Positions 1 through 64,000 of a stretch of DNA of 64,000 nucleotides are shown piece by piece (positions within the stretch are counted from its first letter, which is position 1; each line of letters starts with the position of its first letter). The notes beneath the pieces were generated by a model, which did not search any database, was not told the origin of the DNA, and saw only the letters and a list, made by a program, of their open reading frames with translations. Position numbers and translations under genes: made by a program. Location: the NCBI GenBank assembly GCA_964561855.1, contig CAZLQP010000004.1:1341-65340 (forward strand), written 5' to 3'. This DNA comes from an uncultured Burkholderiales bacterium. Its GTDB lineage: Bacteria > Actinomycetota > Acidimicrobiia > IMCC26256 > JAGPDB01.

Positions 1-872
1 GTTGATGTACCTCCAATAAATACAGGTCCTGCTCCAAGTGCCAAAACTCCTTTGGAGATATTTCCGGAGAGCCCATTTACGTCAGCTGCTTGAGGAGTAA
101 GATCAGTAACACCATCTTTGCCTAGCCCAACAATATTTCCAAAAACGCTAACGTTTGTTCCTGCAATGTTTATACCGCCAGTCGTTGTGTTGTCCGGACC
201 TTCTGCACCGACGACATTTCTATCAGCTGGGTTTGTTCCACCGATTAGGATATTGTCAGCATCAGGATGAACGCTAATACCTACGTCGGTAAGTCCACCA
301 CCGATAGATAAGCCTGTAGGCTCAACTCCAACATAGTTTCCTTGGAATACTCCATTATCGAAATTCGTTTGGATACAAGCAAGCGAACATTCTGTAATCG
401 AAAGTCCTTTAATCGTCACATCATCTGCGCCTACATCAAGAACGTTAGATGAAATATTTGTAGCAACAATATGAATAAGAATGGTTCCATTCATTGGATT
501 TGGGGCAACAGCGGTGTTGGCGCTTGCACCTGGATTGTTAGTGTATCCATCGATTATAAGTGCTTCACTTATTGTCGGTAAGTCCGTTCCAGGGGTAATC
601 GTTTGAACTCCGCCACTGGGGATTGTGAATTCGATTGTGTCTGCGCCTTCATTTGCGTTGGCTTCTTCGATTGCAGCTCTTAATGTGCACTCGCCACTGT
701 TGGCGGTTTCGCATATTCCATCGCCTTGGTTGGCGTCGGATTCATCTGTTGTTACATTTACTGTAAAAGTCGCTGGCGCTGCTTGCGCTTGGGGTGTTGT
801 TGAGAACGTTATTAGGCCAATAAGTAAAACTAGAGCTATGTTTATTATTAACTTTGTGAATAGTTGTTTCAT
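1..872 (-). CDS. Secreted parallel-beta-helix surface protein, N-terminal part only (gene continues past window start); tandem paralog of 869..3250
   Basis: Absent from the ORF track because it runs off the edge. ATG at 872..870 (minus) overlaps the TGA of the upstream paralog (ATGA junction 869..872). My translation is open to position 1. It starts MKQLFTKLIINIALVLLIGLITFSTTPQAQA/APATFTVNVTTDESDANQGDGICETANSGECTLRAAIEEANANEGADTIEFTIP: a signal peptide, then the same Cys-containing N-domain, then G/N/V-rich beta-helix-like repeats. Confidence 0.75.
   Translation of the reverse strand, partial: MKQLFTKLIINIALVLLIGLITFSTTPQAQAAPATFTVNVTTDESDANQGDGICETANSGECTLRAAIEEANANEGADTIEFTIPSGGVQTITPGTDLPTISEALIIDGYTNNPGASANTAVAPNPMNGTILIHIVATNISSNVLDVGADDVTIKGLSITECSLACIQTNFDNGVFQGNYVGVEPTGLSIGGGLTDVGISVHPDADNILIGGTNPADRNVVGAEGPDNTTTGGINIAGTNVSVFGNIVGLGKDGVTDLTPQAADVNGLSGNISKGVLALGAGPVFIGGTS
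619..788. repeat. 170-bp near-identical tract shared with 2997..3166 (N-domain coding region of tandem paralogs)
   Basis: Hand alignment of 619..788 to 2997..3166 gives 3 mismatches. Flanking signal-peptide and downstream coding DNA is clearly diverged. The plus-strand ORFs 625..915 and 3003..3299 are antisense shadows of this tract. Confidence 0.9.
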
Positions 873-3250
873 TTTAAGGTCGCTTTTCTTGTTGGCCTCC
901 GTGCTGATCTGGTGATTATGGTTCCTATTAAAAGTGTAATTATTGTAAATGATAAGAGTGTTTGAATGTTATTGGCTCCGGTCGCAGGTAAAGTTCCTGT
1001 GACTGTGGTTGGATTTGAACCTGTTGGTGGTGAATCAGGGTTGTTTACTGGAGGTGAGCTTGAAGTAAATACTGCTGCGAGTCCGACTGGGTCGACGATT
1101 ATTCCGTTAGCAATACCATCATCATCGTATTCTCCGCCGTCCTCGATTGAGTATTGCATCAGGATCGCTGGGTTGCCGCTAATATCAACTTTTTCTACTG
1201 TTGCTTCTTCTACTACTTCAAAAGTTTCAGTGTTTGGTCGGTATTTGTGTACTTCGAAGTCGCTTATTTCTACATCAGCAAATACGTATTTAGATATTTC
1301 TACAGTGTCGCCAACTGAACAATTCAAAACAAAATCAGTTAATCCAAATGGGTATGTAAATCCTTCGTCTACTACGCCTAGAGAATCTTCTGTTAGAGAA
1401 GAAACTGAACCGTTAGCAGAACATCCTTGTGTGACAAATGTTACGTATGTTGAACCTATTATGTAAGTCGAAACTGTTGGTTGTAGTCGATCAGGAATCC
1501 CATCGTTATTACCATCTCCATTATTTGGCCCAGCATCTTCCACTTCATCAGTAATACCATCTGCATCGAAGTCAGTTACTGAGCCGATCTCGATGTTTGT
1601 CGAAAATTCTGACGTGCCGCCAAAACCTCCAACACCTGCTGAATTTAATGGTGTAACAGTTGCTGAAAGTGCTTTGTTGGTTATGTCGGATGCTGAGCTT
1701 AATGTTAGATCGAATTGTGTATTTCCAGTATCGACTGTAGTGCTACCAAGATAATTTTGTCCGGGACCAGATCCAAACACTGTAGATGCATCGTTTGCAA
1801 AAAATTCAACACGGTATTGATTGCTGTCAGAGCCTATTACATCTAAATCAAAATTGATGGAGAGTTGATCCCCGTCTTGAACCGCAGAATTTAGAACAGG
1901 TGCGCGAAGATAACTATTAGTCCTATTAACGTCGTTTCCAATGTTTGTTGGATTAGGTCCAGTGTCGAAGAAATTCTCAGGAGGACCTGAGGGTGCTCCA
2001 TCATATGAGCTGTGTAGTAAATCAATACCGATATTTGAATCACCAAAATCGTAATAGTCGAGAATTCCTACTTCGAAAATACTATTTCCTAATATTGCGA
2101 CATTTTGTCCTATCAGGCTCATCTCAAAGAGAGGGATGTCTACCCCGAGGTTTCCAATAGCGGCACCTTTAGTTCCTACGATTATGTTTCCTTCGTTTTC
2201 GCCTGTGCCCCCAATTAGGGTATTGGAAGCTCCACCATAGAGAGATATCCCAGCGCCAGAATTGAGGTTTGCATTTTCAGAACCTGTGTAATCTCCACCA
2301 ATGATATTGCCCTGGACAATATTTTGGACTCCAGCGATTACTAATTGAGTACCAGGAATACCTGAAATAACATTTGCCTGACCTAATGATGGCCCACCTA
2401 CAATAAGGTTTGATCTTGGAGGACCTTGATTGAGTGGCTGAACTACACCAGCTCCACCTGTTTCTAGAGTTTCACCAACAATGCTGTTGACTCCGTTTCG
2501 ACCTATACCAATATAATTACCGTAAATTGAAACATTAGAACATAGTATTTCAATTGATGTGTTGCTTCCAACAACAATATTTCTATCACTTGGATCTGTT
2601 CCTCCTATAGTGATGTTTGAACAGTTATTTTCTAAGCCGATACCGCGGTATTCAAGTAATGAATTGGGTGATTGGCCAGTCGCGTCTGTACCAAGATAGT
2701 TTCCTTCGATCGATATATTATTCGCACTACCCAAGCTTCCGTCTACATAGATCGCATTTACAAATCCATCGATTGCCAATCCTCGGATAGTCACATCATC
2801 AGCTCTTACTTGGAGACCGTCCCAGAATTGCCCAGAAGCATTATCGATTTCTATATTGATCACACTATTAATAGGATCAGGGCTTACTGCAGAATTTTCA
2901 GTCGCGCCAGGATTGTTGGAATAGCCATCAATGGTAAGTGCTTCAGTAATAGCTGGCAATATCGAACCAGGCTGAATAAGGTGAACTCCTGATCCTGGGA
3001 TTGTGAATTCGATTGTGTCTGCCCCTTCATTTGCGTTGGCTTCTTCGATTGCAGCTCTTAATGTGCACTCGCCACTGTTGGCGGTTTCGCATATTCCATC
3101 GCCTTGGTTGGCGTCGGATTCATCTGTTGTTACATTTACGCTAAAAGTCGCTGGCGCTGCTTGCGCACTGTTTGTATTAACAAAAGAGCTCAATCCCACT
3201 AGAGCAATTAGAGCAAAATTGATCATTAGAGTTTTCAAAATTTTCACCAC
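869..3250 (-). CDS. LPXTG-anchored cell-surface protein with parallel beta-helix repeats
   Basis: 793-aa ORF with signal peptide (MVKILKTLMINFALIALVGLSSFVNTNSAQA) and N-domain GDGICETANSGECTLRAAIEEANANEGADTIEFTIPG. Many G/N/I-rich repeats follow (NISIEGNYLGTD, NVSIYGNYIGIG, NIVQGNIIGGD), then a D-rich segment DFDADGITDEVEDAGPNNGDGNNDGIPD. The C-terminus has LPATG, a hydrophobic helix and an RRPTRK tail, which is a sortase sorting signal. Confidence 0.85.
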   Translation of the reverse strand: MVKILKTLMINFALIALVGLSSFVNTNSAQAAPATFSVNVTTDESDANQGDGICETANSGECTLRAAIEEANANEGADTIEFTIPGSGVHLIQPGSILPAITEALTIDGYSNNPGATENSAVSPDPINSVINIEIDNASGQFWDGLQVRADDVTIRGLAIDGFVNAIYVDGSLGSANNISIEGNYLGTDATGQSPNSLLEYRGIGLENNCSNITIGGTDPSDRNIVVGSNTSIEILCSNVSIYGNYIGIGRNGVNSIVGETLETGGAGVVQPLNQGPPRSNLIVGGPSLGQANVISGIPGTQLVIAGVQNIVQGNIIGGDYTGSENANLNSGAGISLYGGASNTLIGGTGENEGNIIVGTKGAAIGNLGVDIPLFEMSLIGQNVAILGNSIFEVGILDYYDFGDSNIGIDLLHSSYDGAPSGPPENFFDTGPNPTNIGNDVNRTNSYLRAPVLNSAVQDGDQLSINFDLDVIGSDSNQYRVEFFANDASTVFGSGPGQNYLGSTTVDTGNTQFDLTLSSASDITNKALSATVTPLNSAGVGGFGGTSEFSTNIEIGSVTDFDADGITDEVEDAGPNNGDGNNDGIPDRLQPTVSTYIIGSTYVTFVTQGCSANGSVSSLTEDSLGVVDEGFTYPFGLTDFVLNCSVGDTVEISKYVFADVEISDFEVHKYRPNTETFEVVEEATVEKVDISGNPAILMQYSIEDGGEYDDDGIANGIIVDPVGLAAVFTSSSPPVNNPDSPPTGSNPTTVTGTLPATGANNIQTLLSFTIITLLIGTIITRSARRPTRKATLK
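2997..3166. repeat. Second copy of the 170-bp near-identical tract (see 619..788)
   Basis: Same alignment as above. Encodes APATF(S/T)VNVTTDESDANQGDGICETANSGECTLRAAIEEANANEGADTIEFTIP. Confidence 0.9.
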
Positions 3251-3378
3251 TAGATACAGCCTTTCAAGACATATATTGTTTCGGCACTCTACTGCTTAGC
3301 CTATACAGTCCATTTGGCTCATTTATTGATTCCGTTCGTCGACAACAGGTATCGATAGATGTCCGAATTGACCGAAAA

Positions 3379-3396
3379 GGAGGGTCAGTCCTCCGG
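3379..3396. repeat. Single REP core, family A (GGAGGGTCAGTCCTCCGG)
   Basis: Exact match to the core found at 25601..25618, 37340..37357 and 58080..58097. Lies in the intergenic region between the surface-protein gene start and the rpf leader. Confidence 0.8.
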
Positions 3397-3584
3397 AAGG
3401 GTAGTTTATAGTTAGCACTTAGAGTTGCGATAACTTGTCTTAAATGAACTAACTTCCGACTTTTTTCAAAATTTTTATAATCCCAGGTAGATCCACAGAT
3501 AGTATCTATCTCTCGGGGTTCATACGAGGTCAAAACGGACAATATGGTACATCAGTAAGCTTGAAATGTTTGAAAAAAGCAAAC

Positions 3585-3710
3585 TAGCTTGATTCTCCGT
3601 CGCTTTTGTAGACAAGCCCGGACCCGGTGAGTTCAGTTAAGGGGAACTGAACCCAGGCACGGAGACAAAAGAGGCCCGCTGCCCACTTACTGCAGCGTAA
3701 TACCCACACT
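3585..3710 (+). promoter_or_regulatory. GC-rich structured leader; candidate c-di-AMP (ydaO-yuaA class) riboswitch upstream of the Rpf-domain gene
   Basis: Locally GC-rich in an AT-rich genome. Contains GAUUC, CCGGUGAGUUC (cf. GGGGUGAAUC), an 8-bp hairpin GUUCAGUU/AACUGAAC, ACGGAGAC, and CCCGCUGCCCACUUACUGCAGCG (cf. CCCGA-CCGACAGCU(A/C)ACCUCGUA-GCG). The match to the consensus recalled from memory is only partial. Confidence 0.35.
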
Positions 3711-3774
3711 TCCTTAGCACTCGTGCATGCCTATGTCTGCATGCGTGTCTATGGAAACAGAAAGGAATAGCCCT

Positions 3775-5082
3775 ATGTATGTAACAAAGCATGGAGTTAA
3801 AAAAGAAAAAGAGAGACCTAGCCAGCAGATTGACCCTTGGGGTAAACCCATGGGACAAAGTGCGTCATCCCCACGTAGTTTGTCCCGCATCCAATTAGCT
3901 GTATCTCGTATAAACGGATTTATGTCAGCAGTGATTATCGCAGTTCTTGTAGTTTCTACAGGTCTGACAATGGTAATTACTGATTACGCTGAAGCTGCGC
4001 GACCAAATGTCGCAATCAAAAGCTTTGGAGCCGCTCAGGAGCTCGGAGTTCCTAGCGTTCCGACAAAAGACGAAGCAATAGCAATTGCCTCAGCACAACC
4101 GGTAGAAGGGTACTGGATTGCCACAAAGCGTGGTGAGGTATTCCCGTTCGGAGAAGCTGAAGACTTTGGCGGCTTGCCAGAGGGTGAACGAAACGATGTT
4201 GTAGACATTGCTTCAACACCTAGCGGTAAAGGCTACTGGCTATTAGCTGAAACTGGTGCCGTGTACACATATGGTGATGCACAGTACTTTGGTGGTGTTG
4301 AATCATCACCTGAAGATGAAAATAAGTTCGTATCTCTAGTTCCAACCCGAAGCGGTCAAGGCTATTTACTCGTAGACAACAAAGGTAACGTTGTTGTCTT
4401 TGGTGATGGCGAAAACTTCGGTCGAGCTGGAATCCTTCAAGAAGGCGAAGAGATCGTTGACGCTGTCCTTTCTTATGACGGCGAAGGCTATCTTATGGTT
4501 TCCCAATTTGGGTCAGTGTTTGTATTTGGAAACACTCGCTTTCATGGAGCAGCGCATCCAGGAATGCTAAGCGCTCCTGCGACTGCTATCTCTCCAACAT
4601 CTGATGGCGAAGGCTATTGGATCTTGGCTCAAGATGGAGGAGTGTTTACATTTGGTGACGCTAACTTCTTTGGTTCAGCAGTTCCAGATGGTGAAAAACT
4701 TCCTTCAATTGATATTGCAATCTATGGAAATGGCGAAGGCTATTGGATTGCAAAAGGTAAATCAAATGAAGTTACCCAAGTTAAGAATACAGATGGACCT
4801 GCACCTGTTCGAGTAGCCGGAGAGCGTGTTGAACGTGCCGGAGATGATGTATGGGCTGCACTTCGTAACTGCGAAGCTGGTGGTAACTATGCAACAAATA
4901 CCGGTAATGGATATTACGGTGCATATCAGTTCCACAAACGCACTTGGGACTCAATGAATACTGGATATGAATGGCCACATGAAGCTCCACCAGAGGTTCA
5001 AGACGACGCAGCACGTCGTTTGCAAGAACGCTCAGGTTGGGGACAATGGCCAGCATGTTCTAGAAAGATTGGAGTTAGGTAA
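3775..5082 (+). CDS. Membrane-anchored Rpf (resuscitation-promoting factor, lysozyme-like transglycosylase) domain protein with six GYW/FG beta-propeller-like repeats
   Basis: C-terminus DVWAALRNCEAGGNYATNTGNGYYGAYQFHKRTW...GWGQWPACSRKIG matches the Rpf domain (CESGGNW...NTGNGYYGG.QF...GWGAWP.C). An N-terminal TM helix (FMSAVIIAVLVVSTGLTMVI) is followed by repeats such as EGYWIATKRGEVFPFGEAEDFG, KGYWLLAETGAVYTYGDAQYFG and EGYWILAQDGGVFTFGDANFFG. Start is ambiguous (ORF opens at 3727). I chose ATG 3775, preceded by AAGGA. Confidence 0.85.
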   Translation: MYVTKHGVKKEKERPSQQIDPWGKPMGQSASSPRSLSRIQLAVSRINGFMSAVIIAVLVVSTGLTMVITDYAEAARPNVAIKSFGAAQELGVPSVPTKDEAIAIASAQPVEGYWIATKRGEVFPFGEAEDFGGLPEGERNDVVDIASTPSGKGYWLLAETGAVYTYGDAQYFGGVESSPEDENKFVSLVPTRSGQGYLLVDNKGNVVVFGDGENFGRAGILQEGEEIVDAVLSYDGEGYLMVSQFGSVFVFGNTRFHGAAHPGMLSAPATAISPTSDGEGYWILAQDGGVFTFGDANFFGSAVPDGEKLPSIDIAIYGNGEGYWIAKGKSNEVTQVKNTDGPAPVRVAGERVERAGDDVWAALRNCEAGGNYATNTGNGYYGAYQFHKRTWDSMNTGYEWPHEAPPEVQDDAARRLQERSGWGQWPACSRKIGVR

Positions 5083-5125
5083 AAATCTAACGATGATCGC
5101 GCAGGCTTAAAGCCTCGCATTAGAT

Positions 5126-5181
5126 CGCGTCGTGTGGTGTTCTTCTTCTTGAGGGTGTGATCACTACACGGCGCGTTTTTT
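5126..5181 (+). terminator. Intrinsic terminator between convergent genes
   Basis: Imperfect stem CGCGTCGTGTGGTG (5126..5139) / CACTACACGGCGCG (5162..5175) followed by TTTTTT. Confidence 0.55.
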
Positions 5182-5659
5182 ATGAAATCAAAAACTTCGC
5201 GTCAGCAAGATTGCTGAAATTATTTAGCTTAGGTTTAGTCCATCGTTGAGCTTGAGCGATTTGTGAACACACTTCGCTCCATGAAGAGTAACTAAATCCA
5301 TCTGCCAAAAATGCAACGGTCGTGTCTTGTCTTATATATACAAGACTTGGGGCATGAGAGATACCCAAAGATTTGCAGATACTAAAATCTGGATCCACGA
5401 AACATTGTGTAGGGATTGTAGTGTTCTCCATGATCCGTTTTGCGGCTTCAACATCGCCAGGGATTAGATATGCACATCTTGCATCGGAATCGCCAAAAGT
5501 CTTAAATATCTGCTCGGAAACTCCGATATAATCAATTGCTTCTAACTTTGAAGGTAACACTACCCAGCACTGTGCAAAAACTGTAGTCCAATCGTCTAAA
5601 GTTCTAGTTGTGCCATCTATAGTACTAACGGAGATTGTAGGATTTGGAGCAGTTGTCAT
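5180..5659 (-). CDS. Hypothetical protein (possibly thioredoxin-like fold, no CXXC)
   Basis: ORF 5180..5734. I prefer the internal ATG at 5659 (MTTAPNPTISV...) because the longer form overlaps the divergent gene start. No motif I can name with confidence. Confidence 0.45.
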   Translation of the reverse strand: MTTAPNPTISVSTIDGTTRTLDDWTTVFAQCWVVLPSKLEAIDYIGVSEQIFKTFGDSDARCAYLIPGDVEAAKRIMENTTIPTQCFVDPDFSICKSLGISHAPSLVYIRQDTTVAFLADGFSYSSWSEVCSQIAQAQRWTKPKLNNFSNLADAKFLIS

Positions 5660-5692
5660 GGGTATAAAGAGTAGCGCATTGGAAGGCTTTAA

Positions 5693-6781
5693 ATGAAAAA
5701 TTATGACGTGGCAGTCATCGGTGGTGGCGTTCATGGCCTTTTTAGCGCTTATGCACTATCGAAACGTAACTTAAATGTTGTCGTCTGCGAACAGTTCGAA
5801 TTCGGACACCTTCGAGGATCATCTCATGGTGCTGTAAGGATTTTCTCGCTTTCAAATGAAGATCCAGATTATGTGAAGCTGGCATTAAACTCAAGAGCGC
5901 TTTGGAGACAACTCGAAGATGACGCACAAGTATCTTTAATTGAACCTAACGGTTGTATCGATCAAGGACTCCCCGAAAAAGTAAGTTCTCGAATTTCTGC
6001 TATGGATCAACATTCAATAGCGAGTGAAGTTTTATCAAAAGACGAAGCACAATACCGTTGGCCGAATATTGAATTTCAAGAAAGTGTTGTATATCACCCC
6101 GGAGGTGGAAGAATTTATGCTCGTGCAACACTTGAAGCATTACACGAAAGATGTTTATCGGCAGGAGTAGATTTAAAAGAGTTTTTTGGAATTAAGAAAA
6201 TCACTCAGGTTGCAAAGAACAACGTTATATTAGAAAGTGAAAACGAAACAATTTCAGCTGATGTCGTTGTATGTGCTGCAGGCGCTTGGACACCGGGGCT
6301 TCTAGAAGGTTTAGTTGATATTCCTAAGCCCAAAATTTCTCAAGAACAATCGCTTTATTTTATGAGTAAAGATCCAGGCGCTATTTGGCCAAACATGTAC
6401 CACCATTTTGATGACTTCACTTTTTATTCACAAGAAGCTCCAGGAGTTGGCGTACTAGTAAGTGGAATACGAATGGGTACATATATCGACAAAGTCCAAG
6501 ATCGAGATTTTGTTGTTGATCCCTTGGTTGCGATTAAAGTTTGTGATTATGTCTCAAACTATTTGCCTGGGCTAGATCCAAAGCCGATTCAGAGCGATAC
6601 TTGCGTGGCAACTTTTTTTAAGAACGGAAACTTTGTTTTGGACAGAGTCGGCGACATCGTGATTCTGATGGCATGTCAGCAGCAGGCATTTACTTTTTCT
6701 CCAGCTCTAGCAAAGGCCGCTGCAGATTTAGTAGTCAATAAGCAGTTTCCACCTCTTAGATTTCGATTGCCGAATTCTTGA
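5693..6781 (+). CDS. FAD-dependent oxidoreductase, sarcosine oxidase / N-methyl-amino-acid oxidase-like (DAO family)
   Basis: N-terminal dinucleotide fold YDVAVIGGGVHGLFSAYALSKRNLNVVVCEQ. Length about 360 aa and VVCAAGAWTP are typical of monomeric sarcosine-oxidase-like enzymes. Confidence 0.7.
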   Translation: MKNYDVAVIGGGVHGLFSAYALSKRNLNVVVCEQFEFGHLRGSSHGAVRIFSLSNEDPDYVKLALNSRALWRQLEDDAQVSLIEPNGCIDQGLPEKVSSRISAMDQHSIASEVLSKDEAQYRWPNIEFQESVVYHPGGGRIYARATLEALHERCLSAGVDLKEFFGIKKITQVAKNNVILESENETISADVVVCAAGAWTPGLLEGLVDIPKPKISQEQSLYFMSKDPGAIWPNMYHHFDDFTFYSQEAPGVGVLVSGIRMGTYIDKVQDRDFVVDPLVAIKVCDYVSNYLPGLDPKPIQSDTCVATFFKNGNFVLDRVGDIVILMACQQQAFTFSPALAKAAADLVVNKQFPPLRFRLPNS

Positions 6782-6794
6782 TAACCCAATAAAA

Positions 6795-6824
6795 AAGAGG
6801 ACCGAAGGGAGACCCAGTCCTCTT
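6795..6824. terminator. Hairpin between convergent genes
   Basis: AAGAGGAC (6795..6802) pairs with GTCCTCTT (6817..6824), followed by a T-rich run. The right arm CAGTCCTC resembles the family A REP core. Confidence 0.45.
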
Positions 6825-6960
6825 AGTTTTCGTCCTACGGCGATGGGGTGGGAGAAAGGCGCCGAGAACGTATTTGCTTATATATTCGGCCATAATTGTC
6901 TTTATATCCATAGGCCTAACGGATTAAAAATTTTCAGCTATTGGCGCAAATGGCGAATAT

Positions 6961-8133
6961 TTAGATTTCTGAATCTTCTTGCGGAGCTTCGGTTGATTCA
7001 GGTGTTGTATTTTCAACGGTTGAAGTATCTGGTGGGGTGCTGGTAGTAGTAGAAGTGCTAGAAGTCGATTGAGTTTTGACACTTGGTCTTGTAGAGCTCG
7101 TTGTTGTATTTCGTCTAATTGTTGATCCCCAACCTTTAGCTTTAATTGGAGTTATGGCTTTTGCGAGAGGGTCAGGTTGAATTCTAAAAGCATTAAGAAG
7201 TGCTGCGTATATTTGATTACTAACTGCCTTTCCTCCGGTCCCTGTAATGTGAACGCCATCGGCTGTCCTTATGGTTTTATTTGATCCACTCAATCTAAGA
7301 GTGGAAACAAACTTGTTATCTGGACTTAAAATTTGTCCCATGTCAATAACGTATGCTTGATTCTTTTCAGCGGTTGATTTTATAACCTGATTAAGTTTCT
7401 GAAGGTTGCTATTAAGTTTTGAATCCCGCATGGCTGGAGCTAGAACAAAGTAAAGTGTGCGTTCATTTGTTTCAACAATGTCGATAATATTTTCGACTAG
7501 CTTGCCATATTGTTCTTCGTAATTTCTGCGATCAGTTGATACAATCGAAGCATCATTGGTTCCAAGGCTTAGAAAAAGAACTTCAGGATCGTAAGTAGAT
7601 AGGACTTCTCGAGAATGCTTTTCCCAATCAAAGAAATCTGGATTTGTGAGTCCACTGCTAGGTCTTGAATCATATACTGGCTCGATCAAACCTGTTTTGC
7701 CTAATTGTGTAGCTAAATTAAAGCCATATGATCCTGCAAGTGAATCTCCTCCAATATATACCCTTAACGGATCATCAGTAGTTGGAGTTCGAATATTTGT
7801 AGCTTCTATCCCAGCAACTTCTACAGGTAGTGCTGGATCTGCAGAAATTGAACTTTCGCTTTGTAGACTTGGCTGAGGACCAGTACCGAGTTTCAAAGTA
7901 TCGGTTGCGATAAGTGCCATGAGTAAACCTAGGATTACAGATATCGCGATCAATATATTTCTTCTTAGCTGTGCTCGTTTCATCCGAGCTAAGCGTCTAG
8001 AAGATGCAACTGGACCGCCTGCGACAATTCTTTTTTTATTCGAGTTACCTTGGACAGGGTACTGAGCTGGTTCGTAAGGATTTTGGTTGTTATTTTGCCC
8101 AAAAGGTGATTGAGGATATCTTGGGTCAGTCAT
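6961..8133 (-). CDS. Membrane-anchored SGNH/GDSL-family hydrolase with S/T/P-rich C-terminal tail
   Basis: Pro/Gln-rich N-terminus, TM helix (ILIAISVILGLLMALIA), block I YIGGDSLAGSYG, block V DGVHITGTGG, and C-terminal STSSTSTTTSTPPDTS low-complexity region. Confidence 0.7.
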   Translation of the reverse strand: MTDPRYPQSPFGQNNNQNPYEPAQYPVQGNSNKKRIVAGGPVASSRRLARMKRAQLRRNILIAISVILGLLMALIATDTLKLGTGPQPSLQSESSISADPALPVEVAGIEATNIRTPTTDDPLRVYIGGDSLAGSYGFNLATQLGKTGLIEPVYDSRPSSGLTNPDFFDWEKHSREVLSTYDPEVLFLSLGTNDASIVSTDRRNYEEQYGKLVENIIDIVETNERTLYFVLAPAMRDSKLNSNLQKLNQVIKSTAEKNQAYVIDMGQILSPDNKFVSTLRLSGSNKTIRTADGVHITGTGGKAVSNQIYAALLNAFRIQPDPLAKAITPIKAKGWGSTIRRNTTTSSTRPSVKTQSTSSTSTTTSTPPDTSTVENTTPESTEAPQEDSEI

Positions 8134-8185
8134 AACTACTCTATTCTAGATCATTAAGCTATTTTTGTCTCTACCCAATATCGTC

Positions 8186-10066
8186 TCAGAGTTCAATTGT
8201 TGTTAGAGAATTTTGGGTTTCGTAGAGTTCGCTGTATAGGCCTTTGGATTTTAAAAGCTCTGAATGCGTGCCCGATTCCACTATTTCACCTTGTTTGAGA
8301 ACGATAATCTTGTCGACATTTTTTATGGTAGATAATCTATGGGCAATTATTAAAGCAGTTCGCTTTTCTAGTGCTGCATCAAAAGCTTTTTGAATCAGCG
8401 TTTCAGTCTCGGAATCAAGATGTGATGTAGCTTCATCTAAAATCACAACAGCTGGATTTTTAAGCAAAACTCGAGCAATTGCTACTCTTTGCTTTTCTCC
8501 ACCAGAGAGACGGTATCCACGTTCACCAACAACAGTTTCATATTTATCTGGTAGTGAATCAATCATGTCGTGGATTTGTGCCCGTTTAGCTGCATCGATA
8601 ATTTCTTCGATTGTTGCATCCGGCTTGGCATAACGAAGATTTTGCGCAATTGAGTCATGGAATAGATGTGGATCTTGAGTTACGACGCCAATGCTTTGTT
8701 TTAGTGAATCGAAAGTAACATCTTTTACATTTTGACCATCTAGAAGAACTTCTCCATTAGTCGGATCAAAAATTCTCGCCAGCATCATTGCAGTTGTTGT
8801 TTTTCCTGCGCCTGAAGGTCCAACCAATGCAATCTTTTCTCCTACTTCTGCAGTGAAACTAATGTTCTTTAAAATTTGCTCCTCTTTAGCAGCAGCTGTT
8901 GTAGCCGCTTTTTCCTCTAGCGATTCAAGCGTGATTTGTTCTTTAGGAAGATGAGTAAAGTTGACGTTTTTGAATTCAACTTTTCCTTTAACGTTTTTGA
9001 GTTCAACCGCATTCGGAGATTCTTTTAATGCTGGTTCGAAATCTAGAACTTCAAATACTCGATCGAAACTCACCAACGCGGTCAAAACATCAACTCGAGC
9101 ATTTGTGAGTTGCGCTAGGGGTTCATATACTCGACCTACATAGAATACAAATGCACCAATTGTTCCAGCAGTAATGGTTCCATTGATAGCAAACGAACCA
9201 CCGACATAGTAAACAACTGCCGTTCCAATAGCTGCTATTAGACCAAGTGCAGCAAAGAGCGTTCTTGTATACATCGCACTTTGAATACCAATATCAGCAA
9301 CTCTTCTGGCGCGTTGAGCAAAATAGTCTTTTTCTTCATTTGGGCGACCGAATAGTTTTACGATCAAAGCACCAGATACGTTGAACCTTTCGACAACGGT
9401 TGCATTCATAGAAGCATTTAGGTTCATTGATTCTCTCGTTGCAGCTTGAAGTTTTGATCCGACTTTGCGCGCCAGGAAAACGAATGGGGGTAACACGATG
9501 AGAGTGATCAGAGTTAGTTTCCATTCGAGTGTGAGCATTACTGACAATGTGATTACTAACGTGATGATGTTACTGACAACTGTCCCTATAGTTGAAGTGA
9601 CAGCTGTTTGAGCGCCGATTACATCGTTATTAAGTCGACTTAAAATAGAACCAGTCTGGGTGCGTGTAAAAAAAGCCAAGGGTTGTCTTTGAATGTGATC
9701 AAATAACGCAACTCGAAGGTCATAGATTAGGCCTTCACCAATTGATGCAGAATAATAACGTTGAGCAATGTTGAGCGCTGCTTCGATGATAGCTACAAAC
9801 ACGCCAGCGATTGCTAGCCAGGTGATAACTCCTAGATCTCCCTCGGTGGTTTGTGTAGGAAGTCCGTTGTCTAATAATTCCCTAAATAGAAGTGGGGGGA
9901 TAGCTCCCACTCCAGCTGCGAGGAACAAAACTCCCAAGAATAGAAGTATTGCTTTTTTGTATGGTTTAGCAAAACGCCAGACTCGCTTTATCTTGACGCG
10001 TTCTATCTTTTGTCCTTTTATAGAGCTCGAGTCATTTCTGAAGCTGCTTATTGTTTGCCAACTCAT
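8186..10066 (-). CDS. ABC exporter, fused permease/ATPase (MsbA/multidrug-type)
   Basis: N-terminal 6-TM domain. NBD with Walker A GPSGAGKTT, signature LSGGEKQR, Walker B VVILDEATS and H-loop IIAHRL. Confidence 0.9.
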   Translation of the reverse strand: MSWQTISSFRNDSSSIKGQKIERVKIKRVWRFAKPYKKAILLFLGVLFLAAGVGAIPPLLFRELLDNGLPTQTTEGDLGVITWLAIAGVFVAIIEAALNIAQRYYSASIGEGLIYDLRVALFDHIQRQPLAFFTRTQTGSILSRLNNDVIGAQTAVTSTIGTVVSNIITLVITLSVMLTLEWKLTLITLIVLPPFVFLARKVGSKLQAATRESMNLNASMNATVVERFNVSGALIVKLFGRPNEEKDYFAQRARRVADIGIQSAMYTRTLFAALGLIAAIGTAVVYYVGGSFAINGTITAGTIGAFVFYVGRVYEPLAQLTNARVDVLTALVSFDRVFEVLDFEPALKESPNAVELKNVKGKVEFKNVNFTHLPKEQITLESLEEKAATTAAAKEEQILKNISFTAEVGEKIALVGPSGAGKTTTAMMLARIFDPTNGEVLLDGQNVKDVTFDSLKQSIGVVTQDPHLFHDSIAQNLRYAKPDATIEEIIDAAKRAQIHDMIDSLPDKYETVVGERGYRLSGGEKQRVAIARVLLKNPAVVILDEATSHLDSETETLIQKAFDAALEKRTALIIAHRLSTIKNVDKIIVLKQGEIVESGTHSELLKSKGLYSELYETQNSLTTIEL

Positions 10067-10085
10067 ATATTTTTCCTAATTTCTT

Positions 10086-10622
10086 GTGTTCCTAACATAC
10101 AATAGTTTCGTGGACTTACAGAACTTTGCTTCGCAAATGATATATGCCATCGCGGCGGTGTTTTTTATTAGTTCTGTATCGAAACTAATTGATCTGCCTA
10201 AACCGAAGTTCTTGGATTTCCCTATGGACAACGCGTTTTTAGGCAAAATTAATTCAATCACAGCAAACAAAATCATTATTTTTGTTTTAGTGATCATCGA
10301 GATGCTTTTGGCCGTTACCTTGATAATTTTCAGTAATTCTGATTCAGCATTTCGTAGTGTGAGTCTTGCACTTTCAGCAATTTTGCTTGGATTCTTCACA
10401 ATCTGGACATTCCTTTTGTTTATTTTCAAGAGCGGACAGCCTTGTTTGTGTTTTGGTGCGTTATCTAAGAAAAAAGTTAGGCTCAATACAGTTATACGAA
10501 ACACCATATTGACCTCGATGGCTATTTTTGCAATATTTTCTGAACCCCAAAGACTGAGCTTTATAGGTTTGGCTTTAAGTGTGGTTGTTCTCAGTATCAT
10601 TTTGATAGAAGAAATCAGATAA
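10086..10622 (+). CDS. Integral membrane protein, MauE/DoxX-like (tentative)
   Basis: Four predicted TM helices with a GQPCLCFG motif reminiscent of MauE-type redox-associated membrane proteins. It sits upstream of ccdA. The antisense ORF 10076..10600 is judged spurious. Confidence 0.45.
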   Translation: MFLTYNSFVDLQNFASQMIYAIAAVFFISSVSKLIDLPKPKFLDFPMDNAFLGKINSITANKIIIFVLVIIEMLLAVTLIIFSNSDSAFRSVSLALSAILLGFFTIWTFLLFIFKSGQPCLCFGALSKKKVRLNTVIRNTILTSMAIFAIFSEPQRLSFIGLALSVVVLSIILIEEIR

Positions 10623-10632
10623 CCTTTAGGTC

Positions 10633-11202
10633 ATGGCAACAATAGAAAAATCTGACGAAATCCAAGATATCTTGATTATTACACCTGACGTATTTGGTGA
10701 TGAACGAGGAATGTTTGTTGAAACTTTTAGACAAGAGTGGCTTCCAGAGAACGCTCCGATGATGGTTCAAGGAAATAGGGCTACTCGCAAAAAAGGTTCT
10801 TTGGTAGGGATGCATTATCATTTACATCAAGAAGACTTTTGGTATGTGCCATTTGGAACATGTCTAGTTGCACTTCATGATTTACGCGAAGGCTCCCCAA
10901 CAAATGGTAAGAGTCAAACAATAGAAATTAGTGGTGAGAACCATAAAGGTGTATATATTCCTCGAGGGATAGCACATGGATTTTTGGCGCTGACTGATAT
11001 GACTATCACCTATCTAGTTGACAACTATTACAATGGAAGCGATGAGCTTGGTGTGCTCTATGCGGATCCAGCGCTTGGTTTCGAATGGCCATTAGATGAC
11101 CTGACGGTTTCTGAGAGAGATAATAAGAATCCGATGAGGAAAGATATAGAAGATCACTTACGTCCTGTTGCTTATGATCTTTACGATGTAGTGCCTAGAT
11201 AA
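10633..11202 (+). CDS. rmlC: dTDP-4-dehydrorhamnose 3,5-epimerase family (RmlC-like cupin)
   Basis: PDVFGDERGMFVETF, QGN..T.KKGSLVGMHYH, GVYIPRGIAHGF and ADPALGFEWP follow the RmlC pattern. No rmlABD genes are nearby. Confidence 0.65.
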   Translation: MATIEKSDEIQDILIITPDVFGDERGMFVETFRQEWLPENAPMMVQGNRATRKKGSLVGMHYHLHQEDFWYVPFGTCLVALHDLREGSPTNGKSQTIEISGENHKGVYIPRGIAHGFLALTDMTITYLVDNYYNGSDELGVLYADPALGFEWPLDDLTVSERDNKNPMRKDIEDHLRPVAYDLYDVVPR

Positions 11203-11215
11203 ACAGAGACAATAG

Positions 11216-11980
11216 ATGTTTGAAACAGATGTTACAGCCGAGCCGATTGGACTGTTCATCGCATTTGTTGGTGGAGTAGTTTCAATCCTTTCTCCTTGTG
11301 TATTGCCAATATTGCCAGGATTGTTTTCCATGGTTTCTGGAATGAGTGCTGAAGAGCTTAGAGGAGACAATCAACTTGGTCGACGTGTTTTAATACTCTG
11401 TGCATTGTTCTCCGCCGGTTTTAGTTCAGTATTCATCGTGATTGGATTAACAGCTACTGAACTCAACAGGGTATTTTTAGAAAATTCTGAGACTGCGACA
11501 AGGATTGGCGGAGTAGTGTTGATCTTTTTGGCATTGTTTTTATTGATTGGCCATCATACTAATTATCGGTTTTTTATGATTGAAAATCGGCCATTCTTAA
11601 GAGAGGGGATTACTGATTCGGGGGCTTTCATTACTGGAGCTGCATTTGGTTTCGGTTGGTCTCCGTGTATAGGTCCGATTTTGGCAGGAGTGTTGACTTA
11701 CGCTGCAATCGCAGATTCGCTCATGGCAGCAGTGTTGGTTATTTTGGCTTATTGTTTAGGGTTATCGATTGCGCTTAGTGTTGTGGTGTATAGTTCGTTT
11801 CGATATGAGCGCTTTACCAACTTTTTGAAAAGGCACTTAGATGTTTTTATTGCTTTAACAATTTCAATCATGTTGTTTTTCGGAGTTATTTTGGCAACTA
11901 ATCAGATGACATGGCTAACGAATAAGTTGATTTTGTTTTTAGATTCTGTAGGTTTAGATTCTTTAATCACGATCGGGTAG
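11216..11980 (+). CDS. ccdA: Cytochrome c-type biogenesis / thiol-disulfide electron transfer protein CcdA (DsbD family)
   Basis: Six TM helices with the two conserved Cys motifs SILSPCVLPILPG and WSPCIGPILAG. Confidence 0.85.
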   Translation: MFETDVTAEPIGLFIAFVGGVVSILSPCVLPILPGLFSMVSGMSAEELRGDNQLGRRVLILCALFSAGFSSVFIVIGLTATELNRVFLENSETATRIGGVVLIFLALFLLIGHHTNYRFFMIENRPFLREGITDSGAFITGAAFGFGWSPCIGPILAGVLTYAAIADSLMAAVLVILAYCLGLSIALSVVVYSSFRYERFTNFLKRHLDVFIALTISIMLFFGVILATNQMTWLTNKLILFLDSVGLDSLITIG

Positions 11981-11989
11981 TGTGAAATT

Positions 11990-12688
11990 ATGACGACGAT
12001 TCGGCTTGCAACTTTTAATATGCATCATGGCAAAGTCGATTTAGTTCCTTATACTCATCAAGCAATGGTTGCATCAGTTGCGGAACTTGGTGCAGATGTA
12101 GTTTGTTTGCAAGAGACAGATGTTTATTCGCTTAGAACAAGGTTGGCGCATCAACCGAGATTAGTTGGTCGAAAGCTCGACTATTTTTGGAAGTCGGGAT
12201 TCATAAGATATTTTGGAATCGGTTTTCAACACAATGCAATATTGAGTAAATTTCCAATAGTTTCTTACGAAAATATTTCGCTTCCATCTAAACAAGGACA
12301 ACAAAAACGAAAAGCTCTCATTGCTGAGATCGATGTTGAAGGCAAAATGATTAAGGTGCTGTGTACTCATCTGCATGCGATTAAAGGAATAGAAAACCAT
12401 AACCAACATGGTATAGATCAGCTTAGATTTGTTTATGAATATGCGCGTGATAAAGATATTGAGATCGTAGCTGGAGATTTCAATCAGCTCGATGATGTTG
12501 TCAAAGAAGTGTCGCAAGAGTTTGGTTTCATTGCCCCAAATGGATATCCAACGTCACCTGCAAAGAATCCTCGATACCAGATCGACTGGATTTCTTCGAG
12601 AAAATTTGGGTTGGAAAACTTAGAGGTATCGTCGATGCTTACGAGCGACCATCGGGCCTTGAGCGCCGATGTGGTGATATCTGAGTAG
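11990..12688 (+). CDS. Endonuclease/exonuclease/phosphatase (EEP) family protein
   Basis: RLATFNMHHG, VVCLQETD, VAGDFN and SDHRAL motifs in the canonical EEP order. Confidence 0.75.
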   Translation: MTTIRLATFNMHHGKVDLVPYTHQAMVASVAELGADVVCLQETDVYSLRTRLAHQPRLVGRKLDYFWKSGFIRYFGIGFQHNAILSKFPIVSYENISLPSKQGQQKRKALIAEIDVEGKMIKVLCTHLHAIKGIENHNQHGIDQLRFVYEYARDKDIEIVAGDFNQLDDVVKEVSQEFGFIAPNGYPTSPAKNPRYQIDWISSRKFGLENLEVSSMLTSDHRALSADVVISE

Positions 12689-12784
12689 TATTTTTGGTTA
12701 ATTTTGCATAATAGGTGCGACAATTTGCTTGAAGGTTTTAAGTCCTGTATCTTGAAAGACTGTCCTTTTCTAGGAAAAGCTCGC

Positions 12785-12861
<77 letters not shown>

Positions 12862-12867
12862 ATTAAA

Positions 12868-12893
12868 CCAGGTCTTCGGACCTGGCTTTTTTT
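12868..12893 (+). terminator. Intrinsic terminator after tRNA-fMet
   Basis: CCAGGTC-TTCG-GACCTGG followed by a T-run. Confidence 0.7.
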
Positions 12894-13006
12894 CCAATGT
12901 CTGATGTTTTAGATCTTCTATATACTTAGGTTGACCACACAATCGTCATTCTGAAAGATGCAAAGAATCTTAAGACATCTATTTGTGGAATGAAGAACTT
13001 GTGTTA

Positions 13007-13324
13007 TTAATGCAATTCTGCCATAAGAGCAATGATGTTAACAAAAATGAAAATTGCAACTAATAAGATATTTAGTGAATTAATTGTAATACGTGTCTTC
13101 TTGTTTTTTGCTTTGCTTGCACTTGTGATTAGCAAGATGAATAGGATCATTGGGATCAGATGAAAAATTGCGATAATTAGAATTGATGACATCGAAAGAC
13201 CCATTGGATCATCCACTACATCTACCAAGTTTGCAATAAACATGAAAGATACAAGAGTCAAGACTATGAGAACCTGAATGAATGCAGGGCGCACTTCTGA
13301 GTTGAGTCGATTATGCTTTTTCAT
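13007..13324 (-). CDS. Small membrane protein (3 TM), only gene inside the tRNA-repeat-bounded mini-island
   Basis: 105-aa ORF, very hydrophobic (FIQVLIVLTLVSFMFIANLV, ILIIAIFHLIPMILFILLI, ILLVAIFIFVNIIALM). AT-rich surroundings. Confidence 0.5.
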   Translation of the reverse strand: MKKHNRLNSEVRPAFIQVLIVLTLVSFMFIANLVDVVDDPMGLSMSSILIIAIFHLIPMILFILLITSASKAKNKKTRITINSLNILLVAIFIFVNIIALMAELH

Positions 13325-13460
13325 AGTGCAGTTCTCCGGTCTTTTACTATTCAGTGTTTACATTATTTGAATCAGCCAAAGAGCTAGTTTAGAGACTAAT
13401 TTTTGCTTGGTTTTCTCTGAAATCTAAGGAAACTGACCTAAATCAGATTTATTATTGGTG

Positions 13461-13521
13461 TCGTCGGGCTTATAACCCGAAGGTCGTTGGTTCAAATCCA
13501 ACCCCCGCCACCAATTAAACC
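13461..13521 (+). repeat. Duplicated 3' portion of the tRNA-fMet gene (att-like direct repeat of 12809..12869)
   Basis: 61 nt identical to 12809..12869 except one base in the anticodon loop (CTCATAA vs CTTATAA). There is no 5' acceptor/D-arm, so it is not a functional tRNA. It is followed by its own hairpin ACCGCAC..GTGCGGT plus a T-run (13519..13546). Confidence 0.85.
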
Positions 13522-13654
13522 GCACTCATAATGGGTGCGGTTTTTTCATTTATTTGATTTCTAAACGTATTCAAAATAAGCAATTTGACCCATATAGAAG
13601 GGTTGATAGCGGCCGAAATAATTATAGATTACAAAAAAGGTGGAATGATTTCTC

Positions 13655-16600
13655 GTGACTCTTATTCGGCGTTTGATGGTTGGCTTAATTGTTGTAGCAT
13701 TGTTCTCTTTTTCTGCTCAACTTTTTACAATAAAAGAAGCATCAGCATTGACCTTTACCGTCACCAACACAAACTCTACGGGTCCAGGATCATTTGTTCA
13801 AGCGGTACTTGATGCCAATGCTTCTGCTGGAGATGATACCATCGCATTCGATATTCCAGGTCCGGGGCCTCATATTATTTCAATGACGTCAGTTCTATCT
13901 ATTACAGATACACTCACTATCGATGCTACAGGAACTGGTGGTTCTGTTTGTGCCACGAACGAAACTCCGGCATCATGGAATGTGCAGTTGGATTTTAACT
14001 TAGGCGTAAATGCTCGCTTACATTTCGAGACTGGTTCGGATAACTCATTGGTTCGAGGACTAAGTCTCGTTGATAATGCAGATACTCCAGCCTTTATTTA
14101 TTCAGACAATGTTGGATTTGAATGTAATGCTTTTCAATTGAATCCAGATGGAACAGAAGTTTCAACCGGAAGTGGATACGTATACTTCAACCCAACTGCC
14201 AGCGGATACGTAGGAGGCCCAGATGTCTCTAATCGAAACTATTTCTTTGTTATTAGTGGGGTTCTAATCGATGGGGACGGTGGAGTCAACGTAGAGAATA
14301 ATTATTTCGGTCTGTCACTTGATGGATCATCTTCATCGAACATTGTGAATACATCTCCACATGTGAATCTTCGAAACGGTGGTACAAATGTCATCGTCGA
14401 GGATAATGTTTTTGGTGGAGGTTATCAAGCTATTGGAGGTTTCAACCTTACAGGAGATGTAAATCTTACTGCTCGTGGCAACAAAATAGGTACTACATCA
14501 TCTGGCTTAACGGGTCTTGGTCTCACTTCCACCGGAATTTATTTACATGGATCACTAGGAAACATCGCTATAGGTGGACCAACAGTTGACGATCGAAATG
14601 TCATTGCATCCAATAGTGGACATGGAATTTCCGTTATTGGCGAATCTGGAACGAGAGATTTTACGATTGAAAACAACTACATTGGTGTTTTAGCAGACGG
14701 AACAGGAGATGGTAACGGTTCTAACGGTATAGAAGTTACTTCAAGCAATCTAACTGTTGTCGACAATGTAATTTCAGACAATGGTGGTACGGGAATTGTT
14801 GGTTATGGGCCAAATGCAACTGTCCAAGGTAACAAAATTGGTACAGATCCTACAGGTGCGACAGGACTTGCTAATTCGCAAGGAGGAGTGCATCTATATC
14901 ATGGCGCATCAAATACAAACTGGACAGTTGGTGGAAGTATCGATACAGGTAATCTGATTGTAAATAATGGTGACGGTCCTGGAGTAAGAATTTATCCATC
15001 AAATGGGTATGAATCAACTGTAGATATTTCGTACAATACGCTCACTGGCAATAACGGAAATATCACATTAGATAATGGGAACGCCCAAAATATTTCTGGG
15101 TCGATTACTAACAATGTTATTGATGAATCTAGAGCACACGGGATTTTGGCATATTCGATCGGTGAACTAATGATTCAAGAAAACACAATTTCTAATTCTG
15201 ACTTGGCTGCAATTTCCTTAATCGGAGGCGATCACACAATTCAAGATAATACGATTTCTGACTCAACAACCTATGGAATTTCTTATGCGGCTGATTCAAC
15301 GGCTTCGGTAATTGATGGCAATGATATTTCCAACAGCGTTTTAGACGGAATTTATCTCACAGGCGGAATCGATGGAGATGTTCTCAACAATACAGTGACT
15401 AACTCAACGTTAGTTGGAATGAGAATTCATGGCGCGAATGTCAAAGTTGCAGGAAATACAGTCACTGAATCTGGTGAAGATGGAATAATTCTTGCATCTA
15501 GCAGTCAGTTCGATGTTCATGACAACATTGTGACAGATAATGTTAATAATGGTATTGAAACCGAGAATGGTTCAACTGGTCCGATATATAACAACATTAT
15601 TCACTCGAATGGAAACTTCAATCTTGATATCGGAAATGATGGGGTGAATAGCAATGACAATGGTGATCTCAATGATCCATTAAATCATCCATTAATTCGA
15701 GGTTTGAATGTCAATGGTGGAAATACGACCGTCATCTTTACTCTTGATGGCAGGGCGGGAGATTACCGTTTTGATATTTGTAATAACCCAAGCGGTAATC
15801 CTTCGGGGGGTGCATGTGAAGTCTTTTTAGCTACACAAACATTTAATGATGTTTCATCGGGAAATAATCAGTTTGAAATTGTTGTTTCAGGAACAGGGTT
15901 TGACCCTGAATTACTTTCTATTCAAAGTGTTAGACGAGAAGGTGGAGTAAACGTTCAGTCAAGTGAATACGGTGGATATCAACAATATGGTGTTGATTTA
16001 CAAGTCAACTACATACAAGCTGGTTCGACATTTGGAAACATAACCCATGTAGGTCCTGGAGATGAATTCGGTGTGCCCGGCGGGGTAAAACCTTATAGCA
16101 TGATGGTCCAGTTCTGTCATGTAAATGGAGAAACAGTCACTTCATTTAGTGTAAGTACATCCACAGTCAGATTTTTGATTTCTGATTTGGTTCTTTTTGA
16201 GGATTATTCCTCTGTCACCAATTTAGGATCAATTGATGACGAAGGTCTTTGGCAAGGTGAAATGCAATCTGGGGATTGTATCGTAATGTTAGTAATAGGA
16301 GAAGTGACGGGTGCTGCAGGTACTGATATTTCTTTGACTTTTGATGTGGAAATGCAAACCCTTGCCGGCGGAATCTCAGGTGAGGAATTAGATCCATCAA
16401 ATAACACAGGAACTATCACTTTACCTATCACTGATCAGCCGGACATCGTCATGGAATCAAGACTTTTGACAGAAGGCGAAATTGTTCCTGGTACGGAAGT
16501 TGAATACGAACTTCAAATCACCAACCTAGGGCCAGGTTCGTCGAATGCAGGTTTCCTCATGCTTGCATTTTTGTTGCCTGATGGAGCTGTTTTCAATGGT

Positions 16601-17455
16601 GTCGGTGATCCAGTCCCTGGTGACGGAGTGGGATTGATGGATGGAACAATGTTTGGTCTTGATCCTAGTGGGTGTACAGAACCTGTTATTGCGAGTTCTG
16701 TTGCTCCTGGCTTGGCTGCTTATGATGGCCAACTAGTTCGGTGTGTGATTAGTGTTCCGACGCCTGCTGAGCCCGGATTTTCTGCGAGACTCAATTTGGA
16801 AATGACAGCAGGGTCAGGTTTTGTTTCTGGATCGACACGAGCAATTGCAGTAGTTATTGCCTTTGATGAGTCGGAATCCATAAGTTTCATAAATCTATTT
16901 AGTGCTGGACAAGATGGTTTTGTTCTTGGATTAAACAATATCGCTTGGCTGACCTATGACGCAGACCCTTTGACTGTTACTATCAATCGTTGTAGTGGAA
17001 TTTCCGCAGTCGTACTTATTAACGATGCATGTTTCACCATTACATTTAACAAAGAAATCTATGCGCCTTCGTTCACAGTAGACGATCTAGTCCTCGAAGG
17101 TGGCGGAACTATCTACTCGTTTGTTCAAAATTCTTCGACACAATGGACTGTAAGACTTACTGGTATGACACCAGGTGGTCAAGTTCGTCTTTTGCTTGGA
17201 CCAGCTAGCGTAATTGATTATTCAGCCATTACAAATGGATCACAAGTGCTCGGAGAAAATGTTGTGCGATTTGGCACAACAGATAGTAGCTCTGGAGAAG
17301 GTAGCTCTGAAGGAAGTTTGGAAGGTACATCAAATCAACTTCCAGCGACTGGTTTTGGCACAGATATCATCACACCAATTTTAATGTTAGCCCTAGGACT
17401 TATGCTTACAAGACGATTTCGACCACGAACTAATCAAGTCACCAATAGCCCATAA
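13655..17455 (+). CDS. Giant LPXTG-anchored surface protein with parallel beta-helix (PbH1-like) repeats
   Basis: 1266 aa with GTG start and a signal peptide. The N-domain GPGSFVQAVLDANASAGDDTIAFDIPGPGPHII is related to the other two surface proteins. Dozens of repeats of type NNxIxxNxxxGI follow (NTISDSTTYGISY, NDISNSVLDGIYL, NTVTNSTLVGMRI, NIVTDNVNNGIE). The C-terminus has LPATG, a hydrophobic helix and RRFRPR. Confidence 0.85.
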   Translation: MTLIRRLMVGLIVVALFSFSAQLFTIKEASALTFTVTNTNSTGPGSFVQAVLDANASAGDDTIAFDIPGPGPHIISMTSVLSITDTLTIDATGTGGSVCATNETPASWNVQLDFNLGVNARLHFETGSDNSLVRGLSLVDNADTPAFIYSDNVGFECNAFQLNPDGTEVSTGSGYVYFNPTASGYVGGPDVSNRNYFFVISGVLIDGDGGVNVENNYFGLSLDGSSSSNIVNTSPHVNLRNGGTNVIVEDNVFGGGYQAIGGFNLTGDVNLTARGNKIGTTSSGLTGLGLTSTGIYLHGSLGNIAIGGPTVDDRNVIASNSGHGISVIGESGTRDFTIENNYIGVLADGTGDGNGSNGIEVTSSNLTVVDNVISDNGGTGIVGYGPNATVQGNKIGTDPTGATGLANSQGGVHLYHGASNTNWTVGGSIDTGNLIVNNGDGPGVRIYPSNGYESTVDISYNTLTGNNGNITLDNGNAQNISGSITNNVIDESRAHGILAYSIGELMIQENTISNSDLAAISLIGGDHTIQDNTISDSTTYGISYAADSTASVIDGNDISNSVLDGIYLTGGIDGDVLNNTVTNSTLVGMRIHGANVKVAGNTVTESGEDGIILASSSQFDVHDNIVTDNVNNGIETENGSTGPIYNNIIHSNGNFNLDIGNDGVNSNDNGDLNDPLNHPLIRGLNVNGGNTTVIFTLDGRAGDYRFDICNNPSGNPSGGACEVFLATQTFNDVSSGNNQFEIVVSGTGFDPELLSIQSVRREGGVNVQSSEYGGYQQYGVDLQVNYIQAGSTFGNITHVGPGDEFGVPGGVKPYSMMVQFCHVNGETVTSFSVSTSTVRFLISDLVLFEDYSSVTNLGSIDDEGLWQGEMQSGDCIVMLVIGEVTGAAGTDISLTFDVEMQTLAGGISGEELDPSNNTGTITLPITDQPDIVMESRLLTEGEIVPGTEVEYELQITNLGPGSSNAGFLMLAFLLPDGAVFNGVGDPVPGDGVGLMDGTMFGLDPSGCTEPVIASSVAPGLAAYDGQLVRCVISVPTPAEPGFSARLNLEMTAGSGFVSGSTRAIAVVIAFDESESISFINLFSAGQDGFVLGLNNIAWLTYDADPLTVTINRCSGISAVVLINDACFTITFNKEIYAPSFTVDDLVLEGGGTIYSFVQNSSTQWTVRLTGMTPGGQVRLLLGPASVIDYSAITNGSQVLGENVVRFGTTDSSSGEGSSEGSLEGTSNQLPATGFGTDIITPILMLALGLMLTRRFRPRTNQVTNSP

Positions 17456-17546
17456 GTTGAATTGATCTTTGGTGTGAACATTGCAATCGAAGAAACCATC
17501 AATAAAATCATTTGCTGCTGGTGAATAATCTAATTCTTTCTATTGT

Positions 17547-17996
17547 CTAAGAACTTCTAAAACTGCGTTGTGGGCCGACAGGCTGTTTGCGGGCCCATTT
17601 CATTAGACCGAAAAATATTCCTATAAGAAATACACCGAGAGGTATATGGATGCCCATGTTTCGATCTAGCCCAGTGCTTAATTGGTAGCCTTCTAAGCTA
17701 ACTACTACCAAAACGATAGGTATAACAGCAATTGGCCAACGTGCGAACCACCAGGTGAATACTGACGCGATGAGAAGTAAAGTACCGACTGCCATAATTC
17801 CAATTCCTGTATCGTAGTGATGTTTAAGCCATTCGGAACGCCCGTCTAAGAATTGACCAATCAATATTGGCTGGATCAAAAGCATAAACAAATTGATCGA
17901 CATAAGAGCCATGAAAGCTTTTACGCTATATTTTTCAATCCATTTAGGTTGTGTTTGTTCGTCTTTAACTTCTGATTTTGTCGTCATAGTAGCCAA
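17547..17996 (-). CDS. Integral membrane protein (4 TM), unknown function
   Basis: 149-aa hydrophobic ORF; no recognisable motif. Confidence 0.5.
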   Translation of the reverse strand: MATMTTKSEVKDEQTQPKWIEKYSVKAFMALMSINLFMLLIQPILIGQFLDGRSEWLKHHYDTGIGIMAVGTLLLIASVFTWWFARWPIAVIPIVLVVVSLEGYQLSTGLDRNMGIHIPLGVFLIGIFFGLMKWARKQPVGPQRSFRSS

Positions 17997-18008
17997 TCTT
18001 ATATTTAA

Positions 18009-18326
18009 CTAGGTGAGAGCAATGATATCGCGGATAATAAGCACCACGAGCAGTGCGATTACAGAGATAGAGATTACAGAAAAGTACCAACGATATCGAT
18101 GTGAGATTGAAAAGAGTTGACGCATAGCTTGAACGTTGAAACCTATTGCAATAATGCTAATTGTAATTCCGATTACAGGTTCAATCTCGCGAATGAATGT
18201 TATGGAGGGCAGAATGAATGGAAATATAACGTAGCTGAGTAGGCATCGCGTAGCCGATATTGCCAATGATTTATTTATAGTGTTATAAACATTTGGGTTC
18301 TTTGTTTCAGCTTGTTTGGTAGCCAT
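18009..18326 (-). CDS. Small integral membrane protein, unknown function
   Basis: 105-aa ORF with 3 hydrophobic segments, 12 bp upstream spacing to 17547..17996 (likely co-transcribed). Confidence 0.45.
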   Translation of the reverse strand: MATKQAETKNPNVYNTINKSLAISATRCLLSYVIFPFILPSITFIREIEPVIGITISIIAIGFNVQAMRQLFSISHRYRWYFSVISISVIALLVVLIIRDIIALT

Positions 18327-18418
18327 TCATTAATCTTAGGTATTGTTTCTGGTAATTCAACCATTGAAGGTACCTGACACTCGTTCGATTTAGTTGCAAA
18401 CCTTAGTTTTGGGATCCG

Positions 18419-18856
18419 TTATGCACACCAATCAATAGTTGTGCTAGCTCGTAGGGTTGAGCTGTTGAAATCAACTCGCCCAAAAGCTTGAAAACATTGC
18501 GTATTTGAAGGGTTGCGTAGTAGATAGGTAACTGACTGAAATCTTCCAGAAATCTGTGGATACATGATTCTATATACTGCTTCTCTGCTGCTATTTCTTC
18601 TAATGCTGACGTATGTTCCACTCGCTTTACTTCCAGTGGCATTGTTTACTTGAGCGAAGAAGTGGCCATTGCTGCAGTTAAACACTCTTAAAGTTCCGAC
18701 AGTAGCGCCGTTGCGAACAATATTTTTAGTTCTATAAGTTGTTCGTCCGCTGCAATCGGTATAGCTTGATCCGTCTGCTGCGCTTGCTGGCATTGCTGTC
18801 ATGATAAGCGAGATTATGACAAGTGCGGATATTAAAAAGATATGTTTGAATTTCAT
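18419..18856 (-). CDS. Small secreted cysteine-containing protein, unknown function
   Basis: Signal peptide MKFKHIFLISALVIISLIMTAMPASA. The mature part is about 119 aa with 4 Cys (C..C..C..C, the last being penultimate). The overlapping ORF 18403..18642 is judged spurious. Confidence 0.55.
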   Translation of the reverse strand: MKFKHIFLISALVIISLIMTAMPASAADGSSYTDCSGRTTYRTKNIVRNGATVGTLRVFNCSNGHFFAQVNNATGSKASGTYVSIRRNSSREAVYRIMYPQISGRFQSVTYLLRNPSNTQCFQAFGRVDFNSSTLRASTTIDWCA

Positions 18857-18937
18857 TTAGTTCCCCTATCTAAAAGAATGCGCAAATTCTATGAAGAAAT
18901 GGAATTTCAGTCAATTCAGCTTATATAGAATGAAGTT

Positions 18938-19576
18938 ATGACTTTAAAGGTTATCTCTAAGATTTGGTTCTCAATCCTTGCTCTTTCTGTTGCATGGGTG
19001 ATACCGGTCCAGGCGGTGTTGAATTTCCAGGAAGAAACCGGGATGTTTGCTGAGAATTATGCTCGGGTGTTTAATATGTTTTGGTTCTTTACAATTCTGT
19101 CTAATATCTTGGTGGGCTACGTAAGTTATCGAATTGTATTAAGTGGGGTCGAACAAGGTGCGAGGTTCAATGTTGCAAAGCACACTGCTTTAGTTGCTAT
19201 AACTGTTACGGGAATTGTTTATCATTTGCTCTTAGCTGCAGATGCGAATCTCAGTGGCCTAAATGTCGTTACCGACTTTTTCTTACATACTTTTATTCCG
19301 CTTGGTTATGTACTTGGCTGGATAATCTTCAACAATCGTGGTCAAGTGAATGCGAAGGTTGCAGGAAAGTCTTTGTTGTTTCCTATTATTTGGGCAGTGG
19401 CTGTCATGATTCGCGGACCGATTGTTGATTATTATCCATACAATTTTATGGATGTAAGAGATCTTGGGTATGCAGAGGCGCTTATAACCATGGGATTTGT
19501 AACTTTGTTTTTTGTAGCCTTAGCCTTCGGCTACTTTCTTCTCGACAAACTCTTAGAGAAAAGGTCCGTCCTCTGA
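18938..19576 (+). CDS. Integral membrane protein (FAR-17a/AIG1-like / Pr6Pr-like, tentative)
   Basis: Six hydrophobic helices. FWFFTILSN and DYYPYNFMD resemble that family as I recall it. The stop codon TGA (19574..19576) lies inside the left arm of the 19557..19645 palindrome. Confidence 0.55.
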   Translation: MTLKVISKIWFSILALSVAWVIPVQAVLNFQEETGMFAENYARVFNMFWFFTILSNILVGYVSYRIVLSGVEQGARFNVAKHTALVAITVTGIVYHLLLAADANLSGLNVVTDFFLHTFIPLGYVLGWIIFNNRGQVNAKVAGKSLLFPIIWAVAVMIRGPIVDYYPYNFMDVRDLGYAEALITMGFVTLFFVALAFGYFLLDKLLEKRSVL

Positions 19577-19645
19577 ATCTTGCGATAAATTGCACTAATG
19601 TCGCTAATACAAGTTATCGCAAGATTCAGAGGACGGACCTTTTCT
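19557..19645. repeat. Perfect 31-bp inverted repeat (family D, GGTCCGTCC core) acting as bidirectional terminator between convergent genes
   Basis: AGAAAAGGTCCGTCCTCTGAATCTTGCGATA (19557..19587) is the exact reverse complement of 19615..19645, with a 27-nt spacer. It overlaps the stop codons of both flanking genes. Confidence 0.85.
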
Positions 19646-20691
19646 CAGTCGTCGGATTTGGTCATGTGGAAGATGCCGGTTGCATTGCCTGCATCAAAAG
19701 CTAGATCGACGCTACCATCTTCTTTGTTTTTTCTAGTGATGAATTCAAAGAATGAGCCTGGAACTTCTTTATGCACAATCTCATTGTCATCTAATCTGAA
19801 ACTTCTAGTGATCGGATCTGCTTTGTATGCGGTCTGCATTATATTTCCTGTCTTAGAAACCTCGACAGTATCTTTCATTGGATAACCGAGTTGTTTTTGT
19901 TCTTCAGATAATGCCATTACGTCAGCAACTCTATCTGTCGCATGGTTAAAAGCATTTCCTTCAGTTGCAATCCAAGCCATTTCTGCAGAATGCTGTAACA
20001 GCTCGTTATAATCTGACAAAAGTGGTACAGGATGTTGACGATCAAAAGCGCGAGCGATGTTTTGTAAAAGATTCCCACATTTATTTCGTGGAAGGTATCC
20101 GTTTTCACCAATGAAACTCAGATCATCAAGAGTCTCTTGGTTAAGAGGATCGATTGATTCTTCAACAACATCAATTACAGCTTTTTCAAAATCATCATTT
20201 TCGAACTTGTCAGGATGAAGTTCACTCACAAAATATTGAGGTATCACTTGAGGATAATCAGCATGAGTGTAACTTCTACCTGTCATCTTGAGTTTTGTTA
20301 AAGGATATGTCTCATTGTGGAAATATCCGAGTGGAATTAAGATTCGCGTAAGCGATTCCTCTCCTACAGGTAAATCTCCGTTTCGTAGATGGTCTACTGT
20401 TCTCACTGCGCCGTGATCCAAAAAAATTGTTTCTCCCTCAGAGTGTTTTTGCTCAAAGTACTTCTGTGCATGAGGTACACGTTCGAGCAAATCAGCATAC
20501 AAAACTAGAAACAAAGAAAATGCGATATGGGCCCTTGAAACGTTCTCATCTCCGAAAGTACCAAGAGGTTCAGGGATCAGAATCGTTTGAGAGAATTCGT
20601 CGACTCTTTTGCCGCCAATTATTTCTCGGATGATATTAAAAACTGTAATGTCAGTGCTAAATAATGACATTTCGTTGGAACTGTTTTCCAT
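19645..20691 (-). CDS. hglS: DUF1338-family protein, 2-oxoadipate dioxygenase/decarboxylase (HglS)-like
   Basis: About 350 aa with the FLDHGAVRT metal-binding motif characteristic of DUF1338/HglS. Genomic context is other lysine-catabolism genes. Confidence 0.6.
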   Translation of the reverse strand: MENSSNEMSLFSTDITVFNIIREIIGGKRVDEFSQTILIPEPLGTFGDENVSRAHIAFSLFLVLYADLLERVPHAQKYFEQKHSEGETIFLDHGAVRTVDHLRNGDLPVGEESLTRILIPLGYFHNETYPLTKLKMTGRSYTHADYPQVIPQYFVSELHPDKFENDDFEKAVIDVVEESIDPLNQETLDDLSFIGENGYLPRNKCGNLLQNIARAFDRQHPVPLLSDYNELLQHSAEMAWIATEGNAFNHATDRVADVMALSEEQKQLGYPMKDTVEVSKTGNIMQTAYKADPITRSFRLDDNEIVHKEVPGSFFEFITRKNKEDGSVDLAFDAGNATGIFHMTKSDD

Positions 20692-20699
20692 GTTGATTC

Positions 20700-21797
20700 C
20701 TATTCGTCAGATGAATGAGATACAGCAACGCCATCTACATAGTAGCGACCAAATGTCGTGTTGATGAGTTCTTTATAAGGTATGTCCTCTTGTCTGATGT
20801 AGCCCTTATTGGGCAGAACTCCTTTAGAAACAAGCTCTATAACCGCGCAGGCACTTGCTGCTGTTGTCCAGCTAATTGCTCGCCAAGATTTACCGTGGAT
20901 TTCTCGAGCATGATATGCGCGAACAAAAGTATCGCGAAGAAGTTCTCCGTTGCGATGTCCTTCAACTGCAGAGTAAATGTAAACGACATCATCGGTGGTC
21001 TGTGGTTTTGAATTTAGAAGTATTTCTGCTACAAGTTCGCGTTTGTCTCTAAGAAGTAGTTCATCAAATAAAAACTCCATTTGCTTTGCATGACCAGGAT
21101 AGCGAAGTGTTTTATAGTCAAGACGATTGACTCTACCCTCATAGGTGTCGGTCATAGTTCCCAGACCGCCAGAAGTTGTGAATGCTTCGAGCTTGATACC
21201 GTTGATAATTACTGTTTCAATTTCTTGTAGCGAAGGAATAGTTTTCTTTTTACCGTCCCTTATAGCTTCAGCATCATTTAGATATTCGTTAACAATCCCT
21301 TCGGCGGACCAGTTAATTGCGTAACCTAACAATCCATGTGGTGCGCGAGGAAGAGCGCCTACTCTTAATTCGAGTGAACGTACATCATCGAATTCTCGCA
21401 TCATTGATGCACCGATAATTCCAATAAGTCCTGGAGCTAATCCGCATTGAGGTACAAGCGCAATAGGTGAAGATTTCGAGTTTTCAATTATGAATTTCGT
21501 ATGAGGTACATCCTCAGTCAAGTCGAAGTAATGTATTTTGTTAGCCATTGCTATCTTGGCGACTTCTGTATTTAGAAAATAAGGAAGACAAGAAATGACA
21601 GCGTCAAAGTCTTTTAAGTTTTTCTTCAAAGCCTTCGCATCTGTAACATCTACAGATTTTGTTTCAAAATAGAAATCCTCGCGTGGAGATTGATCGAAGC
21701 CAGTCACTTTAACGCCATTGAAGTGAAGAAGCTCTGCGATTAAAGAACCCACTTTTCCAAGGCCTACTACAGCCACATGTTGGATATTACCTTCCAC
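20700..21797 (-). CDS. Saccharopine dehydrogenase-family enzyme, likely L-lysine 6-dehydrogenase
   Basis: Rossmann motif VAVVGLGKVGSLIAELL and a length of about 365 aa. PQCGLAPGLIG and the C-terminal SDH-like domain are present. It is adjacent to an ALDH7-type dehydrogenase. Confidence 0.7.
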   Translation of the reverse strand: MEGNIQHVAVVGLGKVGSLIAELLHFNGVKVTGFDQSPREDFYFETKSVDVTDAKALKKNLKDFDAVISCLPYFLNTEVAKIAMANKIHYFDLTEDVPHTKFIIENSKSSPIALVPQCGLAPGLIGIIGASMMREFDDVRSLELRVGALPRAPHGLLGYAINWSAEGIVNEYLNDAEAIRDGKKKTIPSLQEIETVIINGIKLEAFTTSGGLGTMTDTYEGRVNRLDYKTLRYPGHAKQMEFLFDELLLRDKRELVAEILLNSKPQTTDDVVYIYSAVEGHRNGELLRDTFVRAYHAREIHGKSWRAISWTTAASACAVIELVSKGVLPNKGYIRQEDIPYKELINTTFGRYYVDGVAVSHSSDE

Positions 21798-21895
21798 AAA
21801 TACCTCTCTTACCTGGGATTACTACTAGGTGTCGTCCATAAAAGATAAGAGCTTTAGACTCTTTATTTAGTCCTGTAATATGACGAAAGTACACT

Positions 21896-23314
21896 ATGAT
21901 CTCTGATATTGCCACCATTTATGCCGAGCTAGATGCTCTATGTGGTCGCAAGCTCGACAATCAAGGCAATATTGAAGATCGATACTTAATCCCTTGGCGG
22001 GGTAGTAAGGGTTCTGCCTTGGCAGTTGTCGCGCCAAAATCGATAGATCAAGTTAAAGCCCTGATTCGTCTAGCAAAAAAACATGGATTGAAAATAGTTC
22101 CACAAGGAGCACGAACATCTCTTGTTGGCGGAGCGGTACCACCAGAAGATGGGACAGATTCACATCTGATTTTGTCGATGGAAAATTTTCGAGATGTATT
22201 GCGCTTTGATTCTGTTGAGAAAAAAGTTGTCGTCAGCTCAGGATATTTTTTGAGCGAGATCAACGAATATCTTGAGACTTACGGAGTCGAGGTTCCTATA
22301 AATGTAAGTTCTGATCCAATGGTTGGTGCAATGGCTGCAACAAACATTGCGGGCGCAAGAGTAATGCGATATGGGGATTTTAGAAAACTTTGTTCGGGAA
22401 TTGAAGTGGTCCTTGCTGACGAAAATGAAAGCATCTTCTCTTCTATTTCTAAGCCGGTGAAAGATAATTCTCATTTAAGTTTTACGTCTTTGTTTGTAGG
22501 CTCTTTTGGTCAATGTGGAGTAATAACAAAAGTTGAACTCGATGTTGTGCCCAAAGTTAATGAAACATTAACTGCTTGGTTGCAACTGTCAGATGAATGT
22601 GATCTATCTGAGTTAATCTCAATTTTGGAAGAAGATACTCAGGATTCTTTACTAGCAGTCGAATTGGTTTCAGCAAATGCCCTGACTGCTTTGAAAGATT
22701 CAGAGTTACACTCAAATTCAAATACGGTGATACCATTCGACGGGCAAAGTGATCTAGTCATGATCGAAGTTGGTGGAAGTGGTTACCAGAAATTTCTCGA
22801 AGAGATTTTAGAAACCAAAATATCTGAAGTCATGCAAGCACACTTAGTAGCTGATGCCCAAATAGTACCTTCAGATAAATCTTGGGAACTTCGGCATAAC
22901 ATTTCTGAAGCAGTGCAAAAGTCAGGAAAACTTGTCGGTTGCGATATTTCTGTGACGAAAGATAAATTTAATCAACTCAGAAATAGCGCTACCAAATTAA
23001 TACAAGAGATCGATCCTCAATATAGAGTTTGTGATTTTGGACACCTTGGCGATGGTGGTGTGCATATGAATGTTGTTATTCCATTTGGTCATGATAATGA
23101 GAATGACATCGAAAAACAACAAGAACTTCGTGGAGCTATTTCAAAAGTAGCAGTTGATCTTGGGGGCAGCTTTTCTGCTGAGCATGGCATTGGTTTGTTT
23201 AACATCGGTTTATATGATGAGTTTATTGAAGAGTCTGTCAAGTATCTATCTAAAGGTTTCAAATTAAGATGTGATCCAGAAAATGTATTAGGAATAAAAC
23301 AAGTCGAGTTGTAA
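21896..23314 (+). CDS. FAD-linked oxidase (GlcD / D-2-hydroxyacid dehydrogenase family)
   Basis: FAD_binding_4-type N-domain (VVAPKSIDQVKALIRLAKKHGLKIVPQGARTSLVGGAVP) and a C-terminal FAD-oxidase domain ending SAEHGIG. Confidence 0.8.
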   Translation: MISDIATIYAELDALCGRKLDNQGNIEDRYLIPWRGSKGSALAVVAPKSIDQVKALIRLAKKHGLKIVPQGARTSLVGGAVPPEDGTDSHLILSMENFRDVLRFDSVEKKVVVSSGYFLSEINEYLETYGVEVPINVSSDPMVGAMAATNIAGARVMRYGDFRKLCSGIEVVLADENESIFSSISKPVKDNSHLSFTSLFVGSFGQCGVITKVELDVVPKVNETLTAWLQLSDECDLSELISILEEDTQDSLLAVELVSANALTALKDSELHSNSNTVIPFDGQSDLVMIEVGGSGYQKFLEEILETKISEVMQAHLVADAQIVPSDKSWELRHNISEAVQKSGKLVGCDISVTKDKFNQLRNSATKLIQEIDPQYRVCDFGHLGDGGVHMNVVIPFGHDNENDIEKQQELRGAISKVAVDLGGSFSAEHGIGLFNIGLYDEFIEESVKYLSKGFKLRCDPENVLGIKQVEL

Positions 23315-23323
23315 GAGGGCAAT

Positions 23324-24913
23324 ATGAGTTACACAATACCTACAAGTCTAAAAACAAAGACACCGCCATCGACTTCTGCGATTGCAGATGAGGTGTTGGT
23401 AGTGCTCAAGAAGTTAGATATCGATCTAGCTGCATATGGATTTGAGATGCTAAAAGTACCTAATGCTAATCTTGGAACAAGTGACGGTAAAGTGTCTTTG
23501 CGTACGCCTATAACTGGTCAGGCCTATGCAACCATTAGTGCAACGACATCAACTGATATCGATTTGGCACTTAATGATTCTGGCAACGCATTTAAAGATT
23601 TCCGAGCACTCCCTGCTCCTGTAAGAGGAGAGTTCGTGCGTGTACTTGGAACATTGCTGCGTGAATATAAATCAGAACTTGGTTTTTTGGTATCTATTGA
23701 AGCTGGGAAGATAGTTTCTGAAGGACTAGGTGAAGTCCAAGAAATGATCGACATTGCCGATTTCGCTGTTGGACTATCACGTCAACTTTATGGCAAAACA
23801 ATAGCTTCAGAACGACCACAACATGCGATGCGTGAAACTTGGCATCCATTAGGGCCAGTAGGTGTGATCACTGCATTCAATTTTCCAGTAGCGGTTTGGG
23901 CATGGAATGCATGTATTGCATTTGTCTGTGGAGATAGTGTCGTATTCAAACCCTCAGACAAGACTGCAGTTTCCTCGATCGTGATTCATGAATTGGCAAA
24001 ACGTGCAGCCGCACAGTGTGGGATAAGTCAAGATGTGTCTCAATTAATACTAGGTGGGGTTGAACCTGCAGTTTTACTGGCAGAAGATGACAGGATTTCG
24101 TTGTTGAGTGTGACTGGTTCAGTTGCAGCTGGCGCTGCTTTGGCTCCGATTGTTAGCGCGCGTTTTGGGAAATCCCTATTGGAGCTCGGTGGAAACAATG
24201 CAATGATAGTAACTCCCAGTGCAGATCTTGATTTGGCTTTGAGAGCTATAACATTTTCGGCTGCAGGTACAGCAGGTCAGCGATGCACAACATTGCGCAG
24301 ACTTATTGTGCATAAGTCAGTTAAAGAACAACTAGTTGCAAAGTTGCAAAGTGCATATGACTCTCTTGAAGTAGGCAACCCACTTTGCGATTCGGTTTTA
24401 GTAGGTCCATTGATAGAAGAAAAATCACATAATGCTTTGACTGTTGCGCAAGAAAAACTTGGAGTTGAATCAAAAAGAGAATTCTTTGGTGATTTTGATA
24501 ATGCTTACTATCACCGTCCGACAATTTCTTTTGTTGATAAGAATGAAGAGTTGCTACAACATGAAACTTTCGCGCCTTTGCTTCATGTTGTTGAATATGA
24601 AGAGATTGAAGAAGCGATTGAAATTAACAATAGTGTTCCGCAAGGGTTGTCATCTTCGATCTTTACAAATGATGTGAGAGAAGCAGAATTATTTCTATCT
24701 GCTGTAGGTTCAGACTGCGGTATTGCAAATGTGAATATTGGGCCGTCGGGTGCAGAAATCGGCGGAGCGTTTGGTGGAGAGAAACAAACTGGTGGCGGAA
24801 GAGAATCTGGATCCGATGCTTGGAAAGCATATATGCGCAGAGCGACAAACACTGTCAACTACGGAACTGAACTCCCCCTAGCCCAAGGCGTCCAATTCAC
24901 TCCGGAGGACTGA
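23324..24913 (+). CDS. pcd: ALDH7-type aldehyde dehydrogenase (alpha-aminoadipic semialdehyde / piperideine-6-carboxylate dehydrogenase)
   Basis: ELGGNN and catalytic Cys GQRCT. The C-terminal [45 protein letters not shown] is nearly identical to the antiquitin terminus (...[43 protein letters not shown]). The last codons CCG GAG GAC TGA are REP sequence. Confidence 0.9.
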   Translation: [529 protein letters not shown]

Positions 24914-25618
24914 CCCTCCAAAAGGTTTAAAAGGGACTAATTATCCCTTGATCCACTTAGTTAGATTGCATAATCTTTTAATATGCCATCTAGAAATGCA
25001 ATTAAGTGTTATTCTTCGTATAGTTATTACCATATTTACAATAGAGGAATCGAAAAAAAGAACATATTCGAAAGCGCCGAAAATAAAGAAAAATTTCTCC
25101 GACTGGTTTCTAGATACTTGGACACCGAAAATACTGAATGTGATCGCGACGGTGTTCCGTACAGAAAGTTTAATGATCAAATTGAATTACTTAGCTATTG
25201 CATAATGGACAATCATTTTCACTTTTTAATTTGGGTAGCAGATGATGCTAGATCGCTAAGCGAATTCATGAGGAGTCTTGGAAGCGCCTATACGATGTAT
25301 TTCAACAAAAGATATGATCGTGTCGGTCCACTTTTTCAAAGTCGATATAAAGCCGTGACAATAGGGAATGACAGTCAGCTGCTTCATATAACGCGATATA
25401 TTCACTTAAATCCTGGCCCGTCTTCGTTCGAATATGCTTACTCAAGTCTCGGTCGCTATCTTCAGAAGAGTTCTAACGACGATGTGTTGAACTGCTTAAA
25501 TCCAAAAAGAATCTTGGAGTTGTTTGAAATTGGAAGCTACGAGGATTTTTTAAGAAGTGAATTGAACACTGAATCTACTTGAGTGTGAAATGTACCTTTT
25601 GGAGGGTCAGTCCTCCGG
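24902..25618 (+). mobile_element. RAYT unit: REP-associated tyrosine transposase gene flanked by inverted REPs (family A)
   Basis: CCGGAGGACTGACCCTCCAAAAGG at 24902..24925 and its exact reverse complement at 25595..25618 bracket the 199-aa Y1/HUH transposase ORF. Confidence 0.85.
24983..25582 (+). CDS. REP-associated tyrosine transposase (RAYT; IS200/IS605-like Y1 HUH transposase, COG1943 type)
   Basis: YHIYNRGIEKKNIF, HUH motif in LLSYCIMDNHFHFLIW, FMRSLGSAYTMYFNKRYDRVGPLFQSRYKA, and catalytic Tyr motif RYIHLNP. This is the canonical RAYT motif order. Confidence 0.88.
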   Translation: MPSRNAIKCYSSYSYYHIYNRGIEKKNIFESAENKEKFLRLVSRYLDTENTECDRDGVPYRKFNDQIELLSYCIMDNHFHFLIWVADDARSLSEFMRSLGSAYTMYFNKRYDRVGPLFQSRYKAVTIGNDSQLLHITRYIHLNPGPSSFEYAYSSLGRYLQKSSNDDVLNCLNPKRILELFEIGSYEDFLRSELNTEST

Positions 25619-26989
25619 GGCCTCCGGGAGGGTGGAGAGGATTAGGGTTATGTCTTGAAGGGTTGTTGTTGGGTTGATGATGCAGAATCGGATTACGGTT
25701 TCACCTTTGTGGGTTGTTGGTACGATAAAGGCAAATTCTTTTTGCATTAAACTTTCACACCAGTTTTTATAGTCTTTGGTATCAAAACCTTTTACTTTAA
25801 AAAGTATGACGCTCAACTCAGGTTCTATAACAAGTTCGAGTCTCTCATCGTTTTGAATAAGCTCGGCAGCTTGTCGAGATACATCAATGCATTGTGTGAC
25901 GGCTTGCTTAATTGCATTAGTGCCATGGACTGCCAGTGTAAACCAAAGGGTAAGTCCTCTAGCTCGTCTTGTTAAATGATGTGCATAGTCCGATGGATTC
26001 CAATCAGGAGTTTCGTGAATTGCATCAAGGTATTCTGCATCTTGAGCATGAGCTTTTCGCGCAACTTTGGGATCTTTGTATATCAGTGCTGCGCAATCGA
26101 AAGGGGAGAACAACCATTTGTGGGGATCAATAACGAATGAGTCAGCATTTTCCACACCTTTGAATAAATGCCTTGTCTTATCACACAAGATTGCTGCGCC
26201 ACCATAGGCTCCATCGACATGAAACCAAAAATCATGGTCTTTACATATTTCTGATGTCATATCTAAGTCATCAACATAGCCAGTATTGGTTGCACCTGCA
26301 GATGCAACAACTGCAAAAACTCTATCTAATTCTTCAGGATCAAGATTTTTTATAGTCTTTTGTAATTCTTCGCCAGTTAGGCGAAAGTTTTCATCGCCTT
26401 TTACTTTGATGACATCGATGTCCATTGCTTTAGCAGCTAGGCGAATAGATGAATGTACGCTAGGTGTCGCCAATATAGCAAGGCGCTTTTTCTTGTACTG
26501 AGGTTTTGCTTTTCTAAATCTATATCTTGCAGCAATTAAACCTGATAGATTCGCAGCTGTTCCTCCTGAGACGAATACTCCTCCAGATGTTTTGGGAAAG
26601 CCAATCATGTCAGAGATAAATCTCAAAGCCTGATTTTCAGCAGCGACAACTCCAGCGCCTTCGAGCCAAGTGCCTCCAAACATTGAACTTGCAGAAACCA
26701 CAAGGTCGATTAACGAAGCGGCATTTGCTGGGGCATTGGGTACAAAAGCTAGATAGCGTGGATGGTCAGTAGAAAGTGTTGCGGGAGCGACTATGTTTTC
26801 AAATACATCAAACGCTTTTTGTGGACCTAAACCGTCTTCGTTAATGACGCCTTCGAGTTTGGGTAGAAGCTCCTCTGCAGATACTGGAGTATCTAAAGTG
26901 GGTGGATCTTCTTTTAATCTTTCAATTGAATATTTAGCAATGCGTTCAGCAAGCTCATTAGCTTCATCGTCGAAATGATGTAAATCCAC
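25607..26989 (-). CDS. Group II pyridoxal-phosphate-dependent amino-acid decarboxylase
   Basis: 460 aa with GTG start. Motifs: SGGTAANL, HVDGAYGG, DPHKWL (PLP-lysine). The C-terminal ...EAPED* is encoded by the REP at 25595..25618. Confidence 0.85.
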   Translation of the reverse strand: MDLHHFDDEANELAERIAKYSIERLKEDPPTLDTPVSAEELLPKLEGVINEDGLGPQKAFDVFENIVAPATLSTDHPRYLAFVPNAPANAASLIDLVVSASSMFGGTWLEGAGVVAAENQALRFISDMIGFPKTSGGVFVSGGTAANLSGLIAARYRFRKAKPQYKKKRLAILATPSVHSSIRLAAKAMDIDVIKVKGDENFRLTGEELQKTIKNLDPEELDRVFAVVASAGATNTGYVDDLDMTSEICKDHDFWFHVDGAYGGAAILCDKTRHLFKGVENADSFVIDPHKWLFSPFDCAALIYKDPKVARKAHAQDAEYLDAIHETPDWNPSDYAHHLTRRARGLTLWFTLAVHGTNAIKQAVTQCIDVSRQAAELIQNDERLELVIEPELSVILFKVKGFDTKDYKNWCESLMQKEFAFIVPTTHKGETVIRFCIINPTTTLQDITLILSTLPEAPED

Positions 26990-28041
26990 TACTGACCTTT
27001 GGTGTCACGCTTTTTTGCTGCCAATCCAGAAAGAACTTCCCAGACAATTCGATGGGCGACGTTAATAGTCGTATCAGCAACGTCGTATGCTGGAGAGACT
27101 TCTACAATATCCATTCCGACCAGATTTGTTTCTTGAGCAATTCGCCTGACACTTCTCAAAATGTCATGAGGTGTAAGTCCTCCTGGTTCTGGTGTTCCAG
27201 TACCTGGGGCAAATCCAGGATCGACGGAATCAATATCTACTGAGAGATACAAATAGTCAGTCCCTTCTTTGGCTTGTGTAATAGCGGTCTCGAGAACTTC
27301 TTTTATTCCTTTATCCCAGATGTCTTGCATTGTGTGCCAACGCATTCCTTGATCTTTCATCCATTGGAATTCTTTTTCTCCAGGCCAGTAGCCCCGTAAA
27401 CCAACTTGAATAAAATTCTCACCTTTAACGACACCTGATTCAATTAGCCTACGCATAGGCGTTCCGTGACTGTAAAGGTTGCCGTCAATAATATTTCCTG
27501 TATCAGCATGTGCATCAAAATGAATCATGCCGACTTTGCCTTCGCCATATTTTCGTGCAACAGCTGTAACAGAAGGAACGGCCACTGAATGATCTCCTCC
27601 TAAAGTAACTGGAAAAATTCCACGTGAGGCTACTTCGTAGACACGATTTTCGATTGCTTGTCTAGACTCTTCCCACATTCCTGCAAAACATATTGCATCT
27701 GCAAAATCAACACACTTTAAATAATCGAAGATTTCTATTTCGAGATCAATATTGTATGTGCCTGGATGATAAGCGCTGGCTCTTAGAGCTTGGGGTCCAA
27801 ATCTCGCGCCTGGACGGTTTGAAACATTTGCGTCATAGGGTGCACCTACGATTGCGACGTCTGGAGTAAAACTGTCGAGATCTTCGCTCTCAGTCAGATA
27901 AGGAAATTTTCCGAAACTCAACATACCTTGATAGCTTGGAGCATCCAATTGGGCTTGCATGCCAGGCTTTATTAGTTTCTCGAAATCTGGAGATATGTTT
28001 TGTTGACCATTTTCGTTGGCATCAAATTCTTCTGCTGTCAT
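26989..28041 (-). CDS. speB: Agmatinase / guanidino-acid ureohydrolase (arginase family)
   Basis: Mn-binding motifs GGDHSV, DAHADT, SVDIDSVDPGFAPGTG. The stop overlaps the GTG start of the downstream decarboxylase by 1 nt. Substrate (agmatine vs another guanidino compound) cannot be decided from sequence. Confidence 0.8.
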   Translation of the reverse strand: MTAEEFDANENGQQNISPDFEKLIKPGMQAQLDAPSYQGMLSFGKFPYLTESEDLDSFTPDVAIVGAPYDANVSNRPGARFGPQALRASAYHPGTYNIDLEIEIFDYLKCVDFADAICFAGMWEESRQAIENRVYEVASRGIFPVTLGGDHSVAVPSVTAVARKYGEGKVGMIHFDAHADTGNIIDGNLYSHGTPMRRLIESGVVKGENFIQVGLRGYWPGEKEFQWMKDQGMRWHTMQDIWDKGIKEVLETAITQAKEGTDYLYLSVDIDSVDPGFAPGTGTPEPGGLTPHDILRSVRRIAQETNLVGMDIVEVSPAYDVADTTINVAHRIVWEVLSGLAAKKRDTKGQ

Positions 28042-28097
28042 AGATATAGATTATTCGACAATTTACAGGGCAAAGTGAACCATTAAAAACAGAAGTT

Positions 28098-30734
28098 TTA
28101 TATGGAAACTACCTTGGTTCCAGGCAGTTCAGCCAAGATATCACGGGTTTTTTCATGGCAAGTAAAGTAAAAAATCTGACGATCGAAAGAGATATCTCTA
28201 ATTAAACTCGCAATGGCTGAAAATCTTTCGATATCAAAATTCACTCCAATGTCATCGAGCAGTACTGGAACATGCTGTCCTTTAACTGACGTCTGCATAA
28301 GTGCAAATCTCAATGCCAAATAGAGTTGCTCTTGTGCTCCACGAGATAATTGTGTCGCCAAGATCGAATGGCCGTTACTAGAATTCGAAACCTGTATCTG
28401 ACCTAGCGGGCCTCGCTTTGATTGTTCAGAATAAACAATGCTTACTTGGTCCCATGCTCCAATCGTTGCTTGTCTTAACATCCATGAAGCAGTTCGCAAT
28501 ACAGAAGGCTGATTTTCTCTTTGGCATTTTTCGAAAGCGATTTCAGCTAATTCTGCAGCCTTATAGCGAATTAGATATTCATTGCTCTCGCTTCGTAAGT
28601 CTTCTATTAATTCATTCTTGTGTTGTATCGCTTCGATAAGTTCAGTTGATTGACTAGCTAAATCTATTTGATGTCTTAGCGAACCGATCTGTTGGTTGAT
28701 ATCATCTCGTTGAGATACAAGGCTGGTTTTTTGTTCCAATAGCGATTCAATTTCAGCTTCCAAAGTTTCAGGGGAAGTAGAAGTGAATATTTCTTTTGCT
28801 TTATCAACACTAGAGAATTTTTCGGTCAGACTCTCTTCTAAGTCTTCTATTTTTTGTTGTCTTTTCTTCTCTAACTCTTCATTTGATCTAAAAATATTTG
28901 ATGCTTCCAATAAAGATCCGAGCCAAGTAGTTGCCGTTGCAAGGGTTTCTAGCTCAATATCTATTTGCGCATCACTGTTTTTTGCATACTCGATTAGAGA
29001 ATTTGTTCTTTTGAGAAGTGAATTAATTGTTTCATCATCTCTTTCGAACTTACTTTTTAGTTCGTTAATGCGATGTATCCGAGCTTTATATTCGGTAAAA
29101 GCTCCAAGGTAGATATCTATCAAATTTGGATCAAAATATTGTTTAAAGCCGGCTCTATCTAAAGAATCTACATAGTCAGTTTTCTTTGACTCAAGGTCTT
29201 TTTCTATTTTGCTTTGGGTTTCGAGTAGATCACTTATTATTGATTCAAAGTGTTCTATACGGGACTGATTTTCTCGTAAACGGTTTTTTAGCGGCTTGAT
29301 TTCGAGAGTTTTATCGGGAATTAGCAGTGGAGTCTCAACCGTTTTTTGTTTCGTAAAAAACAACGGAAACAAACCAATGAAAGCAACTACTAAACCTAAA
29401 CCTGCGACTATAACATTCGATATTGAAATACCAACACCTAGTGCAATTCCACCACCAATAATCCCGATGGCGGATAGTAGTTTTGTGAAAGAAACTTTCT
29501 TCCTTGGATTGGAAGCTAAAAAGTCTTCATTAGGACTTTCGATCGGTATTTGCGGTTGAACTTGATCTAGCTCATCAATCTCTTCTTGTATATTTTCTGA
29601 AAGTTCTGTTACGTACGAAAGCTCTTTTGTGTTCTCTCTTATTTTTTCTTGAGTAGTTAAAAGCGACTGAGTAAGTTCTTGCAATGACTTCTCATACCTT
29701 TTTACGCTACTAATAAAATCAGGTGTCCCGGCGTATTCTTCTAGCTCGTCAGGATCTAAAGTCTGGATCAAAAGTTTTCTTTGTTCTTCATGTTCATCGT
29801 TCAAATTAGAAAGTTGACTTTGCAGAAGTTCTCTTTCATGTTCTTTTGATAATGAACTCTTTACTTCCTCTAAGAGTATTTCGATCTCTGTATACTTCTT
29901 AGCTAATTCAGGATTAAGGTTTTGAGGCTCAACTGTTACTGCTTCTTGATAAGCAGTGAATCTTTCAAACCATTGGATAAGATCCTTCTTTTCTTTAAGA
30001 TAGGTATCTATTTCGTTGATCTCTAGAGCAAATTCATTACTTTGTTCTGTAAGCAGCTTTAATTCTTGTTCTAGATGTGGAAACTCATTTTCCAGTCTTT
30101 TTAGACGACTTATTTCCTTATTTATTTCTTGTAACTGTCTTAAAGTTTTGTTGATGTTTTTATTTCGAGTATTGCCCGACTGAGAAAAAAGATCGTCTCT
30201 TTGATTTTTTAATGCAGATACCAAAGAAGAAAGCGAAACTCCCGATCCTGTTTGCGATGCGTTTAGAAATATCTCAGCAAGTTCATCTTCATTTAAAAGT
30301 TTGTTAGATCTATTGAAACTAAGTTCGTCTAGCGATAGTGAGAAAATATCTTTGTAGTGACTTCTCGACATATTATCGGTAAGAGCAGTTGCAATGTCCG
30401 ACAAAGAAAAGTCCGGATTCTCAATTTTCACTTCAGATAGAGTCGAGTCCCTGCTTAGATGAATAGAAACATTTTTGTTTGATATTTCTGCTGTAATTCG
30501 TCCTGAGATGCCAGGGATAAGATGGTTAAATGCATTTTTTCGCGCTAAGGGCTTTAAGTCTTCGTGTTCTGATTCGTAAACGAACATCGCCCATTCAATA
30601 AAATCACGAATTCTGCTTTTTCCTGCTTCATTAGGGCCATAGATTACGTTCAATCCCGCGCTGAGATCACTGCAGTTCAGTGGGGAAAGTGAAGGAAAAC
30701 TGATTGATAATGAACTTATATATGGATGGTTCAT
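28098..30734 (-). CDS. SMC/Rad50-like AAA ATPase with long coiled coils and a central double-TM hairpin (YhaN-like)
   Basis: Walker A GPNEAGKS near the N-terminus; signature-like LSRGAQEQLYLAL and Walker B VPVLLDD near the C-terminus. The heptad-rich middle is interrupted by LLSAIGIIGGGIALGVGISISNVIVAGLGLVVAFIGLFPLFF. 4-bp overlap with the upstream nuclease gene. Confidence 0.75.
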   Translation of the reverse strand: MNHPYISSLSISFPSLSPLNCSDLSAGLNVIYGPNEAGKSRIRDFIEWAMFVYESEHEDLKPLARKNAFNHLIPGISGRITAEISNKNVSIHLSRDSTLSEVKIENPDFSLSDIATALTDNMSRSHYKDIFSLSLDELSFNRSNKLLNEDELAEIFLNASQTGSGVSLSSLVSALKNQRDDLFSQSGNTRNKNINKTLRQLQEINKEISRLKRLENEFPHLEQELKLLTEQSNEFALEINEIDTYLKEKKDLIQWFERFTAYQEAVTVEPQNLNPELAKKYTEIEILLEEVKSSLSKEHERELLQSQLSNLNDEHEEQRKLLIQTLDPDELEEYAGTPDFISSVKRYEKSLQELTQSLLTTQEKIRENTKELSYVTELSENIQEEIDELDQVQPQIPIESPNEDFLASNPRKKVSFTKLLSAIGIIGGGIALGVGISISNVIVAGLGLVVAFIGLFPLFFTKQKTVETPLLIPDKTLEIKPLKNRLRENQSRIEHFESIISDLLETQSKIEKDLESKKTDYVDSLDRAGFKQYFDPNLIDIYLGAFTEYKARIHRINELKSKFERDDETINSLLKRTNSLIEYAKNSDAQIDIELETLATATTWLGSLLEASNIFRSNEELEKKRQQKIEDLEESLTEKFSSVDKAKEIFTSTSPETLEAEIESLLEQKTSLVSQRDDINQQIGSLRHQIDLASQSTELIEAIQHKNELIEDLRSESNEYLIRYKAAELAEIAFEKCQRENQPSVLRTASWMLRQATIGAWDQVSIVYSEQSKRGPLGQIQVSNSSNGHSILATQLSRGAQEQLYLALRFALMQTSVKGQHVPVLLDDIGVNFDIERFSAIASLIRDISFDRQIFYFTCHEKTRDILAELPGTKVVSI

Positions 30735-32038
30735 TTTTTACTCTTCAATTTGGTGTGAGTTGCAAGTACGTATTGAACAATATCTTCTTTGTCAATATTT
30801 TTGTTTAGATCGTCTCCCAACGACAAAGTAATATTTGTTGCTTTAGAACCATAAACAGTTTCGTAGTCAATTTCAGAGGTATCGGCAATCAATTGATCGA
30901 ACTCTGCAAAAAATGGGTCGGTATCGACTAGCTCATCCCATTTGTTATCCGTTATTTCAACCTTTAGTCGAGTAATGATCGTTCGGTTACGAGAATCATT
31001 AATAGCTAATCTAAGGGCATCTATATCTAAATTAGATATCTCCATGTCTAGCTGAATGTTTACTCTTGATAGATAAAGAACATTCTCGTTATTTATATCG
31101 TTAAGAGTTTCATTTATTTCGTTGATCAGCTCTTCTGTACTATCAATATTTTCAAAGCTAAATGAATGCTCAGTGAATCTGACCGTGTCACATGACAAAA
31201 ACTTTGTAATTACTTCTGATCCTGCATCATTTATTGTTATAAGTACACAGCCTTTGGGTTCTTGTTCTGCTGGCTTTGCGCTCAACCCTTGAGCATTTCC
31301 ACTGTAGGCAACCATTGGGTGCATACTCAAAATCTCTCGTTTATGAATATGTCCTAAGCCAAAATAGTCGTAACCGAAAGATGTCAATTTTTCTAAACTG
31401 CTTGGAGCATAATTAGAGTGATTCGAATTCGAGCCAACATTTGTATGAAGCACTCCTATATTTATTGAGCCAGAAACTTTTTGTGGAAATAGCGAAGCGA
31501 GGTCTCTGCTTTCATCAGAACTCTTATAGCTAACTCCATGAAATGCAACCTTGTGTTCACCGAATACTTTCGATATTGTCTCGGGAGCAGAAGAACTAAA
31601 CACATGTGTGTTTTTTGGCCAAGAGACTCTTAACTCATTTATTGAATCGAGCGGGTCATGGTTGCCCAGTGCGATCAATACTTCGATAGCGTTTTCATCA
31701 AGCTTTTCCAGAAAGTTTGCGAATCTACTTCGAGCTCGCAAATTTGTAGTGGTGTTCTCCTTTTTGTCAAAAATGTCTCCAGCGATTATCACTGCATCTA
31801 CTTTGTTTTCAATAGCATGCTGAGAGATAGATTCAAGTGTATTTAGCGGCGCATCACGCATTTTTTGGATTTCAACACTAGATAGTTCATCGTGATCGCT
31901 CGCTCTATGAGCATTTCGAAGCACAGCATCTAGGTGAAGATCTGCACAATGTATGAATTTGAAAACCACAAATATAAGAGTATCAGCGATATGTGACAAA
32001 AAACACTTTGAGATATTAGTATCATGAATAATTAACAT
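30731..32038 (-). CDS. Metallophosphoesterase, SbcD/Mre11-like DNA repair exonuclease (YhaO-like)
   Basis: FIHCADLHLD, IIAGDIFD, ALGNHD, GLGHIH motifs. The true start is probably the GTG at 31969 (VVFKFIHCADLH) rather than 32038, which would abut the divergent ferredoxin gene. Confidence 0.8.
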   Translation of the reverse strand: MLIIHDTNISKCFLSHIADTLIFVVFKFIHCADLHLDAVLRNAHRASDHDELSSVEIQKMRDAPLNTLESISQHAIENKVDAVIIAGDIFDKKENTTTNLRARSRFANFLEKLDENAIEVLIALGNHDPLDSINELRVSWPKNTHVFSSSAPETISKVFGEHKVAFHGVSYKSSDESRDLASLFPQKVSGSINIGVLHTNVGSNSNHSNYAPSSLEKLTSFGYDYFGLGHIHKREILSMHPMVAYSGNAQGLSAKPAEQEPKGCVLITINDAGSEVITKFLSCDTVRFTEHSFSFENIDSTEELINEINETLNDINNENVLYLSRVNIQLDMEISNLDIDALRLAINDSRNRTIITRLKVEITDNKWDELVDTDPFFAEFDQLIADTSEIDYETVYGSKATNITLSLGDDLNKNIDKEDIVQYVLATHTKLKSKK

Positions 32039-32378
32039 GGCTTTAGGGGGAACTATGGCTACACCGGCACAAGCAAATGGAGAGGGAACAAAAGAAGCAC
32101 TAGCAAATGTGCGTCGAGTATGGATAGATCAAGATCTCTGTACAGGAGATGGATTATGCACAGAAATTGCTCCACCAATGTTTGAAATGGGATCTGACGG
32201 CGTTGCTTATGTTAATGAGGACGGGGTGATGTTGGATTCTCCAGGCGGATCTGAACAATTAGCAAATATTCCAGAATCATTAAGATCTGATGTGGTAGAT
32301 GCTGCACTTGAGTGTCCAGGTGAATGCATTTTCATCGAAGATGGACAAGGTAACCAACTTGACCTCGGAGGCTTTTAA
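32037..32378 (+). CDS. Small single-cluster ferredoxin (Cys-x2-Asp-x2-Cys...Cys-Pro type)
   Basis: IDQDLCTGDGLCTEIAPPMFE...AALECPGECIFIE. The start may be 32055 (MATPAQ). Confidence 0.7.
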   Translation: MALGGTMATPAQANGEGTKEALANVRRVWIDQDLCTGDGLCTEIAPPMFEMGSDGVAYVNEDGVMLDSPGGSEQLANIPESLRSDVVDAALECPGECIFIEDGQGNQLDLGGF

Positions 32379-32461
32379 CAATCAATGTTAAATGCACGTT
32401 TTGTGTGTATTTGTGATGGATTCAACAACCAGATCTTATTTTCAGACTAACCTGATATGTA

Positions 32462-33565
32462 GTGAGTCCTCAGCCGATTATTGAAATTAAAAACGTAACT
32501 AAAGAATTCGACGACTTAGTTGTGGTCAATAGTGCGAATTTTGATATCAAAGAAGGTGAGTTCTTCTCGCTTCTGGGCCCTTCAGGATGTGGTAAGACTA
32601 CTACTTTAAGAATGATTGCCGGCTTTGATCGGCCTAGCGAAGGTCAAATAAAACTCGCAGGTGAAGATGTCTCAAACACTCCTCCATATAAGCGAGATGT
32701 GAATACAGTCTTTCAACAATATGCACTGTTCCCGCATATGTCTTTATTAAAAAATGTCATGTTTGGTTTGACGATGAAGGGTGTTAAAAAATCTGAAGCA
32801 AGAACTCGCTCAATGGAGATGCTAGAAATCGTCCAGCTTGCCGATTACGCAGATCGAAAACCGCAACAACTTTCGGGTGGTCAGCAACAGCGTGTTGCGT
32901 TAGCTCGAGCATTGGTAAATAAACCAAAAGCTCTTTTGTTAGATGAACCACTTTCCGCTTTAGATCTAAAGTTACGCCAAGCTATGCAGTTAGAGCTAAA
33001 GCGTATTCAGCGTGAAGTTGGAATTACATTTATTTTCGTAACGCACGATCAAACCGAAGCATTAACTATGAGCGATCGAATTGCTGTGATGAGTAAAGGA
33101 AATGTCGAACAGATTGGTACTCCTGAAGAAATTTATAATGTTCCTGCAACCAAATTCGTCGCGGGTTTTATTGGTGATGCGAACTTAATCCAGGCAGAAG
33201 TCCAAAGTGTTGACGAAGAGGGCTTAGATCTTAGAGTCGGTGCAGATGTAATCCGTTCAGAATCTTTAGCAGGAACTTTCGAACCAGGAGATCGAGTAGT
33301 TGCCATGATTAGGCCTGAACGTATTATTTTAAAACCTGAAAATGATCCAGCAAAACCGACTGAGAATTACATTACCTGTGAAGTTTTATCACATTCTTTC
33401 CAAGGAGCAGAATCTCGATATTCACTTATGACAAAATCAGGACAAGAAATGTTTGCCTACATTGACTGGACTGACGAATTACCAAATCAAGAAACAGGAG
33501 CAACAGTTAGATTAACTTGCGACCGCAAGGTCGTTCGAACATTCTCAACCAAGGGGGAAAAATGA
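32462..33565 (+). CDS. potA: Spermidine/putrescine ABC transporter ATP-binding protein
   Basis: Walker A GPSGCGKTT, LSGGQQQR, LLLDEPLSALD, HDQTEAL, C-terminal TOBE-like domain, GTG start. Confidence 0.88.
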   Translation: MSPQPIIEIKNVTKEFDDLVVVNSANFDIKEGEFFSLLGPSGCGKTTTLRMIAGFDRPSEGQIKLAGEDVSNTPPYKRDVNTVFQQYALFPHMSLLKNVMFGLTMKGVKKSEARTRSMEMLEIVQLADYADRKPQQLSGGQQQRVALARALVNKPKALLLDEPLSALDLKLRQAMQLELKRIQREVGITFIFVTHDQTEALTMSDRIAVMSKGNVEQIGTPEEIYNVPATKFVAGFIGDANLIQAEVQSVDEEGLDLRVGADVIRSESLAGTFEPGDRVVAMIRPERIILKPENDPAKPTENYITCEVLSHSFQGAESRYSLMTKSGQEMFAYIDWTDELPNQETGATVRLTCDRKVVRTFSTKGEK

Positions 33566-34710
33566 AAAAAGAAAATCCAACCAACAGTGGATCGTATCGC
33601 GTAAATAGGCGAAACTTTTTGAAAAGTATAGGTGTCTTGGGAGGTGCAGTAGCAGTATCACCTGCGCTTTTGGCAGCGTGTTCTTCGGATGATTCTTCAT
33701 CCGCGAATTCAGTTCACATTTCTAACTGGACTGCATATATTGCTGATGCACTTAAATCAGATTTCGAAAGAGAAACCGGAATTAGTCTTACTTATACTGA
33801 AGACATCAGTGACAATATAGAATACTTTGCAAAAATTCAACCTGTATTGAGTAGAAATAATTCAATTGATCGTGATGGAATTGTGCTCACTGACTGGATG
33901 TGTAGTCGTTTAATTAACCAACTCGAATGGACTCAGCCACTAGACAAAGACGTATTTACTAACTTCTCAAATCTGCAACCTGCACTAGCTGATCCCGCAT
34001 TTGATCCAGGACGTGAACAGAGCGTTCCATGGGCAAGCGGTATTGCAGGTATTGCATACAACATTTCTTTGACTGGTGGAGAAATTAGAACTTATGAAGA
34101 GTTCTTGGCTGTTGAAGGCCGTACAACAGTTCTTACGGAAATGAGAGACACATTGGGTATCGTGATGATGGCCGATGGCGTGAACATTGAAACTGTTACT
34201 CGTGCTCAACTCGATGCAGGTTTTGATGCATTGCAAGAGGCTTTCGATTCTGGACAAATAAATGGTGCGAACGGAAACGAATATGTTACAGATCTAGAAG
34301 GCGGAAACATAGCTGCATGTTTCGCTTGGTCTGGAGATGTGGCACAGGCTTCTGTCGATAATCCTGATATTCGATTTGTTGTTCCTGAATCAGGCGGAAC
34401 GCTATGGTCAGATAACTTTATGATTCCGATTTCTTCAGATAAGCCAGATCTTGCTACAGAGTTTATAAATTACTTTTATGATCCAGCAGTATCTGCAAAA
34501 TGGGTCGAGTTTGTGCAATTTATTTCTCCTGTAGTTGGAGTTGAAGATGAGCTCACAAAGCTTGGTGGTGAAGCGGCTGCACTCGTGGACAACCCTCTTG
34601 TGGTTCCGACAGAAGAAATCCTAAGTAACCTTCAAATCTTTGGTCCTTTATCTGAAGAAGATGAAGAAGCATTTGATCAAAGAACTGCTGAAGTTCTTGG
34701 TGCTGGTTAA
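33562..34710 (+). CDS. potD: Polyamine ABC transporter substrate-binding lipoprotein (PotD/PotF family)
   Basis: ATG 33562 overlaps the potA stop (ATGA). RRNFLKSIGVLGGAVAVSPALLAAC gives a Tat-like motif plus lipobox. The size and W/Y/D-rich pocket pattern match PotD-like proteins. Confidence 0.8.
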   Translation: MKKENPTNSGSYRVNRRNFLKSIGVLGGAVAVSPALLAACSSDDSSSANSVHISNWTAYIADALKSDFERETGISLTYTEDISDNIEYFAKIQPVLSRNNSIDRDGIVLTDWMCSRLINQLEWTQPLDKDVFTNFSNLQPALADPAFDPGREQSVPWASGIAGIAYNISLTGGEIRTYEEFLAVEGRTTVLTEMRDTLGIVMMADGVNIETVTRAQLDAGFDALQEAFDSGQINGANGNEYVTDLEGGNIAACFAWSGDVAQASVDNPDIRFVVPESGGTLWSDNFMIPISSDKPDLATEFINYFYDPAVSAKWVEFVQFISPVVGVEDELTKLGGEAAALVDNPLVVPTEEILSNLQIFGPLSEEDEEAFDQRTAEVLGAG

Positions 34711-34724
34711 TCTAGGAACATTAA

Positions 34725-35606
34725 ATGAAATCTAAATCATCGGCAAGAAAGAAGCGCTTCGTTCCTGTTGCGCTTCTTTCGCCGGGGATGATTTGGTTAG
34801 GGCTTTTCTTTTTTGTACCCCTAACAATGCTTTTTATCGAGTCACTCTCATCTAAGGAATCTCGGTTTGCTCAAACTTCTTTTTCTTGGGAATGGGCTAA
34901 TTATTCTCAAGCTTTTACTCAATTTGGTGAACAGTTTCAGCGTTCGTTCGTCTATGCAGGTATTGCTACTGTTGTTGCTCTATTGTTGGCCTTTCCGCTT
35001 GCCTATGTAATCGCTTTTAGAGGAGGCAGATGGAAAAACTTTTGGATGGCGTTGGTGATGGTTCCATTTTTTACAAATTTTCTTATAAGAACTTTGGCAT
35101 GGAAAACGCTGCTTGGTGCTAATGGCCCGATTGGTTTTATATTCAATCGTGAGATTGATTTGTTTTTATTCACTATTGAAACTCCCAATCAGTTTTTATT
35201 CACGCCAGCGGCAGTGATTGGTGGTTTGGTATATAACTTTTTGCCATTTATGGTATTGCCAATTTACGTGGCTTTAGAAAAAATAGATCCTGGTTTGATC
35301 GATGCAGCGCGTGATTTATATGCAAATACTTTTACTGCATTTCGAAAAGTAATTGTCCCCTTGGCAATGCCTGGTATTTTTGCCGGAAGTTTATTGGTTT
35401 TCATTCCAGCTGCAGGAGATTTTGTAAATGCAGAATATCTCGGTGGAATTCAAACAAAGATGATTGGAAATGTGGTTCAAGAACAGTTCTTGGGTCTGAA
35501 TAACTATCCAGTGGCTGCTGCATTGTCATTTGTTTTCATGTTGATTGTGCTGGTTCTCTTTTCGATATACAGTGCAATATTTGATGCAGAAGATTTAGCG
35601 GGTTAA
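34725..35606 (+). CDS. potB: Polyamine ABC transporter permease
   Basis: 6 TM; EAA-type loop IDAARDLYANTFTAFRKVIVPLAMPG. Confidence 0.85.
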   Translation: MKSKSSARKKRFVPVALLSPGMIWLGLFFFVPLTMLFIESLSSKESRFAQTSFSWEWANYSQAFTQFGEQFQRSFVYAGIATVVALLLAFPLAYVIAFRGGRWKNFWMALVMVPFFTNFLIRTLAWKTLLGANGPIGFIFNREIDLFLFTIETPNQFLFTPAAVIGGLVYNFLPFMVLPIYVALEKIDPGLIDAARDLYANTFTAFRKVIVPLAMPGIFAGSLLVFIPAAGDFVNAEYLGGIQTKMIGNVVQEQFLGLNNYPVAAALSFVFMLIVLVLFSIYSAIFDAEDLAG

Positions 35607-35608
35607 TT

Positions 35609-36496
35609 ATGGCGAAGAACGAAACTTATGTATCATCAAAATCAGGAAGAGTAGGCAAATGGTTTATAAATGTCTGGGCAACATTGACTATGTTTTATTT
35701 GTTTTTGCCAATTTTTGTGATCGTAGTTTTTAGTTTTAATGACCCCGTTTCTAAGAATAACTTCACATGGTCTGGTGTGACTCTGAAACATTGGAGAAAA
35801 ACTATTTTTGGTGGTGAACCAGACCGATACTTTTTCCCTGAATTAAATGAAGCTCTAATTCGCAGCATCTACATTGGTGCAATAACTGCGATTGTCGCAA
35901 CTGCGTTAGGGACCTTGATGGCTTTAGCTTTAACGCGTTATAAGCCAAAAAGATCTGGCGCATTATCGACGTTGTTGGTTTTGCCGCTGACAACTCCAGA
36001 GATAGTTTTAGGTGCTTCACTATTTACTTTGTTTCTTGATTTCTCGTTGAATTTGGGTGCGAGTCAATTTACAATTCCTTTTGGTCCTATTGCAATTGTT
36101 TTAGCTCATGTAATGTTCTGTATGAGCTATGTGACGTTGACAATCAAAGCTCGTATGCGCGGTTTTCCTTGGATGCTTGAAGATGCTGCACAAGATTTAG
36201 GTGCGACTCCAAGAAAAGCATTTTGGAAAGTAACTTTGCCTTTAATTTTGCCAGGTGTATTTGCGGCCGCTTTATTGTCGTTTGCGCTTTCATTTGATGA
36301 TTTCATTATCACTTTGTTTACTAATGGAGACTTTGAGACATTTCCGGTGCGGGTATATAATCAATCTCGAACTTCGGTTCCTCCGCAAGTGAATATTCTC
36401 TCGACAATATTATTGGTTGTGACTACGGTATTATTCATCGTTCCAACGTTGATTTCTATAAGAAAAAGCAAAAAAGCTGGTATTTTGGCGAAATAA
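35609..36496 (+). CDS. potC: Polyamine ABC transporter permease
   Basis: 6 TM; EAA-type loop LEDAAQDLGATPRKAFWKVTLPLILPG. Confidence 0.85.
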   Translation: MAKNETYVSSKSGRVGKWFINVWATLTMFYLFLPIFVIVVFSFNDPVSKNNFTWSGVTLKHWRKTIFGGEPDRYFFPELNEALIRSIYIGAITAIVATALGTLMALALTRYKPKRSGALSTLLVLPLTTPEIVLGASLFTLFLDFSLNLGASQFTIPFGPIAIVLAHVMFCMSYVTLTIKARMRGFPWMLEDAAQDLGATPRKAFWKVTLPLILPGVFAAALLSFALSFDDFIITLFTNGDFETFPVRVYNQSRTSVPPQVNILSTILLVVTTVLFIVPTLISIRKSKKAGILAK

Positions 36497-36535
36497 TCCT
36501 CTTGAGTAGGTCATTTTTATGGCCGATTAAATGGT

Positions 36536-37285
36536 ATGAAACCTAGGATTTTGGTTACTTCGCGTCCAAGTGACAATGCAGCGCCGATTGGCGAGTCTCC
36601 ATATCGAGAATATGTTTACCAAAGCTATGTAAATGCTTTGCGACATCAAGGTGCGATTGTGACGATTGCTCCGATTACAGAACCTGGTGATGTATCTGTG
36701 TTGTTATCAGCTGTTGATGGACTTGTTGTTACAGGTGGGCGAGACTTTAACCCTCAGTGTTATGGGCAAGATAAGATCGATGAAACGAGCGAACCTCATG
36801 ACGATTTGGATCGCAGTGATCTAGCTTTTTTAAAACATGCTAAAAAAATGAAACTTCCTACTTTAGGAGTTTGTCGGGGAATGCAAGGATTGAATATTGC
36901 CTGTGGTGGTACTTTGGAACAACACATCGCCGGTAAACGTGCACATCATCCGGTTGAGCCAGAAACTTTTGCAGAAAAAGTTGCATATCGACATATGGTG
37001 ACTCTTGATGCAACTTCGTGGTTAGCAAATACTTATATGACGAATAGGGTTGAGACAAACTCGATTCACCATCAGTGTGTAGATAAGTTAGGCGATGGTC
37101 TAAGTATTGTTGGTCGTGCTGACGATGGGACAGTTGAAGCGATTGAATCTACAACGGATTGGTTTGCAATCGGTACGCAGTGGCATCCCGAATTAATGGA
37201 TAATGCAGAGCTGCTCTTTGGAAGATTTGTAGAGGACGTATACAAACACCGCTCCCTCAACGATCGCCGCGACCTCGCCTCTTAA
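36536..37285 (+). CDS. puuD: Class-I glutamine amidotransferase, gamma-glutamyl-GABA hydrolase (PuuD / peptidase C26)-like
   Basis: GLVVTGGRD, nucleophile elbow LGVCRGMQ, and GTQWHPE histidine motif. Its own TAA stop abuts the REPIN at 37286. Confidence 0.75.
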   Translation: MKPRILVTSRPSDNAAPIGESPYREYVYQSYVNALRHQGAIVTIAPITEPGDVSVLLSAVDGLVVTGGRDFNPQCYGQDKIDETSEPHDDLDRSDLAFLKHAKKMKLPTLGVCRGMQGLNIACGGTLEQHIAGKRAHHPVEPETFAEKVAYRHMVTLDATSWLANTYMTNRVETNSIHHQCVDKLGDGLSIVGRADDGTVEAIESTTDWFAIGTQWHPELMDNAELLFGRFVEDVYKHRSLNDRRDLAS

Positions 37286-37357
37286 CCGGAGGACTGACCC
37301 TCCAAAAGGGACGAATCGCCTGAGCGATTAGTCCCTTTTGGAGGGTCAGTCCTCCGG
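37286..37357. repeat. REPIN (inverted REP doublet), family A
   Basis: CCGGAGGACTGACCCTCCAAAAGGGACGAATCGC-CTGA-GCGATTAGTCCCTTTTGGAGGGTCAGTCCTCCGG. 72 bp, with one mismatch in a stem of about 34 bp. Confidence 0.9.
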
Positions 37358-37366
37358 TAGGATGTA

Positions 37367-38635
37367 GTGGTGAAGAAGTATATTTTATGTGCCGTTGTGG
37401 TCCTGTCAGTTGTAATTGCGGGATGCTCCTCATCTGAAGATACCGAACCAATGGTGTTAGGCGTACAAGCCGGTCAAAGTATCCAAGAAGTTATCAATGC
37501 TGCAAAACCGGGAGACGTAATTCTTATTGACCCAGGGACCTATGAAGGTGAGATTGTAGTAAATACTGAAGATATTACTATCCGAGGTAAAGACCGAAAC
37601 AATGTAGTAATCGATGGTGAGTACGAACAAGACAATGGAATTGTCGTTGCAGCAGATGGTGTGCGAATTGAAAATCTCACAGTGCAACGTTTTCGCACAA
37701 ATGGTGTACTCGTCGCAGGTGGATATAATGATGAAGTTCTAGAGGCTAATGAAGATTCTGTAGTCTCGAGATTCCTGGTTGAATACGTTAATGCTATGAA
37801 CAACGGACTCTATGGAATCTACGCTTTTTCTGCAACTGAAGGAACCATTGCAAATACATTTACTCGAGCAAATGCTGATGCTGGCATTTATGTTGGTCAA
37901 TGTAAACCTTGCAATACACAGGTGTACAACAACATTGCATATGTAAATGGAATCGGATTCCAAGGTGCTAATAACAGCGAAGGTATGTATATCTTCAACA
38001 ATAATTTCTCAAACAATAGAACCGGTATTCAAATATTAAGTGAAACCAAAGAACGACTCTCGCCACAAACAAGCGCGAACATAGTTGGCAATAGAACGGA
38101 TTCAAATAATAATGCCGATGCTCCTACAACTACTTCAGATATTTTTGGCTTTGGAATAATAATTGTCGGCGGTGAAAATAATTTCATCGAAAGGAACAAA
38201 GCTGACAGTAATGTGCAGGCCGGAATCCTAATTATTTCAACAGAAGACTTTTCCGCCAAAAATAACACAATAGATTCAAACTCTGCTCTAGGAAATGGAA
38301 GCCCATTTGGTTTCGACATCGGTTATCTTTTTGAAGGTAGAACAGAGGTTCAAAAACTCGGCAATTGTTTCAAGAACAATACTTTTGCTTCTTCATCCAT
38401 AGAAAGGATCCAACAGGTGCTTTCTTGCGATGCAGACTCAAACGAGCTGATTAGATTCAAACCATTGCGTCCATATGATGTACCACAAGCGCCAAACTAT
38501 AACGATATAGGAATCGAAGTTCAATCTCGAGAAGGTAAGCCTGGAGACATTACTGCAATTCCTAAAAAGCTTGAAAAAGTTGAATTTATAGATCTAAAAG
38601 AATTGAAGCTCCCAAATGGCAATACAGGTATTTAA
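37367..38635 (+). CDS. Lipoprotein with right-handed parallel beta-helix repeats (NosD/pectate-lyase-fold-like)
   Basis: GTG start and lipobox VVIAGCSS. PGDVILIDPGTYEGEIVVNTEDITIRGKDRNNVVIDGE is the typical N-cap of such beta-helix proteins, followed by repeated N/G-rich turns. Confidence 0.65.
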   Translation: MVKKYILCAVVVLSVVIAGCSSSEDTEPMVLGVQAGQSIQEVINAAKPGDVILIDPGTYEGEIVVNTEDITIRGKDRNNVVIDGEYEQDNGIVVAADGVRIENLTVQRFRTNGVLVAGGYNDEVLEANEDSVVSRFLVEYVNAMNNGLYGIYAFSATEGTIANTFTRANADAGIYVGQCKPCNTQVYNNIAYVNGIGFQGANNSEGMYIFNNNFSNNRTGIQILSETKERLSPQTSANIVGNRTDSNNNADAPTTTSDIFGFGIIIVGGENNFIERNKADSNVQAGILIISTEDFSAKNNTIDSNSALGNGSPFGFDIGYLFEGRTEVQKLGNCFKNNTFASSSIERIQQVLSCDADSNELIRFKPLRPYDVPQAPNYNDIGIEVQSREGKPGDITAIPKKLEKVEFIDLKELKLPNGNTGI

Positions 38636-39368
38636 ATCCAAAGCACTGACTCTGTTTTTAATTGTTGCGATTACTTTTTTGAGCGCATGCACAACGTCTT
38701 CCAAAGATGAAGAACCAACTACAACTTCAGATTCTGTTCCCAGGACTGTCAACAATGAAGAAGCACAATTACTTTCTAGAGTTCTTTATGAAAATCATTT
38801 GGCAAAGAATGCATCGTTTGTTGCTCGTTCGGGAGATCTTTCAACTGAAGGTTTTATTGCTCAAGGAAAAGTCGATTGGGAATCGAAAACGGTATCAATG
38901 CAAGTCTCTCTAGCCGATCCTTCAATAGTTGATTTAACATCAGTTAGTACTGAAGTGAATGTTCTGGAAAATTACCTAGGATTAGATCCAGCGATTCCTT
39001 GGGTGCGTAGAAGTCTTGATCCGCAGACTTTCGGGATAGATGCACTTTCATTATTCGTTATCAAACTTGCCTCTGAATCTGCAGATAATCCATTGTTGAT
39101 AAGACAAGATGGAGCCCAATTTTTGGGAGTAGAAACCACTTCAGGTGTAGATACTTTGATGTTGAAAAGTCCTGGTGGAATTACGTTTTATGTAACCGTA
39201 GAAGGGGAGTTGAAGAAGGTAAAAGCACAAATAAAAGGCTTTGCGAATGATGTCAGCTTTCTATTAAGTGCCTTTTCTCAGACTCAAATCGAGGTCCCTT
39301 CAGATGAAGACATTGTTGAGCTAGATGATGTCAGGACCTTTTATTTGGCGAATCGGCCTAAATTTTGA
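38616..39368 (+). CDS. Lipoprotein, unknown function
   Basis: Lipobox FLSACTTSS. Overlaps the upstream gene by 20 nt (probably co-transcribed). Confidence 0.55.
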   Translation: MAIQVFKSKALTLFLIVAITFLSACTTSSKDEEPTTTSDSVPRTVNNEEAQLLSRVLYENHLAKNASFVARSGDLSTEGFIAQGKVDWESKTVSMQVSLADPSIVDLTSVSTEVNVLENYLGLDPAIPWVRRSLDPQTFGIDALSLFVIKLASESADNPLLIRQDGAQFLGVETTSGVDTLMLKSPGGITFYVTVEGELKKVKAQIKGFANDVSFLLSAFSQTQIEVPSDEDIVELDDVRTFYLANRPKF

Positions 39369-39467
39369 TCAGGAAAAATTTTTAGAAAAAGTGCTTTAAA
39401 TACCGTATTTGTTGATTCAAATGTGCAAGTATTTCTATACAACCACAAATCCATTGGAGGATATAAA

Positions 39468-39923
39468 GTGAATAGAAAAGAACTAGTTGCAGAAATCGCA
39501 GAACGCGCCGAACTAGAAAAGAAAAAAGCAGATGAAGTTTTACAACATGTTGTAGAAATCATCACAGCAAAAGTTGCTAAAGGTGAAAACGTTGCGATTC
39601 CTGGATTCGCAAAGTTCGCACGTGTAGATCGTAAAGCTCGCATGGGCCGTAACCCAGCAACAGGTGAAACAATAAAAATCAAAGCTTCACGTAAAGCTCG
39701 AATCACACCGCTAAAGGCTTTTAAAGATGCAGTTCTAACTGGAAAAGCTCCAGCAACAAAGGTTGCAAAACCAGCTGCTAAAAAAGCTGCGGCTAAAAAA
39801 CCAGCTGCAAAGAAAGCTCCAGCTAAAAAAGCAACAGCTAAGAAAGCTCCAGCAAAGAAAGCTCCAGCTAAAAAAGCAACAGCTCGTAAATCAGCTGCAA
39901 AGAAAACAGCGAAAAAACGCTAA
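39468..39923 (+). CDS. hup: HU-family nucleoid protein with C-terminal Lys/Ala/Pro repeat tail (actinobacterial HupB/Hlp type)
   Basis: GTG at 39468 is preceded by GGAGGA. The HU fold is (V)NRKELVAEIAERAEL...FARVDRKARMGRNPATGETIKIKAS, followed by an (P)AAKKA / APAKKA repeat tail. The ORF-track start 39423 is judged over-extended. Confidence 0.9.
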   Translation: MNRKELVAEIAERAELEKKKADEVLQHVVEIITAKVAKGENVAIPGFAKFARVDRKARMGRNPATGETIKIKASRKARITPLKAFKDAVLTGKAPATKVAKPAAKKAAAKKPAAKKAPAKKATAKKAPAKKAPAKKATARKSAAKKTAKKR

Positions 39924-39954
39924 CCTTTTTCTGGGGGTCTGATCCCCCAAAAGG
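39924..39954. repeat. Single REP, family B (GGGGGTCTGATCCCCC) nested in a CCTTTT/AAAAGG stem
   Basis: CCTTTTTCTGGGGGTCTGATCCCCCAAAAGG directly after the hup stop. Same core as 59039..59054. Confidence 0.8.
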
Positions 39955-39960
39955 TATATA

Positions 39961-39998
39961 AGGTCCGCCCTTTTCGAGAGAAAAGGACGGACTTTTTT
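39961..39998 (+). terminator. Intrinsic terminator after hup (family D-like GGTCCGCCC hairpin)
   Basis: AGGTCCGCCCTTTT-CGAGAG-AAAAGGACGGACT followed by TTTTTT. Confidence 0.7.
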
Positions 39999-40094
39999 AT
40001 TTCTAAATAAGAGTTGAGTAATAGTCGATGCTAACAATAACAAGCAATCAGGGCTGGTGGCGTTTAAGCTATTAGCTCCTGAACAAAAGGAGAA

Positions 40095-41312
40095 ATGATG
40101 TCAGGTTTTACACTCGATCTAACAGATGAACAATTGCAGATTAAAGATTGGGTTCATGAGTTTTCGGAGAACGTCATTCGCCCTGTTGCACATGAATATG
40201 ACGAAAAAGAAGAGACCCCTTGGCCAGTCATCGAAGAAGCAGCAAAGACTGGTTTGTATTCACTAGATTTTCTTGCACAAGCTTTTGCTGACCCTACAGG
40301 TATTACTTTACCGATTGCAATGGAAGAACTTTTCTGGGGTGATGCAGGTATTGGTCTTTCAATCATGGGAACAGCTCTAGGTGTTTCTGGAATTATGGGT
40401 AACGGCACTCCAGAACAAATCGGTGAATGGTTGCCACAATGTTTCGGTACACCTGACAAAGTCGCATTGGCAGCATTTGCAGTTTCTGAACCTGATGCTG
40501 GTTCAGATGTGAGTTCACTTCGCACTCGCGCTGTATATGATGAAGCAAAAGATGAATGGGTTTTAAACGGAACTAAAACTTGGATAACGAATGGTGGTAT
40601 TGCTGACATTCATGTTGTTGTTGCGAGCGTTGAGCCAGAATTAAAAGCTCGAGGACATGCAAGCTTTGTTATTCCAAAAGGAACACCGGGACTTTCCCAA
40701 GGACAGAAATTTCAAAAACACGGTATCCGTGCAAGCCACACTGCAGAAGTAGTCTTAGAGGATGTGCGTGTACCAGGATCATGTTTATTAGGTGGCAAAG
40801 AAAAACTCGATGAGCGTTTAGCAAAAGCTAAAGAAGGAAAATCGACTTCTAACCAAGCAGCGATGAGTACCTTTGAAGCGTCGCGTCCGTTAGTTGGAGC
40901 ACAAGCGATTGGAATTGCGAGAGCAGCATATGAGTACGCATTGCAATATGCGAAAGAGCGTGTACAGTTTGGCAGACCAATAATCCAAAACCAATCAATT
41001 GCGTTTTCACTGTCTGATATGGTGACCGAAATCGATGCAGCGAGACTTTTGGTGTGGCGCGCATGTTGGATGGCAGCAAATGGAAAACGTTTTGTTGCAG
41101 GTGAAGGTTCAATGAGTAAATTAAAAGCCGGTGAAGTAGCAGTTGACGTTACCGAAAAAGCGATTCAAATTCTTGGTGGTTATGGTTATACAAGAGAATA
41201 TCCTGTAGAGCGCTGGCATCGAGATGCAAAAATATACACAATTTTCGAAGGAACATCAGAAATTCAAAGGCTAGTAGTTGCTCGTGCGATCAGCGGTGAG
41301 AAGATTTCTTAG
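40095..41312 (+). CDS. Acyl-CoA dehydrogenase
   Basis: 405 aa: [16 protein letters not shown], catalytic-base region [19 protein letters not shown]. Confidence 0.9.
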
Positions 41313-41492
41313 GTTCTCGGTTGAAAGATATATATTGAATTAAGCGAATAACTCTATATTTCGCGTCTACCTATTCTTTTTGTCTTTAATTAGTTCTAAA
41401 GCACTATTGAATTTTCGCATGGATGAGCCGACAATATAAGCATCTGGCTTGCAACCATTGTCGGATGAGTAAATGATATATAAGGATAAAAG

Positions 41493-42944
41493 TTGAGCTT
41501 GAAAAGAAACTTTCTTAAGCATTTTATGCCACTCTTATTAGTGGTTGCTGTTTTGATTTCTGTATTTACTACTGCGACCAATGTATCTGTAGAAAATGAT
41601 GAAGAGCTAGTGAAGAATGAGTTAGAGATTAAACCGGCTAGTGTTTCTAGGCCGATGGCTCCCGTTGCTAACCCAGCGACCCGTTGTGGTCCTCGCGGTG
41701 TAACTAGGTTGTTCATTATGGTGGATAGGTCTCACTCTGTTATGAACTTTGCTAGTGGAACATTTTCGAATGTGAATGCAACCAAAATTGCATTACAAAT
41801 TCTCGTTGATACAATTGGAATGCAAGCGCAGGCTAATGGAACTGAGGCATATATTTATATAACAGCTTTTGCAGATACAGCTGTTTGGCAAAATGGTCCA
41901 GATCGATACGGGAATGATTTCTTCAGCTGGATCAATAACACAAATATTGCCAATCCGGCAGTAAGAGAACATGTAAAAAGGGACGTGATCGGTTCTAATG
42001 ACGATGGTATTTATTTCAGACGTTCATATACCCAGCCTGCCTACAAAGTGGTGCCAGGTAATCCTGTAGCTACTAATCAAAATAGGATACGTGGATATCA
42101 AGACCGACCAGGTAACGGCGGATATACTAATTTCCAAGCTGCGCTTGAAGCCGGACAAAACTATGCGAGATTGTTTTCGACTTCTTCAGCTGGACCAGAT
42201 GATGATGTAGATCTTTATTACATGATCACTGACGGGTTTCCTACCAGCAACTTTTTAGATCCACGTGGTGGAAGCACAACTGTTTCAGACTTTAATGACA
42301 TTATGACAGGGCAAGGTGCTGCAAACGGACTCAAACTAGGAGCTTTTGGAACAATAGCTCCAGGACCCGTGAAGGCAATTCTTGTAGGGAATATGGCTTC
42401 AGACGGAACTTCAAATAGCCATATGAACACAGTATTTGGGCCAGGAAATTTTAGGTCCGTCCCGAACTACGCAAACTTAGTCTCTGAAATTTCAGGACAA
42501 ATTAGGGATAATCTTTGTTCAAGCAGGCCTGTCCCAGTAAATCCTTCTATCCAAGTCGTGTCTGCAAGACCGGTACCCTCTGCTGTCGAGGAAGGTAGAC
42601 AAGGGTCTATTGAAGTTACAGTTCGAAATAACGGTGATGTCGATTTAACACATGTTACGGCGCGTATTCAAAGACTGGTAGGAAGTACTGCAACTAATTA
42701 TTCTCCAGAATTGTGGTTAATACCTTTTCCTGGACGTTTTAGTGTAGGAGAAACTAGAACATTTAGACTAACCCATCCAATCGATGTACCTTTTGGTGTA
42801 TTAGATCCTTTGACATTCAGAATTAGTATTAATAGTACAGCAATACTTGGACCTTCTAACGTTGTCGTCTCGGGAAGTCCGAACCCATCTACAACTAGTG
42901 AGATCGTGCGGTTCGACGTGATTAGAATTCCACTACCGTCCTAA
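41493..42944 (+). CDS. Membrane-anchored/secreted von Willebrand factor A (vWA) domain protein with C-terminal CARDB/Ig-like domain; paralog of 54900..56438
   Basis: TTG start (alternative ATG 41526) and an N-terminal TM helix. MIDAS-like IMVDRSHSV, then YIYITAFADTAVWQNGPD, MITDGFPT and a beta-sandwich-like GSIEVTVRNNGDVDLTHV. Ends ...IRIPLPS. Confidence 0.65.
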   Translation: MSLKRNFLKHFMPLLLVVAVLISVFTTATNVSVENDEELVKNELEIKPASVSRPMAPVANPATRCGPRGVTRLFIMVDRSHSVMNFASGTFSNVNATKIALQILVDTIGMQAQANGTEAYIYITAFADTAVWQNGPDRYGNDFFSWINNTNIANPAVREHVKRDVIGSNDDGIYFRRSYTQPAYKVVPGNPVATNQNRIRGYQDRPGNGGYTNFQAALEAGQNYARLFSTSSAGPDDDVDLYYMITDGFPTSNFLDPRGGSTTVSDFNDIMTGQGAANGLKLGAFGTIAPGPVKAILVGNMASDGTSNSHMNTVFGPGNFRSVPNYANLVSEISGQIRDNLCSSRPVPVNPSIQVVSARPVPSAVEEGRQGSIEVTVRNNGDVDLTHVTARIQRLVGSTATNYSPELWLIPFPGRFSVGETRTFRLTHPIDVPFGVLDPLTFRISINSTAILGPSNVVVSGSPNPSTTSEIVRFDVIRIPLPS

Positions 42945-42959
42945 GCTTGAACAGGAACG

Positions 42960-43565
42960 CTAGTCTGAAATACCTCTTAAGCCCTTCCATGCAAGATCTC
43001 CAACCCACTGGTGGAGTTCATCGTCGCTGATTTTCTTTTCACCTGATAGGTAATTGAATCTTGCAGCAGATTCCGCCATTCCTATTAAGGCGTGTGCGAT
43101 TAGTCGTCGTTCCTCTGATGGAAGGTTTTCGATGATCAACGAAGTTACAGCATCGGCGAAACGATCGAGCACGTTGTTGGTCACTTCTGCAAAGTCGGTG
43201 TCATTACGTGCTGAGGTACCAAAAAGTAATCTGAAGCTTGAGTCATCGTTACGCACAAAATCAAAGTATGCAATAAAGCCCTTAGTCATTTGTTCTCTAA
43301 GAGTCTCGCCTTGTTTTGTTGCTTCTATGATCGAGTTAATTAGTCGCTCACCAGAGTCTTCGAGTACGGCAATAAACAATGACCTCTTTGAGGTGAAGTG
43401 TTGGTATAGGACTGGTTTGGTGACTCCTGCTGCATAGGCAATATCATCCATGATTGTGGCGGAAAATCCGCGATCGGCAAATACTCCACAAGCCGTATCA
43501 AGTAATTGCCTTCGTCTGTCGTGGCTTCGCATTCGGGTTCCGGATTTTTTTACCATATTGGCCAT
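42960..43565 (-). CDS. TetR/AcrR-family transcriptional regulator
   Basis: N-terminal HTH RRRQLLDTACGVFADRGFSATIMDDIAYAAGVTKPVLYQHFTSKRSLF. Confidence 0.85.
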   Translation of the reverse strand: MANMVKKSGTRMRSHDRRRQLLDTACGVFADRGFSATIMDDIAYAAGVTKPVLYQHFTSKRSLFIAVLEDSGERLINSIIEATKQGETLREQMTKGFIAYFDFVRNDDSSFRLLFGTSARNDTDFAEVTNNVLDRFADAVTSLIIENLPSEERRLIAHALIGMAESAARFNYLSGEKKISDDELHQWVGDLAWKGLRGISD

Positions 43566-43642
43566 CCTAGTAACTTACTTGTTGGAAACACAATTGAAGA
43601 CTACTTGACAGCGTATTATACAGCCTGTATAATACAGGGTGT

Positions 43643-44014
43643 ATGAAACGTTATGAAGAAAAGCTTTTAGACGACTGGGAATCGGTATTTCGCCAGGGAT
43701 TATTGAGTTTCTGGACATTCTTAGCTATAGAAGATGAGGAAAAGACAGTAGCTGAGATAAGAGAACGAATCTTGGAACTTACCAATAACACTTACCAAAC
43801 TTCTGAACAAGCGCTATATAGAAGTCTTAGAAAATTCTATGACCTAGAGCTGGTGGATTATCGCGAGATTGATACACCAGGTGCCCCAAAGCGCAAGCTC
43901 TATGTGCTCTCAGATGTAGGCAAACAAGTATTCGCCGATTTCTGTAAACGAAATATCTCTCTTTTTTTGAACGAGGACGTAACAAAACATGTCTCAGGAA
44001 AGGACACCAAATGA
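43643..44014 (+). CDS. PadR-family transcriptional regulator
   Basis: Winged-helix pattern GLLSFWTFLAIEDEEKTVAEI...EQALYRSLRKFYDLELVDY...KRKLYVLSDVG. Confidence 0.8.
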   Translation: MKRYEEKLLDDWESVFRQGLLSFWTFLAIEDEEKTVAEIRERILELTNNTYQTSEQALYRSLRKFYDLELVDYREIDTPGAPKRKLYVLSDVGKQVFADFCKRNISLFLNEDVTKHVSGKDTK

Positions 44015-44427
44015 AACTGACAAGAAACTTAATCGCGTTTTTAGTATTAAACATATTCACAACAATTATCTTTGTTACTTCAATGAAGTATGGCTGGGGT
44101 GTGACAAAGATTGAAGAAGGTGACACTGTTATTTATGAAACATGGACGCCACTAGTTTACGGAGCTGTGCTGGTAATCAGTGCATATTTATTTCAAAAGT
44201 TTGATCCAATTAGAGAATCTCGCCTTAACCTTGAATTCTTTTACCATGCATCAATCTATGTAATCGCACTTGTAGGAGCAATTTACGCAGCGATAATTAT
44301 GGAAGCATTTCGTACACCGATGTTCGTTGTAGGGATCTCACTTGTATCAGTATTTACTTTGACTATCCATTTTTTCACAACGAAAAATCGACCAAAAGGA
44401 TTAGATTCGAAATCGGCATTTAAATAA
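44011..44427 (+). CDS. Integral membrane protein co-transcribed with the PadR regulator
   Basis: 4-bp overlap with the padR stop; four hydrophobic helices. Confidence 0.55.
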   Translation: MKLTRNLIAFLVLNIFTTIIFVTSMKYGWGVTKIEEGDTVIYETWTPLVYGAVLVISAYLFQKFDPIRESRLNLEFFYHASIYVIALVGAIYAAIIMEAFRTPMFVVGISLVSVFTLTIHFFTTKNRPKGLDSKSAFK

Positions 44428-44441
44428 GACTTTAATGAGGA

Positions 44442-45458
44442 TCACTCAGAGGATCGAAGCTCCATATCGAAGCGATTTTCAATACCGAAATTGTTCTCGT
44501 AAAGCTCCCACATTTGCTTTGCTTCGTCATCACTCAAGGGGTTGTCGTTTGCTTTAGCGTATTCGCGAACTTCATCGACTGTTAAACAAGTAGGGAACAC
44601 CGTTGCAAAACTTGGCTCTGCCAAAATTCCAGCAATCGCTGCTTGACCGATTGTGCGTCCAGTCTCAGAAGCCCAAAGAAAGCTGAGTGTATCTGCCTTA
44701 TCAAGATTGTCGAGCATATTGTCTTTGACTCGATAAGAACGGTGATCTCCGCTAGCGAGCATTTCATCTAGTGTTTCGTGTGTTACTTTACCTGACAGAG
44801 CATCCGAAGCATGAGGTACGCGAGCCATTTGCGATACATTTCCTGTCGTGCAAGCTTGGTGTTTTGCAAATGTTTTTCCAGGTTCTTGTTCAAGTAAGTT
44901 GTAAACAGTCTGCAGGGAAACAATGTTTCGTTTATCTAAAGATTCGATGCCTTCTTGCTCCCAACCAATTGCAGGTCCTAAAGCGACTCCCAAATAGCGA
45001 ATCTTACCTTGGCTAATTAACATCTCAAAAGTTTCAAATAACTCATCATTTTGTACAGCATCAATACGAACGTTATGTAATTGCATAAGATCAATTGTTT
45101 CTAAACCTAAACGCGAAAGTGACTCTTCTGTTTGTTGAATGATTGATTCGCGAGTCCAGTTGTGTGGACGCTCTGAATGTTCTTTGGGTCGCTCGGCGTG
45201 AATATCGTATCCACATTTTGTGGTAACAATTATTTCATCTTTGTGTTCTTTAATGAACTCAGCCATGATTGATTCGCCAAGACCATTTTCTCCATATGCA
45301 GGCGCAGTGTCGTAAAAATTGATTCCGCTATCGAAAGCTGTTTTGAGCATGTCTGATGCATCATCTGCTTGACCCCACCAATTAGTGGATATCGTCCAAG
45401 TTCCGAATCCGATTTCTGATACTTCGAGGTCGCTTTTACCTAGTTTTCGTGTCTTCAT
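44442..45458 (-). CDS. Aldo/keto reductase
   Basis: MKTRKLGKSDLEVSEIGFGTW, FYDTAPAYG, ...LQLHN. The start is set at ATG 45458. The ORF-track extension to 45650 overlaps pyrB and encodes no AKR-like sequence. Confidence 0.85.
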   Translation of the reverse strand: MKTRKLGKSDLEVSEIGFGTWTISTNWWGQADDASDMLKTAFDSGINFYDTAPAYGENGLGESIMAEFIKEHKDEIIVTTKCGYDIHAERPKEHSERPHNWTRESIIQQTEESLSRLGLETIDLMQLHNVRIDAVQNDELFETFEMLISQGKIRYLGVALGPAIGWEQEGIESLDKRNIVSLQTVYNLLEQEPGKTFAKHQACTTGNVSQMARVPHASDALSGKVTHETLDEMLASGDHRSYRVKDNMLDNLDKADTLSFLWASETGRTIGQAAIAGILAEPSFATVFPTCLTVDEVREYAKANDNPLSDDEAKQMWELYENNFGIENRFDMELRSSE

Positions 45459-45504
45459 GACCTCTATTCTACGCATGCTGCACTTACTAGCTAGAATTGC
45501 GTAA

Positions 45505-46431
45505 ATGACCATTACAGGAGAAAATCCAAGATTTGTACTTAGTGTAGATGACCTAAGTTCCGCCGAAGTTAGAGCAATTTTTGAAAGAGCTTCGCAACTA
45601 AAAGTTAAGGGTTTTACTGATAGTGCAATGATGAATCTTGAGCCAGGCAATGCACCAATGGTGGCTTTGGCATTTTTCGAACCATCTACTAGAACGAAGC
45701 TTTCATTCGATGCTGCTGCGCAAAGACTGGGTTGTAAAACAATTGGTTTTGATAATCCTCAAGCGACTTCTTCTGCAAAAGGAGAGCAACTTGAAGACAC
45801 AATCAAGGTAGTTGAAAAATATGCTGACGTGATTGTGATTCGTCGCAAAGATGAAGACACTCCAAAGATCATTCGAGAAATTGCTACAAAGCCTGTAATA
45901 AGTGCAGGTGTCGGAGCGGTCGAACATCCTACACAAGCATTATTGGATGTTTTCACTATTCAAGAACAGCGAGATATTTCAAGCATCAATCATGTTGTAT
46001 CTTATGGTGATCTCCTAAATTCTCGAACAATGGTTTCGCAAGTAAAGCTATTGGCTCGAGATGGTATTTCATTTTCTTTTGTTGCTGATGACGATATGCA
46101 GATTACAACTGAATTGCATGAAGATTTAGTTTCTCGAGGTGCGAGCGTTTATAAGACAAACAATCTTGATGAAGTTATTGAAGAAGCTGATGTGTTACAT
46201 GTGATTCGACCTCAACGTGAACGTTGGGAAGGAAAAGAACATGGTGCATATAAAGCAATTGATATGCAAATGATTTCTCGGATGAAACAAGATGCATTGG
46301 TAATGCATGCACTTCCTAGAACTGGTGAGCTTGATCCGCAAACTGATTCAGATCCTCGAAGTGTGATTTGGGAACAAGTCAACAATGGTATTTTTGTGCG
46401 AGCCGCGCTCCTAGAATGGATCCTCTCCTAA
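45505..46431 (+). CDS. pyrB: Aspartate carbamoyltransferase catalytic chain
   Basis: FFEPSTRTKLSFDAAAQRLG, EHPTQALLD, PQRERW, MHALPR, and RAALLEWIL at the C-terminus. About 308 aa. Confidence 0.8.
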   Translation: MTITGENPRFVLSVDDLSSAEVRAIFERASQLKVKGFTDSAMMNLEPGNAPMVALAFFEPSTRTKLSFDAAAQRLGCKTIGFDNPQATSSAKGEQLEDTIKVVEKYADVIVIRRKDEDTPKIIREIATKPVISAGVGAVEHPTQALLDVFTIQEQRDISSINHVVSYGDLLNSRTMVSQVKLLARDGISFSFVADDDMQITTELHEDLVSRGASVYKTNNLDEVIEEADVLHVIRPQRERWEGKEHGAYKAIDMQMISRMKQDALVMHALPRTGELDPQTDSDPRSVIWEQVNNGIFVRAALLEWILS

Positions 46432-46438
46432 TTTATTT

Positions 46439-46482
46439 CTATAGGGTCTGACCCTATTTACATATAGGGTCAGACCCTATAG
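46439..46482. repeat. REPIN-like doublet, family C (ATAGGGTCTGACCCTAT)
   Basis: CTATAGGGTCTGACCCTAT-TTACAT-ATAGGGTCAGACCCTATAG, between convergent pyrB and a small membrane gene. Near-identical to 52573..52616. Confidence 0.88.
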
Positions 46483-46485
46483 AAA

Positions 46486-46746
46486 TTAGTAGCCGAGCTT
46501 GCGGTCTTCTTTTTCGGCAGCTGTTATTGCGTAGCCAAAAATTATGGGTAGTGGCAAGATGATGCAGCTTGCAGTAAAGCTGATAATCGACACCCAGGTA
46601 AGCCAGACTGGCCAACCAGTTGCTAAGCAAACGAAAAAAGCGACTATCGATATAACCATCAGACCATAGCCAATGCGCTTAAAGAAGCTGACTTTTTGCC
46701 TTATAGCTTCACGTTTTTCTAAGACCGGATCATCCATTAGCCTCAA
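46486..46746 (-). CDS. Small membrane protein (2 TM)
   Basis: 86-aa ORF with two long hydrophobic helices. Confidence 0.5.
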   Translation of the reverse strand: MRLMDDPVLEKREAIRQKVSFFKRIGYGLMVISIVAFFVCLATGWPVWLTWVSIISFTASCIILPLPIIFGYAITAAEKEDRKLGY

Positions 46747-46795
46747 TTCTAAACGTAAACACCACTAGATTGCCTAGTCAAGATAAGATACTTTC

Positions 46796-47305
46796 ATGAA
46801 TATATCTAAAAAACAAGGTATCATCGGAGCAGTCATTGTAGCGGCGATTATCGCTTTTATTCTCATTTACTTTCAGCCTCAAACTCTTTTCATTAACACA
46901 ACAGCTGAAGAATCTCAACAAGGTCAAATCGTAGTTAGGTCAGCTCCAGATTCCGACACAGTCGATGTTGTTGAAGACGAAGAAATGATGGAAGCAGCTA
47001 AATCCACTTGGCGTTCTCGTGATAAGGAAACTACAGGTGAAGTATTTTTAACACAAGAAGGTGAGAAATTATTTGTTCGTTTCGAAAATCTAAACACATC
47101 AAATGGTCCGGATCTTTTTGTATATCTTGCCAAAGATTTGGAAGACAATGGCCGTCCAATTGACTTTGTAAATCTAGGATCCTTAAAAGCCAACAAAGGT
47201 GATTCAAACTATGAAGTGCCTTCAGATGTAGACATCAATGAGTATAACTATGTCGTTATTTGGTGTGAAAGATTTTCGGTATCGTTTGCTGACGCTGCGA
47301 TATAA
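46796..47305 (+). CDS. DM13 domain protein with N-terminal membrane anchor
   Basis: TM helix, then GEVFLTQEGEKLFVRFENLNTSNGPDLFVYL...LGSLKANKGDSNYEVPSDVDINEYNYVVIWCERFSVSFADAAI, which matches the DM13 pattern (GPDL.VYL ... G.Q.Y.VP ... VVIWC..F.V.FG.A). Confidence 0.75.
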   Translation: MNISKKQGIIGAVIVAAIIAFILIYFQPQTLFINTTAEESQQGQIVVRSAPDSDTVDVVEDEEMMEAAKSTWRSRDKETTGEVFLTQEGEKLFVRFENLNTSNGPDLFVYLAKDLEDNGRPIDFVNLGSLKANKGDSNYEVPSDVDINEYNYVVIWCERFSVSFADAAI

Positions 47306-47313
47306 GTAGTTAA

Positions 47314-48006
47314 TTAGTATTGCTGGTTTACCAGCATCATCAATCGACGGTTAGTAGAGTCAAGCACAGCGCGCGCAATTGCGTCCGCTTCGTTTCCTTG
47401 ACGAACGATTGCAGAACCAGAAACTATTTGTTCTTCAGGTGGAACAACAAAAATGATTGTCACGACTGCAACGTCGCTTCCGCCAATGCGAGTAACCAAT
47501 GCGGAGTCAACATCAAGAGATTCTGCTAATGGCTCGAGCTGGCGAAGAGCATCGAGTGTAGCTTGTGCAATCAAGCGATGCCGTGCAGCTGATGCAACAG
47601 AACCTTCTGCAAAACCTAAAGCTTGTGTTTCGTTGTGTTCTAAGGAAACTTTTACAGTAGAGCGCAGTCCTGTAGATTCAGAAGTGATGGAAAGAATTTT
47701 CGGTCGGAAATCTTTATCGAATAGAAATTCTGTTTCAGGTGAATCGATTTGCACGATAGAAATTCGGCGTCGATCAATGTCATAACCGAAACTCGCAATT
47801 GCAACAGATTGGATATCTCGAACTAATTGCTTGGGCGCCTTATTTGGAGCTGCAACGATGTGTACTTCACTTGGCTCGCCATCATATCCTGCAACAATTC
47901 GAGCAGCCTTAATGTCTGGAAGTCTGCGCAGTTCTTTTTCTAGCAAAATTATTGGATCGTTACCTTCGTATTCTGCTACTGAGATAACGTTGTTTTGCTC
48001 TTCCAT
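47314..48006 (-). CDS. Conserved hypothetical cytoplasmic protein
   Basis: 230-aa ORF with good coding character; no motif I can name. Confidence 0.5.
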   Translation of the reverse strand: MEEQNNVISVAEYEGNDPIILLEKELRRLPDIKAARIVAGYDGEPSEVHIVAAPNKAPKQLVRDIQSVAIASFGYDIDRRRISIVQIDSPETEFLFDKDFRPKILSITSESTGLRSTVKVSLEHNETQALGFAEGSVASAARHRLIAQATLDALRQLEPLAESLDVDSALVTRIGGSDVAVVTIIFVVPPEEQIVSGSAIVRQGNEADAIARAVLDSTNRRLMMLVNQQY

Positions 48007-48189
48007 GTGCTTCCCCTCAAACCGATTGCTAATTAGTACATTCTACACCAAAGTGGTACAACTATGTAAGAGTTTTCTTCAGTTATCCCTCATAATCGCC
48101 CATTTTTGCCGGTTTGATAACGACTCTAGCTGAACTTGAACCAAAATTCCATCTCTGAAAACGTCGTATTTATATCTAGTTCCGTTATC

Positions 48190-48307
48190 GAGTCTTGGCT
48201 GTGGTTGTGTCTCGAATTGTGTTTCGCGCAGCTTCGCTGACGAGACGAGCCTAAGGTCTCGACTCTCGCTGCAAATGCAATTCGAGACACAACCACAGCC
48301 AAGACTC
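48190..48307. repeat. Perfect 30-bp inverted repeat with structured 58-nt spacer in the ileS upstream region
   Basis: GAGTCTTGGCTGTGGTTGTGTCTCGAATTG (48190..48219) is the exact reverse complement of 48278..48307. The spacer contains CGAGAC..GTCTCG and GCAGC..GCTGC sub-hairpins. GC-rich relative to its flanks. Confidence 0.85.
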
Positions 48308-48362
48308 TCGTTACTGAATATCAATAGGAAAGTAAACAACTAAGTAACTAGACTTGGTACTT

Positions 48363-51300
48363 ATGTCATCTAACGCAAAACAAAACAATATCTATCCTGA
48401 GGTCACTTCTTCTCCAAATATTCCTGCGATAGAAGAAAGCATTATTGAGTTTTGGAATGACAACAAAATATTTCAAGCATCTGTCGAAGGTAAGAAGAAC
48501 AATCCTAAAGACGAAAAAGATCAAGGTGAATATGTTTTTTATGACGGACCTCCATTCGCAAATGGGCTCCCGCACTATGGTCACTTGATTACAAGTTTTG
48601 TTAAAGACACAGTTCCTAGATATCAAACAATGAAAGGTAAACGTGTTCCACGTCGTTTCGGATGGGACTGTCATGGTTTGCCTGCAGAGATGTTAACTGA
48701 AAAAGAACTTGGAGTTTCTGGTCATATTGCGATCAACGAGTATGGCATCGATAAGTTTAACGATGCTTGTCGAACTTCAGTATTACAGTTCACGAATGAA
48801 TGGCGTCACTATGTAACACGAATGGCGCGTTGGGTTGATTTTGATAATGACTACAAGACACTCGACATAGATTATATGGAAAGTGTTATTTGGGCTTTTA
48901 AACAACTCCATGAAAAAGGTCTGGTCTACGAAGGTATGCGCGTGTTGCCTTATTCTTGGGCTGCAGAAACAGTGTTATCGAATCATGAGACCAAACTCGA
49001 TGATTCATATCGTGAACGCGACGATCCAGCGTTGACTGTCGGATTTAAAGTTCGAGAGTTTTCAAAAGAAGCGCAAAAAAAGATCGACATTGTTCCACAA
49101 GGGATGTTAGATGGTGCTGAGATAAATATTCTCGCATGGACAACAACACCTTGGACGTTGCCTTCGAATTTAGCTTTGGCAGTTGGTCCTGAAATCGAAT
49201 ATAGCGTCGTTGTTGGTGAAGACAATGAAAATCCAACTGCATTTATTTTGGCAACGGCAATGCTTGAAAAATATGAGAAAGAATTGCAGGGATTCAAGCC
49301 AGTTACTACCTTGCAAGGTTCAGATCTTGTAGGGACAACCTATGTGCCGATGTTTGATTACTTTGCTGATACTCAAAATGCTTTCCAGGTCTTTGGTCCA
49401 GATTTTGTAACAACTGAAGATGGAACTGGTATTGTACACCTAGCTCCTTATGGTGAAGATGACTTTGCATTATTAACTGCAAATGATATTGAAATTCCTG
49501 TAGCAGTAGATGCTAAAGGCGAATTCGATTCAAGAGTTCCAGACTATCAAGGTCAACTTGTTTTTGATGCTAATGCAAATATTGTGCGCGACTTAAAAGA
49601 GCGTGGGGTAGTACTTCGTCATGATACATATCGCCACTCTTATCCTCACTGTTGGCGTACTGATCAGCCATTGATCTATCGCCCAATGAGCTCTTGGTTT
49701 GTTGAAGTAACGAAAATCAAAGATCGAATGTTGGAACTCAACAAAGATATCAAGTGGATACCCGATCATGTTCAAGAAGGTGCGTTCGGGATGTGGCTTG
49801 AAGGTGCTCGTGATTGGTCGATTTCTCGGAACCGTTTTTGGGGTTCACCAATTCCTGTCTGGAAATCTGATGACCCCAATTATCCACGAATGGACGTCTA
49901 TGGTTCCCTCGATGAAATCGAACGCGATTTTGGTAAACGTCCAACAGATCTACACCGTCCGGAAATAGATACTTTTACTAGACCTAATCCAGATGATCCG
50001 ACTGGAAAATCAACAATGCGCCGAGTTGAGGAAGTGTTTGACTGTTGGTTCGAATCAGGATCGATGCCATTTGCGCAAGTGCATTATCCATTTGAAAACA
50101 AAGAGTGGTTTGATACTCATTTCCCAGGAGATTTTATTGTTGAATACATCGGCCAGACGCGCGGATGGTTTTATACTTTGCATGTTTTAGCAACAGCTTT
50201 GTTTGATCGAGCAGCGTTTAAAGAATGTGTATCTCATGGAATTGTTTTGGGTTCTGATGGAAGAAAAATTTCTAAACGTTTAAAGAACTATCCAGATCCT
50301 CTAGAGATGTTTGACGAGTTTGGATCTGATGCTATGCGCTGGTTATTGCAAAGCTCAGCTATATTGCGCGGTCAAAATCTGATTGTTGATCGAGATTCAT
50401 TTGCGACTGCTACTCGAAAAGCTATCTTGCCTTTATGGAACTCTTATTACTTCTTTACGTTATATGCCAATAGCGATGGAATAGAGGCGAAACACATAAC
50501 TCAGTCTTCCAATATTTTGGATACTTACATTTTGGCAAAGACACGTAAATATATTGAAGAGTTAACTGTGTCGATGGATGCAAATGATATGTTCAAAGCA
50601 AGTGAACTTACGGAATCTCATTTTGATGTTTTAACGAACTGGTTTATTCGTAGAAGTCGTGAACGTTTTTGGCGACATGAAAAAGATCAAGACAAACAAG
50701 ATGCCTATGACACTTTGTTTACTGTATTGAATCTGATCTGTCGTGCAGTAGCGCCATTGTTGCCCTTGGTGTCAGAGAGTATATGGCGTGGTCTCAATGC
50801 ACAAGATGTTGAGCAGAACAATGGATTGAGCGTTCATCTCGAGACTTGGCCTCTAGAAGATGCACAAGCAATTGCGGAAGATGACGAGTTGATCGCTGCA
50901 ATGGATATGGCGCAAGAAATTTGTTCGAACGCATTATCTATCCGACGTGCAAATAATTTACGTACTCGACTTCCATTAAGCGAGGTTGTCATTTCAGGTC
51001 CGAATGCAAAACGTGCGGAGCGATTTTCCGACATCATCCGTGATGAAGTAAATGTGAAAAATGTGGTTGTTCAACTTGATGCAACAGAGCATGGAAAACA
51101 AAAACTGAATTTGGTGCCAAGTGTTATGGCTCCACGTCATGGTGAAAATGCAAAGAAAGTATTTGCCGGATACAAAAAGGGTGACTGGCAATTAGTTGAT
51201 AGCGTGATGACTGTTGGAGGAATAGAACTTCGGCCTGATGAATATGCTTTGGTGTTAGAACCAGAAAATGCTGATAGCTCTAGAGCATTAGATGACCGCG

Positions 51301-51620
51301 AGACAATTGTTACCTTGAATCTTGAAGTGACAAGTGAGCTTGAACTCGAGGGAATAGCTAGAGACGTTATTCGAGCTACGCAAGAGGCAAGAAAGACTGC
51401 GGATCTCAACATTACCGACCGAATTGTTTTGGAAGTTCAAGGCAACGAAAAAGCAGTCCAAGCAGTCGAAAAATTCGAAAACCTAATTTCCAAAGAAATC
51501 CTCGCCAACTCCATCTCCGCAATCTCCGGAGGACTGACCCTCCAAAACGGACAAAACGGAGAAGGTATAGTTGAAGTGGATGGAGCAGTCTTTAGTGTAA
51601 ATGTTGCCGTGAGTAAATAG
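48363..51620 (+). CDS. ileS: Isoleucyl-tRNA synthetase
   Basis: About 1085 aa with HIGH-type GLPHYGHL and KMSKS-type GRKISKRL; editing-domain and anticodon-binding regions of the expected length. ATG 48363 is preferred to TTG 48354. Confidence 0.95.
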   Translation: MSSNAKQNNIYPEVTSSPNIPAIEESIIEFWNDNKIFQASVEGKKNNPKDEKDQGEYVFYDGPPFANGLPHYGHLITSFVKDTVPRYQTMKGKRVPRRFGWDCHGLPAEMLTEKELGVSGHIAINEYGIDKFNDACRTSVLQFTNEWRHYVTRMARWVDFDNDYKTLDIDYMESVIWAFKQLHEKGLVYEGMRVLPYSWAAETVLSNHETKLDDSYRERDDPALTVGFKVREFSKEAQKKIDIVPQGMLDGAEINILAWTTTPWTLPSNLALAVGPEIEYSVVVGEDNENPTAFILATAMLEKYEKELQGFKPVTTLQGSDLVGTTYVPMFDYFADTQNAFQVFGPDFVTTEDGTGIVHLAPYGEDDFALLTANDIEIPVAVDAKGEFDSRVPDYQGQLVFDANANIVRDLKERGVVLRHDTYRHSYPHCWRTDQPLIYRPMSSWFVEVTKIKDRMLELNKDIKWIPDHVQEGAFGMWLEGARDWSISRNRFWGSPIPVWKSDDPNYPRMDVYGSLDEIERDFGKRPTDLHRPEIDTFTRPNPDDPTGKSTMRRVEEVFDCWFESGSMPFAQVHYPFENKEWFDTHFPGDFIVEYIGQTRGWFYTLHVLATALFDRAAFKECVSHGIVLGSDGRKISKRLKNYPDPLEMFDEFGSDAMRWLLQSSAILRGQNLIVDRDSFATATRKAILPLWNSYYFFTLYANSDGIEAKHITQSSNILDTYILAKTRKYIEELTVSMDANDMFKASELTESHFDVLTNWFIRRSRERFWRHEKDQDKQDAYDTLFTVLNLICRAVAPLLPLVSESIWRGLNAQDVEQNNGLSVHLETWPLEDAQAIAEDDELIAAMDMAQEICSNALSIRRANNLRTRLPLSEVVISGPNAKRAERFSDIIRDEVNVKNVVVQLDATEHGKQKLNLVPSVMAPRHGENAKKVFAGYKKGDWQLVDSVMTVGGIELRPDEYALVLEPENADSSRALDDRETIVTLNLEVTSELELEGIARDVIRATQEARKTADLNITDRIVLEVQGNEKAVQAVEKFENLISKEILANSISAISGGLTLQNGQNGEGIVEVDGAVFSVNVAVSK
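51526..51558 (+). repeat. Family A REP arm embedded in frame within the ileS coding sequence
   Basis: CCGGAGGACTGACCCTCCAAAACGGACAAAACGGA matches the 33-nt left REPIN arm (58026..58058) with about 4 mismatches. It is read as S-G-G-L-T-L-Q-N-G-Q-N-G. No right arm is present. Confidence 0.8.
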
Positions 51621-52130
51621 ATGCAAAGCGGCATTAGATTTCGCGAAGCTGATGAAGCGGATGTGAACACTATCGCTACTTTGCTTCAAGAACACTACGA
51701 GTTTATGCGTGAGACTTTTTCCCATACGAGGCATATTATTAGTTGGCCTCATTCGGACGTAGGTTTAGAGTTTGTTTCTAAATTTGTACCTGGAGATGAG
51801 TTGCATAAAAGTTGGATTGCTGAGGATGCTCAAGGCGCGGCTATTGGTTATTTGTTAGGAAAGATATATTCAACGGCTCATCGATCAGATAATCCAATTT
51901 CGGAAATAGATAATATTTTCATCACCAAAGCAGCTCGCGGGAAAGGCGTCGCAAAAAAACTTGTAAATCTTTTCAACGAATGGTCCTTGAAAAATAATGT
52001 TAAGCGAATGAAGGCACAAACTTACGCCGACAATTTTGATGCACATCAGTTCTATGAATCGTTGGGAATGAAGCAAATAGAAGTTATTTATGAAATACCA
52101 AAGTTTGAACTAGAAAGTCAGGTTAAATAA
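51621..52130 (+). CDS. GNAT-family N-acetyltransferase
   Basis: IFITKAARGKGVAKKLV (acetyl-CoA binding R/Q-x-x-G-x-G/A motif), about 169 aa. The start abuts the ileS stop. Confidence 0.8.
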   Translation: MQSGIRFREADEADVNTIATLLQEHYEFMRETFSHTRHIISWPHSDVGLEFVSKFVPGDELHKSWIAEDAQGAAIGYLLGKIYSTAHRSDNPISEIDNIFITKAARGKGVAKKLVNLFNEWSLKNNVKRMKAQTYADNFDAHQFYESLGMKQIEVIYEIPKFELESQVK

Positions 52131-52585
52131 TGAAACGAATTTCAGACTTCTTTGTCTTGTTGGCACAAGTGATAATCGGTTTTATATATGTTTCCTTCGC
52201 AGGTCCTTGGTCGGAAAATATAGTGATACTCCTAGTAGGTACAGTATTGATCGGTACTGGGATCGCATTGGGTATTCGCGGGATTTATGATCTACGTAAA
52301 AGTTTCGCTGTGCATCCCAAGCCTCACGAAAAAGCTGAGTTCATACAGACTGGGATCTATTCCTATGTAAGGCATCCAATGTATAGCGGTTTGATTTTGG
52401 TAGCGATTGGGTTCTTACTTGTTCGCTATAGTCAAGATCTACTCGTGATGTTTTTCTTTGCAATAGGATATTTAGCAATAAAAATCTATATTGAAGAGAG
52501 GTTTTTAAACTCATTCTTTGAAGATTACCGAGAATATTCAAAGAAAACTGGATGTATCTTTCCAAAACGCCTCTATAGGGTCTGA
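52130..52585 (+). CDS. Isoprenylcysteine carboxyl methyltransferase (ICMT)/phospholipid methyltransferase-family membrane protein
   Basis: 4 TM; GIYSYVRHPMYSGLIL and EERFL motifs. The stop TGA lies in the loop of the family C REP. Confidence 0.75.
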   Translation: MKRISDFFVLLAQVIIGFIYVSFAGPWSENIVILLVGTVLIGTGIALGIRGIYDLRKSFAVHPKPHEKAEFIQTGIYSYVRHPMYSGLILVAIGFLLVRYSQDLLVMFFFAIGYLAIKIYIEERFLNSFFEDYREYSKKTGCIFPKRLYRV

Positions 52586-52616
52586 CCCTATTTACAAATA
52601 GGGTCAGACCCTATAG
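52573..52616. repeat. REPIN-like doublet, family C
   Basis: CTATAGGGTCTGACCCTAT-TTACAA-ATAGGGTCAGACCCTATAG. Pairing extends to GCCTC/GAGGC (52569..52620). Confidence 0.88.
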
Positions 52617-52647
52617 AGGCGCTGTAGCTTCGACTAGTATTTAAGCC

Positions 52648-53649
52648 GTGACTCAACGAAAAAAGGCTTTAACTGGTGTAAAACCTACAGGAACACCCCA
52701 TCTTGGAAATATTATCGGCGCTATTCGGCCTGCAATTGCTTTGGCGGAAAAATATGACACCAATTACTTTATTGCAGATGCTCACGCGTTGACAACGGTG
52801 ACTGACCCGCAAGTTTTACGTGATCAAACATTTGAAGTAGCAGCGACTTGGATTGCCTGTGGACTTGATCCAGAACAATCTACTTTTTATAAGCAAAGCG
52901 ACATCATCGATGTCTACGAGTTGTCTTGGATTTTTCATTGCCTTTCTCCAAAGGGCCTTATGAATCGTGCTCACGCTTATAAAGCAATTGTCGATGCGGC
53001 TATTGAAGCTGGAGATAGCGATGCTGATTCGTCTGTAAATATGGGGTTGTTTAGTTATCCGATTCTTATGGCAGCCGACATCATAATGTATTCTGCAAAC
53101 TTTGTTCCTGTTGGACAAGATCAGAAACAACATGTAGAAATCGCTCGTGATATTGCACTTAAATTTAACAATACCTACGGCGAACTGCTGACTGTACCTG
53201 AGCCGCTGATCGAAAAAGATGTTGCTACACTTCCAGGTTTGGACTGGAGAAAAATGTCGAAGAGTTACAACAATACTATTTCGATATTTGTATCCGATGA
53301 TGAATTATTAAAACAAGTCAAAAAGTTTAAAACAGATTCAGTTCAACCCGGTGAGACGAGAAATCCTCAAGAAGTCCCAATTTTTAAACTTCTAGAGGTT
53401 GTAGGTAGCGAATCGGCTATTTCTGAAGTTAAAAATAACCTAGAAAATGGCAATATTCGCTGGGGAGATATTAAAGAACTTTTATTTGAGGAAATAAAAA
53501 GGGAATTCGCATCAGCGCGAGCAAAGTATCAAGAATTACAGTCTGATCCTGGTTTTGTCGATAACGTTTTGGCTCAAGGAGCAAAAAAGGCACAAGAACA
53601 GGCAGGGACGTTAATGGAACAGGTTAGAAAAGCCGTGGGTCTTCGATAA
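52648..53649 (+). CDS. trpS: Tryptophanyl-tRNA synthetase
   Basis: GVKPTGTPHLGNIIGA (HIGH region), GQDQKQH, KMSKS. 333 aa, GTG start. Confidence 0.93.
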   Translation: MTQRKKALTGVKPTGTPHLGNIIGAIRPAIALAEKYDTNYFIADAHALTTVTDPQVLRDQTFEVAATWIACGLDPEQSTFYKQSDIIDVYELSWIFHCLSPKGLMNRAHAYKAIVDAAIEAGDSDADSSVNMGLFSYPILMAADIIMYSANFVPVGQDQKQHVEIARDIALKFNNTYGELLTVPEPLIEKDVATLPGLDWRKMSKSYNNTISIFVSDDELLKQVKKFKTDSVQPGETRNPQEVPIFKLLEVVGSESAISEVKNNLENGNIRWGDIKELLFEEIKREFASARAKYQELQSDPGFVDNVLAQGAKKAQEQAGTLMEQVRKAVGLR

Positions 53650-54744
53650 ATGCAAGTTGATCTGCTGGAAGAATTAGATAATGCAAATAGCGACAAAGAA
53701 CTATTTGATGCCGCATCAAAAATAGTTGTAGTCCCAAAAGTTCAAGGCGAGACTTTTGAAGATAGAAGTTTTATTCTTCACGCACCTTTAGAGCTCTGCG
53801 CTCGATACTTTTTATTGCCTCTAGTTGACGACACTCATGTGCAGTCGGCACGGGCACAGATAAGAAGGCTCGCTCGTCGTTATCACGATTACGAAAATGC
53901 TGAAGTTAAAATCGCAGATGTTCCTTTCAACCCTCTAACTATTGATGTAAACAAATGGTCTTCAACATTATTGTTTGCAAGCCACCCATCTATCCTGCTT
54001 GCATTACATACTTTATTGGGTGACACAAATGAAGAAATACATAATGTGTTAGCGAGATTCGATTACGACATAATGACATCACCCAGTGAGCAACTGAAGT
54101 TCGTGATTCAAGGAATTGAACCAAAAGAGCTAACTGCTGAATTGGTAGCGCATCCAGAAGATTTTTTTATTGATCATGTTGGAAACATCGAACAAATTAT
54201 GGGTGAAACAGACACGATCAAAGGATTGGTTTGTACTGCTCAAAACTCTGGTCTACTTGACGATCTGATTTCAAAAATAGAAGGCATTGCTAGTTTTTCT
54301 TCTCGGAGTGATTTTGATATCCCGTTTAAAATCTTGCTTCGAATTGCGGTCCTTTCAATGGTGATAGAAGAGAACGATCATGCAAAATATGGCTGGACAC
54401 ATTGTGCAACTATTCCGCATTCCCATTGGGCGCTAAATCAAATAGGGGATTCTGGCTATCTGATAAAGTCTGCAGCAACGTTTGTCTCAGCATTTCGGTC
54501 ATTAATGGGTACACATAAAATATCGAAAGAAGATTTCGAGCCTTACTACGAAGAAGATGAAGAATCTGTTTTTGCTGAACATTATGTAAGGATGACCGAT
54601 ATTATTTCTCGAGCATGTACTTTGGAAGACGGACATCTAGTCAAGCATGTCTATACATGTTTTGATTTAATGAAACGTGATCCGCAATATTCAAAACTTT
54701 ATATCGAAGCAAGCTCTAAACTTTTAGGGATTTGGGAAAATTAG
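53650..54744 (+). CDS. Hypothetical protein, start codon adjacent to the trpS stop
   Basis: 364-aa ORF whose ATG immediately follows the trpS TAA. His-rich motifs (HAPLE, KYGWTHCATIPHSHW, GHLVKHVY) hint at a metal site. No family assignment possible. Confidence 0.55.
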   Translation: MQVDLLEELDNANSDKELFDAASKIVVVPKVQGETFEDRSFILHAPLELCARYFLLPLVDDTHVQSARAQIRRLARRYHDYENAEVKIADVPFNPLTIDVNKWSSTLLFASHPSILLALHTLLGDTNEEIHNVLARFDYDIMTSPSEQLKFVIQGIEPKELTAELVAHPEDFFIDHVGNIEQIMGETDTIKGLVCTAQNSGLLDDLISKIEGIASFSSRSDFDIPFKILLRIAVLSMVIEENDHAKYGWTHCATIPHSHWALNQIGDSGYLIKSAATFVSAFRSLMGTHKISKEDFEPYYEEDEESVFAEHYVRMTDIISRACTLEDGHLVKHVYTCFDLMKRDPQYSKLYIEASSKLLGIWEN

Positions 54745-54899
54745 TTCAGCTTTATAAATAGTTTTTGTATCGCGTTACTTTCATGCGCTAATTCAATGAC
54801 ATTTCGTTATATGCGCTTTCGACTGAGATCCTTTAAAGCTCTTTTTGTTGCATTTTGCGCGAAATCAATGATAATAGGAGATATACGCAAGGAGTGGTG

Positions 54900-56438
54900 A
54901 TGACTGACGTGAGTTTGTCTAGATCTAAACGGAGTCGGAAGGCTAACCCATCTTGGGTTTTGTCTGTGTTGGTTGTAGTCTCTATTGCAGCCTCTGTTCT
55001 GGCGGGCAGTGGAGCGCCTTTGGAATCTAATTCAGAAATAAAGGTAGCAAATCCCAATGCTGTCTTCCCTGTTTTACCTGTAGTGGCCAATCCTGGTTTG
55101 CATCCTGATGCTTGCAAACCTCACACCGCATCTGGTTCACAAACCGCACCTTATTCCGTTACTATATTGCTCGACCGTTCATCTAGCGTTGCTCCTCATG
55201 ATGTTCCAGCATATAAAAGTGCGGTTAATAGTTTTCTGGCTGATCTATCTAATCGCGCTAGACAAGAGAATACTCAAGCTTATGTAAATATCTTTGCTTT
55301 TGCGACATATGCCATTTGGCAAAATAATCCAGATTGGCTTCCAGTATTGAGTCCTTTTAGGAACATTGCTGATCCTACGCCAGGGCCATTTGGATTAAAT
55401 GCGCTTCAACTGCATCAACTTTTAGTGAATGATATATTTTTCTCCCAAAATAGAAATATCCCTTATGCAAATCCTTCAACTGCATATAGAGGCTATAGGG
55501 CGGTTCCTAACTCTACTTTGTACTCACTTGCCACTAACTGGCATGACGCTTTTTCAAACTCTGCCAGAATGGTAAGGTTTTGGGAAGGTGCAACTCAAGG
55601 TCCCGGACGGAGTTTAACAGTGATGTTCACTGATGGTGTGCCAACTGTAAACAATGACCGGAATCATATTGCAGACAACCATAATACTCTTGCAACTACT
55701 CAGACAGTGTCAAACTTTGCTGACTTCATATCTGCTAGATATGGTGTTAACAGGCTTCGAACTGGCGCGGAATATAGAGACCAAAACAACAATATTCCTT
55801 ACTTAAACCCACAATATGATTTGAATTCTAGAAAACAAAACAATGTATTTGGAATTCTGGTTACTCCTGGTACGGACATAAACGGAGTAAATGCAGATAA
55901 TGTTATGGATGCTGTCTTTGGAGCAAGAAATGCCGATTGGTGGAGAGTCCCAGATTACAACAACAATGTACTTAATGGAATCACTACAGGAATTTTAGAT
56001 AGATTCAAATGTGATCAGGTCATACCTATTATCTACACTCCAGGTCTAGAGATAGTATCAATTTCTACAAACCCTGCAAACCGTGTCGTGGAAGAATTGC
56101 AGGGAGGATCATTGAGCGTTACTGTTAGAAATACAACGACATATTCGGGACCTGCTGGATCACCACCTCCGCAGCCCATGAGAGTTACGTTGACAATCAA
56201 TGGTAGTACCCAAATATTTAACTTAAGTCATGGTGCCACGGCATCACGTACACATACGTTTAGTGTCGACTTAGGGCAAATCGGGAACTACTCGCCAGAC
56301 GTGATGAGATTTGATGTAACTGCAACTGGAACTTTCAACCTAGGTTCTCCTTATCAGCTAGCTCCGAATGCATCGAATACAGTCACCAAGACAGGTAGAG
56401 TCGATTTCACGATTGAAAGGCTTGAATTGCCGAGCTAG
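54900..56438 (+). CDS. Membrane-anchored/secreted vWA domain protein with C-terminal Ig-like domain; paralog of 41493..42944
   Basis: AAGGAG precedes ATG 54900 and a TM helix follows (WVLSVLVVVSIAASVLAG). MIDAS-like ILLDRSSSV, then YVNIFAFATYAIWQNNPD, MFTDGVPT and GSLSVTVRNTTTY. Ends ...IERLELPS. Confidence 0.65.
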   Translation: MTDVSLSRSKRSRKANPSWVLSVLVVVSIAASVLAGSGAPLESNSEIKVANPNAVFPVLPVVANPGLHPDACKPHTASGSQTAPYSVTILLDRSSSVAPHDVPAYKSAVNSFLADLSNRARQENTQAYVNIFAFATYAIWQNNPDWLPVLSPFRNIADPTPGPFGLNALQLHQLLVNDIFFSQNRNIPYANPSTAYRGYRAVPNSTLYSLATNWHDAFSNSARMVRFWEGATQGPGRSLTVMFTDGVPTVNNDRNHIADNHNTLATTQTVSNFADFISARYGVNRLRTGAEYRDQNNNIPYLNPQYDLNSRKQNNVFGILVTPGTDINGVNADNVMDAVFGARNADWWRVPDYNNNVLNGITTGILDRFKCDQVIPIIYTPGLEIVSISTNPANRVVEELQGGSLSVTVRNTTTYSGPAGSPPPQPMRVTLTINGSTQIFNLSHGATASRTHTFSVDLGQIGNYSPDVMRFDVTATGTFNLGSPYQLAPNASNTVTKTGRVDFTIERLELPS

Positions 56439-56447
56439 TTTGGGAAA

Positions 56448-57986
56448 TTAGCTTGCTGAATAATTTGGCGCCTCATGAGTGATGATTACATCGTGAGGAT
56501 GATTTTCTCGCAGCGCTGCAGGAGTGACGCGAACGAATTGTGCACGTAAATTCATTTCTGCAACGTCTCCAGCACCAATATAGCCCATGCCGGATCGAAG
56601 ACCACCCGCTAGTTGGTATAGTACGGTTGAAACATCGCCCTTAAATGGAACCATTCCTTCGACGCCTTCAGGAACAAGCTTGGATTCAAGTTCTTCATCT
56701 GGCGACATATGATCTTGAAAGTATCGGTCACGCGATCCGCGTTTCATTGCACCGAGAGAACCCATCCCGCGGAAAGATTTGTAGAGGTGACCGTCGCGCA
56801 TAATCTGTTCTCCTGGAGATTCTTTGCAGCCAGCAACCATTGTTCCGAGCATTACGGTTGAAGCACCTGCTGCTAAAGCTTTTACGGCATCTCCACTGTG
56901 ACGGATACCGCCATCGGCAATAATAGGAACTTGAGTTGTTCGCGTAACAGAAAATACATCCATTACTGCAGTGAGTTGAGGGGCGCCTACACCAGCTACA
57001 ACTCTTGTTGTACAAATCGATCCTGGACCAATTCCAACCTTAATAGCATCTACGCCTAAATCAACTAGATCTTTTGCAGCTGATGCAGTTGCAATATTTC
57101 CAACGATGAGTTGGATTTCTGGATGGTCTTTTCGGATACGTGTAGCTGTATCAATTACTCGTGAACTATGTCCATGGGCAGTGTCTACAACAATTGCATC
57201 GACGCCTGCATCGACGAGCGCTTCGACTCTTTCTTCAGTGATGTTGTCAGTACCTACTGCTGCAGCGACTTGTAAATGTCCAGCTTTGTCGGTATTGGCT
57301 AATGGAAATAGTTTTGTTTGGTTAATGTCTCGAAGAGTCATTAATCCACTCAATCGACCTTCAATCAACAGCGGAAGTTTTTCGATCTTGTTTTGCGCCA
57401 TTAATTCGCGTGCAGTTTCAGGATCTATAGGTTCTTCGGCTTTGATTACATTTGCAGTCATCGCAGATTGGACTTCTGAATCATCATCGTTGGTTGCTCG
57501 TATATCTCGAGAAGTTATTATTCCTACGAGCGCGCCATGTTCGTCAATGACGGGTAAGCCGCTAATGTTGTTTTTTCTCATAGTGGTCTTTGCAAAAGAG
57601 ATTGAGTCATCTGCTCTAACGGTTAAAGGATCTCGAATTATTAGTGAAGATGCTCGTTTAACTTTTCGAACTTCATCTGCTTGTTCGTTTGGCGCAAGAC
57701 TTCGATGGATTACACCAATTCCACCTGATTTAGCCATGGCTATTGCCATTTCGCTTTCGGTTACTGTATCCATTGCGGCACTTACGAATGGAATATTTAC
57801 AGAAATCGATTTTGTGAATTTAGATGTTGTTGCAATTGATGCTGGAGCTACGTCGCTAGGTTGAGGTAAAAGTAATACATCATCGAAAGTTAAATATTGA
57901 GGAATTGAAGCGATTGCATCAATAGTAGATTTTGAAAAAACTATTGGATTGGGATTTTCTTCGTTAGTTTCGAAAGGGTGATCCAT
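56448..57986 (-). CDS. guaB: Inosine-5'-monophosphate dehydrogenase
   Basis: TIM barrel with inserted CBS pair. Catalytic loop VGIGPGSICTTR, then ADGGIRHSGD and GSLGAM. Confidence 0.95.
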   Translation of the reverse strand: MDHPFETNEENPNPIVFSKSTIDAIASIPQYLTFDDVLLLPQPSDVAPASIATTSKFTKSISVNIPFVSAAMDTVTESEMAIAMAKSGGIGVIHRSLAPNEQADEVRKVKRASSLIIRDPLTVRADDSISFAKTTMRKNNISGLPVIDEHGALVGIITSRDIRATNDDDSEVQSAMTANVIKAEEPIDPETARELMAQNKIEKLPLLIEGRLSGLMTLRDINQTKLFPLANTDKAGHLQVAAAVGTDNITEERVEALVDAGVDAIVVDTAHGHSSRVIDTATRIRKDHPEIQLIVGNIATASAAKDLVDLGVDAIKVGIGPGSICTTRVVAGVGAPQLTAVMDVFSVTRTTQVPIIADGGIRHSGDAVKALAAGASTVMLGTMVAGCKESPGEQIMRDGHLYKSFRGMGSLGAMKRGSRDRYFQDHMSPDEELESKLVPEGVEGMVPFKGDVSTVLYQLAGGLRSGMGYIGAGDVAEMNLRAQFVRVTPAALRENHPHDVIITHEAPNYSAS

Positions 57987-58025
57987 GTATAAATAATAGT
58001 ACGTTTAAACCCTTTTGTTCCACTG

Positions 58026-58097
58026 CCGGAGGACTGACCCTCCAAAAGGGACGAATCGCATGAACGATTCGTCCCTTTTGGAGGGTCAGTCCTCCGG
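58026..58097. repeat. REPIN, family A (perfect 33-bp stem)
   Basis: CCGGAGGACTGACCCTCCAAAAGGGACGAATCG-CATGAA-CGATTCGTCCCTTTTGGAGGGTCAGTCCTCCGG, located between divergent guaB and argF. Confidence 0.92.
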
Positions 58098-58107
58098 TGA
58101 AATGAGA

Positions 58108-58135
58108 TTGACATTATTTGTTATTGAGATATAAG
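58108..58135 (+). promoter_or_regulatory. Candidate sigma-70-type promoter for argF
   Basis: TTGACA (58108..58113), 16-nt spacer, TATAAG (58130..58135). The GGGGGA Shine-Dalgarno precedes ATG 58161. Confidence 0.4.
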
Positions 58136-58160
58136 GTCTATGGAAATCATTGGGGGAAAC

Positions 58161-59048
58161 ATGGTTAAACATTTGCTAGATATTGACGATTTGTCGATCG
58201 ATGAAGTCAATCAGGTTTTAGATTTTGCATTGAATCCTGACGAGTCTAAGCCATTGAAAGATAAAGGCGTTGCGCTAATTTTTCAAAAGCCATCTTTACG
58301 CACACGCAACTCAATGGAAATGGCAGTGGTCCAATTAGGCGGACATCCCGTCTACATTCAAGATATGGAAGTTGGAATTGATTCACGTGAAAGTATTGAA
58401 GATGTAGTGATGTCTATGGCGCAATATCATGAGATTATTTGTGCGCGAGTTTTTGATCACCTAGTGCTCGAGAGAATGGCAAGCGTTGATGTTGCTCCCA
58501 TCGTTAATTTGCTGTCTGATTCCTCGCATCCGATGCAGGCACTAGCTGATCTATTGACAATGAAACAAGAATTCGGCGACTTGAAAAATAAGCGTGTTGC
58601 ATATATTGGAGATCCAAATAATGTTGCTAGATCACTAGCGATTATCGCAAAAATGTTTGGTATGGAATTTACGATTGCTACGCCAAATGAATATCGTTTT
58701 AGCGAAGATGATTGCAGAGTAATTGATAAATATGGAGGCATCGATTTAACAACTGACGATCCTAAAATCGCCGCGAAAAATGCTGACGTTTTGTACACCG
58801 ATGTTTGGGTGTCAATGGGTGATGAAGAAGAATCAGATATTCGCAAAAGAATGTTCGATGGCTATTGTATCGACTCACAATTGATGTCTGTCGCGAATGA
58901 AAATGCGATCGTGATGCATTGTCTTCCTGCTCATCGAGGACAAGAAATTACTGATGAAGTAATGAGATCAACGCAATCAAGAATTTTTCTTCAAGCACAA
59001 AATCGCATGCACTCGGCCAGAGGCCTCCTCCGCCTTCTGGGGGTCTGA
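58161..59048 (+). CDS. argF: Ornithine carbamoyltransferase
   Basis: KPSLRTRNSME, HPMQALADLLT, DVWVSMG, HCLPAHRGQEI. ATG 58161 is preferred to 58140 given the promoter/SD geometry. The last codons CTG GGG GTC TGA are family B REP sequence. Confidence 0.85.
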   Translation: MVKHLLDIDDLSIDEVNQVLDFALNPDESKPLKDKGVALIFQKPSLRTRNSMEMAVVQLGGHPVYIQDMEVGIDSRESIEDVVMSMAQYHEIICARVFDHLVLERMASVDVAPIVNLLSDSSHPMQALADLLTMKQEFGDLKNKRVAYIGDPNNVARSLAIIAKMFGMEFTIATPNEYRFSEDDCRVIDKYGGIDLTTDDPKIAAKNADVLYTDVWVSMGDEEESDIRKRMFDGYCIDSQLMSVANENAIVMHCLPAHRGQEITDEVMRSTQSRIFLQAQNRMHSARGLLRLLGV

Positions 59049-59099
59049 TCCCCCAAAACAGACAAATCGCATTTGCACCTTTTGGGGAATCAGACCCCC
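59039..59099. repeat. REPIN-like doublet, family B, spanning the stop codons of both convergent genes
   Basis: GGGGGTCTGATCCCCCAAAA-(21 nt)-TTTTGGGGAATCAGACCCCC, with one mismatch between the arms. Confidence 0.88.
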
Positions 59100-59908
59100 A
59101 GATCAAAGGATTGGATTAGGGTGAGGACTTGATCGATCGAATCCGGGTGAGCACAAACTAGCGAGGTGGGGCAGAGCTCGCCTGTGTCGGGGTCGATATC
59201 GAGAGATTCGAATTTGTCGCCATTAGGTTTTCTTATTTCTGCTCCGGCAGCTATTGCACAAGCAGTTCCGGCAGCTATTTCAGCGCCATAATCATTGTGA
59301 ACAATCATTGCTTGGACTCCACCTTTTGCAAAAGAGACCCAGTCCGCAGTTGGCGCCCATGTAGAAAGTACTCGTCCAGTATTTCTTACTAAGTATTCCC
59401 GAAACCTAAGGGCCTCTTCTTGCTCATCATCTTTTAGATAGCCAATCGACATACCAAAAGTGCTTTTGAGTAAATCAACGACAGGGGTAACGGCAGTGTT
59501 TTGTTCTTCACCAACTACACCACAGTGAAAAGTTTTTAACTGGCCTTGTCCGATAACTCCCAAAACAGGTTTGTTATTTTTTGTGAGTGCAATACAACTT
59601 CCATACAGAGGCATTGCATAGGCGAAATTATTTGTTCCATCTAACGGGTCGATATGCCATGCATAATCAGAATTTTGTTGGTAGGTTTCGAGTTCCTCGC
59701 CAAAGATAGTTATATCTGAAAAATTTTCTATCAAAATATCACGAATTATCTTTTCGGCTTCGATGTCGGCATCAGTGGTGACATCGTGGCCTTGTTCGGC
59801 AATGTTTTTTTCTAACAAAGTGCCAAAGCGTGAATCTAGGTATTCAATTGCATGGTCGATAGCTTCACAGGCCACTTTTTTTGCTTGTTCAATGTCGATG
59901 TCAGTCAC
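59090..59908 (-). CDS. Inositol monophosphatase family protein (SuhB/ImpA/HisN-like)
   Basis: EELE..., WHIDPLDGTNNF, and a WAPTADW region, 272 aa. The C-terminal ...DLGV* is encoded by the REP arm. Confidence 0.82.
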   Translation of the reverse strand: MTDIDIEQAKKVACEAIDHAIEYLDSRFGTLLEKNIAEQGHDVTTDADIEAEKIIRDILIENFSDITIFGEELETYQQNSDYAWHIDPLDGTNNFAYAMPLYGSCIALTKNNKPVLGVIGQGQLKTFHCGVVGEEQNTAVTPVVDLLKSTFGMSIGYLKDDEQEEALRFREYLVRNTGRVLSTWAPTADWVSFAKGGVQAMIVHNDYGAEIAAGTACAIAAGAEIRKPNGDKFESLDIDPDTGELCPTSLVCAHPDSIDQVLTLIQSFDLGV

Positions 59909-59926
59909 AGTTGATTATTCTAGAGC

Positions 59927-59963
59927 AAGGGTCCGTCCTTTTCCTTGAAAAGGACGGACCCTT
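59927..59963 (-). terminator. Hairpin terminator after aroA (family D core GGGTCCGTCC)
   Basis: AAGGGTCCGTCCTTTT-CCTTG-AAAAGGACGGACCCTT, immediately 3' of the aroA stop on the minus strand. Confidence 0.7.
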
Positions 59964-59964
59964 T

Positions 59965-61236
59965 TCAATTGAGTTGTTCAATCAGTTCAAAGAAATTCGG
60001 GCAAGTCTTTTTGACACAGTCTGGATTTTGGATTTCGACTTGTCCTGTCGCTAATCCCAAAACTGTAAAGGACATCGCGATTCGGTGATCTTCGAAAGTG
60101 TCAATACTGGCGAACTTCGGAGATCCCGGATGTATTATCAGCCAATCGTTGCCTTCTTCAACTTTGATTCCAAGAGTGCTTAGTCCTTTAACTACAGCAT
60201 CGATGCGATCTGATTCTTTATATCGAGCGTGTCCTACATTATGTATTCGAGTAGGCGTTTTTGCCAGTGGCGCAACGCAAGCTAGTGTCATCATTACATC
60301 GGTGATGTCATTCATATCAACATCAACACCCGTGAATTCTTTTGGTCCGATAAGAGTGACACCATCGTCATCATCAATGATTTGTGCTCCCATCAACTCG
60401 AAAATGTCTAGAAGTCTAATGTCTCCTTGAAGCGAATCCCGACAAATATTGGAAACAGTAATTTTCGATCCTGTAACTAAAGCTGCTGCGAAAAAGTAAC
60501 TTGCTGTCGATGCATCTGCCTCAACGTTATATCCAAGTTCTGGAGCAATATATCTTCCTTGGTTTTCAATTTCGATTTTCTTATAACCTTCACGATTTAT
60601 AGCAGCTCCAAATTCATGCATCATCGAAAGTGTTAAATCTACATATGGTTTTGAAATCAAGTCAGTTACATGAAAAGTGGTCTTTTTACGAGCTAAAGGA
60701 CTTGCCATTAAAAGACCAGAGAGAAACTGGCTAGATATATTTCCTGCAATTTCTAAATCTCCACCTTTTAGTCCGGTTGAACTAATAGTGAAAGGTAAAT
60801 GAGTTGCATCTTTAGGTTCTGTACTTGCGCCTTGGCTTCGAAGAGCAATCAATAGATCTTGCATTGGGCGAGCGCGAAGTTGTTCTGAAGCGTCAAAAGC
60901 GACTTGGGATGAAAGTGTCGCAGCAATTGGTGGAAGAAAGCGAGCAGCAGTTCCAGCATCTTTACAATAGACACTCGAAGAATTCTCGATAGGTAAAGGT
61001 TTTACTATCTTGACGTCGCCATTTTCCCATTCAATAATTGCGCCCATATCATTTAGTGCTTTGACAAAAGCTTCAGTGTCGTCGCTTTTAAGCGGATTGT
61101 TAATGATGCTTGGATCATCGCACATCGCAGCCAAAGCTAAAGCGCGATTTGTAATGCTTTTCGATCCCGGAAGAGCTATGACTTTTTCGAAGCCTGAATT
61201 CTTCTCAATTTTTCTAGATATATTTTCAGGCACCAT
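59965..61236 (-). CDS. aroA: 3-phosphoshikimate 1-carboxyvinyltransferase (EPSP synthase)
   Basis: LPGSKSITNRALALAA, ...DHRIAMSF, 423 aa. Confidence 0.93.
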   Translation of the reverse strand: MVPENISRKIEKNSGFEKVIALPGSKSITNRALALAAMCDDPSIINNPLKSDDTEAFVKALNDMGAIIEWENGDVKIVKPLPIENSSSVYCKDAGTAARFLPPIAATLSSQVAFDASEQLRARPMQDLLIALRSQGASTEPKDATHLPFTISSTGLKGGDLEIAGNISSQFLSGLLMASPLARKKTTFHVTDLISKPYVDLTLSMMHEFGAAINREGYKKIEIENQGRYIAPELGYNVEADASTASYFFAAALVTGSKITVSNICRDSLQGDIRLLDIFELMGAQIIDDDDGVTLIGPKEFTGVDVDMNDITDVMMTLACVAPLAKTPTRIHNVGHARYKESDRIDAVVKGLSTLGIKVEEGNDWLIIHPGSPKFASIDTFEDHRIAMSFTVLGLATGQVEIQNPDCVKKTCPNFFELIEQLN

Positions 61237-61275
61237 TAAATCTTACTATCAACAGCAAAGGTATTATTTCGGAAT

Positions 61276-61626
61276 TTAAATCGACAGTGAAGGTACTCTG
61301 GTCTTGGGTTTCGCAACTTCAGCCCGTGTCAGACCTCTTGAGTGGTCGAATTGATTTCTATATCCAGTAGATGTACCGATTGAGTCAGGAAGACTCATGT
61401 CGATCTCAAACTCCACGCAAGCACCAGTTAATTGAGAAATGATTTTACCGTTATTGCCATCTAAAATTGCTCGGACGTCTTTTGTTGTAACTGGACCTTT
61501 AGGTTTTCGCCCAAGTAGCGCTTGAGCTTCTTTGTTAGTAATGCGGACAGTGTATGAGTCATCAACAACTGCGATTGCTCGGTCTGGAGCCGGAGTATTA
61601 GACTTCTTATTGCTGATAATTATCAT
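61276..61626 (-). CDS. Hypothetical protein
   Basis: 116-aa ORF with no recognisable motif. Coding status is supported only by length and position upstream of aroA. Confidence 0.4.
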   Translation of the reverse strand: MIIISNKKSNTPAPDRAIAVVDDSYTVRITNKEAQALLGRKPKGPVTTKDVRAILDGNNGKIISQLTGACVEFEIDMSLPDSIGTSTGYRNQFDHSRGLTRAEVAKPKTRVPSLSI

Positions 61627-61724
61627 TGGTTCCCCTCAATTGTTAATTATTCAAAAAGAAGGGTATCATGTCAAAATCCCTTTGGCAAAGCATATTCTCT
61701 TAAAAGTCAGGATAAGTTGAAAAA

Positions 61725-62588
61725 ATGGAACAAAATAGTATAAATTCGACACTCCGCCTCGAGTCTCTAATGCAGGCTTTGCCTTATATTAAAGAATTCA
61801 AAGACACAGTAGTTGTTGTGAAATTCGGCGGTAGTCAACTTAGGCTCGGTAAAGAACTCGATTCTTTTGCAGATGACATGGTGTTGCTCAGATCGTTGGG
61901 TATAAATGTTGTTGTGGTGCACGGTGGTGGCCCTCAAGTAGATGAAGTTCTAAAAGTTTATAACAAAGAAGCAGTTTTTAAAGATGGTCTGCGAGTAACT
62001 GATCGAGAGACTCTCGATATTGCGCGAATGGTGTTAGTCGGTAAAGTCGGTAGAGACATTGTTGCTGCTATCAACCGCCACGGTGGTTATGCAGTTGGTG
62101 CCACTGGAGAAGATGGCCGATTAATGATTGCAGAAAAAAGAGATCCAGAACTTGGATATGTTGGAACGGTTGTAGAAGTCCAGGCGGCGATTATCGAGCG
62201 TTTATATCATGAACAATTGATCCCTGTTATTTCAACAATTGGGGTAACAAAAGATGGCGAATCGTTGAATATCAATGCTGATGAAGCTGCATCTGCAATT
62301 GCTATTGGTCTTAACGCAAAGAAATTGATAGTGATGTCGAATGTACCAGGAGTATTAACAGATATTAATGATATGGATTCAGTGATAAGTGAAATGACTG
62401 TTGTTGAAGCGCGAGAGCTGATGAAGAGTGACGAGATATCACACGGTATGATTCCAAAGATAGAGTCATGTGTCCAAGCAGTAGAAAAAGGTGTGGACAA
62501 AGCTCATATTATCGACGGTAGGGTTGAACACTCAATCTTGTTGGAACTATTTACCGAAGATGGTATCGGAACCATGATCACTCATTGA
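61725..62588 (+). CDS. argB: Acetylglutamate kinase
   Basis: VVVKFGGS, VVVHGGGPQ, NINADEAASAIA, and GIGTMI at the C-terminus. Confidence 0.93.
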   Translation: MEQNSINSTLRLESLMQALPYIKEFKDTVVVVKFGGSQLRLGKELDSFADDMVLLRSLGINVVVVHGGGPQVDEVLKVYNKEAVFKDGLRVTDRETLDIARMVLVGKVGRDIVAAINRHGGYAVGATGEDGRLMIAEKRDPELGYVGTVVEVQAAIIERLYHEQLIPVISTIGVTKDGESLNINADEAASAIAIGLNAKKLIVMSNVPGVLTDINDMDSVISEMTVVEARELMKSDEISHGMIPKIESCVQAVEKGVDKAHIIDGRVEHSILLELFTEDGIGTMITH

Positions 62589-63785
62589 TTGGCTATGGAA
62601 GATACTCACTTACTGCAGACATATCCTCAATTTCAGAGGAAGTTTGTAAAAGGACAGGGTGTACACCTTTTCGACGATCAAGGAAATCAATACTTGGATT
62701 TCTTGGCTGGGATAGCAGTGGTGAATCTTGGGCATGCAAATAGAGCCATTGCAGATGCCATAAAAGATCAAGTAGACAAACTTCAACATGTGTCTAACTA
62801 CTTTGAAAACGAATATACCCAACAGGTCTCATCGACTATCGACGAGAAGATAACCCTTAAAAACAAAAGCGAATCTGGAAAAGTATTCTTTTCAAATTCC
62901 GGAGCTGAAGCAAACGAATGCGCAATAAAAGTTGCAAAGAAATTTGGTGATCACAAAAGATTTAAAACGTTAACTGCATTTAACTCTTTTCACGGAAGGA
63001 CAATTGCGACTTTGAGTGCAACCGGACAGCCAGAGAAGCATAAACCTTTTGCGCCATTATTGGATCAGTTCAATTACTTTGAATTTGGAAATGCTGTTTC
63101 GCTGAAAGAAAACTACGACGATGAGTGCGTTGCGGTGATGATCGAAATTGTGCAAGGAGAGGGCGGAGTTAACGTTGCCGAGGACTCTTTCTATTCCGAA
63201 GTGCAGAATTTCTGCGAAGAAAAAGACCTGTTACTAATTGTCGATGAAGTGCAGACGGGAATGTGTAGAACTGGTAGTTGGTTTGCATTTCAACACTTTG
63301 ATTTGAATCCCGATATTGTCACGATGGCTAAAGCCTTAGGAAATGGTTTTCCAGTTGGAGCAACTTGGATTAAGGATGAAGTAGCTCAAGTGATGAATGT
63401 GGGAGATCATGGATCAACCTATGGTGGTCAACCGCTGGCATTGCGAGTAGTCAATGAAGTTTTCACACAATTGGATCAAGGTAATTTTATAGATCATGTA
63501 AAACAAGTCGGAGAAGTTTTCACACAAGGCTTATCGGAAGTTGAGTTTCTCACTAACGTGCGAGGTTTGGGCTTGATGATCGGTGTAGATATCGACAGTG
63601 AAGTTTTAAATATGGACGCTCCCACTTTTGTGTCAAAAGCTTTAGACCAGGGTTTGATTTGTAATGCACTTTCAAAAACTTCGATAAGGTTTGTGCCTCC
63701 TTTGATTGTTTCAGAAGAAGATATATCCAATGCGATTTTGATACTAAGGAAAGTAGGTAATCATGGAAGATTACTATCTAGATAA
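62589..63785 (+). CDS. argD: Acetylornithine aminotransferase (class III PLP aminotransferase)
   Basis: SGAEANE, DEVQTGMCRTG, TMAKALGNGFP (PLP-Lys), STYGGQPLA. The start is TTG 62589 or ATG 62595. Confidence 0.9.
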   Translation: MAMEDTHLLQTYPQFQRKFVKGQGVHLFDDQGNQYLDFLAGIAVVNLGHANRAIADAIKDQVDKLQHVSNYFENEYTQQVSSTIDEKITLKNKSESGKVFFSNSGAEANECAIKVAKKFGDHKRFKTLTAFNSFHGRTIATLSATGQPEKHKPFAPLLDQFNYFEFGNAVSLKENYDDECVAVMIEIVQGEGGVNVAEDSFYSEVQNFCEEKDLLLIVDEVQTGMCRTGSWFAFQHFDLNPDIVTMAKALGNGFPVGATWIKDEVAQVMNVGDHGSTYGGQPLALRVVNEVFTQLDQGNFIDHVKQVGEVFTQGLSEVEFLTNVRGLGLMIGVDIDSEVLNMDAPTFVSKALDQGLICNALSKTSIRFVPPLIVSEEDISNAILILRKVGNHGRLLSR

Positions 63786-64000
63786 GCTCGTTTCTGTTGA
63801 CAGATCTGGTCTTCATGTGGTTGTAAAAACTTTTGATCATTACGCCAAGATGGTTGCTAATGCGATTAGTCAGTCAGAAGACTCAAAGCATTTTTTGACC
63901 GCAATACCTGGAAAGAATACAATTTTATTCATTGCTACAAAAGCAGAAGGGGCAAAAGCTTTAGAGAAGTCTTTGAATTCGCAGTTTCGTGACTATCTGG
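63763..64000 (+). CDS. ArgR C-terminal-domain-like protein lacking the N-terminal DNA-binding domain (partial, runs off window end)
   Basis: My translation is MEDYYLDKLVSVDRSGLHVVVKTFDHYAKMVANAISQSEDSKHFLTAIPGKNTILFIATKAEGAKALEKSL. It aligns to the ArgR C-domain (LLVS.D.SGNL.VL.T.PG.A...A.AID...V.GTIAGDDTILVV). An in-frame TAG at 63754..63756 excludes an upstream extension. It occupies the usual argR position after argD. Confidence 0.5.
   Translation, partial: MEDYYLDKLVSVDRSGLHVVVKTFDHYAKMVANAISQSEDSKHFLTAIPGKNTILFIATKAEGAKALEKSLNSQFRDYL

Follow-up and report, generated by a model that had tools for sequence, protein, structure and literature searches.

We find that the gene for isoleucyl-tRNA synthetase (ileS) in a 64,000-nucleotide stretch of bacterial DNA, the whole of which was analysed and which we refer to as the window, carries a single arm of a REP element inside its coding sequence. 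The arm very probably entered as an in-frame insertion of ∼13 codons in a variable loop that precedes the terminal β-hairpin of the tRNA-binding domain, a position where it is tolerated as a loop, and would now persist as an immobile singlet that serves no function. So understood, the gene provides a clean and well-polarised example of a mobile repeat that has turned protein-coding in a core translation gene of a poorly sampled lineage, and it marks a place where insertion is tolerated, namely the indel-prone loop before the terminal hairpin of type-2 synthetases (IleRS2). Our knowledge of REPs, of the RAYT transposases and of IleRS is left unchanged by it.

The REP-derived tract in ileS

The host gene occupies positions 48363..51620 of the (+) strand and, on the basis of profiles and of the NCBI product, encodes a type-2 isoleucyl-tRNA synthetase (IleRS) of 1085 amino acids. 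The ORF lister starts at TTG 48354, giving an ORF of 48354-51620, with ATG 48363 the probable start; it is the 1085-residue product counted from this ATG that is present in NCBI. The protein scores 843.6 bits against the IleRS equivalog TIGR00392 (cut-off 621) and contains the Pfam domains tRNA-synt_1, Anticodon_1 and DUF5915, the last of these (PF19302) matching residues 893-1056 and ending two residues 5′ of the tract described below. It is the equivalog match in combination with a DUF5915 C-terminal domain, as opposed to a Zn-binding type-1 tail, that identifies the enzyme as type 2. At 90% clustering the protein is a singleton. From the intact ORF of a normally essential gene we infer that the REP-decorated enzyme is expressed and active, a second ileS elsewhere being possible.

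Positions 51526-51558 (+) of the window read CCGGAGGACTGACCCTCCAAAACGGACAAAACG, and the REP arm is CCGGAGGACTGACCCTCCAAAAGGGACGAATCG. Against the 33-nt master arm 30 of 33 positions are identical, with nucleotides 1-22 matching exactly, and this exact portion includes the GGAGG-ACTGAC-CCTCC hairpin core. The original prediction had described the match with about 4 substitutions; the match is sound and the number of mismatches is 3. A search for the arm that allowed up to three mismatches returned five sites in the window, as compared with 0 in 100 dinucleotide-preserving shuffles, and with a chance expectation of 0 the DNA of the ileS tract is shown to be REP-derived. In the ileS frame the tract is translated as SGGLTLQNGQNG, residues 1058-1069 of the 1088-codon ORF, and is followed by 19 codons and a TAG stop, in agreement with the ∼20 codons first estimated. 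In this frame the loop TGA of the REP is passed over (a CTG ACC), so translation runs on into the native tail.

The tract departs from the master arm in several details. All three changes are non-synonymous, AAG to AAC (K to N), CGA to CAA (R to Q) and ATC to AAC (I to N). Two of the resulting states (C at 51548, A at 51553) are shared with a sister REP copy at 59036-59067 (CCCCCAAAACAGACAAATCG) and may stem from a variant source copy instead of having been acquired in ileS. The 9-bp tandem duplication that had been noticed from the outset is perfect, with CAAAACGGA occurring at 51543-51551 and again at 51552-51560 (51543..51560 in all, (+) strand) and encoding QNG QNG. It reflects either a duplication that followed a shorter insertion, of about 27-30 nt, or else point changes in an imperfect internal repeat of the REP arm itself (CAAAAGGGA / CGAATCGCA, 5/9 identical). 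A similar local duplication, AAAAGGTTTAAAAGGGAC, is found in the REP at the 5′ flank of the RAYT-like gene discussed below.

As had been claimed, the right arm is missing: local alignment of the 82 nt that lie 3′ of the tract with the REPIN spacer and right arm gives a score of 11, the shuffle mean being 11.5. When full REPINs are placed in the ileS frame, the (+) orientation of the window puts a TGA in frame in the spacer for both REPINs and the opposite orientation stays open, so that insertion of a whole REPIN with a subsequent in-frame deletion is a possible route. We also considered a regulatory RNA hairpin at this site. Shuffled sequences form RNA folds as stable as that of the tract (z = -0.97), and since the fold is not unusual such a role is unlikely; this candidate was rejected on the strength of the fold stability.

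Orthologues, the ileS 3′ end and the predicted fold

Three relatives were compared with the window sequence. Two are loci from GTDB species genomes, L001, which is labelled as an uncultured Burkholderiales MAG, and L002, an Acidimicrobiia MAG, and the third (P0001) is a 202-residue fragment that is 61% identical. An actinobacterial label for the host of the window is plausible. One of the neighbouring proteins has an LPATG sortase signal, which together with the label of L002 suggests a Gram-positive-type, actinobacterial lineage; the Burkholderiales label of L001 conflicts with such an assignment. A search for a WhiB motif, an actinobacterial marker, gave none in the window, a result that is uninformative.

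A tblastn search of the GTDB species genomes with the last 449 residues of the window protein gives just the two relatives L001 and L002 (71-72% identity), and their matches stop at query residue 418, in ...ANSISAI, the residue directly 5′ of the tract. Aligned over its full length (1,067 columns), the window IleRS is 74.8% identical to that of L001; apart from a gap of 4 residues close to residue 245, this alignment is interrupted internally at one place, the tract, by a gap of 13 residues. An insertion of 11-12 residues after ...ANSISAI had been named as one outcome to look for, and it is exactly here that the 13-residue gap falls. The segment is absent from all three of the closest orthologues, and no orthologue encodes SGGLTLQNG, so that the refuting observation named in the original prediction was not made. 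Relative to these proteins the window sequence has an in-frame insertion of ∼13 codons (39 nt), SGGLTLQNGQNGE, at 51525..51563 (+), the boundaries being uncertain by 1-2 codons. The distance from A[N/D] to the D[G/D] turn is 10 residues in P0001 and in L001/L002 and 23 in the window, and it becomes 10 once SGGLTLQNGQNGE is taken out. Neither REP core nor REPIN-like hairpin was found at the L001 and L002 loci.

A neighbour-joining tree calculated from the C-terminal domain without its tail has the topology (P0001,((L001,L002),W)), where W denotes the window. On this tree a single gain on the branch of the window is a simpler history than a pair of losses of equal length and is therefore favoured, and insertion is the only reading that accounts for the nucleotide identity to a dispersed repeat. 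In distant IleRS2 members the position of the tract is taken up by an unrelated loop, 5-12 residues long, and an extra strand. Since this loop is similar in length to the insert, the score of the family HMM, 134.8 bits for the native sequence and 131.6 bits without the insert, cannot polarise the indel. The site is intrinsically prone to indels, with the polarity derived from three relatives at 61-75% identity.

The original prediction had in addition proposed an ancient REP domesticated as coding sequence. Of this proposal the insertion is upheld, by the orthologues that do without the segment, by its being the sole large indel and by the outgroup polarity. The qualifiers ancient and domesticated are not supported, in view of a divergence of 3/33 and of two of three changed states that are found in a sister family.

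Larger collections were also searched. When 5.8 billion proteins were searched with the final 106 residues of IleRS, 7 candidates were obtained, none with the REP peptide; only one of the 7 gave a score, a 44%-identical fragment of DUF5915 (the IleRS C-terminal domain). An exhaustive search of 1.84 billion representatives produced none closer than P0001 (61%). In the JGI metagenomes no relatives of the IleRS C-terminus were found and there were 0 matches to the REP 22-mer.

The portion of ileS that follows the tract, at 51564..51620 (+), encodes the tail GIVEVDGAVFSVNVAVSK and ends in the TAG stop; it forms a terminal β-hairpin and is homologous to the tails of the orthologues. Its end (..VDGAVFSVNVAVSK; FSVNV) aligns with FTVNV in P0001, with FVVDA in L001/L002 and with the terminal strand seen across the family, DG-x-V-x-V. 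Right after the ileS stop comes the ATG of a GNAT acetyltransferase gene (51621..52130, (+)). The two genes are likewise adjacent in L001 and L002, there with a 2-nt gap, and this conserved adjacency establishes where ileS originally ended. Since the 18-19 residues after the tract constitute the native terminal β-hairpin, the 3′ end of ileS has not been replaced.

An AlphaFold2 model of the last 229 IleRS residues has a mean pLDDT of 94.3. The sole low-confidence block comprises model residues 201-210 (mean 59), inside the REP-coded residues 199-210, and block means elsewhere in the domain are 86-98. Modelled strands beside the REP loop extend over residues 192-199, 213-216 and 219-227, and the tail is modelled as a confident β-hairpin (pLDDT 86-92) that packs on the domain. 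The REP-encoded segment is thus predicted by the model to be a flexible surface loop that is compatible with the fold. A Foldseek search with the model gave as best matches the P. megaterium IleRS2 entries 8c9d and 8c8v, with the C-terminal model matching the tRNA-binding domain of the Priestia megaterium enzyme (8c8v, E = 2e-18) and, in addition, yeast IleRS bound to tRNA (8wnd).

The REP/REPIN family of the window

The repeat family to which the tract belongs is a genuine REP/REPIN system. Its 16-nt hairpin core, GGAGGACTGACCCTCC, is present in 8 copies in 64 kb where 0 are expected. Two intact REPINs are found, both intergenic and 72 nt in length (33+6+33): one at 37286..37357, one base past a TAA stop, with 1 mismatch between the arms, and the other at 58026..58097, with perfect 33-nt arms. 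Over these two doublets the arms are 97-100% complementary, and the RNA hairpin of the 58026 REPIN has a predicted energy of -72.8 kcal/mol (z = -15). A singlet at 3379..3397 (-) retains an intact core and has diverged in its distal part. Hairpins of related families, which have the ..CTGA.. loop in common with it, are found at 39931, 59036-59102, 46435-46486 and 52568-52621. As to sequence tags, the REP lacks GTAG, and the CGTC seen in its distal arm varies from copy to copy. A loose scan for further decayed REP copies in genes gave one extra match, at 16183 with 11 mismatches; it was discarded as an A-rich chance match without the hairpin core.

The window also encodes a Y1 (HUH) transposase of 199 amino acids at 24983..25582 (+), recognized by Pfam Y1_Tnp (E = 5e-12, above cut-off) and with HFH and RYIHLNP motifs visible in its sequence. 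Its best and only NCBIfam match is to the RAYT equivalog NF047646, with 48.3 bits, below the cut-off of 80, and for this reason we refer to it as RAYT-like. The nearest homologues are ∼50% identical, two of them labelled as Candidatus Saccharimonadales MAGs. The gene is flanked by two 25-nt REP copies in inverted orientation. The loop TGA of the 5′ copy (24902..24926, (+)) serves as the stop of an upstream aldehyde dehydrogenase ORF, and that of the 3′ copy (25594..25618, (-)) as the stop of a convergent ORF at 25607-26989 (-). In a search of the literature we found no description of a REP/RAYT system for the host lineage.

Termination within a REP-type loop is not confined to these two genes. 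REPs here commonly overlap the 3′ ends of genes and donate the stop, with five ORFs of the window terminating at the TGA of such a loop: as ...PED* at 24913 (+) and 25607 (-), where the sequence reads CCG GAG GAC TGA, as ...LGV* at 59048 (+) and 59090 (-), and as ...YRV* at 52585 (+). That other genes would read PED-stop had been foreseen, and ileS is the one case in which a REP copy lies in frame and avoids the loop TGA. Taken together, the ileS insert and the five REP-donated TGA ends suggest that REPs would routinely remodel protein C-termini in this compact genome.

Origin of the insert and related systems

Several other accounts of the tract have to be weighed against insertion of a REP arm. 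The original prediction had offered, as an alternative, that a REP replaced the original 3′ end of ileS, with a reading frame that now runs through decayed REP into what was once non-coding DNA, and had named a non-homologous tail after ...ANSISAI as a thing to look for. Five window ORFs that end on a REP-loop TGA and a tblastn match to the relatives that stops exactly at the tract can be cited for such a replacement, but the tail does not bear it out. FSVNV has its counterparts in the terminal strand of the orthologues and of the family, the hairpin is modelled with confidence, and a stop that abuts the GNAT start much as in L001/L002 leaves no room for a former intergenic stretch; we regard the replacement as very improbable. 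Somewhat less so, and still quite unlikely, is a scenario in which the longer loop is ancestral and was lost in the relatives, the REP having recombined into or overwritten a pre-existing loop in what was a replacement and not a net insertion. The 5-12-residue loops and the extra strand of distant members are in keeping with this picture, as is the slight preference of the family HMM for the native sequence. It needs, however, two independent deletions of the same length (in P0001 and in L001/L002) as against one insertion, and the removal of exactly 13 residues gives the 10-residue linker that is found clade-wide.

Our sequence comes from a metagenome-assembled contig, and independent Logan contigs from its sequencing run are interrupted at REPIN arms (L004 stops within one, at 58055), which raises the issue of an assembly artefact, e.g. 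a chimeric join through a repeat. This explanation, along with that of a chance resemblance, is extremely improbable. A match of 22 nt exactly and of 30/33 overall has zero expectation, the tract carries private substitutions and is therefore not a copy-paste of another locus, and the ORF is in frame with homologous sequence on either side. The Logan contigs L003 and L004 (run SRR6318357) are 100% identical to the window over their overlaps, which lie outside the tract, and nothing was obtained when ileS, the GNAT gene and the gene upstream were looked up by exact match. A further possibility is that the REP loop has been exapted, with the three changes and the QNG-QNG duplication adaptive and with a role in tRNA binding or in IleRS regulation. 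In its favour are the location of the loop within the tRNA-binding domain and the fact that the 3/3 non-synonymous changes remove two positive charges and one hydrophobic residue. Yet three such changes out of three are not unusual by chance, two of the states also occur in the sister REP copy 59036-59067 and were maybe inherited, the predicted order of the loop is low and the closest relatives work without the segment, so that we consider exaptation unlikely.

Insertion of a REP arm, the reading we prefer, would have been carried out by the RAYT-like Y1 transposase, whose gene lies 26 kb upstream and which, by analogy with IS200/IS605 and REPIN-RAYT systems (PMC3116915), may deliver the arm via single-stranded DNA. 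The arm would have come in as a half element or else as a 72-nt REPIN that later lost its spacer and right arm; the REPIN, rather than the single arm, is considered the mobile unit (PMC3116915), which counts against insertion of a single arm. The score of the transposase below the RAYT cut-off (48 vs 80 bits) likewise tells against this reading. The presumed landing site is 18-19 codons 5′ of the ileS stop, and the insert would have brought no stop in frame and a length divisible by three. The surface loop varies in length across the family and the enzyme could thus tolerate the insert, which probably survives because the loop is naturally tolerant of indels. With a divergence from the master of 3/33, as compared with 0-1/33 for the REPIN arms, the ileS copy would now be an immobile singlet that drifts from the master sequence and has no function of its own, the neutrality of the insert being assumed. 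There is a slim chance that the intact 22-nt core is still recognised by the RAYT-like transposase, or that the loop has been co-opted by the tRNA-binding domain, in which case an essential gene would contain the REP as a working component and not as a fossil.

REPs that lie in frame within genes are already published, including one in an IleRS gene. A survey has recorded them in a number of species, frequently in presumed loops or close to termini (Di Nocera et al. 2013, BMC Genomics 14:522, PMC3733652), and a supplementary table of that work lists a CGTC-1 REP dimer at residues 467-488 of the isoleucyl-tRNA synthetase of Erythrobacter litoralis, ELI_13550. The GTAG/CGTC elements resemble the ileS case in that short units or dimers lie wholly within ORFs and in frame, aminoacyl-tRNA synthetases among them, and they resemble the REPs of the window in that their termini donate stops to flanking ORFs. 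The window REP differs by having neither a GTAG tag nor a conserved CGTC tag, and by providing its stop from the TGA of the hairpin loop and not from a terminal TAG. Moreover, the present case involves one arm, located in the C-terminal domain of a type-2 enzyme, whereas the E. litoralis element is a dimer in the body of the enzyme, and the host is an uncultured and probably actinobacterial lineage, unlike those of the GTAG/CGTC survey.

Rickettsia palindromic elements (RPEs), the classic analogue on a larger scale, are palindromic mobile repeats that likewise occur in frame in genes, housekeeping genes among them, where the ORF stays open and the encoded peptide is thought to be compatible with the fold (PMC10969869, PMC3733652). 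The ileS insert shares with them an in-frame palindromic repeat and an open ORF. RPEs are about 100-150 bp in length, with a conserved peptide, dozens of copies in genes and no known cognate transposase, whereas the ileS insert is a half element of 33-39 nt, a single case in 64 kb, with a RAYT-like gene present. A parallel to the dispersed copies is provided by the REPIN-RAYT systems, in which REP doublets form long hairpins and a single-copy Y1 transposase gene is flanked by the same REP (Bertels & Rainey 2011, PMC3116915; Bertels et al. 2017, PMC5581495), with REP singlets more diverged than doublets and read as immobile remnants (PMC3116915). The system of the window is like these in its doublets, in its REP-flanked Y1 gene and in the pattern of singlet divergence (3/33 vs 0-1/33), and it differs in its transposase, which is only distantly related to the proteobacterial RAYTs behind NF047646 (48 bits vs 80).

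Stop codons within REP-type hairpins

In the host genome, the short mobile hairpin repeats of the window (REPs) seem to reshape C-termini and supply stop codons as a matter of routine. In five ORFs the TGA of a REP-type hairpin loop is the stop codon, with C-terminal ends reading ...PED* (24911-24913, + strand, and 25607-25609, - strand), ...LGV* (59046-59048, +, and 59090-59092, -) and ...YRV* (52583-52585, +), and in the convergent gene pairs each partner stops within one of the two arms of a single element. Besides the main REP there are at least three further hairpin-repeat families in the window, with cores GGGGGTCTGATCCCCC and TATAGGGTCTGACCCTATA and an element with 42-nt arms, located at 59036-59102, 39931-39950, 46435-46486, 52568-52621 and 19556-19646. 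A CTGA-containing loop is common to the main REP and most of these families; no second transposase was seen within the 64-kb window.

In the REP on the 5' flank of the RAYT-like transposase gene (24902-24945), a stretch of 9 nt is locally duplicated or inserted (CCAAAAGGTTTAAAAGGGAC). Because the QNG-QNG tandem encoded by the REP tract of ileS resembles this feature, the part of the arm concerned seems, from these two copies, to be prone to slippage.

Relatives of the RAYT-like protein

The nearest relatives of the RAYT-like protein share about 50% identity with it, and some derive from Candidatus Saccharimonadales MAGs. Short AAGGT-NNN-ACCTT hairpins stand on either side of the genes of the closest homologues, at 2950-2975 and 3650-3670 of locus L005 and at 2925-2970 and 3650-3675 of locus L006. 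The sequences of these hairpins are unrelated to that of the window's REP.

Secreted protein, tRNA region and taxonomic labels

A secreted protein of 1266 aa with many right-handed beta-helix-like NxxG/T repeats is encoded at 13655-17455. At its C-terminus an LPATG sortase signal is accompanied by a hydrophobic segment and a tail of basic residues, features that suggest an envelope of the Gram-positive type. A normal tRNA lies at 12785-12858 and, 590 nt downstream, a weak partial tRNA match (13445-13502, 31 bits, model positions 9-63) may be a tRNA that has been truncated, or else what remains of an integration.

The IleRS C-terminal domains of the MAG contigs L001 and L002, which hold the closest ileS orthologues, are 96% identical, yet the two contigs bear different labels, one Burkholderiales and one Acidimicrobiia, of which at least one must be wrong.

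The surroundings of ileS

Upstream of ileS, at a distance of 56 nt from its ATG, there is a near-perfect hairpin of 118 nt (35-nt arms, 48-nt spacer; 48190-48307), present as a single copy in the window, with a predicted RNA fold of -88 kcal/mol (z = -10). It has no Rfam match, T-box included, and might act as a leader or attenuator or else be a further MITE. On the other side, a GNAT acetyltransferase gene (51621-52130) begins directly behind the ileS stop, an adjacency kept in both L001 (GNAT gene at 7311-7805) and L002. A functional link between the two genes is hinted at, since NCBIfam holds a model, NF040702, of an IleRS fused to a GNAT domain.
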